NCBI GenBank assembly: GCA_964016885.1
Contig: OZ024740.1
Span: forward strand, 40,920,001-40,984,000
Length of the DNA: 64,000 bases
DNA from: Eledone cirrhosa
Lineage: Eukaryota
Direction: 5' to 3'
The notes under the pieces are model-generated. The model was not told where the DNA came from. It ran no database searches and saw only the letters and a program-made list of their open reading frames with translations. Of the stretch, positions 1-64,000 are shown piece by piece (the first letter of the stretch is position 1; each line of letters begins with the position of its first letter). A program made the translations under genes and the position numbers.

Positions 1-54
1 GGCCTCTACTTCACTGAACTAGCTACTAATACTTCACCTTCTTTCATATTAATC

Positions 55-360
55 GATGGATCTGCATTGGTTCTCATGATCAGGGTTTCAGTTGTTTGGT
101 CAACAGAACAGACTATACATAAAATTTATGTGCAAAGAACTGAGCATTTCATAAACACATATACTCTTAATGTAATTCCCTGAGAGATTCAGTATGGCAA
201 TGGTGGCCTTTTGAATTACTGGAACAGTTCCAAACAGTTTCTGCCGATGCAATTTCACTCACAAGGTATGGGTTAACACATGGCTATGGTAAATGCCACT
301 TGCCCAAGATGCCATGCAATGGGATCAAACCTGGGACCTAATGATTGTGAAGTGAACCAT
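55..360 (-). mobile_element. Degenerate tRNA-derived SINE (octopus OK-like head plus body)
   Basis: Reverse complement of the head motif (ttcactcacaagg...cacttgcccaagatgccatgcaatgggatcaaacc); body resembles the plus-strand copy at 59350-59680. Confidence 0.55.
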
Positions 361-926
361 TCAGCTATACTATGTCTATACCTACCCCTAGAAGCCTCTG
401 GTATATACATCTCTCCTCTTAGCAACCTTATTCTGACACTCCTTTAAAATAAATGCAGAAATGAACTGCAAAACCAAAATTCTAATATATTGTATAGAGT
501 GACTTGGCTGTAAAGAGGATTTCATTAGTCAAACCAGTAACTTTGTGTGAAAGAGTTGGTGTACACAAACAACAGATAAAACCAGAACTAAAGAAAATCC
601 CACTAAATGAACATTAAAAAAATTGCAGGAACAATAAATTCAAAATATTCCCTTTTTATAAATGTTCAAGGGATAATCCAAAGTACTGACTAGAAATGGA
701 AAAATATTTCATAAAAAGATTCATTCCTTGACTTAGCCATAACATTTTTACTTAAAGTGATGTAAAACTATATATAGTGAACTTACAATTTAATTACATT
801 TTTAATAACAACTAAATTTATATCTTGATAAGTCATGAGAACGATGAAAGGGCTAGATTCAAATTATAAATGTTTTATTGTTATATTTTTGACCCAATTG
901 ATAAATATACTTTATTGATATTAAGC

Positions 927-1550
<624 letters not shown>

Positions 1551-1674
1551 CTAAAAAAATAGTACAACTTTCTATAATTTTTAACAAATATGTTTCTTGT
1601 TGAATTAGACATTGACTAAAATGCCTTCAGTCAGTTTGGCTTTTGATCAATTTCGACAAATATGTACAATCTGC

Positions 1675-1975
1675 AAAGTGGTTGGCATTAGGGAATGCAT
1701 CCAGTTGTAGAAACCAAACCAAGAGAGTAAAGAAGACTCTTCAGTTATGTCAAGTACATGACAACCTCTCTAGTGCTGATGCCACAATAAAATGCACCCA
1801 GTATATTCTATAAAGTGTTTGATGTTAAGAAGGGAATCCAGCTGTGGAAGTCATGCCAAAATGGAATGTATCTGGTTCCTTGACACATCTATGAGGACAG
1901 TAGCTCTGATTAAGTACTGACTTGGTCTAACAATTTGTCAAATGGTATGAGAAAACAGACATAAAATGATGATAT
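1675..1975 (+). mobile_element. RTE 3'UTR-derived repeat
   Basis: Two copies of aaagtggttggc(a)ttagg(a)agggcatccagctgtagaa and a gacataaaatgatgat tail, shared with the RTE tails at 5820 and 13630-14009. Confidence 0.6.
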
Positions 1976-2014
1976 TTTCAATGAGTGTGCCTAATCCCAA
2001 TAAAATATATATAA

Positions 2015-2975
2015 TATGGCTCCGATGTGAGCAGGGTATGCCGCACCCAAATGGCCAGATCTTCCTCATAACGGTGCCACCCAGATCCACACTATAAAGG
2101 GCATCCAGCAACTGTAAAAATCTAGCCCAAACACAGCCCCACTATGAGCAAGGCATGGCTTGGTCAACTGGCCAGACCTCCCTCATAATGGGATCACCCA
2201 GCTCCCAAAATACAGTCACGATAAGTGGAAGGTATGGCGTGGTCATCTGGTCAGACTTATCTTATAACAGGACTATGAAGTAACACGGCCAACTACAAGC
2301 AAGACATGGTGCAGCCAACTGGCCAGACCTTCCTCATAATGGGTCCACCCAGCCACAAATTATGGTTCTGTTGTGAGCACTGTCCTGATATGCGCAACAT
2401 ATGGCGTGGCCATTTGGCCAGATTTGTCTTATAACAGGATCACACAGCCCCATTATGAGCAAGGCATGGTGTGGCCAATTAGCCAGGCTTTCCTCATAAT
2501 GAGACTACCCAGATCCCGAAATACAGTCCCGCTAGCCAACACAGTCCTGATAAGTGCAAGGTATGGCACGGCCAGACTTCTCTTATAACAGGACCACCCA
2601 GTCACACAGCCCCACTACAAGCAAGTCATGACACAGACAATTGGCCAGACCTTTTTCATAATGGGTCATCCAGTCCACATATGGTTCCGTTGTGAGCAGT
2701 GTCTTGACATGTGCATGGTACAATGTGGCCAACTGGCCAGACCTCTCTCATAATGGGACCACCCAGCTTCAAAATTATGGTTCTGATGTGAGCAGGGTAT
2801 AGCGCAGCCAACTGGCCAGACTCTCCTCAATTGTGCCATTCAGTTCCACATTGTAAATATAGTTGGTGTTAGGAAGGGCATCCAGCTGTAAAAGTACCAG
2901 CCAAAATACAGTTCTGTCAGAGCAAAGTACAGTGCAGCCAGCTGTCCAGACTTGTCTCATGATGTGGATGATCAC
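2015..2975 (+). repeat. Degenerate ~60-70 bp tandem array derived from RTE-tail sequence
   Basis: About 12 recurring units gagcaaggcatgg...caactggccagacc(t)tcctcataatggga-cacccag, interleaved with the agggcatccagctgtaaaa motif. Confidence 0.65.
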
Positions 2976-2999
2976 ATCTTGCTTGTATGCTCTGTTTTT

Positions 3000-3590
3000 T
3001 AGGGCTGGGTGACCTTCCTAACCCCAATGACATTACAGTGTGAAATGGGAGTATTTTATTGCGATTCTGGTAATACCACTTTATAAGGTGGACTGGGTGC
3101 TGTTTCATTGTGTCACCAGCACAACCATCTACAGGGTGAACTGGGTGCTTTTTGTTGTGTCATCAACACAACCACCTTACAGGGTAGACTAGGTGCTTTT
3201 TGTCGTGTCACCAGCATGACGACCATTATAGGATGGACTGGGTAATTTTTGTAATGTCACCAGCATAGCCACCTTATAGCATAGACTGAGTGTCTTTTGT
3301 TGTCATCAGCATGGCCACCATGCAAGGTGGACAAGTAGTTTTTGTTGTGGTGGCAGCACTGTAGGAGAGCAGGTGTGGAGCATGTCCAGTTTTCCATGCT
3401 TGTATGCATGGGTTGGGCAGGGGCTGTGCAAGGGGAGAGGGTGGTGGTGAAAGGACCATGCAGGCTGGGGATGGTTGAGTATTATGATGTGGGAAGGTAT
3501 GTGTGGGTTTGGGAGGGGGTAGATTGATGTAGCCGTGTGTCCTCCAGATGTTTGCTTCATCCTGTGCACATGGGAAGGTGGGTCTTTTGC
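3000..3590 (-). repeat. Reverse-strand RTE 3'UTR with ~48 bp tandem units
   Basis: Units agggtg(g/a)actgggtgctttttgt(t/c)gtgtcaccagca..accacctta are the reverse complement of the aaaagcacccag units at 5740-5830. Confidence 0.6.
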
Positions 3591-4096
3591 AGTACAATAT
3601 AAACCTAATTTATCTGAGTCTATGACGTTTATGGTGAGATTTTAATCTCAACCTTAATCTCAATGAAATGCTAAAAATATTTATGACTGCTAACTTGGTA
3701 TACATTTCAGTGATTCTGACATTATGTTGTTAATACTGTCATGAATAGATTATATTGAACGTGTAAATGAATATTTTTAGTAATCCCACAAAGATATGTG
3801 TGTGTGGTGGGGGATTAGTTTGGAAAATATAAAAAAAAAATGCAAAAAACCTCCCACAAAAAATAATGGCCTTTTGAGCAGACACAATTTGTGGAGAAAT
3901 GGGATATTTTGGTATTTATACATTATTAACAGCAACTATTACAGTATTAACAGCAAAGCTGTCAGTCAAGTGAAACTAATAACAAAAGAGTTCTTTAGTA
4001 ATTTCTTACACATGCATATACATATGGATATCTTCCCCAACACTTGTGTACATAGTCACATACAGGCAGACACACAGACAGATATATATATAGATA

Positions 4097-5862
4097 TATC
4101 TGGGTCTGATAGAGGCATCTGGGTCTGTAGGTCACACTATAACCACACGTATTGTTAACCAGGTAATACTAGAAGGTATCATACCAAAACATTGGTGCAG
4201 TAGCATCATTGTCAACTGCTACAAAGGTAAAGGTGATGCACTAGATAGAGGAAACTATAGAGGTATAAAGCTGATGGACCAGGTCATGAAAGTAACAGAA
4301 AGAGTTATAGCACAGTTGATTAGGGACCGGGTGAAAATAGATGAGATGCAATTTGGGTTTGTACCAGGAAGAGGCACCACTGATGCCCTCTTCCTTGTGA
4401 GGCAGTTACAGGAAAAGTACCTAGCTAAAAGTAAACCACTCTACCTGGCATTTGTCGATCTCGAGAAAGCCTTTGACAGAGTTCCACGTGCTGTAATCTG
4501 GTGGGCTCTTAGAAAACTAGGAGTAGATGAATGGCTTGTGAAAGCTGTACAAGCCATGTATAGGGGAGCAGTCAGCAAAGTTAGGATTAGCAATGAGTAT
4601 AGCGAGGAATTTAGCGTACAGGTTGGTGTCCATCAGGGTTCTGTTCTTAGCCCTCTCCTGTTCAACATAGTCCTACAGCAATAATGGAGGAGTTTAAGAC
4701 CGGATGCCCATGGGAACTCCTGTATGCTGATGACCTCGCACTTATAGCTGAATCTATGGTAGAACTAGAGAAGAAATTCCAAACTTGGAAGCAGGGACTA
4801 GAAAGAAAGGGTCTTAAAGTCAACATGACAAAGACTAAGGTCCTTGTAAGTAGATGAGAAAACAGAACCTAGATCCCCTCAGGGAAATGGCCTTGCTCAG
4901 TATGTAGGAAAGGTGTAGGTAGGAACTCCATTCTCTGCCCCAAATGCAAACAATGGGTACACAAGAGATGTAGCGGGATCTCAGGAAGCTTAATTAAGAA
5001 TGTAGGCTTCACATGCAGCAGCTGTGCTGGGACAGCAAGCAGCAAACAGCTACAGGAAACAAGTACCACCAATCTCTGGGAGGACTCTGTAGAAACAGTA
5101 GACAGCTTCTGCTACCTAGGTGACCGAATTAGCAGTGGAGGTGGGTGTTCAGAAAGTACAATAACTAGGGTAAGAACGGGATGGAAGAAGTTCAGGGAAC
5201 TACTGCCACTGCTAGCTGCAAAAGGCTTCTCCCTCAAAATGAAAGGCAGACTGTATAATGCGTGTATCTGAACAGCAATGTTGCATGGTAGTGAGACCTG
5301 GGCGCTGAAGGTGGAAGACTTACGTAGGTTAGAAAGAAACGAAGCCTGCATGCTCCGATGGTCGTGTAATAGTAATATATGCGAACGACAAAGCATAAAT
5401 GAATTGAGAGAGAGACTGAGCATAAGAGGAATCAAATGCTGTGTGCAGGAGAGGCGGTTGCGTTGGTATAGACATGTGATGCGTATGAAGGATGACAGCT
5501 GCATAAAAAGGTGTAGAGCACTAGAAGTCAATGGAAACCTAGGAGTGGGGAGACCCAAGAAGACCTGGGATGAGGTGATAAAAGCCGACCTTACCCAATT
5601 ACACCTCTCAAAGGCGATGACACACGACCGTGATCTCTGGCGTCACGCAGTAATACAGAGTACCCGACCTCCCATGGGTACAAGCTGAAGCATATAGACA
5701 ATATGCCCCCACACCCTCCCTCTGCAAGGTGGTCGTGGAGGTGCCACGGCAAAAAAGCACCCAGCCCACACTGTAAAGTGGACGTGTAGGCGCCACGGAA
5801 AAAGCACCCAGCACTCACTGTAAATGAGGTTGGTGTTAGGAAGGGCATCCAGCTGTAGAAAT
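4097..5862 (+). mobile_element. 5'-truncated RTE LINE (RT, PHD finger, C-terminus, 3'UTR), disrupted
   Basis: QFGF, AFVDLEKAFD, GVHQGSVLSPLLF, YADD and RLRWY motifs; frameshift near 4680, stops near 4855 and 5269; RTE-type 3'UTR. Confidence 0.92.
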
Positions 5863-6209
5863 CATTATGATACTACTGCACATCTAGATTCTAGATGGTT
5901 GTCTCTGGTCTTGAACAAAGACTCAGAGACTCACTCACCTACACATACATCTACTCTCACACACACACCTAAACACACACATACACATATACTCACACCT
6001 ACACACAATATTGATTCATTTTTTTTATAGATGTATATTTAAGAGATAATCAGAGCACATCGTAATATCCTCCACCTGTGAAAAAACAACAAAGAAAAGA
6101 AACCCAATTCTTTATTACCTTATCTCGGACACATCATTTATGTAGAATATATAATTTAACATTTTACTATTACTGTGTATTCTAGGTACATTTTGTTTTA
6201 TCTAATTAT

Positions 6210-6700
6210 GTCAAAGTCTGAAATTTACTAGTAGTTTGGTTGACCTCTTTGATAAGCTGGTTAGATGAATCCTGAATTTCAAGAGTACTGAGATGTTCTT
6301 ATGTCCTTCACAGTCTTCAATCCTACTTGATATCATTCTAAATATGATATGGCTCCCTCTATACAAGTCAAAAGTTTTTTTGCTTACCCCAAGCAAGGCA
6401 ATAAAACCACTAAAATGCAAGGGGTTACTGAAAAGGGAGGACAAAGCAGAGAACATAATTCAAGGAGAGGAGATGACGACTGATGTTACTTTAAAAGTTT
6501 TGCAAATTGTAGTGGTCAGGAAAGCAAAAAGCTGGAAGAGACATTCATAGGTGAGATGTGTGAGGGAAGAAACTATCAGAATAGAATTTGCAATTACATT
6601 TAAGAATTTCAACTGTAAATGGATGAGACCTAGCCACCAATCTGGTGCTCAGTTTAAACTCATGAAGATGAGGCAACAAAGAGGAAAGCTCATACAGTTT
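6210..6700 (-). mobile_element. Old CR1/L2-group LINE fragments (ORF2 C-terminus)
   Basis: Minus-strand ELSSLLP..STRLVARSHPFTVEILKC..FYSDSFFPHTSHL followed by a SLP..FPDHYNLQNFK-like tail. Confidence 0.55.
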
Positions 6701-6940
6701 TTTTAAATCAGATATTTGGAATGGTTTCAGCGTTTTCATTGAATGATTCTTTGTAATTTTATAAACTGATGAAATTATATAAATCTCTCTTTTCTGCACT
6801 GGGTCTTCCAACAGATGGAATTGCTCAATCTCTGTGATTTCAAGTAACCTAAGGCATTTTTTGTATTTTTACATTACTCAACCAGCTAGAACTGGTTTGT
6901 TACTTTAATGTATACAGCATGTTCTCAGATATATTATAAA

Positions 6941-7386
6941 CAGAAGGGTCTCAAATATGAAATATATATAGCAGAGTCTCATATATACCATACATATATA
7001 GAAGAGTCTCACATATATTATATACACAGAAGGGCCTCGTATATATATAAACACTGAAGGGTCTCATATATATATTATATATACAGAAGGGTCTCATATA
7101 TATATTATATATACAGAAGGGTCTCATATATATATCATATATATATATAGAGGGGTCTCACATATATAATATACTAGCTGGCCCGTCCAGCTGGCGCCCG
7201 GCTAGGTATACCGGGATTTTATCTTTTCAGGAATCCCCCCTACACTCCAGTGCAAAGATACTGCATGCCCTCTTAAGTCAGCAAGGGAGGGGGGGGGGTT
7301 AACGTGCTCTGATGTTGGGTTTGAATAGTTTTTAGGATTCCACAGTTCAGTAGAGGGTCTCATATATATTATATATACAGAAGGGT
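6941..7386 (+). repeat. ~31 bp minisatellite (gaagggtctcatatatatattatatataca), resuming at 8596-8636
   Basis: About 8 visible units, interrupted by a Helitron-like fragment and an RTE insertion. Confidence 0.85.
7174..7350 (-). mobile_element. Helitron-like 3' end fragment
   Basis: Minus strand ends in a GC-rich hairpin cccgggcgccagctggacggg followed by CTAG|T. Confidence 0.5.
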
Positions 7387-8566
7387 GTTGAGGAATGGCT
7401 TGTGAGGACAGTGCAAACTTTGTACAGAGGTACTCTCAGTAAAGTCAGGGTAGGAATGGAGTTTAGTGAGGAATTCCAGATACAAGTAGGAGTACATCAG
7501 GGTTTGGTCCTCAGCCCGCTCTTGTTCATTATAGTCCTCCAAGCCATAACAGAGGAGTTTAAGACTGGCTGTCCATGGGAACTTCTCTATGCTGACGATC
7601 TGGCTCTTATAGCAGAATCAGTAGAGGAGCTAGAGAATAGATTCTGGCTATGGAAACAGCAGTTGGAAGCAAGAGGACTGAGAGTAAATCTAGCTAAGAC
7701 AAAAGTGTTGATGAGTAGAAAAGAGGACAAAACCCTGATTCCGTCAGGGAAATGGCCATGTTCGATATGCAGAAAAGGAACTGGCATAAATTCTATAAAA
7801 TGCACACAATGCAGGTCCTGGGTACACAAGAGATGTAGCGGGATAGCAGGCAAACTAACAGGTAGGGAGAAATATGTATGCAGTAGATGTACAGGGAAAT
7901 TAGACAGTAGAAGTCGCACTGATAGACACATTTTTCAAATGCGAGAGGGCGCTATAGAAGTGGTGGATAGCTTCCGGTACCTAGGAGATCAGATTAGCAT
8001 GGGAGGAGGGTGTTCCGAGGCCATAGTATCTAGAATAAGGACGGGTTGGAAGAAGTTTAGGGATCTGCTTCCTCTGTTGACGAAGAAGGGTTTCTCCCTG
8101 CGTACGAAAGGCCGGTTGTATGATGCCTGTGTGAGGAGCGCGATGCTGCATGGTAGTGAGACATGGGCAGCAACCGCAGAGGATATGCGACGGCTGGAGA
8201 GAAATGAGGCAAGCATGCTCCGTTGGATGTGCAGTGTAAATGTGCGTGAACGACCCAGCATAAATGTGTTGAGAGAGAAACTGTGTCTGAGAGGGATAGA
8301 ATGTAGTGTACGGGAGAGGAGACTGAGGTGGTATGGACATGTGATGCGCATGGAGGATGACCGATGGGTGAAGAAGTGCCAGGAAATGCCAGTTGAAGGA
8401 AGACGTGGTAGAGGTAGACCACGAAAAACATGGGCGGAGGTGGTGAGAACAGACCTCAGATCATTGAAGCTCACGGTGGAGATGACGAGGGACCGTGACG
8501 AGTGGAGAGATGCTGTGCTGAATAAGACCCGTCCCACCCTTGCAAGCAGGGAAAAGCGGACGTAAA

Positions 8567-8595
<29 letters not shown>
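7387..8595 (+). mobile_element. Young 5'-truncated RTE LINE with an uninterrupted ORF and (GAT)n tail
   Basis: ORF 7402-8565 with QG..LSP, YADD, PHD finger and RLRWYGHV; (GAT)n tail; GAAGGGT duplicated at 7380-7386 and 8596-8602. Confidence 0.95.
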
Positions 8596-8598
<3 letters not shown>

Positions 8599-8649
8599 GG
8601 GTCTTGTATACATTACATATAAAGAAGGGTCTCACATGGAGATGAGAAC

Positions 8650-9070
8650 ATTGAGTGCCACCGGAATTGGGAGGTGTAGTGATGGATAAAATACCTAAGG
8701 AGTGATAGTGGAGGGGGGCATGGGTGTTGTGCAGAGAGTAGCTACTAGGCTATGGTTGTGAAGTTATCTAAGGGTTTTAGTGGGGGAGGGAAAAGGCAGC
8801 AACTAAGGGATGAATATAGGAGTGGGCATGTAGTAATGGTGAGGATAGCTGCTAGGGGTGCTAGTGGAGGAAGCATGGTGGGGTGCATAAGAAGAAGAGT
8901 GACTACTAGAATACAATAGTGAGGAAGTCAATAGGCTTTTGAGGGGAAGCAGCTAAGGAGTAAGTGCTGGGGAGAGCATGGGGTGTGTGTGTGGAAGGGT
9001 GGTATAGTGATGCTGAGAACAATTGTTAGAGTGCTAGTGGAAATGGGGGGCGGGGGCATGGGGATAAGTC
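8650..9070 (+). repeat. Degenerate purine-rich tandem repeat
   Basis: Recurring gct(a/g)ctagg..gtg(c/a)tagtggaggg..gcatggg units. Confidence 0.45.
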
Positions 9071-9711
9071 AGGACACATTGTATGCTGTAGGCCAGGGAT
9101 TCATAATTTCTGTTGTGGGGTTTAGTTTTTTTTAAGATCAGTCTTCACAACCTCACCCTATCTCTTCCTGGATCTGCCTCTTCCATGGGTTCCAGCCACT
9201 GGGGTTTCTCTGCATTTCTTTAGGCAGCTGTTATCTTCCATGCACATCTATTAATTTACATTATTCTACACCACAATAACTCCCACCTATCTTCCCATTA
9301 CAAACCAAAAAAGCTGCTAGGAAATTATTCAAAGTCACTATTTTGTAGCATATCAGAATAAAACAACAAAAATGAGAGCATTGAATAGATATTAGATACT
9401 AGAAGCATCTCATTTATTAAAATAGAGAATACGACTGATACGGCACGATAAATATAATCAAAATTTTAAAACAAGACTAAAACATTCAAGTTGTTCATTA
9501 GATTATATCACGTAGGCTAATTTTTCATTATTTGACATTTATTGTTTGGAGGGAGGGGGTTCGCATTAGCAGCTATGAAATGTCACTTGGTTGTCAATGT
9601 CACTAGGAACCACTGTTCATTAATGAGGTTTAATATGACTGAAACATACCAAAAAGATTGCCACTGTATTGCTAAATAGCAGACTTACTTTTCACTGCTA
9701 TCTATTCTTAA

Positions 9712-9925
9712 CCCTTTAGTATTTAAACTGGCCATATCCGGCCAGAATTCTCTCACCTCTTTCTGTTCAAACCGGACATAACTGGCCACTCATATTGATG
9801 TTAAGGTATTGTTCTCAAAATAAACAACATCATAATCTCATAGATTCGATATTATGTGAGATAATTATATGAGGTAAAGCCTTTACTGGGGAAATTCAAT
9901 AGTAAATATAGAGTAATGTAAATGT
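9712..9925 (+). mobile_element. piggyBac-like non-autonomous transposon end
   Basis: TTAA (9708-9711) followed by CCCTTTAGTATTTAAACTGGCC; inverted homolog at 927-1121. Confidence 0.65.
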
Positions 9926-10187
9926 CAAAGAGTAAATTCTATTGAAATTCAGAGGGTTGTTTCCTTTATTTCACTTGACAAGAGTTAGCCTTAACATAAT
10001 ACTTGATCCTTCACCCTATAGATGTATTTTTCTTGCCAGGCTATATTGCATTCATGCCTGTTTTCACTGGAAATAACTTTTCTTCTGACATAATTTCCTA
10101 ATTCACTGGAATATATAAAGAAATGCCAAACATTTCTCATATATGAATAAACTATAGCAAAAAAAAAAAAAAATCATTTCGGCATAA

Positions 10188-10219
<32 letters not shown>

Positions 10220-10247
10220 ATATATATCCGGTCAGTTTTTTATCTTC

Positions 10248-10278
<31 letters not shown>

Positions 10279-10280
10279 TT

Positions 10281-13200
10281 TGTTGTGGCCGCGGATGGCC
10301 AACATAACCCCAACCCCATCCCCCTCACCCCTCCCTGCGCCCCACCCACCAAACGCAATCCAAAACTTCAGAGTTGGTACCATAAATGTAGGCACCTTAA
10401 AAGGCCGCTCTAACGAGGTTGTAGAAATGCTTGAACGTAAGGAGGTTGATGTTTGCTGTATCCAAGAGACCAGGTGGAGGGGCGGGTCTGCTAGATTCAT
10501 TGTGGGTAAAAAAACGATGCTATAAGCTTTTCTGGGTGGGAAATGACAATGGGCTGGGTGGGGTAGGAATCATGTTAGCAGAAAAATGGGTGGATAAGAT
10601 AATAGACGTAAATAGAGTGAATGACAGAATAATTAAAATAAGACTTGTTCTAAATAGAACTACTGTGACAGTAATATCTGCGTACGTGCCCCAATCCGGA
10701 CTGCCTGGCGCTATAAAAGACAGATTCTATGAGACACTGATGCTCACTACTGCCCAAATAACCGACAGTGATTATATAATTATTGCTGGCGACCTAAATG
10801 GTCACGTTGGACAACATTGTGACGGCTATGACGGAATCCACGGAGGCTATGGGTTTGGTACTAGAAATGAGGAAGGCTCCAAAATCCTGGAATTCTGTGA
10901 CGCAAATAACCTAACTATCTGTAACACTAACTTCAAAAAACGAGACAATCACTTGATCACCTACAGATCAGGGGAACATACCAGCCAGGTAGATTATATC
11001 CTTACCAGAAGACGTGACAGAGTGTCTGTTGTAAACACTAAATCCCTCCCCCATGAAGAATGCACCTCCCAACATAGACTGATAATTAGTGACCTCATAG
11101 TCAGGACGAGACGTACTCGATAGCAGAAGAGGACTATCCTCAGGAGAAAAATATGGAAGCTAAAGGACCCCACAGCCAGAAATAAATTTAAAAGCATATT
11201 ACTTGATGCTTTCGACAGTAAGGAAGAGCATTTAGAGTCGTACAATATAGAGGAACAGTGGGAATTCCTGAAAGCAAACCTGCTGATGGCGGCAGACGAA
11301 GTCTGTGGCTGGAGCAGGCCTATAGGCAGGAGGAGAGTAACATGGTGGTGGAACAGTAAGGTGGAGGAGTCAATTAAGGCCAAAAAGCAGGCTTGGAAAG
11401 TATGGCGGGATGGGGGAAGTAGAGAAGACTATCAAGTGGCCAGGAGGGAAGCTAGGAGACAAGTGTACTTCGCAAGAAGGGAAGCAGAGGAAAGAAAGTT
11501 CAAGCATGTTCTACAACGCGAGGACCAAAAACGTGAGGTGTTCAGGATTGCTAGGCAATGTGTCAAGGAAAACCGTGATATTGTTGGGGAGAAGTGTGTA
11601 CTTAATGATGATGGTGTACTTGCCATCACTGACGCTGATAAGAAGGTAGCTTGGAAGTGTCACTATGAAAGGCTACTAAATGAAGAGAATAAATGGGAGA
11701 AAGACAGTCTCCCCCACATCAACCCAATAGAGGGACCAGCAGTGTTAGTCGAAGGTAGTATAATAAGTAAGGCAATCAAAGATATGAAGACGGGTAAGGC
11801 GGCTGGGCCTTCGGAAATAGTTGCTGAAATGCTGAAAGCTTCTGGAACGGTGGGACACACCATGGTCACCTGGATAGTAAACCAAGTCATACAGAATGGG
11901 GTTGTTCCGAAGGACTGGCATAGCAGCATCATCATTAACTGCTACAAGGGTAAAGGAGATGCCCTAGATAGGAGTAACTATAGAGGCATTAAATTAATCG
12001 ACCAGGTCATGAAGGTCACAGAAAAAGTAATAGCGCAACTAATCAGAGAGAGAATTGATCTAGATGAAATGCAGTTCGGGTTTGTGTCAGGCAAAAGTAC
12101 CACAGACGCTCTTTTCATTGTACGACAAGTACAGGAGAAGTACCTAGCTAAAAGTAAACCCCTATACTTAGCTTTTGTCGACTTGGAGAAAGCCTTTGAC
12201 AGAGTCACCCGCTCCATTATTTGGTGGGCTCTTAGAAAACTAGGTGTTGATGAATGGCTTGTGAGAGCTATACAAGCCATGTATAAAGAAACAGTCAGCA
12301 AGGTTAGAATTAACAACGAATATAGTGAAGAGTTTAGCGTAAAAGTTGGTGTTCATCAGGGCTCCGTTCTTAGCCCCCTACTATTTATTATTGCCCTTCA
12401 GGCTATAACAGTGGAGTTCAAGACCGGCTGCCCATGGGAACTCCTATACGCAGATGATCTAACGCTCATAGCTGAATCAATGGCCGAACTAGAGAAGAAA
12501 TTCCAAACATGGAAGCATGGCCTAGAATCAAAAGGCCTTAAAATTAACCTGTCTAAGACTAAAGTTCTAGTTTGTAGGAAGGAAAATAGGGCGCCGGTCC
12601 CATCCGGGAAATGGCCATGCTCAGTGTGTAGGAAAGGAGTAGGTAGAAACTCCATTTTATGTCCCAAATGCAAAGTATGGGTGCATAAAAGATGTAGTGG
12701 GATCACAGGTAAGCTAACTAAGAACATAGATTTTATATGTAGCCGGTGCTCTGGTGCAATAAGTAGCAGCAAGTGCCCACAGAATACTAGCTCATTCCAT
12801 TGCACAGATGGTTCTATAGAAATAATGGACAGCTTCCGTTACCTGGGTGACAAAATAAGCAGTGGTGGAGGGTGCTCTGAAAGTACAGTAGCTAGAGTCA
12901 GAACTGGATGGAAAAAGTTCAGAGAGCTTATACCACTATTAGCCGCTAAAGGGTTCTCCCTAAAAATGAAAGGCAGGCTGTATGATGCCTGCATACGAAC
13001 AGCAATGTTGCATAGCAGTGAGACCTGGGCATTGTGTGCAGAGGATATACGCAGACTGGAGAGGAACGAAGCTTGCATGCTCCGCTGGATGTGTAATAGT
13101 AATATACGTGAACGGCAAAGCATAAACGAACTAAGGGAGAAATTAGGAATAAGAGGGATCAGATGTTGTTTACTCGAGAGAAGACTACGTTGGTATGGTC

Positions 13201-14009
13201 ACGTGATGCGCATGAAAGACGACAGCTGTATAAAAAAGTGCAGGGCAATAAAAATAAACGGTAGCCATGGAGTAGGCAGACCCAGAAAAACCTGGGACGA
13301 CTTGATAAATTCCGACCTCACACACTTACACATCTCCTAGACAGTGTCACTGGACCGAGATCTTTGGTGCTACATAGTAATAGAGAAGACCTGCCTTGCC
13401 TAAGTACAAAGCGAAACCTACAGTCAGTAGGCACCTCTAACAAAATACACCCCCGTCCCACTACCCCCACCCCATCCACACCACCCCTTTCAATGTAAAG
13501 TTATGTTGGTACCACAACATCCAGTCCTAAACAAATGAGGTCGTGTAGGTGTCACGACAAAAAAACACACAGTCCACGCTGTAATGTGGCCATGTAGGTA
13601 ACACGGTAAAAACCTCCCAGTTCCACACTGTAAATGTGGTTGGTGTTAGGAAGGGCATCCAGCCGTAGAAAACCCGCCAGACAGTCCACGCTGTAATGTG
13701 GCCGTGTAGGTAACATGGTAAAAACCTCCCAGTTCCACACTGTAAATGTGGTTGGTGTTAGGAAGGGCATCCAGCCGTAGAAAACCCGCCAGACAGTCCA
13801 CGCTGTAATGTGGCCGTGTAGGTAACATGGTAAAAACCTCCCAGTTCCACACTGTAAATGTGGTTGGTGTTAGGAAGGGCATCCAGCCGTAGAAAACCTG
13901 CCAGACAGTCCTATGCGAGCAAGACAACCTATCTTGCCTCAAGTGGGAAAACTCCCGTCCAAACCCATGCAAGCGTGGAAGATGGACGTTAAACGATGAT
14001 GATGATGAT
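10281..14009 (+). mobile_element. Near full-length RTE LINE (APE endonuclease, RT, PHD), inactivated
   Basis: APE motifs TINVGTL, IQETRW, GDLNGHVG, SQVDYIL, SQHRL; RT ORF 11286-13340; frameshift in the A-run near 10510, stops at 11121 and 13338; 3'UTR ends gacgttaaac(gat)n. Confidence 0.97.
13569..13910 (+). repeat. Three near-identical 112-bp tandem units in the RTE 3'UTR
   Basis: acagtccacgctgtaatgtggcc starts at 13569, 13681 and 13793. Confidence 0.95.
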
Positions 14010-14078
14010 ATATGTGTTAGGTAATTCCGAAGAAAAAGTAAAGGAAAAAGAGTGCTCTATGTATAGAACAGAGCTATT

Positions 14079-14256
14079 TAATTAGAAAGTGAACAACACA
14101 AAATATAACTACTCCATTACCAAAGGTTTCATGACCCTAGACAATAATATACGCCTAGATTGTTCATCAGACGAACCATCTAGACATATATTAATATTAT
14201 CTAGGGTCCTGAAACCTTTGGTAATGGAGTAGCTATATATTGTGTTGTTCACTTTC

Positions 14257-14262
<6 letters not shown>
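14079..14262. mobile_element. Fold-back palindrome of a PLE terminal repeat, centred on a hammerhead core
   Basis: aattagaaagtgaacaacaca...tgtgttgttcactttctaatt arms; axis at tcAga (~14169); followed by (TA)n. Confidence 0.8.
14113..14175 (-). ncRNA. Minimal type I hammerhead ribozyme motif
   Basis: UUCGU-CUGAUGA-stem II (ucuag/cuagg)-GAAAC-CUUUG-GUA-AUGGA. Confidence 0.65.
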
Positions 14263-14291
<29 letters not shown>

Positions 14292-14319
14292 GTTATTCCG
14301 GGTTGAATCGGAGGTAACC

Positions 14320-14352
<33 letters not shown>

Positions 14353-14354
14353 CA

Positions 14355-14535
14355 TAGGAGAAAGTATGACAGAGCTCAAGCCATTTCGACGGCTATTTAG
14401 TCCAGAAATAGCCGTCGAAACAGCTTGAGCTCTGCCGTCGGAGTCATACTTTCTCCTATTACCCACTCTACTACCCTAAGTATCGAGTACTCTGGTGCGT
14501 TATGGTCCATCCGGTTCCTTACCACAACTCCTTCG

Positions 14536-14536
<1 letters not shown>
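14355..14536. mobile_element. Short fold-back PLE terminal-repeat remnant between (TA)n tracts
   Basis: Inverted arms 14355-14458 (gagctcaagc..tttcgacggcta / tagccgtcgaaac..gcttgagctc); same family as 39420-39570. Confidence 0.65.
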
Positions 14537-14572
<36 letters not shown>

Positions 14573-14589
14573 TAGAGAGAGAGAGGAAG

Positions 14590-15260
14590 GTAAAATCTGA
14601 CAGGATGTTAATCCAAGCTGCTCTTGTAGAATTAGAGAGAACTGCTCTCTCCAACAGAAATATAATATCAAATCTGTTGTGTATGAGGAGGAGATTACAC
14701 ACAACACCACAGAAAATTCTGAAGTTAGCGAAAGATACGTTGGTATGGTGTAAGATCATTTTAAACAATGTTTTTACATGCATTTCCACATCTTCAGGAA
14801 TTCTGATATGAAAACTACTACAGCACTGGCAAAAAAAAAAATGCCTGGCAATTAAAGGAAAAAGGAGTCCTACAAAAGAGTACTTGGAAGATACTTCAAA
14901 AATCCGGGTATTACACCAACGGTACCAAGAAATGTAATTTCTGTCTGAGTGAGAAATTTTGGATATTACAAGATTTGTCATCTCTGAACAATATTTACTT
15001 GAACTCAAAATGCAAAATTTTTAGAGGATGTCTCCATCTCAAAACCCAACTGCTTGCTAAGTGGAAATATTCAACAAATTCGACTGATTTTCAACCACCT
15101 TAATTTGATTTATATACTTCTGTTATATCTTTTCTTTCTCTTTTCATACTTACATAATACAATACACTTTCTACACTCCTCTACTCCATACCTTAATAAA
15201 TATTACCATCTCTATATTATATTCTACTATATAATACAATATTTCTGGTATAGTCTACAA
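14590..15260 (+). mobile_element. Degenerate Penelope GIY-YIG 3' fragment
   Basis: Broken plus-strand translation SERYVGM..FKQCFYMH..TTALA..WQLK..TKKCNFCLSEKFWILQ, homologous to 37549-37881. Confidence 0.75.
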
Positions 15261-15316
15261 ACACTAACACGTGAATGATCTTGTCATTCAAATTTACATC
15301 TTGGAGTTATTTCCTG

Positions 15317-15470
15317 CCACCACCACCACTGCTACCACCACCATCGCTACCACCACCACCACCACCACCATCGCTACCACCACCACCACCACCACCACTG
15401 CTACCACGACCATCGCTACCACCACCACCACCACCACCACCACCACCACTGCTACCACCACCATCGCTAC
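15317..15470 (+). repeat. (ACC)n microsatellite
   Basis: Direct reading. Confidence 0.95.
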
Positions 15471-16354
15471 CATATTGGTGATTTGAAGTTGATTTATATA
15501 TCGTAACAATTACATTTTTTGATAAATAATAACCCTAAAACATTTCATTGGGATGCATATTTCAAAAATGAAAACAGTTTTTCTCTAGGATGCACTGTTT
15601 CGGAGCCTTTGAGAGACAATCACATATACACATGTACACACATACATTCTCATTTATATGTAGTACATATATATATATATAATCATTGTTTAATGTCCAT
15701 TTTCCATGTTAGCATGGGTTAGATGGGCTGTCCCATTTGAGGAAAGTCAAGTCAGGTGAAATTGGGAGGGCACTCGTGATTTCCATCAATCACAATGCTA
15801 ATCTTTAATAAAGTTGATAGGCTGCTATTTATTATTATTTTTTTCATCAAAATGAATACATAGATAGTAAGTGGGATATATGAATTAGTACAAAATGTAG
15901 GGAGAAAATTTTCCTTGATTAGTCATGAAAATTGTTCTGTAGCAGGCCATAGAAAAGTAGTTTCAGGGTAGCATATTTAAGACACTTAATTTAGAGCAAT
16001 ATGACCCACATATAACCAACAATTATCAATAACTGATATTTGGTTGACATAAAAGGTCATTAACCTTTGATAGTTAACCTAATTCTTCCCACACTTCACT
16101 GGTTATCTCAACAAATTATTTTACTTGGAATAGATTTCTAATTCACCTGCTTTCATGTTTTCCCACAGAGCCTGTCTGATCTAGTATTCAAATAAAAGAA
16201 TATTTAATTATTTACTTAGGGTTTTGTTTATTGTAAGCATTTTTCTTGATGGAGATAATTCTAGATTAGATAAACTATCAGTAAATAAAATTATTTTCCA
16301 CATGTTTTTTTATCAGAATATAACATTGTTACTATTTACCACCACTCTGTGGTA

Positions 16355-16735
16355 TCATTATATGTTCACTTTTCCATACTTGCATGGGTTGGATGGGTCC
16401 TCTTTAGCACAGTATACCCCGCTTGTTACGTTCTTTTGTCATCTCCTCTGTGAGCTTCAGTGATTTGAGATCAACTCTCACCACCTTTGCCCAGGTCTTC
16501 CTTGGTCTTCCTCTACTGCGATTTCCTGACACTTCTTCACCCAGCGATCATTAACCATATGCATTCTTCAGATTCCTCCTAAACCCAGTTTCTCCCTCAG
16601 TTCATCTATACTTTGTCATTCTCACACATTAATATTGCACATCCATCAAAGCATGCTTGCTTCATTTCTCACCAGCCTTCGCATATCCTCGGCATTCACT
16701 ACCTGTGTCTCACTACCATGAAATATCACACTTTT
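16355..16735 (-). mobile_element. Old RTE 3' fragment
   Basis: Reverse complement of catggtagtgagaca...gaggatatgcgaaggctgg.gagaaatgaagcaagcatgct, plus tail. Confidence 0.8.
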
Positions 16736-18046
16736 GTTGTATATTATATAATCAATGTATAATATTAAGCTGGTATTTCTATTAATATGTTGAAAATTCT
16801 AAGTAGCTTTGCACCTATTTTATTTTATGTTTGGTACTTTAGTTGTTTGACAAACAGAATGATAAAATAAATACCAAGCTGAAATATGTGCTGATGCTAA
16901 TATTATCAATTACACACTTGAAGCCCCCACAGACCACCACTTCACACCCACCCCACCCACCTCATCCCCACCCTCCCATCTTCCCACACACACTCTCACC
17001 CCTTCCCACACACATCACATGAGAGAAGACATCTTGAAGTTGATTATTAAAAAAAATCTACCATGATTGGAGGTACAATACATACCCATGCTAGTGTGGA
17101 AGATAGACGTTAAACGATGATGATGATGATGTCAAAGATCTACTAACTATAAACAAGATCTTTTAGTACATGGAGGCTATAAAAAGATTCAACAACAGAA
17201 ATCTCTAGCTGCTTTATAGCTTCCCTTAAAATAAATAATGGACATGTTGGGTAGCACTAAGATGGATTCCTGAGTGTGCAGAAATGAAGAGGATCAAGGC
17301 TCCTGGAGTTAATAAGCTGTATGAGAAACGTTAGCCAGTCGGTCACCTATCAATCTGGTGAACACACAAGCCAGAGATACTTTATTCTTACCAGAAAACG
17401 ATATACATACATAAGACAGTTTGAAAAGGGGTGAGCTGGAACATTAAAGAGCCATTAAATAGTTAGACATATATAAAAAACTAAGACAGTTTGGAAGAGG
17501 ATAAGATGGAACATTAAAAAGCCATCAAATAGCCAATGATTTAAATGATGTCTTCAGTAATGAGGATGAGGAATTAGTCGTATACTATAAAGAAAAACTG
17601 GAAACTCTTACAAGAAAAACCGCTGAGGGCCACAGACAAGATTTCTGGTAGGGGCAAGTCTTGTCTGATGACCCTGTGAGTACCCAGGAATAACAAGACT
17701 CAAGCTTGGCCTTAATATGTGAATTATGTGAATGGGCTTGTATGCCTGCGGCATACAAGCCCATTCACAATTGTGTTAACATGTGAAGTTACACCAGTGC
17801 CAGTTGTAATGATTGCATTTCAGTGCCACACTGGTGTCACTGAAACAGATATAATCCAATAAGTAACACCTGTCTTAATGTTTATTTCATACATGGAAAC
17901 TGATATGTTTCATCGTCACCTTTATGCTGGATAGATACAATTACCATGGAATATTCTTACCTGCTTACACCTGTTTATCAATGAGACACCACAACACAAC
18001 TTTTATGGATAAACAACACAGTAATTAGCAACTATGTGTGTATAAA

Positions 18047-18604
18047 TATATAGAATAATATATGATATGTTTATGAATAAACATTTGAAAGCCTTTAACT
18101 TTGGATTTCAATAGTTGGTGGCAGGGCGCCACCTAGCATATTCTAGCAGAAGCAAAGGGAAATTACCCGACAGCTGTTTCTGACTTATATGGTCATTATC
18201 AAGGTTACACACCCAGCTACCTCGTTTTCTGCTGGAACTCAATATAGGTGCAAACATAGTTTTAACGCTTATGTATATGGGCTGATTAGCCTCATTTGCA
18301 TACGGAACTGAGCTGTAGGCTGGCTCAGCCTGAACAAGAAATAGAATTATTGTGTTCGCTCCAACATAGCTGTATACATATGTGTATGTAAAGCGTTAAA
18401 ACTATACGTTTGTGCCTATATTGAGTTCCAGCAGAGCGAGATGCATTGCTTGATGATGACCATATAAGTCAGAAACAGCTGTCGGTAATTTCCTCTTCCT
18501 TCTGCTGGAACTCGCTATGTGGTGTCCTGCCACCAGCTTTTAAAATCCATAACTAAAAGCTTTCAAATGTTTATTTGTAAACATATCGTGTATTATTCTA
18601 TATA
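18047..18604. mobile_element. ~560 bp fold-back element with ~230 bp diverged arms, each with a degenerate hammerhead
   Basis: Arms 18047-18280 and 18380-18604; right arm (U)UGAUGA-ugac-cauauaa-guca-GAAACAGCUGUC at 18445-18489; partial copy at 60815-60950. Confidence 0.75.
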
Positions 18605-18669
18605 ATCCAGTAGGTGGTCATACTAGTATCACAATGAAAAACTGCTCAGTCTACCTTGTTAGAAGGTCA

Positions 18670-18865
18670 TTTTGGTGCCACGATAAAAAGCATCCAATCC
18701 ATGTTGTAATGTGGTTGACGTTAGGGAAAGAATCCAGCTGTAGAAACCAAGCCAAAATACAGATCCGTATGAGCAAGACATGGTCACCTGACCTGACTTT
18801 TCTCAGAACGTGATAACTTGTTTAACCCACGCAAACATGAAAAAATAGATGTTAAACAATGATAT
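18670..18865 (+). mobile_element. RTE-tail-derived short repeat
   Basis: ggtgccacgataaaaagcatcca...atccagctgtagaaacc...gatgttaaacaatgat. Confidence 0.65.
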
Positions 18866-18989
18866 ATATCTTACAGAAATGACTTCTACAGGACTAGAAC
18901 TGCTTCATTTGTTTGAAATCATCAGGACATTTCCGATGATTTCAAACAAACCAAGGGCCCTCACAAGCTTCACCAGTTACTTCTGATAA

Positions 18990-19800
18990 GTGAGCTGCCA
19001 GTGAGAAGAAGCTCCCTAACGATGGAGTGAGTTGGGCCTGTCTGTTCCTGACAAGGTGGAGAACAGGCGAAGTCAGAGAGCCTGGGCAGCATAAATTCGA
19101 AGGCTACCTTTGACTCCTTCTTCGACCAGTCGGATAAGTTTTAAAGGTGCCGCTCCTGTCTGTCAGCGCCAAATACTCAGGTGACTCGGTTGACGCTCTT
19201 CCAGTGGCTAACGCTGGTGGTCCACTCAGCTTGGACATATTTCGTGTCTCCATTGTCCTCAGAGTGGGAGCTGATGTCTGTATGGGTTTGAGGTGTTGAT
19301 GTAGCAAACTCCTCGACTCCACTGATGCCGGTCGCTTTGTGCGTCACACGGAGCTAAACCCCATTTTCAAGAGAGCTTTGGCTTGGGTAAACATCCCCTC
19401 AATTTTGGAACCGTCTGGGTTGTCCAGAATTGATGGGAAAAGACCTGACCGCCTTACCCGGTGCGCCTGGTCGAGAGGCAGGTGCTTTGTCTGGGACGTC
19501 ACAGTTAGTGACTCTTTTGTTTCTTCCCACATCCTGCAGTTAGGGCGAGAGCCACATCTTCCGCAACCAAACGGAACAAAATCCTAAAATGCCGTGATCT
19601 GTTGGCCAACTACATTTTTCAGCCTGTGACGTTTGAGACGTTTGGAGAAGTCCTACTGTGAGATTCCTATCTTCACTGGCGGCTCGCCTAACAGAGGTAA
19701 CTGGTGGAGCTCGTGAGGGCGTTTGGTTGTTCCAGCGCATCAAGCCTCGCCATCAACCAAGGTAACCCTGCGAGCATGCTGGTTTGCCTAAAAAAATATT
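18990..19800 (+). mobile_element. Degenerate CRE-like RLE non-LTR retrotransposon, 3' part
   Basis: RHTELNPIFKRAL..IPSILEPSGLSRIDGKRPD..WSRGRCFVWDVTVSD then FQPVTFETFG..WLFQRI..AINQGN; restriction-like endonuclease signature. Confidence 0.8.
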
Positions 19801-21148
19801 AGAGAGGTTTCCTTGCGAAACTGTTATCTTTTGCTCTGGTTCGGTTGTCAACCCCTTTTGCCTGCCTTCTATTGTATGTGGTCACGGATGTTTTTTTCCC
19901 CTCTCCCTTTCCTTTATATTATATTTGTTTGTGCTTTCGTTCTGTAAGCATTGTATTATTATAACTCTTTTTATACAACAGTGAATAAAACCTATTATAT
20001 GTAATATGTAATAATAATATGTAATTGCGTAATATGAACTGTTGGGGCACATAAACTACTCGCTTCTGTGTTTTACTTTTCTTTTTTCTTTGTTTTCCCC
20101 TTCCCTTTATATTATATTTGTTTGTGCTCTCGTTCTGTAAGCACTGTATTATTATATTTCTTTTTTATACAACTGTGAATAAAATATATTAAGCTGAATA
20201 TGATTTCAAACGAATGAAACATGTTCCTTCTCTACTAATGTATTGAATACCTTATTTAACTGCAGTTTTTTCTTGATAACCCATCGGAAAACTATCCTTA
20301 AATATGTGTGCACGTTTATGTGTAAACATTACACACATACACATTGCTAGCGCTTGTTGGATAATCTGAAATTCATTGAAGCTATTCTTACACTGTTTAC
20401 TTCGCTGTGAAATAATACAAGCAAGTGTAAACAAACAGCTATATTTGTCCATGTGCAGAAACATTTCGCCTATCTTACGAGGGTAGAAATATATTTCGTC
20501 AATATTTACTAGTTTCGTCACATTTTTGAGATTCAGTGGAGGGCAAGCTATTCGTACTTTTCTAACGACGGAGAAACACAAACACTTGTTTACAATTCGC
20601 AGCAAGGTTAAAATTGCCGACGCATCTGTATTTAAATGTTACGCACTATTATATAAACACTTGTTTACAGTGGAGCTAAACTTGTTTCTCTCTGTCTGTC
20701 ACACCACACACACACACATTATATATATATAATTCAAATTTAAAAGATATATGTAGAAAGAGAAAGAATCATATATCGTTTGAGAAACAGTATTTTGTAA
20801 ACATATATAAAGCAAATAATATATAGGAAAATATAAGTACTTTAAGGTGAAAAAAGTCATTTTTTCCTTACAATGCTATTTCATAGTTTAAAAAATCGAA
20901 GTGCAACCATCGACCTGAGTAATCAACTATTGATTTTGGTCGATGGTTGCACTTCGATTTTTTAAACAAAACAACGAAAGACAAGGATCTAATCATCTGA
21001 TAAATTGTCTTAATATAATGTCCCACACTGTACAAAATACCTTTATATCCGCCGAGAGCAGTATATATGGTAAATAATTACTGCCCGATGGCTGGGCTCG
21101 CGTCGTCGGGTACTATTTACCACACATTTATATACGATACATATATAT

Positions 21149-22105
21149 ACTAGACATGAAAAATGCGCAAGCTCAAAAGTGCCACAGAATGTTATAATAA
21201 ACCTTCAAAAGTGTGGGACTAGAGTTGTTGCTAAAAAATATTGTAATCATTATATATCGTACATTCTGTGGCATCCTTTATAAAAATAGCTTAAACCAAC
21301 GAAGCCTTTATTTTTACGCTATTTCACTTAGTTAATTCTTAGAGTGTAACATATAAAAATATGATTTACAACTATAAAATAAATTAATTAATATAATAAC
21401 AGAGCTGCGGAGCTGAAATTTAGGAAATAATGGAGTATCGGATCCTGAGTTGGAGCCAGTCAATTTTTAGCCGACTCCGCAGCCCTGTATAATACATTTC
21501 ATATTAAAGTTATTAATAAACCTATTTTACACTGCATGCAAATTACCATGAGATATTGATATTAGATATAAGATACAGCGCAATATCTACAGCTGTAAAA
21601 GTACGAAAGCGAAGTAATAATAAGTGGCTTAAGGTAATTCCAATATGAAAGTTTGTAGTGATAAAAATTTGATAATGCAATACGATTGTTAATATTATAG
21701 TTCTATGAAAATGTAACAATAGATAACTAAATTATTTTACTATTAGTATATTTAAGAAATTATCATTATAGAATTGATCGTTCATATAAGCATCATATTA
21801 ATTTTCAACACAATTATTTTGTTACTATGAGTATATGATAATAATATTACGTAATTATTTATAGCTGTTATTACATTAAACATAGATGTATTTATTTTTA
21901 TATGTTACACTCTAAGAATTAACTAAGTGAAATAGCGTAAAAATAAAGGCTTCGTTGGTTTAAGCTATTTTTATAAAGGATGCCACAGAATGTACGATAT
22001 ATAATGATTACAATATTTTTTAGCAACAACTCTAGTCCCACACTTTTGAAGGTTTATTATAACATTCTGTGGCACTTTTGAGCTTGCGCATTTTTCATGT
22101 CTAGT
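21149..22105. mobile_element. MITE-like element with ~212 bp near-perfect terminal inverted repeats
   Basis: 21149-21361 is the reverse complement of ~21894-22105; ends ACTAGAC...GTCTAGT; AT-rich interior. Confidence 0.9.
21400..21487. mobile_element. Tiny hAT-type MITE nested in the larger MITE
   Basis: TIRs CAG(A)GCTGCGGAG / CTCCGCAGCCCTG; 8-bp flanks tataataa and tataatac. Confidence 0.75.
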
Positions 22106-22659
22106 TTAATATTTTTTTAAGGCAACGCTTGTAATAACTCTAGTTAAACAGGATATATATTAATAATAAATTATCGTTGTAATGTAATTAGATTATGTAA
22201 TTGTTATTATAAATTATCTTATAAATATTAGTGTAAGATGTATAAAAATATTTTCAGACTTTTAATATAAACAACTACAAAAAACAATCAATATTAAATC
22301 AATATATTATACATAATAGAAGACATAAAATAAACAATACAAATACAAAATATTTACATACAATTGCAATTATCAGTGTATATACATTTTCTTTATATTC
22401 CCTGAGCAAATTAATAAGATTTGTTTTTATTGTACATAATTTGATGACTTGTTGGTGTGTATTAAAAGATAGCAACAATTTGTGATTAAATTGTTATCTT
22501 AAGCAACTCACTTTTTAATAGTTGTTGGCTGAGCGAAATTGTAAAAGCCTATGAGCAAATATAAAAAAAAATACACAAACAACATTTCCTTGTGTTATTA
22601 CAACATTAGATAAAATAATTGAGCAATGTCGTTATATTTTGCTCTTATTGCACATTAAT

Positions 22660-22830
22660 AGTGTTTCTATTTTTCGGCACAAATCCATTACGGCAGTCCA
22701 TTACTGGTACTTTATTTTATCGAATTAGTAAGTATGAAAGTCGAAGTTAACCTCGGCAGGATTTGAACTTAGAATGCAAAGGACCATAACAATACTGCAA
22801 AGCATGGTGTCTGACGCTCTACCAATACTT
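22660..22830 (-). mobile_element. tRNA-derived SINE (family with a gccgaggttaactttgcctttcatcc...gataaaataaagtaccag domain)
   Basis: Reverse complement of the copies at 28630-28820 and 46793-46985. Confidence 0.75.
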
Positions 22831-23182
22831 GTGTTGAGCTGGTCATTAATTTATGGTGGTCGTGCGTGGAGTAGAGCAATCGCTAGTTGAAATATTATGA
22901 ACAAAACATTTTTATTTGCCGAAGAACATATTTTCAATACTGTTTGTGAATGTGACGAAGGAAATACATTCTGATATGGAACAGTGTACAAAGTGTGTCT
23001 GTGAATAACATAATGTTACCTCATGTTGTTGTCAAGACATAATGGATTTCGTATATCCAGTTAGAAGATGAAACCTAGCCATCTCGGATTAGTTATATTT
23101 CATGCCATGTGTAAACGTGTTTGAGGATAGCAAAATATGCGCGTTAATTATAATAATTAGTTAATAATATTACAAAATACAC

Positions 23183-24423
23183 TTTCATAGCGTCCGTCAT
23201 CTACTACCGCTTGACTGTCGTGCCTTGTCCCCGTGAACACCTCGCCAAGATGGAACGCATGCTCTTCCAGTTTCTGTGGAAGAAGCAGGCTCCGCTGGTG
23301 AGGAGATCCGTCTGCTGTCAGCACCCTTCCAACGGAGGGCTGGGAATGCCGTGGCTGATGATGCGCAAACATGCGCTGAGGCTGCGGCATCTCCAGGTAT
23401 TCCTCACCGACCCCCAACCGGTGTGGGCACCGTTTGTGAGACAGGCTTTCCCACAGCTCGTCTCGCTAACGGAGCTGCAGTCCTGGGTGAAGAAAAGACC
23501 GAAAACGAGGGGCGCCTGGCACATTGAATGCGCTCAGGCGCTCACAGTCCTCTGGCAAGCGGGCGCAGCAATCAGTGGATACTCCACTTCGACATTCTAT
23601 AGAGGGATTGTACGTTACAAGGGCGACGACGTGCTCGGAGAGACTCTGGGCGTCGAAGACGATGAGCTCACCAGTATGTTTGGTAGGACTTTCCGCCCGG
23701 GACCTATGGACAACTTCCAGAGGTCCCTGGCCTGGCAGTGCTACCGAGGAGCTCTACCGGTTCGTGACAAGATCTACAGGCACGGACGCCCTGGCAGGGA
23801 TCCTTCCAAGAGGACGTGTCCAAGATGTGCGCAGGACATTGAAACAGTTCTGCACGCAATTGTACACTGCCCGGGCGTAAGCGACCTGTGGAACTATGCA
23901 GAACAACTGCTGTCGCGTATGGGACAAATACAGTTGACTGCCGAATCCATAGTAAGGATCAAACCGCCAGACTCTTTCAAAAACGAAAGAGAGGCGGTTT
24001 TCCTCTGTACGGTGGCTATGGTGAAAGAAGTTATATGGTGGACGAGGTTGAGAAGACTGAGGACAGATGCCTTTCTCTCCGGACAACAATTGATTCCATT
24101 CTTTAAGTATCACTTTAGAAGGAGAATCAGGGTGGAGAGAGAGGCACTGCACCCCAGTAAATTTACTGAAAGGTGGGTGAATGAAGCGAAAATGGCCCGA
24201 GTGATTGGGCCTTCTCTGTTTATAAGCCTGTAGGTTGAGGAAGAGAGCAAAAGGAAGAAAGGAGCACTTGCACAACACGCTCCTTGAGTTGAGGGTTGTT
24301 CTATCGACGGGGTATTAAACAACCCATTTGTGGCGCCTCCCCCCTATTGGGGATTTCGATTGTTGAAATTGTTTGTTTTTATATTTTTTACACGACTGTA
24401 TCCTTGTGGCTAATAAAGAAATC
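23183..24423 (+). mobile_element. 5'-truncated Tx1/L1-clade LINE (ORF2 C-terminus with zinc knuckle)
   Basis: ORF 23211-24233 with FLW, GGLGMP and CPRC..ETVLHAIVHC; AATAAA near the end; 17-bp TSD aatattacaaaata(c/t)ac at 23166-23182 and 24424-24440. Confidence 0.93.
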
Positions 24424-24477
24424 AATATTACAAAATATACCTAATTAAACTCTTTGCTTGAAATTTTATCATTCTTC

Positions 24478-24552
<75 letters not shown>

Positions 24553-26020
24553 TTTATCTAGTCCTTCGCTCAAGATTAATCTATAAGTTTAGATGTTTGC
24601 CTTCGTTTAAGTAAATATTACAGTAAGATTTTTAATATAAACAACTACAAAAAACAATTAATATTAAAACGAAAAAATTATCAATGATAAAAGAAGCGGA
24701 TGCAACTTTTTTTTTTATAAAGTTATATTCCTGTTTCTTTAAAGAACATTTCATTTTTGTTCTATTGTAGGCGAAATAATGCAATGGTTTAATAGGGAAG
24801 ATATAACTTACGAATTATGTCTCTAACCGTGTAACGCTTTTTAAGTAGATAACTACAATTGAAAATACTAAAGAAATGGAACCAACAATTCAATTTGGAA
24901 GTCGTCTAGTGACAGTGTATTACTGGTACTTTATTTTATCGACCCCGTAACGATGAAAGGCAAATGCTTAAAATTTAAATTGCCTTAATTCTATCGTCTG
25001 CTGTTTCATTAAAGGGAGATTATCGTCTGTATTTAATTCTATCGTCTACTGTTCCACTAAACAGATATACCTCCACTATCGTCTCTATTTATACATTTTA
25101 ACTTATAACTTATACACATTTGATTTGAAATATTTTATCTAGTCCCCCCTCTCAATATTATGATGATTTCTTTCGAATGAAACAGTTCTAGTCCTGTAGA
25201 AGCCATTTATATATATAATTGAACTGAGTTAAAAATTCACAATATTTATAATTAAATAAGCTCATATATATATGTGTGTATTTATCTGTTTATTGTATTA
25301 TATATAATGTGTGTATATACAGGATGTCCCCCAAAAATATATACACACTTCAACAGCATTCTAATAACTATTGCCTGTACAGGTAATCAAAGTGTCAATC
25401 GAATGTTAGTTTCGTGTTTTAACAGTACAAATTTACAATACACACATAAAACCAGTGTATATACATACATGAGTGTGTATACACATACATGAATGTGTAT
25501 ATACAATATATATGTATATATATATAGACACATATATTCACGGTGCAACGGTACATTAAAATATAGATGCGGGAGGGGAGGGGGTGTATATATAGGGGCG
25601 CTGGGGATAAAGGAGTGTAAAGCGTGTGTAATTGATATATTGAAGGAGAGGAGCGTGCAGCGATAGAGTAACAAATATATAGAGAGGGGGAGAGATGGTA
25701 TTGAAGGGGAGGAGTGCAAAGCGAAAGAGTAAGAGATATATATAGAGACGGAACACATAGAGAGAAACAGGCGTAAGTAACAGTGGAAGAGATATATAGA
25801 GAGGTACTCTGATTGGTTGAAAATTAGCCAATGACATACGATCACCACCACCACGGCTATCCCCGAAAATTTTTTAAAGAAGCTAGGCATATATGTTATG
25901 TTAAGAACACGAATAAGAACACGAATAAGAACACGAATATATGTTAGAACACGAAAAGTGAACATTCTGTTGTTTCATACTTTTCGTGTTCTAACAGATA
26001 TATATAATAGTCTCTCTCTT

Positions 26021-26111
<91 letters not shown>

Positions 26112-26124
26112 TATATAAACAATG

Positions 26125-26377
26125 AGTTATTTAATTTGTTGATTATTCAACAAAGTTAATTTATAACAGACTAGAAGGACTCGACAAAATTCTTCTGGAG
26201 TATAATATTGATAAATGGAAACTATTTTTATAAAACCATATTTATTTTATTATATATATTTCAAGGGTACCAGTATTTTGGTCCGCACTCATCAGATAAA
26301 ATACAAAAATTGGTAAACCAATTTTTGTATTATATATAATAAAATAAATATGGTTTTATAAAGATAGTTTCCATTTA

Positions 26378-26388
<11 letters not shown>
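26125..26388 (-). mobile_element. Non-coding PLE-derived fold-back mini-element, family A
   Basis: Inverted arms around 26200-26388, flanked by (TA)n; homologous to 27160-27465 and 45180-45638. Confidence 0.8.
26243..26303 (-). ncRNA. Minimal type I hammerhead ribozyme
   Basis: UAUUUUAU-CUGAUGA-stem II-GAAAU-AUAU-AUA-AUAAAAUA; stem I fully complementary. Confidence 0.75.
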
Positions 26389-26420
<32 letters not shown>

Positions 26421-27159
26421 ATATATATATTCATGCATTCATTTCATATATCTATATAATCATACACATTCTTAGTAACCATATTTTTCTCATCAAAGTT
26501 TACTATTAATTGACACGAGTGCACGAGAAATATACACAAATACAACAGGTTATTGGCATAAACAAACATTGGTATTACAAGACCAAGAATAGCTTGTTCC
26601 ATATAACTTTGAGGTAATTGATTATCTTATAATCATTATTTGTACTATTTATCTGTATTATCTTAACTGGTAAATTTACAAGTTTTGGAAGGCCGTATTC
26701 GTTCAAAACAAAAACAAATAAAATCACAAGAAAAACGTAAATTTCGTCTTAAAATTCTAACCAAGCCTACATATTTGCTAAAAAAAAATAAAATTATTAC
26801 ACCCGTCCCCGTCCCTTAGACGGGTGTAAGAATATAGAGTATGAATATTTATATTTGTTGTTTTTCGTGTGAAGCTGTAGAAGAAACCACTAATGTTATT
26901 AAGATTCTTAATCGTTTTAACAAGCCCCTCTTTGTTTTTAAACTGTCTATTGACAACTTTCACTATTTCTGTCACTTTATCACTCTGTTAATAGTGAGTG
27001 CTAGGTTTCTCTGAATGAAATAGATGTCAATGCCTTCTACACACTAACAATACGGAGAGGGAACTGCCTAAGCGAAGAGAAATAACATACACTGTAAAAT
27101 AATCAGAATTCTGTGAACACAAAACATTAAATATATATACTTCCAAATATATATATATA

Positions 27160-27465
27160 TATAATATATTAACAAATGCAACCTTCACGGTTGGAGTCTC
27201 CAGGAGACTCCGACCGCGAAGGTTGCATTTTTTCAGGGTATGTCAATATTTATTTATAAAACTAATCTATATTATATTTTATCTGATGAAAGCGCACCAT
27301 AATCTGCCTTGGTGGCCCTTGAAATATGTATAATGAAATAAATATGGTTTTATAAATATAGTTTCCATTTGTTAATATATTGTATATTTACTCCAATAAT
27401 TTGTTGAGTGCTTTATAACAGTTATAAAAATATTTTGTTTGTTGTATCTCAACAAATTAAATATA
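27160..27465 (+). mobile_element. Family A mini-element with a 5' hairpin (27173-27230)
   Basis: aaatgcaaccttcacggttggagtctcc-a-ggagactccgaccgcgaaggttgcattt, then a hammerhead and the shared 3' tail. Confidence 0.8.
27275..27340 (+). ncRNA. Minimal type I hammerhead ribozyme
   Basis: UAUUUUAU-CUGAUGA-aag..cacca/uggug..cuu-GAAAU-AUGU-AUA-AUGAAAUA. Confidence 0.78.
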
Positions 27466-27467
27466 AC

Positions 27468-27496
<29 letters not shown>

Positions 27497-27498
<2 letters not shown>

Positions 27499-27739
27499 TA
27501 TATATATATAATATATATATATATATAATATATATATATATAAAATATATATATATATAATATATATAATATATATAATATATATATAATATATATAATA
27601 TATATATATATATATATAATATATATATAATATATATATGTATATAATATATATAATATATATATATGTATATAATATATATAATATATATATATATAAT
27701 ATATATAATATATATATATATAATATATATAATATATAT

Positions 27740-27810
<71 letters not shown>
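27497..27810. repeat. Compound (TA)n/(TATAA) microsatellite
   Basis: Direct reading. Confidence 0.95.
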
Positions 27811-27812
<2 letters not shown>

Positions 27813-28629
27813 TGTGTGTTTGCATGTATATATATTATACACCCTAAAATGTTATTTGTATAGCATAATATAAAAAATAGCATAATATAACGAGAAAATA
27901 TAAACTTATTTACTATGCACAACGTAAGTAAATACTTTAAAAATACAAATCCATCTTAACATCTGCGTTATGTAAGAACGAATGACTATTAAGATTATTA
28001 TAAATAGTAACCAAGAGCTGACTTACTATGTTGGTAGCGAACTTGGGGTTTGCAGAATCGCAGGGACTTTGTTATAACATTTTGGAGCTTCATGATGTGT
28101 TATGAATATAATAGGTTCACGAGACGTGTTTTTATAATCTAGTCTCGTTCTCAAAGTGTGGAAAGACAGATAAAATTAATCTTTAAAAGCCAATTTCTCT
28201 TTATCTGACATGAAATAGAAAGACAAGAAATAGCAATAATGAGATGAGGAACGAAGGTTGCGACCACGTGAGCTCATTATATAAGTTGCTTTATGAAGAT
28301 TTCGTATGTTGTCAGTCGTTGTTGGTGTTTACTACCAAACCAACTCTCTCTCAATAGATCTATATATATAATCAAAGGCGTTCCAGCCATGATCATCCTT
28401 TTCTCCAGATAAACTGTATATCTAAGGCTACATACATTATATATGTTCTTTCTTTTCAAGAGGGTAGGATATGATTTGAGGAGGATTTGACCACTATTTC
28501 TAGCATATCAAGTGAGTAATAAGTACCAGTGTGTTTATGTGTGAAAGTGTGACTGTATAAGGCATCTGGGTGGCTGGCTGTGTTTTCAGAACAAGAAACT
28601 AACTTCAAAAGAAACTAACTTCAAAACAA

Positions 28630-28820
28630 GTGAATTGGCAGTATCGGTAGAGGGTCGGACGCCATGCCGTGCAAGCAAAGAGTCACAACCCTTTATGATC
28701 TGAGTTCAAATCCCACCGAGGTTAACTTTGCCTTTCATCCTTACGGGGTCGATAAAATAAAGTACCAGTAATACACTGGGATAATTGCTGGCCTTGTGCC
28801 AAAAGTAGAAACAATTATAT
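28630..28820 (+). mobile_element. tRNA-derived SINE
   Basis: A-box-like tggcagtatcggtag, B-box-like gagttcaaatccc, central domain, tail ggccttgtgccaaaagtagaaacaattat. Confidence 0.85.
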
Positions 28821-29092
28821 TATAAAACTAATTACAAGAGAAAGAGAGATGCCTCAACGAGGCCACGCAATATGCTAGAAATAATAGCCAAAATGCCCTC
28901 AAATCGTCCATCCCATCAACTAGGGAAAGGAAAGGACACTTTCATGATATAGTCTAAAAAGACGGATGATCCATGAATTGTACACATTTGATAATAGGTC
29001 TGCTTACTTATGGTTAACCTAGGGTTAAACAACAATAACAACAACTCAATTTTAAATGAGTATAACAGACTTAACAAAGTTATGTATGTATG

Positions 29093-29577
29093 TTATCTCT
29101 TTCTCTTAATTTCGAGTATATTTTTTTGACCGGCCACCTTCCTGGTGGCAAGGTTATAAAAGAAAAGAAATTGTCATCCCTAGAATTGCAAGAATGTTTT
29201 GCAAATTTTGAAGGTGCCAGCTATCGCAGCCATTTGTAGACTATGAATTAGGGAGCTGCGCTCTTTGTCCGCAAATCCAAGTTCAGTCATACTTTGGTCC
29301 CAGCGGGTTGGTATATAACTCGTAGCTCCAATAATGATGGGTATGAAGCTAAAGGTGTATCTTGGATATTGGATTTGTAAACTCCTCATCAATGGTCCGT
29401 AGATGTTCTCCTTCTCCTGTATTTTTCTGACAACGTTTACACATCTCCACAACAGAACACGTTTTCAATGTGTGGTCCCAAACAACAATATCAGGCCGAT
29501 TGTGCTTTAATTTGGTGGCAGTTTTTATTTTTAGGTTCCACCAGTATTCCTTAGTGTCATCTGTCTCAATATATTCT
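29093..29577 (-). mobile_element. 5'-truncated R4/Dong-like RLE retrotransposon 3' end, between (TATG)n tracts
   Basis: Minus-strand EYWWNLKIKTATKLKHNRPDIVVWD..YGPLMR..FIPIIIGA..LQMAAIAGT; second copy at 31944-32500. Confidence 0.8.
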
Positions 29578-29656
29578 ATGTATGTATGTATGTATGTATG
29601 TATGTATGTATGTATGTATGTATGTATGTATGTATGTATGTATGTATGTATGTATC

Positions 29657-30066
29657 CGGGAGAGATGACCCCTTAGCCTTTGTCAAGGCAGAATTCTAGA
29701 AGAAGGAAAACTCTGATATAACACCTGCAACCCTGATGGTATCCAATGATGTTGACTTGTTCTTCTTTTTGGTAAATATCATCTTGGTTAAGAGAGTGGG
29801 ACTGGCTTTGTGCAGTGCCTTTGCTCCCTATAAAAGCTTCACGGCACAGGCATTGCTTTATATCTGGAGATCTCTCTGCACTTGTCGTGACATGGTACCA
29901 TGGGTCCAGCACTATGTGTCAATAATTGTCACAAGTGTAGTGTTTGTACCAGAGTTTTCAAGTCGCTGGCTGGACTAAAAAGTCACACTCGTTCAGCGCA
30001 TCGGTAGTGGTTCTCCTACATGGATATAAAGTAGTGGCCGTACTCGAAAACGAGTTGGCAGCCACC

Positions 30067-30068
<2 letters not shown>
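29657..30068 (+). mobile_element. Internally deleted RTE derivative (5'UTR-like part fused to 3' end) between (TATG)n tracts
   Basis: RTE 5'UTR-like motif agaaggaaaactctga; 3' part encodes a C2H2 finger and ends gagttggcagccac(cat), like 31820-31935. Confidence 0.65.
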
Positions 30069-30099
<31 letters not shown>

Positions 30100-30264
30100 T
30101 GTATGTATGTATGTATGTATGTATGTATGTATGTATGTATGTATGTATGTGTGATTGGTACTTATTATTCACTTGGGTGGTTGGGCGTTTTTTCAGAACA
30201 AGGAACTTTGTCTAACTTAAGAAAACAAGTATTATATTAAAAAAGTGATTCCAAAAGAAAGTCT

Positions 30265-31943
30265 TATGTAGGATCATACTGGACAGACTCCTTGACAACA
30301 TCGCTGATGAAATCCTTCCTGAATCTCAGGGTTGCTTTAGAAATGGTATAGGGAGGACAACGGACATGATCTTTACGGTGAGACAACTGCAAGAGAAATG
30401 CAATAAGCTGGGCCTGTATCAGTTGTTTATCGATCTGACAAAGGCTTTTGATACAATCAATAAAATTGCCCTATGGAAGATTCTCAGGAAGCTCGGGTGT
30501 CCTGATAAATTTGTCTGTGTTGAGAAGTTTCCATGATGGGATGAATGCAAGTATTAATGTGGGTGGTAAGCTGGTTGAAAATGGTGGTAAGCAAGGAGAC
30601 ATTCCGGCGCCGACTCTGTTTGCGTTTTCTTTGCTATGGTTTTCTTGATGGCTTTTGAAGGTTGCTCACATAAGGTCTATATTAAATGTCGAACAAGAGG
30701 TAAAATGTTCAATGTCAGAGGGTTTGCTGCCAGAACGAGGATATTTACATCGCTGATACGCGAATTCCTCTCTGCTGACGACTGATTTTGCCGCTCATTT
30801 CGAGAGTGACATGCAACATCTCATGGATTCTTTTTCGAAAGCATGCAGTGCATTGGGCCTAACAGTCAGTCAGAAAAAGACTGTGTTGTTGTAGCAACCT
30901 GCACCAAGTAAAGCTTTACGTTAAACACATATGTCCATAGCCAGAAATTAAAAGTCGTGGATAAGTTTGCATATCTAGGCAGCACTGTGAATATGACCAA
31001 GGAGAGTGATGCATTTGAAAACTGAATGGACGTCTATGGTCTCAGCATGGTATTTCCATTTAGACAAAGTTAAAAGTGTATAATGCTTATGTTTTGTCCG
31101 CTTTGTTGTATGCACCTGAGACTTGGGTCACTTACCGAAGGCATCTCAAAAGGTTGGAAAACTTTTAACAACAGTGTCTTCGATGTATACAGGGCATCCA
31201 CTGGAAAATGTACGCGAGTGACACTGAAGTCCCCGAACGCGGTCTCCCAGTATAGAGTCTCTCATATTTCAACATCGATTAAGATGAAGTGGTCATGTAG
31301 TGAGAATGGATGATGATCGCATCCCTAGGCAGTTCATTTATGGTTAGCTGGTCGAAGGTAAAGGACCGGTGCACAGACCAAAATTGAGTTTACTGGGATT
31401 GCATTAAAAGCACATTGAGGAAGATGAAAATATCGGAGAATGACTGGGAGAACATCGCTCTAGATCGACTTTCCTGGAGGAAGGCAGTGCATGCCGGGAG
31501 GGAAGACTTTGAAAGAAACCTTGTTGAGCATGAACAGTTCAAGCGGTGTGCTCATAAGGGCCTTGAGTTTGGTTTGTCTAAGTATCTTGGCATGCAGGAT
31601 GATTTAACCTGTACAGAATGTGGCCGGTTATATCTAAGTAGGGCAGGCCTTGGAAGTCATCGGAGAAGTCACGTACACGGGGACACTGTCAACTATGCAT
31701 TGTATGGCATTTCTATTTGTGGGGAGTGTGGAAAAGATCGTGCCTCAGTTGATGGACTGAAACGTCATTTGAAAGTGCACCAAAACAGGACCGTAACACC
31801 TACTGTGAGAAGCTCCCATTGTTGCAGCGTCTGTGAAAGAGTGTGCGAGTCCCTAGTAGGATTAAAAAGCCACGACCGGGCTGCTCATGCTTAAATAGCA
31901 AGCGATAGCATTACTCGAGTTGCAGCCATCATGTATGTATGTA
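30265..31943 (+). mobile_element. Degenerate 5'-truncated BovB-like RTE LINE with three C-terminal C2H2 fingers and an (ATGT)n tail
   Basis: LPESQGCFR..TDMIFTVRQLQEKC, FIDLTKAFD, YLGS and RIPRQ; ORF 31415-31894 holds three CxxC..HxxxH motifs. Confidence 0.88.
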
Positions 31944-32500
31944 CATTTTTGACCGATCACCTTCCTGGTGGCAAGGTTGTAAAAGAAAAGAAATTGTCAT
32001 CTCTTGAATCGCAAGAATGCTTTGCAAATTTTGAAGGTGCCAGCTATCGCAGCCACTTGTAGACTATGAATTAGGGAGCTGCGCTCTTTGTCCACAGATC
32101 TAAGTTTAATCATACTTTGGTCCAAGCGGGTTGGTATATAACCTGTAGCTCCAATAATTGTTTCTACTTTTGGCACAAGGCCAGCAATTACCCTGTACAT
32201 ACTGGTACTTTATTTTTAGCTCCAATAATGATGGGTATGAATCTAAAGGTGTATCTTGGATACTGGATCTGCAAATTCCTCATCAATGGTCCGTAGATGT
32301 CTTTCTGTATTTTTCTTACAATGTTGACATCAAGTGGGCAGCTGATCTCTATAACAGAAGACGTTTTCAATGTGTGGTCCCAAACAACAATATCAGGCCG
32401 GTTGTGCTTTAATTTGGTGGCAGTTTTTATTTTCAGGTTCCACCAGTATTCCTTAGTGCCACCTATCTCAATATATTCCTCCTCATTTGTTTTTAATTTT
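31944..32500 (-). mobile_element. Second R4/Dong-like RLE 3' fragment, adjoining the RTE (ATGT)n tail
   Basis: ORFs 32188-32526 and 31997-32200 with RPDIVVWD..VIEISCP. Confidence 0.85.
32159..32216 (-). mobile_element. SINE 3' tip inserted into the RLE element
   Basis: 13-bp TSD tagctccaataat at 32146-32158 and 32217-32229. Confidence 0.85.
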
Positions 32501-32914
32501 GTATGTGTGTATGTATGCATGCACATGAAATCTCATGTGACCTCTAGTCAATTTAGATCTCATGACTGAAAATCATGACAAGCTGTGTGTAGTTATAGGT
32601 ATTCGTGTCAATTCTATAACCAGGTGTGTGAATCTGAAGAAGGCGTGACTAACCAAGTAAGTGGGTCTACAGCAGGTGAAACAAGTTATATGATAGTGCA
32701 ACGACCAGGTTAATGTCTACACTAAAAATAAGTCTTTTATCTGTAACATCTTAACTATAATAAAGAAAGTATACATAAAAAAGATAGACTGTAGGGCTAT
32801 ATGTTTGCGACAGGTGCTCATTATAAAATGGATGAGATGGCCTTCTACTATAATAAGTGGCAATCACCATATATGAATAATTGAACATATTAATTTAAAA
32901 ACAAACAAAAAACT

Positions 32915-34075
<1,161 letters not shown>

Positions 34076-34254
34076 ATATTTGGGGAGGGTCATATTTGCG
34101 TAATATTGCCAGAATTAATAACAGAACACACTCACTGTTTGGTTGGTTTTCGCTTCTCGCTGTCTTTTATATCTGCGATCTAACTTACTCGGTCCTCAAT
34201 GTTGCCATTGACTGACCGACGGTCAAAAGTAATACAGATACAATATAGACACAA

Positions 34255-34324
<70 letters not shown>

Positions 34325-34329
<5 letters not shown>

Positions 34330-35041
34330 GTATAATAAACAATACAATATAATTACCTCATTAGCAGAGGTTTCCCGAATAAGACGAATACGAAAAACGC
34401 CCTCATTCGTTCGTTGGACAAGGCAATTTAAAACACAGTGGAAAGTCTCCTCAAGAAATGCAAAACATATATAAATAAAAGTAATGAAAGAGATATATAA
34501 AAAATATAAGGAAATATAGTTAGGGTATGTGTATATGTATGTATATACACTCACAAATGTACATATGTGTGTATGTACAAATGCATGTGTATGGTGAAAA
34601 TGTGTGCGTAAGTACATATATGAGGGCAAGTATAATTGTGTATATGTGACCACAAATACGTATATAATATGAGTTGAAAAAGAAATTGTATGAAAATATA
34701 GTTGACACGCATCCAGATACAGGTATTAAATACACATACGAGTATGAAAGCACGCGTATAAACACACACACACGCGCGGTCACTTATATGCGGAAGATAA
34801 AGAGGGAAGGGAGTGTAATAGTAAAAAGAAGTGTCATTCTCGATATATGTATAAAAATGAAACAATATATGAGAATGAAAACATTTTTAAATCAAAGAGA
34901 AAGTAATCAATTAACACTAGAGAAAAGAAAACATAGGTACGCATGTACATACACATATATATATATATATAAAAATATTTATACACACAAATACGTACAG
35001 ACAAAAGCGCATGCATGCGTACATACATACACAAGAGGCAC

Positions 35042-35135
<94 letters not shown>

Positions 35136-36143
35136 CCCCATGTATATCTAATCACACGTACGTACGCGACTATATATTATATATATATATACACATATAC
35201 ATACACACCCATACATACATATACATATATACACATATACATACACATACACATACACATACATTCACCCGCATACACACACACGTAAAAATAAGAATGT
35301 AAAAAACATAGATATAAAAAAACATAGATATAAAAACACACATACGCACATATATACATACGTACGCACGCACACATACGGAGGCGTTCGTATACATATA
35401 CAGAAAATATACACACATAAGCACACTCAGACACATAGATACAGATTATAAATCAGCCATATGAATAAATGAGTACAAATATAAAATCGTCAGCGAAGCA
35501 ACAGAATATATCTGGTGTGGAAAACACAAGTGATAGTGATATCAGGTAGTGAAAGAAAATGGGGAAGTAAAATGTGGAATGTGAAGATATTAAGTAAGTG
35601 AATAAAAAAGTGTGTGTGTGTGTGTGTGTGTTACTGCTGGATGTGAAGTAAAATAAAAATTAAATTAAAATTAAAGTTAAAAATGAAAGTAAATCAGAAA
35701 GAGAAGTCTGTGAAGAGGATAATTTAAGGAAAGTGAAGAATAAGAGTTTATGGAGGATAAGTATCTGAAAGTTAGTTAAGTTTATATGAGCTGGAAAGCA
35801 AGTGTGATTTCATGTGTGGGCAACTGGTGAAAATTTCTGTTTTTGTATTTAGGCAGGTTTTTGGTGATTTAAGGTTCTGTAAAATCCAATATTTTTCACT
35901 TATGCAGAGTGTGCATCTTCTTGTTCCTCTTGCATATTCTTTAGATTGGTTTAAAATTGACCAATCCAATTTATATTGGATACCTTGGTCTTTCAAATCC
36001 CATATTCTGCTAGCCAGAGCTGTTGTGAATCTTTTTTCTGGATGTCGGAAAGATGCGATATGTGAGTAATAACGCGTTTTGAATTTGTCTTGTGTCATAC
36101 CCACATATCGTTCGCTGGTGGCTGGTTGGTTGTTGCTGATGAC
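34325..36143 (-). mobile_element. Inverted duplicate of the 3' part (GIY-YIG end and 3'UTR) of the adjacent Penelope
   Basis: ORF 35772-36146 nearly identical to 37549-37881; UTR mirrors 37882-39247. Confidence 0.92.
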
Positions 36144-38425
36144 CAACTCTTAATAGATAACATCACCAACTCTTAATAGATAACATCACCTCTAAATACC
36201 AAATAGCTAATATAAACACGTATAATAATATAAATAAGGAAGCTAAAGAATTAGCTAGTTCTTTAAAAATAGATAATAGGACAGAAAAACTTGCTAAACG
36301 TAATGAATATATCACCCTTAAAGATCACAAACCTGACTTTATTAATCGTCCTAGTTGTAGATTAATCAACCCTGCTAAGACTGATATCGGTATTGCCAGC
36401 AAAAAAAAAAAAATTTTAAATAATATAAACACACAGATTAGAAGTAGTTCTGAATTACTCCAATGGATAAATAGCTTTACCGTAGTACATTGGTTTAATA
36501 ATATTAAAGATAAAAATAGTTCTAGATTCACCCAATTTGACATTGTAGATTTCTACTCGTCTATCACTCAGACTCTTTTAGCGAAAGCCTTAAATTTCGC
36601 TAGAAAGTTTACCAATATTTCTGATATTGAAGAGAATGTCATCTTGCATGCTAGAAACACTCTACTCTTTACTGATAATGACACTTGGGTAAAAAATATC
36701 TAACCCAGAGAACCCATTCGATGTCTCAATGGGCTCGTTTGACAGTGCTGATGTTTGTGATTTAGTCGGCCTATTCCTCTTACACACACTTAAAGAAAAA
36801 TTCCCTAACCATATTTTTGGGCTTTATCGCGACCATAGGCCATAACTTAGATAGATTAAGGAAATACTTAATAAAAACCTTCGCTAGTTTTAATCTTAAA
36901 ATTACTATTGACACTAACCTTTCCAATGTTAATTTTTTAGATATAAACCTAGATTTGCCTACTGCTTCTTATAAACTATACCATAAACCTAATGAAAACT
37001 TGAAATATATAAATAAAGGCTCTTGCCATCCTCCTATAGTTTTTAAAAACCTTATCCTTAATATTAGCCGTAGGATCTCCACCATCTCTTCCTCAGAAGC
37101 TATTTTCAATAAGGCATCCCCCTACTATAATAAAGCCCTTCAAAATAGCGGATTTAGCGAACCGATTAAGTACATACCCAACAATACTAACTCTTTTAAA
37201 CATAATAATAGGAAAAGAAAAATAATCTGGTTCACCCCCCCCCCCACTCTCTAGCAGTTAAAACTAATGTAGGCAAAAAATTCCTAGAGCTCTTAGATAA
37301 ACATTTCCCTAGAACACATAGATACTATAAGATCTTCAATAGAAACTGTGTCAAAATTAGCTACTCCTGCGGTCCCCCTATTAAATCTTATATCATCAAT
37401 AAGAAATCACCCAGAGAACATCAAAATTGCTCCTGTAGAGTCAAAAGTGAATGCCCATTACAAGGTAAATGCAACACCAAAGCCATTGTATATGCGGCTA
37501 AAGTGACAACCAACCAGCAACAACCAACCAGCCACCAGCGAACGATATGTGGGTATGACACAAGACAAATTAAAAACGCGTTATTACTCACATGTCGCAT
37601 CTTTCCGACATCCAGAAAAAAGATTCACAACAGCTCTGGCTAGCAGAATATGGGATTTGAAAGACCAAGGTATCCAATATAAATTGGATTGGTCAATTTT
37701 AAACCAATCTAAAGAATATGCAAGAGGAACAAGAAGATGCACACTCTGCATAAGTGAAAAATATTGGATTTTACAGAACCTTAAATCACCAAAAACCTGC
37801 CTAAATACAAAAACAGAAATTTTCACCAGTTGCCCACACATGAAATCACACTTGCTTTCCAGCTCATATAAACTTAACTAACTTTCAGATACTTATCCTC
37901 CATAAACTCTTATTCTTCACTTTCCTTAAATTATTATCTTCACAGACTTCTCTTTCTGATTTACTTTCATTTTTAACTTTAATTTTAATTTAATTTTTAT
38001 TTTTACTTCACATCCACCAGTAACTCCTCCCTACTTTTCGATTCACTTACTTAATATCTTCACATTCCACATTTTACTTCCCCATTTTCTTTCACTACCT
38101 GATATCACTGTCACTTGTGTTTTCCACACCAGATATATTCTGTTGTTTCGCAGCCGATTTTATATTTGTACTCATTTATTCATATGGCTGATTTATAATC
38201 TGTATCTATGTGTCTGTGTGTATACGTTCTGTATATGTATACGAACGCCCCCGTATGTGTGCGTGCGTACGTATATATATGTGTGTGTATGTGTGTTTTT
38301 ATATCTATGTTTTTTTTATATCTATGTTTTTTACATTCTTATTTTTACGTGTGTGTGTATGCGGGTGAATGTATGTGTATGTGTATGTATATGTGTATAT
38401 ATGTATATGTATGTATGGGTGTGTA

Positions 38426-38472
<47 letters not shown>

Positions 38473-39250
38473 GCGTACGTACGTGTGATTAGATATACAT
38501 GGGGCGATACATATATATATATACGTGCCTCTTGTGTATGTATGTACGCATGCATGCGCTTTTGTCTGTACGTATTTGTGTGTATAAATATTTTTATATA
38601 TATATATATATGTGTATGTACATGCGTACCTATGTTTTCTTTTCTCTAGTGTTAATTGATTACTTTCTCTTTGATTTAAAATTTTTTCCATTCTCATATA
38701 TTGTTTCATTTTTATACATATATCGAGAATGACACTTCTTTTAACTATTACACTCCCTTCCCTCTTTATCTTCCGCATATAAGTGACCGCGCGTGTGTGT
38801 GTTTATACGCGTGCTTTCATACTCGTATGTGTATTTAATACCTGTATCTGGATGCGTGTCAACTATATTTTCATACAATTTCTTTTTCAACTCATATTAT
38901 ATACGTATTTGTGGTCACATATACACAAATATACTTGCCCTCATATATGTACTTACGCACACATTTTCACCATACACATGCATGTGTACATACACACATA
39001 TGTACATTTGTGAGTGTATATACATACATATACACATACCCTAACTATATTTCCTTATATTTTTTTTATATATCTCTTTCATTACTTTTATTTATATATG
39101 TTTTGCATTTCTTGAGGAGACTTTCCAAATATTTCACTATGTTTTAAATTGCCTTGTCCGACGAACGAATGATGACGTTTTTCGTATTCGTCTTATTCGG
39201 GAAACCTCTGGTAATGAGATAATTATATTGTATTGTTTATTATACATTAA
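36144..39250 (+). mobile_element. 5'-truncated Penelope-like element (RT, GIY-YIG, long 3'UTR), disrupted
   Basis: TLKDHKP, RLINPAK, FDIVDFY, MGSFD, GLYRD, VNFLD, RKRKIIWF, C.CRVKSECPL.GKC..VY.A, YVGMT..KTRYYSH; degenerate hammerhead at 39152-39219. Confidence 0.95.
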
Positions 39251-39419
39251 ATTTTGTTCTGGTACTTACATAGAGCACTCTTCACTCCTATGACTTTCTC
39301 AATTTTCAACGGAAACTTCAATACTTATATATATATATATATATATATATGGTGTAGTTTTTTTAAAAAATTAATATGTTCAATTATGGTGTATTCATTT
39401 TCCACTAGCATTACAAGGG

Positions 39420-39570
39420 GTCCAACGAGCCGCAGATTACAGAGAGTGGGTAATAGGAAAAGGGTCAAGACCCCGACAGCTGAGCTCCGGTCGTTTCGAC
39501 AGCTAGACCCGAACAGTTCGGATCTAGCTGTCGAAACGGCCGGAGCTCAGCCGTTGGGGTCCTGACTATA
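39420..39570. mobile_element. Fold-back PLE terminal-repeat remnant (same family as 14355-14536)
   Basis: gtcaagaccccgacagctgagctccgg..tttcgacagctaga / tctagctgtcgaaac..ccggagctcagccgttggggtcctgac. Confidence 0.7.
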
Positions 39571-39571
39571 T

Positions 39572-39656
<85 letters not shown>

Positions 39657-39659
39657 TAT

Positions 39660-40471
39660 AGTACAATTTAAAAAAATATGATCAACACTAATGTGTTTTT
39701 TTTGCAAAATGACAATAATTTTTTATATGTACTTGAATTAAGGTATTTCTATCTGGCTAAAAAATTATTGTCATTTTGCAAAAAAAAACACATTAGTGTT
39801 GATCATATTTTTTAAAATTGTACTGTAATGCTCAGAAATATTTTCTTAGAGCTTAATAATTGTATTTGACTACTAAATTGAAATAAATCTGCTCCTTCGG
39901 TAGAGCTGAATTCATAATCCCATATTTACGGCTGTTATTTCTAGCGCCATGGATATGAGCCAGAATGCTGAGAAGATCGTGTGCAAAAGCACATGTATTA
40001 GGCTTGCGACAGATCAGTCTTAAGATTCTTATCTTAGGAGAAGTAACTATAATTTATCTGGGTGCCTATTGAAAATCACAGAAAATTGATTACTTCACTA
40101 ATAATTATTTTATAAATAGTTGTTCCGTAATTAATTAATTATTTCATTAGTATACCATCCCTTGTGAAACAGGTTTATGTTTTGAAGTTCCGACCGATCT
40201 GCTGAAAAGGTTTGAATTTTGAAATTTAAATTTGTCTAGGCACCAGGCAGTTGCCATTTTACGTCTGTAAGTATAGATTTAATATTTAATATTTTCTAGA
40301 TCGATACAGGCGGACTATATGTACTTGAATTAAGGTATTTCTATCTGGCTAAAAAATTATTGTCATTTTGCAAAAAAAACACATTAGTGTTGATCATATT
40401 TTTTTAAATTGTACTGTAATGCTCAGAAATATTTTCTTAGAGCTTAATAATTGTATTTGACTACTAAATTG

Positions 40472-40476
<5 letters not shown>
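39660..40476 (+). mobile_element. Non-coding element with ~155 bp direct terminal repeats and a 5' inverted partial copy, within (TA)n
   Basis: 39725-39875 repeated at 40317-40475; 39660-39724 is the reverse complement of 39758-39823. Confidence 0.75.
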
Positions 40477-40510
<34 letters not shown>

Positions 40511-40579
40511 CAAGGTCTAGCAAATGGAGAAAAAGTTTTAAAATAAATTTTAAAAAATTCGCTGTACTTACTATATGTG

Positions 40580-40657
40580 CTTTTACCGCGGTTTCAAGTT
40601 CCAGAATAAACGGATAATCCAAGCGGCTTCCATTGAGAAGGGAACCATCTTCAAAAG
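40580..40657 (-). ncRNA. Hammerhead-like motif with a C3U change (PLE terminal repeat)
   Basis: CUUU-UUGAAGA-..guucc/ggaac..-GAAACCGCGGUA-AAAG; palindromic stem III. Confidence 0.55.
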
Positions 40658-40794
40658 GCTCTTCTCACTCGGAGAATATAAAATTCCCGAGTTCAAATCA
40701 CAAACTGACGCCATACAAAACCATTCCCAGATGAAATAATTCTGTCTGGTGCCGTGTGCAAGACAAAAGGCAGGGTGGACAGGTTAATGTCCTG

Positions 40795-40905
<111 letters not shown>

Positions 40906-40946
40906 CAATAAACAAAAGAGACAGTTTTATTCGTACATCCCTATTT

Positions 40947-41020
40947 TATTCGTTATACGTATTTCGAAGACGTAGGGCAGTTATATAATAACTTCCCTAC
41001 GTGTTCTCTTCAGACAAATA
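40947..41020 (-). ncRNA. Intact minimal type I hammerhead ribozyme with a long stem II
   Basis: UAUUUGU-CUGAAGA-gaacacguaggg...cccuacgucuuc-GAAAU-ACGU-AUA-ACGAAUA; within a mini-element whose 40905-40942 is inverted at 41185-41225. Confidence 0.82.
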
Positions 41021-41310
41021 TACAAACGAGATGTAAAATTCCATTGATATGTTACCGATCGCCGACCAATAAGCATATGTCCAAATTTCTCTTGTATCAG
41101 TTTTTTGTGCGGGAGATAGTTGTTGCTGTTGCTGTTGGTGTTGGTGATTGTAAACTGGCTAGGGTATCAAGTTACTAGATTTCTCGGGATGTAAGAATAA
41201 AACCGCCTCTCTTGTTTATTGTAATACAATTCCGGATGAATAAAAATCGTGGAGTGCTTCACGTCTGTTAAAGAAAAAGTCAGCAGATTTTTAATCAACC
41301 AACTTTCTTC

Positions 41311-41373
<63 letters not shown>

Positions 41374-41376
<3 letters not shown>

Positions 41377-41920
41377 GAGGTGGTATCAAAAGGTTTCCGG
41401 ACTAATTTTGTAGCGCTAACAGATGGCAACACATGGTTGCGTGTGCAGTGAGAGCTAGCAGTGACCTTCATGTACCAGCGTGCCGAGTGACATCGCTGTG
41501 TTCACTTCGCAAGTTGTGAAATTTGTGTTTTGTGTTTTTGTGATCACGTGTATGCTGTAGCGTGTGATTTTGTCATGAACAGGAAGGTGGAATAAAGAGC
41601 CAATGTGAAATTTGGCGTTCAGCTAGGGAAGTCTGGTATAGAGACATTCATTGAGCATGCTTCGACAATGGGTCGTACGCAATGTTTCGAGTGGCCCGGG
41701 CGCTTCAAAAGCGGAAGAACGTCTCTGGAAGATGGCGAGCGATCTGGAAGACCTGCCACGAGCGTCACCCCCGGAAATGTGGAGAAAATTAATCAGCTTG
41801 TGCATGAGGATCGTCGGAGGACAATCAATGAAATTGCTGATGGTAGAGGGAGGACGTTCGGCGAAAGCGACCGGATCTGTGGAGCGCGAAGAATTGGATT
41901 TTTCACGACGACAATGCACT
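41374..41920 (+). mobile_element. Deleted mariner element (5' TIR and transposase N-terminal HTH)
   Basis: TA-CACGAGGTGGTATCAAAA TIR; RANVKF.VQLGKSGIET..MGRTQCFEW..RFKSGRTSLED.ERSGRP..VHEDRRRTI. Confidence 0.88.
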
Positions 41921-42262
41921 ATATCACTTTATCCAACAGGGTCGTCGATATCGACGGGTAGAAGTCCACTATGTCAAACTGGGTGAATTTAGCCTAGTCG
42001 CTGTTTTCCCATTGGGACAGGTTGGATTTCATCCTAATGGTCTTAACTAGTCCTCTAAGAATAGATTTGCTGACTATCCCCATCGATGTACGTGCTGGGT
42101 TCAACAGTTTACAAGTAGGGTTAGTAGCAAAATCGGCCTTGTGATCCTTAAGGGTTAAAAAGGCCTCACTCTTAACTAGGCATTGTAATTTCTCATCTAC
42201 ATTCAGAGTGGAGGCTAGGTGCTTGGCTTCTCTATTGATGTTAATGTAAGATGAGGGGTTTG
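41921..42262 (-). mobile_element. Penelope RT N-terminal fragment
   Basis: AFLTLKDHKADFATNPTCKLLNPAR..QW, then FTQFDIVDFYPSIS. Confidence 0.85.
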
Positions 42263-42880
42263 CTATATATATATATGTGTCTGTGTGTGTAAGAGTAATC
42301 GTGGTAGAAATATGGGGAGGAGTTAAATGAACCAGAGTGTTAAAGTCATGAGACAGAGAGAAGATCAATATGATCTCATAACAGTGATCAATAATAAAGA
42401 GAGAAACCCCTTAAATGAAGGGAGAAAAATTAAAAGAAAATGGAAAGAATTCTTGAAAGAACGAAATAACTTTTCAACAGCAGACGGAATAGCACGAGAC
42501 TACTTCCAGACAAGTAGAAGTAACAATTTTAAAACCCGAGGAAGACTAGCTAGAATGTGGTGAACTGGGAATCGCTTGACTGATCATCTTCCAATAGACA
42601 TGAGGAGAAATGGAATGTTCCAGATGTTTGGTAACGGGATCTAGAAGTAGAAAGGCAGCAAAAAGAATGTGGAATATACAGGGGCCAGAGATTTACTGAA
42701 GTAACTTGTAAGTAAGATGTCAGAATATTGGAATAATGCACAAGGTGGAACCATTCCTTTAAGAAATTGATAACAGGTCTCCAGAATGCCATGCTTAAAC
42801 GATGGCAAGAAAAACACGTAATTGGCTAATACCAGAAACGAAACTGAATAGTCAGGAAGTGAACAAACAAAATTCACAAA

Positions 42881-43910
42881 ACTGTGAGAAGCCGAGGCGG
42901 AAGGATTTCTAATTGCAGCACAAGATCAAAGCCTCCTCACTAGAAACCATTAAGAATACATTATGAAGCAGAACACAGCAAGTAGCTACAGAATATGTGG
43001 AGGTGGGGAAACAACAATTAACTATATTGCCCCTGGTTTCCCAGTCTTAGCTAAAAAAGAATATATCCACAGACATGATAGAGATGGGATTTACATAAAC
43101 CGGAAGTTATGATAACACTGCGAAATATCAACAGAAAAAAGGTGTGTAGCAAGAGTTGCCTCCCTTATCATGACAATCACATCACCGCTCTCTAGACAGG
43201 AAGTAGCTGGAGTTACTTCCCGTTGGGGTGATAGAACCCTTTTTGTCACTTCCGGCCGGACCCTAATCCCAAAGTGTTAACAACACCTGCGACCTTGTCA
43301 TGAGATGATTCCTCTCTCATTTTCCTTCGCCACTCAAGAAGAATGCCACCGGCAGCCTAAGAGCCTAAGAAGAAGTTAACACCTCCAAGAGAAGATCTCT
43401 GTTCTTCTCCACACACTTCAGCCTAGGAGTTGTGACCCATGGGTAATGATTTATTTATATTAATTCCTTTGACTTCTGTGAAGTAAAAACCTTGTCACAA
43501 CACACACCGGCATTTATTGTCATTTCTAATAATGCATATATGTACACCGATACTAATTTCCTAAAGGTGGTATAAACATAGACAAAAAAGGTGTCAGAGA
43601 ATGACAAAGCAACCATACTCTGGGATATGCCACTATACACAAATAGACAGATCAAAGCCAACAGACAAGATATTATAGTTAAAGACAGCAAAGAAAAAAT
43701 TGTTTTCTAATTGATGCATCTTTCGCCACAGATGACAATATATCTACCAAGGAAATAGAGAAATGATCTGGAGATATAAATAACCCGAATGTGGGTGATA
43801 AAAACAGAAACAATCCCTATAATAATACACGCTCTGGGAATGATGAAAAGCACAGATAGACAGATACATAACCAACCACCCAGGACTTACAAACATACAA
43901 AATGCCCCTA
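42881..43910 (+). mobile_element. Degenerate R4/Dong-like RLE retrotransposon 3' part, split by a solo-LTR-like insert
   Basis: EGFLIAAQDQSL.TRN, CCHC-like region with PVLAKKEYIHRHD, TILWDMP..IKANR.DIIV, TIPIII.ALG. Confidence 0.82.
43145..43564. mobile_element. Probable solo LTR (420 bp) with 5-bp TSD
   Basis: Starts TGTAG, ends CCTAA; AGGTG duplicated on both sides; removing it restores the host frame (EKRWYKH). Confidence 0.7.
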
Positions 43911-43921
43911 CTATATATATA

Positions 43922-44200
43922 TGTAACGGATAGATTGTATTGTTGTGATGGTAGTTTTGATGAAAAGAATAATGCCATGATTGAGTTGTTAACAACGTTT
44001 ATTTTACAATAACAATATTCAATTTTGAACATCGCGTAATAAAATTTATGACATGAAAATATCCGTACATTAAATTGTTAGCTGCTACGAGCTAACGTGT
44101 GTATCTCAGAAGTCGATGATCTAAAAGTTGTGTTGTGTCTTGCAGATACAATATTACAGGAAGAATAGAATGAGAGTATAATATAAACAATATGAACTTA

Positions 44201-44290
<90 letters not shown>

Positions 44291-44725
44291 CTATTCTTAG
44301 TATACGTTATTGTCTTAGTAGTAGTGGTCAATCTGTCAGGCAGGCATGGATGGCTGTCTGGCTGTTTCGGTGGCCGAGGAGGTAAGCCAGTAAGGGCCAG
44401 GAAAAAGATAGGGTGAAAGGCCTGCTAATGTCTATAACGCTTATCGTCTGTTGACTGTTGCTTCGAGTCTGACGTTTCGGTTCCGTAACTCTTTGTATTT
44501 ATAATAAGTGCTAAAGTTAGAAGGATGGATATATGAGGTTGATTTATGGTCAGTCTGTGGTTATCGTCTCCCAAGAGGTTGGAGTCACAGGTCAAATGGA
44601 ATGTACATTTATCATCGTTGTCTTGACAGGACAATGGTGAGAACTTCCAACGATAGATTGTCCCAGAGGCGAGAACGCTCAGATTCGGTTTCGAATCTTC
44701 GCCGGTAAAACATAGGAGTATTCCG

Positions 44726-44730
<5 letters not shown>
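43922..44730 (-). mobile_element. Gypsy-like solo LTR, family B
   Basis: TGTAACGGA...TCCGTTATA termini, flanked by TATA; homologous to 54640-55308 and 61461-63547. Confidence 0.8.
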
Positions 44731-44783
<53 letters not shown>

Positions 44784-45035
44784 TTAGGTTAATAGGAGTT
44801 AGGTATTGTATACCCGTGTCCCATTAAGGTATCTGCACCCTACTATCGACGCCACCCCATCTATGGTTCAGCTAACCACTCGACTCCCGGGAATGAATAT
44901 GACCGCAGCTAGTAAACAAGGACCCACACCCAAATTAGACTTATCGTCCCCTACTTTTGCTCTTTACTCTCTTTACTCTTTGTTCTTGAATGTTTGGTTG
45001 GTAGAGTCCATAACACCAATCAAACCCCTTTTATA

Positions 45036-45080
45036 GCTCTGACGAACTCTACGGTTACGTAAGGAAGAAACATTGTAAGC
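45036..45080 (+). ncRNA. Minimal hammerhead motif with short stems
   Basis: GCU-CUGACGA-..uacg-guua-cgua..-GAAAC-AUU-GUA-AGC, followed by AATAAA and (TA)n. Confidence 0.55.
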
Positions 45081-45122
45081 CAATAAAAATCTTTTGATGT
45101 TGTAGACGCTCTTGTGTTCTTT

Positions 45123-45182
<60 letters not shown>

Positions 45183-45306
45183 AAAGTTTTATTTAAAATT
45201 GTTGGGTTACAACAAATATTTTATAACTGATATAAAGCACTCGACAAGTTTTTGGAGTAGATATACGATATTAAACAAATGGAAACTATATTTATAAAAC
45301 CATATT

Positions 45307-45372
45307 TATTTCATTATACATATTTCAGGAATACCATATTAAAAATATGGCATGCCTTCGTCAGATAAAATA
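45307..45372 (-). ncRNA. Minimal type I hammerhead ribozyme (left arm)
   Basis: Mirror image of 45527-45592. Confidence 0.8.
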
Positions 45373-45526
45373 CAATATATAAACAGTTTTATAAATAGTT
45401 TTGACGTACCATATTATAAGCGACCGTTATATTAGGAAGCTGACTGAATATCCAGTCAGCTTCCTAATATAACGGTCGCTTATAATATGGTACGTCAAAA
45501 CTATTTATAAAACTGTTTATATATTG

Positions 45527-45592
45527 TATTTTATCTGACGAAGGCATGCCATATTTTTAATATGGTATCCCTGAAATATGTATAATGAAATA
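45527..45592 (+). ncRNA. Minimal type I hammerhead ribozyme (right arm)
   Basis: UAUUUUAU-CUGACGA-aggcaugccaua/uaugguaucccu-GAAAU-AUGU-AUA|AUGAAAUA; predicted cleavage after 45584. Confidence 0.82.
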
Positions 45593-45632
45593 AATATGGT
45601 TTTATAAATATAGTTTCCATTTGTTTAATATC

Positions 45633-45685
<53 letters not shown>

Positions 45686-45690
<5 letters not shown>

Positions 45691-45843
45691 AATCCTATTG
45701 TTAATAGTTAGTATTTTTTTCACCCTAGCGAACCAGGTCCCTTACGATTTGAACACATGTATGTTTATACATGTGTTCAAATCGTAAGGGACCAGGTTCG
45801 CTAGGGTGAAAAAATACTAACTATTAACAACAGGATTTGCCAG
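45686..45843. repeat. 158-bp near-perfect palindrome adjoining (TA)n
   Basis: tggcaaatcct.ttgttaatagttagt...actaactattaacaa.aggatttgcca. Confidence 0.9.
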
Positions 45844-46267
45844 ATTCAATTTAAAATAATAAATCAAGAAATGAAATACAAACCTATATATATAAACAAA
45901 CAACACAGTTGCAATACACCTGCATTTTTGTGTTACTTTTAATCATTTCATGATTTATAAATATCATTTTACACGATTTCGTCAGACCGAAATGTTCGTA
46001 TGATACGTGGACAAAATACGCTTTACAGACATTATAATATAAATGACAAAGATATAATTTTAAAATTACACACCAGAAAATCTGTTTACCGATTAAAACC
46101 CGAGAGTTGAGGGTGGGGGTGGGGGTGGGGTCGTAGTTACAGTAGAAACCATTTTAGTTGATATTACATAGTGATATTATTTCATATTTTATTTATAGTC
46201 ACTTCCGTGCTTTTCATATTTTTCTAGTATCATATATCGGTTTTGCTACTTTGTATATATATACTGC

Positions 46268-46425
46268 AGGCAGTGAGTTGGCAGAGTCGTTAGAACGTCG
46301 GATAGAATGCTTTATAGTGTTTGTTCCGGTTCTCTGCTCCCTCAATTCAAATACCGCCGAGGTCAACTTTGCCTTTCATCTTTTCGAGATCGATAAATAA
46401 GTACCAGTCTAGTACTGGGGTCGAT
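46268..46425 (+). mobile_element. tRNA-derived SINE
   Basis: tggcagagtcgttag head; gccgaggtcaactttgcctttcatc domain. Confidence 0.8.
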
Positions 46426-46675
46426 TTTTCCTCTATATTTCTTTCTCACTTCTCTCTCAATCTCTCCATCCTTCTCTGGAAGAAATATGCTGTACTTAGG
46501 CATGGGGAGATGGGCTCCGTCAGGTCTTAAATGCCCAAGAAACGCTGTATGTCAATACGGCGCCCCAACGACTCCACCAGAAGTATGCACTGATATTTAT
46601 ACTGTTTTAGTTTAGATAATTTTATATCGTTTCTCTCTTCTTTTTTTATTTTAAAATTAATAGTAACTATAATAT

Positions 46676-46986
46676 AATAATTGTTTCTACGTTTTGTACA
46701 AGGTCAGCAATTATCCAGTGCATTACTGGTACTTTATTTTATCGACCCCGTAAGGATGAAAGGCAAAGTTAACCTCGGCAGGTTGGCAGTAAGGGCGGTG
46801 GATTGGCAGTATCGGTAGAGGATCGGACGCCATGCTTTGCAGCAAAGAGTTACGGCCCTTTATGGTCTGAGTTCAAATCCCGCCGAGGTTAACTTTGCCT
46901 TTCATCTTTATGGGGTCCTTAAAATAAACTACCAGAAATGTACTGGAATAATTGCTGGCTTTGTGCCAAAAGTAGAAACAATTATA
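46676..46986. mobile_element. Head-to-head SINE pair (truncated minus copy 46676-46785, full plus copy 46793-46986)
   Basis: Mutually inverted central domains and tails. Confidence 0.8.
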
Positions 46987-47769
46987 GTTACTATTAATAA
47001 AAAAAAGTGGGCTGCTGTCTTTCCTCTTATGAAAACAATAACATTTCCCGTTTTGAATTCTTTTAAACGCTTTGTGTTGACTTAATATTTTCTTTTGTTT
47101 TGATTATTGATTCATGTGAAATATTTGTGTAATCAAGTAATAGAGATATAAGTGTATACGTATGTGTTAATTTTGACGGCTATGGCATTTATGTTTGTAA
47201 TTTCAAGTTATCTATAGTCAGCATATTTGATTGAGAAAATATGTGAATTTTGTCATTATGTAATTTCATGTACATCGTTTATTTCGATGCAATATTCCAA
47301 TAAAGTCATTCATATTATTACTATACTTTTACAACCTGTAGTTTCGCCTGAAATAGAGCCGCAAACATTATACATGCCTTTCTGTAATTCTAAAAACTCT
47401 GACGTGAATAGAACGATGAGTAACTTACGTTCTAATCACTGGGTATAAACTGTCGGATAGAATTTCTTAAGTTTCTATTTCCGAATAGTGTATTACGCTG
47501 CAATCTCTATCTACGGTAATTTTAGCATATATCATGTGAAAGTCAATCTGGATGTTATAATTACACAATCATTTCATTAAATGCCACATAAATTTATAAG
47601 TTGATAAATACGAACGCGTGTTAGCTAAAATTAAGGATTACTTTAAATAAATTTTAGTGAACTTTATGAGATTAAGTGAAGGAAAATGTTTGTAAAATTT
47701 TCAATTAGAATTGAGAAAATTTGTTTTACCCAAAGAAAGTCCTATTATGGTTTGTGAAAATGTAACGAT

Positions 47770-47960
47770 ACCTTAATGTACGGATTTTGGGAACCCATGT
47801 GTATGTCGCTTCGAGGTCTCAGCAGGCAGAATGGAGAAAACATTGTCCTAAAAGGATGGCGAAGGAGACGCTTTGGAATAGTGTGGGGCTCACTTCTGCT
47901 TGTGACCAAAAACGCCGAAGTCTCCACTGCCATAGGTTCGACCACAAATCTATTATTACA
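47770..47960 (-). mobile_element. CRE-like RLE C-terminal fragment
   Basis: Minus-strand RFVVEPMAVETS..FQSVSFAILLG, similar to 19610-19770. Confidence 0.5.
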
Positions 47961-47987
<27 letters not shown>

Positions 47988-47991
<4 letters not shown>

Positions 47992-48147
47992 GATCCCAAT
48001 ACTGAAATGAAACTTTATTTATCGACCTCACAAGGATGAAAGACAAAGTTGATCCCGGCGGGATTTGAACTCAGAGCACTGAGAATCGGGACGAATACCG
48101 CAAAGCATTCTATCCAACATTTAATTGAATCTGCCAATTCGCCGCCT
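47988..48147 (-). mobile_element. tRNA-derived SINE
   Basis: Reverse complement of the head (ggcggcgaattggcag) and central domain. Confidence 0.8.
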
Positions 48148-49000
48148 CAGGGGGTTCGTATGAGCACAACAAAAGATGCGACCCTCTCTTTCCTGCCTCT
48201 TTCCTGCTCATCAGCCAATCATATCTTCCATCATTTTCCTATCTGTTCATTCATTGTGTTGTCGATAAAAACCACATCACTCCACACATAGACTAGAGCT
48301 ACCTCTACTTGCTCTTTTGAGGGTACATCGAAAGCCTCTTCGCTTTTCGAGAGGCTGAAGTATATAACTTTTTCTTTCATTCTTCAATAAAATAAGTAGG
48401 CAAGGGAGCAGAATTTTCCGTGATACAGGTCTTCCACCATGTTTTTCGGTGACACAGCTCTCCAACTATTTTTGATTTCCATTTTGTTTCTCATGTTTAA
48501 AGATCTTTAGAGACTCAGAACATTGGCCAAGCTGTTGTCTGCACAGTGAAGATTTTTGTTGGTTATGGCCACTGTCTGTGTTTCACCTTACACATTTGTG
48601 TTTTTCTGAATATTTTCCTAAAGTCAATCACTGCAATTGTGTTACTTAAATATAATCGTTTTTTTCTTTGTCCTTTTTTACAGTTCACAATTTTCAGAAT
48701 TTTGGACAAATTTTTCTTCGAAAATAGTGGGGGTGTAATGGAAGCTGCTTCATTTTTTGAAACTCTTTCTCAACGCTACCCAGGGCCAGACTTTTAAAAT
48801 TTGAGACCAGTCTCTAAAACAATTGGTGTAAAAAAAAAAAAAATACATGGTTATTATTAAGGAACGAATCCCTTTTTTGTATCAGAAGTTTTAGATATGT
48901 CTTCCTGCTAGGTACGGGTATGTTCTTTGTAGAATTATTCAGGTGTTCTTTCTGCATGATGAATATAAGTCAATAGAGTGCTCAACCGAGGGAGCCAAAT

Positions 49001-51160
49001 AGTAGTAATAATAAATGTGAAGACTAAAATCCAAAGAGGGCTCGATAAGGATAAATATATATCAATATATAAGAACCCTAGAGCAAATATTTATTAAAAT
49101 AACAGATTAAAGTTTAAGCAAAGAATCGTTGCTTTCACCCTTAACGGGATCTTCTGAAACTAAAAAAAATCAATCTGTGAACGCAGAAGTAAATATTTCG
49201 AAAAACGTTGCAACCGAAGGAAAACAAGAAGACGATACTTTGGTTCGTGAAGACGTTCCCTGGCAATGAACGAAAAAAAGCGAAGATAATACGTTGCTAT
49301 GTGGATCGTGGAGAACAATTACACGCAAAGACAAAACCACGTTTATGGTATAAATGGAGTCATTAGACTAATATTCTATTTAGGAAACCGAATGATTCTC
49401 GGCTTCGGAGTTAAGAATAATTATTTCTACTTTTTGGCACAAGGCCAGCAATTATCCCAGTGCATTACTGGTACTTTATTTCATCGACCTCGTAAGGATG
49501 AAAGGCAAAGTTAACCTCGGCGGGATTTGAATTCGGAGTTAAGAATAATGTAAATAAATTAGTAGAACGAAAATGACAGAGGTTATTAAAATCATAAAAG
49601 TAATAATAATTAAATATATACATACACGCATCCATATACGTACATACACGTGCATATGCGAAAACACCCGCCATGCATGCATATACATGCACGTACACAC
49701 AAACACGCGCACACATTCATAAACCCGCGCGACACATGTACTCGCACACATACGAACGTATACACCAAATACACATACAAATATGTGTGTGTGTATACAT
49801 ATAATTATATAAACGTATATAAATATACACACATAAATACGTATATAACGCACGCACACACATACCTACAGGTAAATACACATATGTTCACCAAACGTAC
49901 GTCAAACAAAACACAAAGTACACATATACACACCTTACATACGTGCAAACACGCATACACGCATACACACACAAACACAAAATACACATATACACATAAC
50001 CATATACACATATACCAGTATATATAATATAATATATACACCTATAACAAATACAAGCATATATACGTACGAGAAAGTATACGTACTTTCACAAAACATA
50101 CGGGTAAGGTTTACTTACCTATACAAATAAGTAATGGTATAAACATAAAATATACTTAGCTACCACATCAAGACGTAGAATATCCGCGTATAGTTCGTAC
50201 TATCCGTTAGGGTATAATGTGGGGCTGTAATACAGGAAAGTTTTATGCAATTTGTGTTTACAAGCCGAAATTGCCTCAGATTTTTTGTTTAAGGTGTGAT
50301 CATTGGCTTAGAGTATTTCCAGGGTTTCAGCGGCACAAATATCGCATGGTCTTTTATTTCCGTTATATGATCTAGCTTTAGCTAGGATCTCCCGGTGTAA
50401 CCTATATTGGGCGTGGTTATCTTTTAGACTCCAGATATAAGCTGAAAGTGACTCCATATTCCTTCTTAAAGGGTTAAGAAAAGAATGGGTGTGCATGTAA
50501 AGACGCTGCTTGAATCTATTGGCGGTTAACTCTATGTAGGCCCTACTAGACGTGGGTGTTTCGACCTTACATTTGTAGACAATGTTACCGGAGAAGCATT
50601 TTCCGGATATAGGGCAGTCAACCCGATTCCTACAATTACAGTTAGTACTAGCTACAGGGTTGCACGTGTTCCTACGGCTAGGTAATTTAGCTAATTTTGA
50701 AGCAGTGATGTGCAAGAGTAAGTTGTTAGTCGTAGAGTAAAATATTTTAATGGTATTTCTATTAAAAATTTTATTATATTTATGTGCTGAGGGGAAATGC
50801 TTCTTAATAAGGGAGAGAAAGATCTTAGCTAATGGTGTGGCCACCTCCATATTATATGGTGGGTTATACCATATAATGCGTCTGGATCTATTTTTTCTTG
50901 GTTTATGCTCATACTTAGTATATGCTACCTTATCGACAAATCCACTACGAGCTAGAGCTTCATTGTAATATGTGGAATGGTCGGTGAAAATATGCTCGTT
51001 TGTAGATAGACGGGAAAGCCTCAAAGAAACGTTTCTTACCAGGTTCTTGGTTATGCTGGCAGGATGGTTAGAATGCTTACTTATGTAATTAAGCGTATCA
51101 TTCGTCTTTCTATACGGGTAGTGCAAGCCATTCGACAAATTGAGGGTAACGTCGAGGTAA
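49001..51160 (-). mobile_element. 5'-truncated Penelope-like element (RT thumb, GIY-YIG, long 3'UTR)
   Basis: ORF 50308-51138: HSNHP, RSRRIIWYNPPY, CNCRNRVDCPISGKC..IVYKC, AYIELT..FKQRLYMH; SINE inserted at 49422-49531 with 18-bp TSD ttcggagttaagaataat. Confidence 0.93.
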
Positions 51161-51281
51161 TCGTGTTGCCTTCAATGAGGTGAGTGCAGGTTCCACAATT
51201 AGAGCGACCACATTTTTTGATACTTGGTTGTGGGTTTGGGTTCCACAATTAGAGCGACCACATTTTTTGATACTTGGTTGT

Positions 51282-52760
51282 TGTGGTCGCTCTAATTGTG
51301 GAACCTGCACTCACCTCATTGAAGGCAACACGTATACATTTAAATCAGGACAAAATTTTACTGTAAAAAATCACTTCACTTGCTCATCAAAAAATCTAAT
51401 TTATGCCATTAAATGTAAAGGATGCAATGAAGATTATATAGGACAAACTAAACTCACACTCAGAAACAGAATGACAGTTCATCGCCAACAATTACGAGAT
51501 CCAACCACGAGACAGATACCACTAAGTGCATATCTAGACATTTGCGCAAGTAATAAGACACCCAAATTCCAAGTCTTCCCATTTTACCTTTGCGCTAACA
51601 ATACAACAGAACAAATGCGAATAAATAAGGAAAATATCTTTATTCAAAAATATAGACCAACATTAAATAAGGTTTAATATACATTATGTCAACACCATAA
51701 TATGACATACACACACACACATAACACCTTCTACTTTAGAAAATAAAAACCCGAACTAAATAAACCTTAACATACGTTTGCACTGGCAATACAACAGCAA
51801 ACACGAAAAAGTAAGGAAAATATGTTCATTCAAAAATATTCCTACTAAAGGAATCACTTTCCTACACACACACATACACACACAATATATATATATATTC
51901 TCTTCATCTTAACATGCTAACCATACTCCCACACACATAACACCCATACACACACATAACAACCCCCACACCTACAACTCCCTCCCCATTTCTACTAATA
52001 GAACCACTTTCCTACACACATATATATATACACACACACAAAATATATATTCTCTCCATCTTAACATACTCGCACACACACACATAACACCCATATACAC
52101 ACACACACAACTCCCTCCCCCATCTCTACTAATAGAATCATCTTCCAATACACACATACACACACACACACACACACATACACACACACAAGCACACAAA
52201 TAAACATACATATCTTCACTTCAATAGAAAATCTGAACTCTGACACCCCGGCGAGCTGGCCATATTCACTGAACCAGAACAATTCTCCCAATCCCTTTTC
52301 TCTTGACCACTATCTTTCCATTGTCATAACATTCACTATAAAGACTACAGGATAGTTTTCCAAATAAGGGCGCAAAAATGTAATAAAAACTTGTTCATGT
52401 GACAGCCAAATTTCATTTATAACCAACCAAAAAAAAGCCTTCGTGAGCCTCCTTTTTTCAAGTAAAAAGAAATTCAAATATGAAAAAACAACCTGTGACA
52501 ACCCCCCCCTCTCTCTCTCTTATTTGAAGAACTATTGTAACGCGAACTGGCGCGAAATTTATTATAATTATTGACAAACCAATCAAATTACTTCTCGAAA
52601 AACCTGGCATTTCGAGCCACTTTTTCCATATAAAACAAGTAACATTCAGAGACCAACCAGATGTGAGAAAAACCACAGACCCTCCATCTCAACTCACCTT
52701 TTGAAAAGCAGAAGAACTGCGAAACCGGTAAAGGAACCAAATAAATATATATATTTAAAA
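51282..52760 (+). mobile_element. Neptune-like PLE 3' fragment (GIY-YIG and 3'UTR)
   Basis: CGRSNCGTC..FTCSSKNLIYAIKCKGCNEDYIGQT..LRNRMTVHRQ..E..FIQKYRPTLN; degenerate hammerhead CCUU-UUGAAAA-gcag/cugc-GAAACCGGUA-AAGG at 52697-52734. Confidence 0.88.
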
Positions 52761-52803
52761 AAAAAATAAGACTCCAGTTGCATTTTCGATTTCATCTCTT
52801 TTT

Positions 52804-52955
<152 letters not shown>

Positions 52956-54449
52956 GGGATTTTAAAACAAAGCCTGCTTTGTGACTCCCTATTTATATAT
53001 ATTTATAATTATTGATGATTTAGTGTTAAAGAATATAAACTAATGATCGAATAAAAATATATTTTTAAAATTGATGTGTGGCCATAAGCTATAACTTATT
53101 TTATCTTATAGGTAAATCCAGTACTGATGCAACTCCAAACTGAAAAGAAGTCATATTTAAACATTTATAAATAAATAAAGATATTTAAAAAATTAGATGA
53201 ATGTTTAAAAGACAGATCTTTTTAATCTTTTTTTTTTTTTTATCAATACCAAGGTAAAAGATCAGTAAAAAAAATCCCGAAATCCCTTGTTTGCAACTGT
53301 GTCAGAATGAAATTGATCTCGTAAAATAAAGCCTGGTAAAATTTAAAAATGCTGAGAACGCACCCTCCTTCCCTTTAATCAACTATTTCATAAATAACTT
53401 ATTGATAACTTATATTACTACTTCAATATTAAGTTGATAGCATACTACTACCTCAATATTAAATTGATAACTTATATACTTCTTCGATATTAAGTTGATT
53501 ACTAAATTGATAATAGTTGATGTTATCTTGGAAAGATTTTCGTGAATTATTGTCGGTGGCTAGTTTATATCCAAGAAATGTAAATCTGTATTTTAATGTT
53601 CCTCTAACTCTCCATGGTTATTTCATTGCTTTTTAATATAGTTTACTGACAGTTTTATCTCTTTTCTATGGTGTAGTTGTTGGTAGAGCTTTTATCAGTT
53701 TAGACTTTGCTTTGATCAATGCAATCAAAGGTTCAAGTGTATTTAAACGAAAAAGACATAAAACTTTTTTCTTTTTTGTTCTTATTCTTTGGAACTTCGT
53801 GAATTACGATATCAAGCGCCTTGAACTCTGCCAACATCTTTTTGCTTTAATTATTTATCTCGTGTGTCTTTCACTAGGTTTTTGGAAGCCTTCACTTCAC
53901 GGGAGATAGATTTAATTTTCTATGGTGAATTGGCAGAATTGATTGAACGTCGGGTAAAATATACTCCCGGAGAGCATTTCCTGCGAACTTATAAAGGACG
54001 TACTGTGATTAGATATTCTGTTAACAGCGTCGATTCACCGCGGACTTAATATTTAACTGTGCAACAGAAGACGTTTACCAAGAAGGCCTTGTAATATGAT
54101 CCGGACTTGGGAGATAGATTTTCCCTTACGTCTTTCAATGTTTATTCTTCAATAAATAGTAATCTAACGAATCGCGGTGTGTTATCGACTATTTATATAG
54201 CTTAACTAAAGCTCTACCTCCGCATTTGTTTCAGACCGCTGCTCTCTTAGTTCAAATTTCGGCCAGGTCAACTTTACCTCTAATCCTTTCGAAGTTGATA
54301 AAAAATTGTTAAAGAATCGGACGGGAGACTTTGCGTTATCTGTTCCGGCTCTGCGCATTCTGAGTTCAAATCCTGCCTCCTGTCACCTGAAATTTAGCTC
54401 CTTTCCTTCTGCCATGAATTGCCACCGATATATAGTATCAGATATCGAA

Positions 54450-55460
54450 ATATGGTGCGAAATATGATGATTAACCAATAAGATGCTTTTGACACCAAAG
54501 GCCTACGGAAAATCCTTGGCATCAGGTGGGATTATTTCATCACCAACAAAGAAGTCCTTCAGCGAACCTAGCGACAAGCGTCGACTTGGCTGATTGGGAT
54601 GTGTCACACGACTCCGATTGAGAGATATGTTAGTCAGCTTGTAGTGGGATAAATGTTATTCTTTGATGGATGTTTGATAAAAAGAATAATGCCATGATTG
54701 TGATGTTGACAATGTTTATTTTACAATAACAATATGTGACAGAATTTATTACTACATTAATTTGCTGGCTAGCTACTTCGAGCTAGCGTGCATGTATGTA
54801 TCAATACAACGATACAATAGAAGTGATTCAACAGGAAGGCGCAAGAATAGATAAAACACATAAGTAAACAGTATGATCGAACCTGAGTGTGTGTGTATGT
54901 GTGTATTCTTAGTATTCGCTATTCCCCTCAAGGACTGCTTGTAGTCTGTGGCCGAGAAGGTGAGAGCCAGTAAGGCCAGGAGAGAGAGAAAGAGTAAAAG
55001 GTCTGCTACATCGTTAACCTTAACACGGACTACCGCTTCGTAGTCTGGCTCTTGGATTTCCCAAGTCCTTGTACTTATAATAACCCTATAGCTAGAAGGA
55101 TGTGTATATGGGTTGATTTATGGGTAACCATCTGTGTTTCCTCTGTCTACAAGCTGGGGTCACAGGTCAAGTGGTATGTACGTTTATCATACTTGTTTCT
55201 TGACAGGACAATCGTGGGAACTTCCAATAATAGGTGGTCCCAGATGCGAGAAGTCTTAGATTCGGTTTCGAATCTTCGTCGGTAAATTTATAGGAGAATT
55301 CCGTTACAAGGTCTTGTATGGAAAGAGACGAAGATAAACTGGCAGCAGATAATCGACAGAGACCTGAAATCTGTCAACAAAAAGTTGGAACGATGTATTG
55401 ATAGATGAAACCGACCGTGGTCTTTGGAACACTTTGGCTGCTTCATGCGTCTCAAGACGC
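54450..55460 (+). mobile_element. Old RTE C-terminal fragment interrupted by a solo LTR
   Basis: DAFDTKGLRKILGIRWDYFITNKEV before the LTR; W..II.RDL after it. Confidence 0.6.
54640..55308 (-). mobile_element. Gypsy-like solo LTR, family B (diverged)
   Basis: TGTAG...TCCGTTACA; 4-bp flanks agct and aggt; collinear with 43922-44730. Confidence 0.75.
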
Positions 55461-55827
55461 CTTCTAATGATTCTTACGGATTGTGTAAAGATTTAAAGAC
55501 AGAAAAATTATATAATAAAGTTTATAATATTGACGGTACTGAAAAACTAGTGAAAGATTGATTTTGGAGTGAAATCTAAACAAAAATTTGACACTCATTA
55601 CAAGGAAAATGGTCACTTCAGAGAAAAAGAAGATAAAATGATCGTTGAAGTTAACTAAATTAGTTATTGAAGCTACATACTAACTGGATTCCAGATTATG
55701 TTATCTTACTAAGGTGTAAAAATGTTTTCAAATACATTTTTATATTGGATGTGTATTACAGTTTTGAAATGTTTTATAAACAACTTTGGCATTTATGGAT
55801 ACATAACACAACATTGTTTGTGAAATG

Positions 55828-57115
<1,288 letters not shown>

Positions 57116-58094
57116 ATTGCATAGATAATTATATATAGATATAGCTATAGATAATTGTATATAAATGTGTGTGTGTGTATGCAAGCAAGCCTGTGTATGT
57201 GCGTGTGTGTATGTGTGTGTGTGTATGTGTGTGTGTGTATGCGTGTGTGCGTGTGTATGCGTGCATGCGTACGTGCGCGCGCGCGCGTGTGTGTGTAAAC
57301 CCAGCATTCGAATCAGAGACGCTGACTGCGAAACACGGCCATTGACAACTAACGTGCAGAGAGAATCCCTTATGGTTGATTCCCAGCCTGCTAGAAATAG
57401 GAGTCAGCTTGGTCAGCATACCCGGGATGTTTTTTTTCTTTGGTGTTATAAAATAAAAAAATATATGTTGACACTCTCGGGGTTTAATACTATTACCTGG
57501 TAACATTTGTTTTGAATTAGTTAAGCCGTTTGGGAATGCATAAGGAAAAGATAGACAGACAGAAGGACAAAGAATGTTGTAGTCGTATAGAGAGAGATTC
57601 CAATTTTGCAGTATACATAAAAATTCGAATTCATTAAAAAGAAAATCAATTGGATTGCAGAACGTGCCTTAGAGGATTTCACAGGTGTAGCGGTGGGCTG
57701 AAACTTTAATATCAATTACCTTGACTAAGCCAAATACCTTGATTATTTCAATGAGCTGGCGATAATTGACAATTATTATATCGATGTTCAGTCAGCTGTT
57801 TAACACATCAATATGTATCACAGATCAAAATAGCCAAGGCAAAAATACTATCTGCTGCCATTTGGTGACACGGAGAACGATGTAGTCAGGACAAATATAT
57901 TATCAGCTTTCACATGGTGATATGGAGATCGATGTAGTCGAGACAAATATTATCTGTTAGACGACCACAGCCCAAGGTAAAGGCCAGTTAGATGTTCACA
58001 CTCATTGTCCTTATGCTGCATTCTGCTGTTATCCGAGCCAGCTCTGGTCTAGGTCAGAGTTACGTCTGGTCACAAAAATCTGCATCTATTGAGC

Positions 58095-58720
58095 GCTCAT
58101 TCACATCCTTCCCTTCAAAAGCTGATGGATGTGGTTCTTGAGAGATGTGGATTGCTAATTCACACTCTACCCCTCTGTAGCTAATGGATGTGGTCATCGA
58201 GAACTGTGGATTGCTAATTCACACTCTACCCCTCTGTAGCTAATGGATGTGGTCATCGAGAACTGTGGATTGCTAATTCACACTCTACCCCTCTGTAGCT
58301 AATGGATGTGGTTCTTGAGAGATGTGGATTGCTAATTCACACCCTACCCCTCTGTAGCTAATGGATCTGGTCATCGAGAGCTGTGGATTGCTAATTCACA
58401 CCCTACCCCTCTGTAGCTAATGGATCTGGTCATCGAGAGCTGTGGATTGCTAATTCACACCCTACCCCTCTGTAGCTAATGGATCTGGTCATCGAGAGCT
58501 GTGGATTGCTAATTCACACCCTACCCCTCTGTAGCTAATGGATGTGGTCATTGGCAGCTGTGGATTGCTAATTCACACACTACCCCTCTGTAGCTAATGG
58601 ATGTGGTCATCGAGAGCTGTGGGTTGCTAATTCACACCCTACCCCTTCTACAGCTGAAGTCATTGAGAACAGTGGATTGCTATTCCCCCACCCACCTTAA
58701 TAGCTGAATGACATGGTCTT
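58095..58720 (+). repeat. 59-bp minisatellite, about 10 copies
   Basis: tgtggattgctaattcacac starts at 58146, 58205, 58264, 58323, 58382, 58441, 58500 and onward. Confidence 0.95.
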
Positions 58721-59349
58721 TGAGAGTGGTTGGATTTATTCCAGGTGGAAGTTTTTCACCATTATTGCTTTCACTGAAACTTCTATGATCAACCATTAGA
58801 TTTTTTTCTGCTAAAGTACGAAATCTGTTGTTGCTTCTGATTGAATCCATCCAACAACTCAAAAGGTGCTTCTATTGGTTTGACCACACTCTCTACCACC
58901 TACCAGGTGAACTCAGCCACAATGCAGTCGCACCCCAGCCCCTCTCGGGATGGTATAAATGGTGAGATGGACAGTTAAAAACATGGATTGGTATCATCAC
59001 ATCAAATCTTGAGTTAGTATCTGGTTGTTACATATACGGTGTTCACTGTTTTGGAATTGTGATTGACTGACAGTGTTGACACTGGACATCTGTAATCACT
59101 GTATATGGACGGTTTCTGTTTGTGATACTATAGATTCACTTGCTGGAGCTGACTGAACTTATTCTGGTTTGAGCTGGCTCAGTCCATCTCGAGTGAACAC
59201 CAACACAAGCTCAAGTAAAAATTAACTAATTTCAGCATTTGGCCATTTTTGTCTAGAAACATCTCCAACTATCTGGCAACCATGCAGAGTTGCAAACGGA
59301 GAATGTAGACAAGCATTCAGAATGCTGTTAAATATACATAGTTGATCAA

Positions 59350-59680
59350 GTATGGCCGAATGGTCGAGAAGCTTCCTTCACTCTCATTAAGTCCCAAGTT
59401 CGTTCTCACTGCATGACATCTTGGCCAAATATCATTTCTCATAGGCTCGAATCGACTCAGCCTTATAAATGAAATTAGGTAGATGGAAGTTGTATAGAAG
59501 CCCGTCAGATGGACTGTATCGGTAATCTAAAAGTGCAACCTTGTCATACCCAGTCATATTGAATCTCCCTGAGGGTTAAACTAAGGTAGAATGTTTAGCC
59601 ACTTGCATGTTCATTTCATGAGCAGGCTCTTTCGTTGATTACATAACTGGATCATTCATCGTCGAAATTGACGGAAACCT
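59350..59680 (+). mobile_element. Degenerate OK-like SINE
   Basis: tggccgaatggt head..cactgcatgacatcttggccaa..gtagatggaa..gaagcccgtc. Confidence 0.6.
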
Positions 59681-60287
59681 ATCATATCAGCTGTACACAA
59701 TATAACGCACTCGTTGTAGCTGTTACCCTTGCACTCTCTAAAACTTTAATGTATATCATGAGCGATGATGACACGAAGTATGTTGTAGGTGTCTCTAAGA
59801 ATATGTCGCACAGTCTTTTGATGAAAACTTTGGGTCGAACCCTTAAGCACAATTTCTAAATATTTTGGGTATGATGTCACTACCATGTCATACTGTCAGA
59901 TCACGATAAGCTATACAGGGATGGAAGTCTCATCAACTATGCATGGCTGAAAATTTAGTCCCCTTTTTCCTCTCGACATCCATATACTACCGTCTTCGTT
60001 CTCCATTTCAGTGTCTCTAAATGAACATTAATGTTTTCATTTAACGAACTTCTTAGAACAAAATTCCTTGCTATTCTAACTACATTCACCAATCACAACT
60101 TTTCTAGAACTATGTTTGTAATATTTAAAAGACAATCCTTCCGTCTGATGACATTCGAGATTATTTTATCAAATAACGACTAATATCTCTGACAATATGA
60201 GAAAGCTTCCAGATGCTCGAAGAAAAACAAACAAACACAGTGTATCAGTCCGTAGAAATATATATAACTATCAATATAAATTGCAAA

Positions 60288-60500
60288 GAGCGGTGGATTA
60301 GCAGTATCAGTAGAGCGTCGGATAACATGCTTTGCGGCATATAGTTACGGCCCTTTACGTTCTGAGTTCAAACCCCGCTAAGGTTAGCTCTGCCTGTCAT
60401 CCTTACGGGGGTCGATAAAATAAAGTACCAGTAATGCACTGGGGTTGATTCAATCGACTTTTCCCTTTCTTTCCCTCTCTTGTGCCTAAATTAAAAATCA
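60288..60500 (+). mobile_element. tRNA-derived SINE
   Basis: gcggtggattagcagtatcagtag, gagttcaaaccc, gtcgataaaataaagtaccag. Confidence 0.85.
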
Positions 60501-61460
60501 ATAATTTGCACCAACAGTCTATATAGCAATTAATATCTGGAAGACATTCAATAGAATAAATACTACATGAACCAAATTTTGATAATGACTACTGTCTTTA
60601 GTACAAAATCATATTTGTTTTGTTAGGATCAGAGAATATAGTGGGTAACTTGATAACAGTATACTACCGGTACATATTTTACTGATAGACGGACGTAGAT
60701 TGCCGAATAGATAAGGTACCGGGTAATTAGTTGAAAAAATTGGCAGTTTATACACACAAACTTTATTCAATAAGTTTCAATTAAATTATATAATGTATGT
60801 AAAGTTTGTATATCGAATAAAATATATGTTTACGAATAAACATTTGAAAGCCTTTAACTATGAATTTTAAAGGTGGTGGCTTGTGCTATCTACCGAGTCC
60901 CAGCAGAAGCACGGAGGAAGTCATTGGCAGCTATTTCTGTTTTGCTAAGTGCTACATCTCGCTAGTGATGTTTCTCTTCCGAGTTACCAGAGTCGACCGA
61001 GAGAAAGAAGTTATCTCTCTTTCATCTCCAGTTGACCCGCCAGTCCTGACAAAACGACGCCAATTGAGATAAAGAGAACTAGCAGCCAGATGTCATTCGG
61101 GGATCAGTATGTGTGCGAAGAGATTTCGCTACAAGTATATCTCAGCTGTGGGAGGGGGCGACAGACTCTACATTCTTGTCTGGATGGTATATCTCAGTTG
61201 CGCCCTGCAGACAAAATGGCGAAAGCATTGCTGTGTGTTGTAGTGCAGATTAAGAACAACTTACCATTGTAAGCAGAGACAATACTGTAACATTTACGAA
61301 TGTTTCGTTAAATTTCAGCGTTGTCTTATAGATTATACAATATTGGTTACTAGTAAAAGGCTAAGCGTGGGAGAAAATATATAGACAGGACATCCACGTA
61401 AACTGAAATTTTATGACAAATACTTTTACAAAGAAAGGAAAAAATAAATAGAATTAAACA

Positions 61461-63547
61461 TATAACGGAATTCACCTATGTTTTACCGCCGAAGATTCGA
61501 AACCGAATTTGAGCTTTCTCGCTTCTGGGACAATCTATCGTTGGAAGTTCTCACTATTGTGTTGTCAAGACAACGATGATAAATGTACATTCCTTTTGAC
61601 CTGTGATCCTAACCTCTTGGGAGACAATAACTACAGGGCTGATCATAAATCAACCTCATATATCCATCCTTCTAACTTTAGCACTTATTATATACAAGGA
61701 ATTAAGGAACCCAGAGGTCAGACTCGAAGCGGCAGTCAACAAGATAACAATGTAGCATCAGTAGACCTTTCACTCTATCTTTCTCCTGGCCCTTACTGGC
61801 TTACCTCCTCGGCCATCGAAACAGCCAGCCAGACAGCCAGACATGCCTGCCTGACTGATTGACCACTACTACTATGAAAATAAGATATTCTAAGAATAGG
61901 CACACACATAGTAAGTTCATATTGTTTACATTATACTCTCATCCTATTCTTCCTGCCATATTGTATCTGCAAGACACAACACATCTTATCTCTATATATA
62001 AAACTGTGGTTGTCTGTCTGTCTATCGATTTTTGGCACACATCTCCTCTTAGAATCTCTCACGGAATTGCACCGAAATTGCTATACTTGTACATTGAGCC
62101 CTAGCGAAGACATCGGAAAAAAAAATTTCAAATTGACCCACCCTATGTGACGAAATCGAATATAATGTATCGATTTTTGAGCGTAAGTGATCAGTTATTT
62201 CCCTTTGTTCTGTTTACATTGAGCGTCTTACGTAAAAAATTACGCTGGCTTTAACAGCTGTCGAGCCAGCAAAATATTGACCTGCAAAATTCATCAGTTC
62301 GAACACTAAGCTTCCGTTTTGCTTCATTTCCATTTAAAAGCATTTTAAAACAATATTTTTACTTGAAAACAAGCCTATTTAAAGACTACGTAAAACAAGC
62401 AAATATTTCGTCGTTAGGCGTGCAGACAGACAGTCGTGCAGACAGACAGTCGTGCAGAGAGGTGATATACGCGTGCAGACAGATAGTCGTGCAGAGAGGT
62501 GATATAGGCGTGCAGACAGACAGTCGTGCAGAGAGGTGATATAGGCGTGCAGACAGACAGTCGTGCAGAGAGGTGATATAGGCGTGCAGACAGATAGTCG
62601 TGCAGAGAGGTGATATAGGCGTGCAGACAGACATAACTGATAATTTGGTTACGCTAATGTTTTTCTCTGCGTTGCAGTGTTTACATTTTCGATCTTTGTT
62701 AATAAATAACCAGTGCAGTTTCTATCCCCAGCATCCTCTTTTGTTATAACATTCGGGTTATCGTTATGTTTTCTTAACTTCATAAGGCATACCTGCAAAA
62801 TTCATCAGTTCGAACACTAAACTTCCGTTTTGCTTCATTTCCATTTAAAAGCATTTTAAAACAATATTTTTACTTGAAAACAAGTCTATTTAAAGACTAC
62901 GTAAAACAAGCAAATATTTCGTCGTTAGGCGTGCAGACAGACAGTCGTGCAGACAGACAGTCGTGCAGAGAGGTGATATACGCGTGCAGACAGATAGTCG
63001 TGCAGAGAGGTGATATAGGCGTGCAGATAGACATAACTGATAATTTGGTTACGCTAATGTTTTTCTCTGCGTTGCAGTGTTTACATTTTCGATCTTTGTT
63101 AATAAATAACCAGTGCAGTTTTTATCCCCAGCATCCTCTTTTGTTATAACATTCGGGTTATCGTTATGTTTTCTTAACTTCATAAGGCATATTGTTGGTT
63201 GAGGAAATATTAATCAAAAACACCACATGCAAGTCTGCACAGTAGACACTACAGTTTTTAAGCCAAAAAAGAAACTTAACATTGTAACTTTAACACAGCT
63301 ACTGAGCGACCCCGAGCAACGCCGGGCTTTACTGCTAGTATACTATATCGTCTTCCCTGATACATGGATTCACGTTAGCTCGTAGCAGCTAATAATTTAA
63401 TGTACGGATATTTTCATGTCATAAATTTTATTACTCAGTGTTCAAATCGAATATTGTTATTATAAAATAAACATTGTTAACAACTCAATCATGGCATTAT
63501 TCTTTTCATCAAAACTATCATACAAAGAATACAACTAATCCGTTACA
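61461..63547 (+). mobile_element. Gypsy-like solo LTR family B, interrupted by a Helitron
   Basis: TATAACGGA...TCCGTTACA termini; 4-bp TSD AACA; 61461-61988 plus 63339-63547 rebuilds the reverse complement of 43922-44730. Confidence 0.88.
61989..63338 (+). mobile_element. Complete non-autonomous Helitron
   Basis: A|TCTCTATATATAAA start; hairpin cccgagcaacgccggg then CTAG|T end; no TSD; internal duplication 62280-62790 / 62791-63190 with a 37-bp minisatellite. Confidence 0.92.
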
Positions 63548-63614
63548 AACAAATAATTTCTTTTCAGAAAACATTTTTGTAGGACAAAATATATAAATAA
63601 TTTTGTTTTTATGA

Positions 63615-64000
63615 TTGGATACTGCGGAAGTGACGGAGGATCGTCCTCTGGAGAGACAAGGAAGAGGGGTGGTAGGTAAGGGGGAATGGTAATTGGTTGG
63701 GAGGAGGGGGCGCTGGTATGATGTGAGGGCAGTGGTATGGTCGACTTTCCGGGTACGGGTGAGGGTGGCTTGGACCAGTGTAGGCGGGTATCCTCGTTTC
63801 AAAATCATGGGTTCGATTGCACAGGCCGAATCGAGTGAGGGAATGAGGTGCAGTCGAGGTGAGGGAGGAGTCAGTGGGTTTAAAGAAAGTGGAGGTGATA
63901 AGGGAACGATAAGAGGGTTCAATGGGAAATAGAAATGTCCAGGAAGGGGATAGAAACGGCGGAGATAGAGGTGGTTAAGACAACGGTGGGGTGGAAAGAG
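63615..64000 (-). mobile_element. PLE (Neptune-like) RT C-terminal fragment running off the window
   Basis: Minus-strand FHPTVVLTTSISAVSIPFLDISI..YRPL..YLHSTH and KRGYPPTLVQATL.R. Confidence 0.65.

Follow-up and report, generated by a model that had tools for sequence, protein, structure and literature searches.

The DNA studied here, a stretch of 64,000 nucleotides from Eledone cirrhosa (contig OZ024740.1, forward strand 40,920,001 to 40,984,000; the window in what follows), contains three short units, A1 to A3, each with a hammerhead ribozyme core, and the question they raise is what kind of element they are and how they come about. An earlier note on this DNA had read them as one family of non-coding mini-elements without a coding partner. 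Our analysis leads elsewhere: A1, A2 and A3 are almost certainly the terminal repeats (pLTR plus tail) of three related families of Penelope-like retrotransposons (PLEs) of the Hydra clade. The whole of our best explanation, in which these terminal repeats also owe their form to internal priming and run-off, is probable.

Hammerhead units in the window

A pattern search detected five type I hammerhead cores in the window, and none in the shuffled window (200 shuffles, 12.8 Mb). The features are listed below; positions such as -134 or +55 are counted from the predicted cut site.

26039..26117, (TA)n target at the 3' flank of A1 (other flank 26381-26430)
26118..26314 (-), A1 sense copy, hammerhead and tail up to (TA)n; starts 64 nt before the predicted cut site
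26243..26303 (-), A1 hammerhead; stem I 26303-26296/26250-26243, core from 26295
26288-26263 (-), A1 stem II; C.C at position 4, two decayed pairs
26259-26252 (-), A1 stem III, palindromic; predicted cut after 26251
26315..26388 (+), A1 inverted arm, a tail-less second copy with the ribozyme core deleted; ends at about +50 in (TA)n
27155..27198 (-), A2 inverted arm, a second copy with a large internal deletion; ends at about +58 in a TA run
27199..27467 (+), A2 sense copy, hammerhead and tail; starts at -134, the shared 5' boundary
27221-27225 (+), A2 DPE-like GGTTG
27238-27243 (+), A2 donor-like GTATGT
27275..27340 (+), A2 hammerhead; core from 27283, predicted cut after 27332
27290-27320 (+), A2 stem II; C.C at position 4, one bulge
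27324-27331 (+), A2 stem III
40946..41021 (-), family B hammerhead of the same subtype with different stems, absent from the earlier note
45126..45179, (TA)n target at the 3' flank of A3 (other flank 45634-45686)
45180..45450 (-), A3 sense copy; starts at -136, tail to +135
45372-45307 (-), A3 sense hammerhead; predicted cut after 45315
45450..45641 (+), A3 inverted arm, 192 nt, a second copy, 98% perfect, that spans -136 to about +57
45474-45478 (+), DPE-like GGTCG of the A3 inverted arm
45527-45592 (+), complete hammerhead of the A3 inverted arm

Core and tail are common to A1-A3 (74-83% identity), as had been claimed, but the stems, then described as the same, are only near-identical: the 3' strand of stem I reads AUAAAAUA vs AUGAAAUA and stem III AUAUAUAU vs AUAUGUAU, and within the core N7 is U vs C. 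The stem II strings quoted at the time are correct, except that the third was taken from the inverted arm, whereas the tail-bearing copy of A3 lies on the minus strand. Decay accounts for part of their difference, since A1 carries two pair-breaking changes relative to the form that prevails among the sampled members of its family. (TA)n adjoins A1 and A3, but A2 is flanked 5' only by a short TA run and 3' by (CT)n(AC)n(TA)n. The family B hammerhead again has C.C at position 4 of stem II, has AUACGUAU as stem III and gives a fold z of -4.66 against shuffles. An Rfam scan of the window returned no hammerhead family at E<=1, only repeat-driven miRNA noise.

Other repeats surround these units. In 40890-42410 (-), a Hydra-type RT fragment is followed by the remnant of a Mariner-like transposase (~41370-41990) and this by family B's terminal repeat, with an inverted tail piece. 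A hammerhead-like motif of another class, with a long stem II and CCUCUGG as stem III, occurs at ~39150-39220 and 34323-34425, and this class has an intact core in locus L099. Three LINE copies with RT frames, presumably RTE-like from their resemblance, lie at 4094-5688, 7354-8565 and 10151-13340, the last with an endonuclease-like frame upstream. Tandem arrays occupy 58095-58646 (59-bp units, 9.4 copies) and 62435-62633 (37-bp units, 5.4 copies).

Coding partners of the Hydra type

First-look genomic searches, sister subfamilies included, gave 1320 candidates for A2, 3183 for A1 and 536 for A3, with identities among the 40 scored per unit of 97-99%, 87-92% and 95-97%, respectively; an A2-specific 20-mer had 143 exact genome matches. 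The earlier note had proposed extending such copies in the 5' direction in search of an autonomous ORF, and doing so reaches a PLE ORF with a reverse transcriptase (RT) and, at the C-terminus, a GIY-YIG endonuclease: the longer copies pass through 1.4-2 kb of AT-rich UTR into this frame. The linkage was found for A2 in L031 and L032, and inverted in L096, for A3 in L093-L095 and L097, and for A1 in L098 and L101, there with the endonuclease end only. The A2 unit of the window is 97% identical to L031 and the A3 unit 96% identical to L093, both ORF-bearing. What had looked like one family without a partner is thus three families, and for each of them the sequence runs on into a Hydra-type PLE ORF at other places in the genome. 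In L093 the tail directly abuts the ORF start of the next tandem copy, and partial tandem copies have been described for PLEs. An ORF near an A1 copy in L099, considered as a partner of A1, belongs to another family.

The A2 and A3 proteins share 73-75% identity over 239 residues, and a 68-residue fragment of the A1 protein shows 33-44% identity with both. The ORFs went unrecognised in Pfam and PDB sequence searches, and their domains were identified by comparing motifs. Copies of A3 display RWR, SDKT, ITMGSYD, GLYRDD, CNCRNKSNC and CxxC..E..N..CxH and lack CCHH, features that match, by eye, those given for the Hydra clade (PMC8557442, section 11, supplement and Fig. S7). An RT followed by a C-terminal GIY-YIG-type endonuclease in a single ORF is apparent by motif in A3 (L093-L095, frames broken) and in L249 of the sister family E, whose uninterrupted 821-codon frame likewise went unrecognised in the Pfam and PDB searches. 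This frame (L249:1029-3491, +) sits between inverted hammerheads. SDKT occurs with RWR in L094 and with RWT in L249, a region that the A1 and A2 sequences did not reach. The CxCX5C linker, the lack of CCHH and the CxxC/CxH pattern around a conserved E and N are seen in A2 (L032/L096) and A3 (L095), while the A1 fragment has CxxC..E..N..CxH only. The family with C.U in stem II, to which L249 belongs, likewise rides on a Hydra-type ORF, uninterrupted in that locus. Links to Hydra-type ORFs were established for A1, A2, A3 and E, out of a set that also includes families B, C, D, G and I.

With described Hydra-clade PLEs, Hydra-1_Obim included, the families share the C-terminal GIY-YIG, DKT, RW(K/R), the CxCX5C linker and the lack of CCHH, as well as the (TA)n target, a hammerhead close to the 3' end and an inverted 5'-truncated copy plus tail (PMC8557442). 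Insertion into (TA)n and a canonical hammerhead core, both marks of the clade, are present. The Hydra hammerheads in File S2 of that work have other stems, however, and by eye none combines 3 bp, C.Y and a long stem II; additionally, the 3' UTR here measures 1.4-2 kb, and the tail is ~80 nt long vs 30-40 in the Hydra elements described there. The earlier note had held that its reading would fall if all copies were simple truncations of a catalogued Penelope family. This is largely what they are, with the exception that the one cephalopod Hydra family catalogued in PMC8557442 has a different hammerhead. An octopus repeat annotation lists Penelope-like families and, in the portions available, does not mention ribozymes (PMC13282606).

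As the earlier note stated, the window itself holds no coding partner: two Hydra-type ORF fragments in it (37507-37881 and 50308-51171) are 31-38% identical to the partners' proteins. The first belongs to another Hydra-type PLE at 35650-38003, with a broken ORF (36161-37881, +), 489-nt inverted repeats of 99% identity and ~31% identity to the A-family endonuclease region. The second lies in a fragment of a third Hydra-type family at 49856-51171 (-), to which pieces at 32986-33879 and 48999-49343 are related.

A covarying ribozyme with an unpaired C

The CUGANGA/GAAA/UH core lies within three covarying stems, as in a type I hammerhead. Between A1, A2 and A3, three stem II pairs are changed on both sides (positions 2, 5 and 6). 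Across 17 family representatives, 85.1% of the cells are paired vs 68.1% after shuffling and 30-53% in slid controls, and 66 cells are changed on both sides vs 21.7 in the shuffles; the representatives were hand-picked, and both kinds of control ignore relatedness. A pair count anchored on 34 of 49 clusters agrees, although leaving out the other 15 (fewer than three stem I pairs) inflates stem I positions 1-3 in this count, and some of the rows kept came from non-C.C searches. One stem I pair passes from A-U through G.U to G-C among subfamilies, the swap of A-U for G-C being present in 25/25 readable ACG copies. The earlier inference that structure is conserved despite sequence change therefore stands: the changes are compensatory, and the fold has likely been under selection in the master elements.

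For the ribozyme, cutting is predicted in the dimer only. Its palindromic 8-mer stem III cannot close as a hairpin (+4.7 kcal/mol), whereas pairing with a second copy yields -2.2 to -10.5 kcal/mol. Dimeric PLE ribozymes with a comparable stem III are known (PMC4209133). Minimum-energy folds of the units did not recover the active core, and A2 folded no better than shuffles (z -0.67). The minimal hammerheads of PLEs share with ours the location in pLTRs, the short palindromic stem III and the long stem II (PMC4209133). For those hammerheads, a short stem I is reported, along with a stem II whose 5' end has an unpaired base; here, stem I has 8 bp and a distal helix, and it is position 4 that is mismatched.

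This position forms no standard pair in any of the 17 representatives, a C standing opposite C or U, while in the same families the neighbouring positions alternate between A-U, G-C and U-A. Genome-wide, 74,533 exact core matches have C.C (reversed-pattern control 1), 28,198 have the 5' C opposite another base (control 59; mostly U and one large family, among 100 matches listed) and 4,618 lack the 5' C (control 96). The 5' C is thus present in 102,731 of 107,349 core matches, a total that counts both arms of palindromes. Position 4 lies, by our assumption, roughly at the place from which loop II of extended hammerheads docks on stem I, facing the internal loop beyond the 8-bp stem I. The unpaired C might dock on this loop or on the PLE protein, a tentative reading that we hold at a little below even chances. 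Alternatively, the C could have no structural role and be inherited from a common ancestor or be part of a DNA-level motif; all families are related and the pair counts are uncorrected for phylogeny, but free swapping of the neighbouring pairs beside a position unpaired in 17/17 makes this unlikely.

The number of sites is of the same magnitude as the 126,247 hammerhead motifs of the axolotl (PMC7229834). Our literature search found no description of the C.C mismatch or of a fixed pLTR start, and the PLE-dimer work of Lunse et al. may cover the subtype. In 448 kb sampled, at least three other hammerhead classes occur without the position-4 mismatch (L003, L042, L061, L066, L101).

Inverted arms, tails and 3' ends

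The fold-backs, of which the earlier note gave each copy its own, are not family-specific RNA structures but the known inverted, tail-less second copies that PLEs make at insertion. An inverted arm was present within 1.5 kb at 47 of 89 loci. These arms end between +50 and +58 in A2 (18/18) and A3 (15/16) and more loosely in A1 (+38 to +65 in 12/13), while sense copies run to ~+135. The 3' ends correspond to two TATAT-like sites, one at ~+55 and one at ~+135, which blend into the (TA)n target; in A3 each end immediately precedes a GTATAT motif continuous with the (TA)n flank. Often one long-ended copy is linked head to head with a short-ended one, and the result has the form of a PLE insertion, an inverted 5'-truncated copy with a tail at one end only. 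Hammerheads described for PLEs are similarly mostly single copies from truncated elements, with dual copies 100-700 bp apart on opposite strands (PMC4209133).

Several further palindromes lie in the window. Long near-perfect hairpins adjoin (TA)n at 14083-14256, 39461-39569 and 45720-45809 and are probably further products of head-to-head insertion. Perfect inverted repeats of 111 nt, in one of the pieces related to the third Hydra-type family, occur at 32986/33769 beside (TA)n, and a MITE-like element of 963 bp without an ORF (21146-22108) has 216-nt inverted terminal repeats of 100% identity.

Short units with type I hammerheads also recall non-LTR retrozymes, in which tandem repeats of 150-400 nt are cut to monomers, circularised and reinserted. 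The type I fold, the palindromic stem III and a very high copy number, as in the axolotl (PMC7229834), are in keeping with this, as are the short, non-coding nature of retrozymes, their tens of thousands of copies and their derivation from pLTRs (bioRxiv 2026.07.22.740005). Retrozymes, however, form head-to-tail arrays. Among the 100 family E-type matches listed there were no short head-to-tail neighbours (same-strand gaps >3.3 kb), and the units of the window are single or head to head; neither set contains head-to-tail tandem units each with a hammerhead. Given, moreover, that ends at the cut site are rare and that the units are continuous with coding elements, a retrozyme origin is extremely unlikely.

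A shared 5' boundary

Short units that share a defined 5' end do form a genuine class. Where random truncation would be expected to scatter the 5' ends, they cluster: 20/30 A2 ends fall at -143..-127, 16/30 A1 ends at -133..-109, clustered 8-9 nt downstream of an initiator-like A, and 13/30 A3 ends at -137..-123, the last sample being biased because the query began at -136. In a genome-order sample of 30 A2 loci, among them the window copy and, for some insertions, both arms, 22 ends lie at -143..-127 and none between -144 and -200. Head-to-head pairs of family E are spaced accordingly (14/28 at 142-200 nt, none at 201-1033, the rest >1 kb). In the window, A2 and A3 start at -134 and -136, and A1 is shorter, at -64. 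Counts of two A2 20-mers (143 and 288 genome matches) were useless for locating the boundary, since the upstream word is common to more subfamilies, and a truncation-baseline search was dominated by one subfamily and gave no baseline.

The boundary carries a YACTAYY-like sequence, with its ACTA motif at -138 in A2/A3 and at -122 in A1. Counted from this motif, RGWYV stands at +27/+28 in 43 of 53 rows, in the form of nine different 5-mers (the 53 rows are non-independent). We liken these motifs to the initiator and DPE consensus. The boundary might instead be a hot spot at which hairpins stall the reverse transcriptase, with plain random 5' truncation elsewhere and no promoter. In A1 and A2 small hairpins do occur close to the boundary, hairpin bases coincide with minor clusters at -104 and at -12 to -19, stalling would account for four A2 ends at -103..-105, and 5' truncation is general among PLEs. 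The main cluster, however, lies 5' of the hairpins with an empty zone upstream, and the spacing of the initiator- and DPE-like motifs is kept across subfamilies, which renders stalling quite unlikely as the full account.

An internal initiator/DPE promoter in the pLTR is known from Penelope of Drosophila virilis (PMC2377424). The splice donor of that element lies 46 nt past the start, and a donor-like GTAYGT is found here 42 to 45 nt past the start, but A1 has no GT at the site. Since the 13 matches in the search for spliced genomic copies comprised seven point mutants, six unrelated repeats and no spliced copy (0/13), we rejected the reading of this site as an intron donor. Copies starting at the ribozyme cut site are rare: among 471 genome matches with a non-A base before +1, the 30 inspected comprised 26 mutated ribozymes, one internal deletion and three true cut-site junctions. 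None of 30 ORF-bearing A3-type copies starts at -143..-123, although about nine of these diverge as subfamilies and their true ends were not read. In A2, distances are 0.017 between long and short copies and 0.020 among short ones, the two kinds interleave (25 loci, four variable columns), and diagnostic variants are common to both.

A shared 5' end together with internal promoter motifs is also what a SINE-like family would have, in which solo pLTRs are transcribed by themselves and re-copied in trans by the PLE protein. As the ORF-bearing copies lie off the boundary, a full element is not required as the source of the short RNA. On the other hand, short copies are no closer to each other than to long ones (weak, with 25 loci and four columns), most start a few bases past the initiator A and so lose it, and most short-ended arms have no tail; a SINE-like origin thus seems rather unlikely.

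Discussion

We favour a run-off mechanism for the short units, and consider it fairly likely. The PLE reverse transcriptase would prime inside an uncleaved transcript and run off at the transcription start, so that the 5' boundary would mark the start of the internal initiator/DPE promoter. The endonuclease would nick (TA)n on both strands, the two nicks would prime at the TATAT-like sites at ~+55 and ~+135, and the two cDNAs, joined at their far ends, would form a palindrome. The outcome would be solo or palindromic terminal repeats in (TA)n. The template may have been the 5' pLTR of full transcripts, or solo-pLTR transcripts; the variants common to short and long A2 copies favour shedding from the same masters (four columns only). 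Against run-off stand the 0/30 ORF-bearing copies at the boundary, the start of A1 at -64, the clustering of A1 ends 8-9 nt past the initiator-like A and the A2 ends at -103..-105. The first of these suggests that full elements arise from longer, read-through templates.

Parts of this mechanism have been observed in vitro for Poseidon of the anole, where the tail lies between two internal priming sites, both strands of AT-rich target DNA are nicked, and the template is uncleaved RNA, ribozyme cleavage not being needed (PMC11167929). That element belongs to another clade, and its priming sites are located within the ORF and have no homology to the target; those here, by contrast, are (TA)n-like. 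Run-off products at a promoter start are not described in the available portions of that work, nor is a fixed 5' boundary in those on Hydra elements (PMC8557442).

The units are thus of a known kind, the pLTR-plus-tail ends of Hydra-clade PLEs, and neither an orphan RNA family nor tandem retrozymes. New relative to the literature searched are the families themselves, the subtype with C.Y in stem II, present at ~100,000 sites, and the short class anchored at the putative promoter. In its most far-reaching form, which we judge almost as likely as an even bet, our proposal is that of an undescribed subtype of ~100,000 copies in which the unpaired C makes a tertiary or protein contact that is required. 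The short copies would be fossils of a strong-stop-like pathway, in which two cDNAs, both primed at TATAT, run off where the promoter starts and become linked as MITE-like palindromes; this would explain the inverted repeats and tails of PLEs, and the ribozyme would not be used for making the template.

These findings bear on how PLEs form their inverted repeats and tails, and on the role of the hammerhead. Given that the families are young (95-99% identity) and a sister ORF is uninterrupted, the model is directly testable at exact predicted start, priming and cut sites. The conserved mismatch offers a concrete mutant for studying the activation of weak PLE ribozymes. Finally, and speculatively, editing or silencing enzymes could find a source of double-stranded RNA in the many short perfect palindromes.
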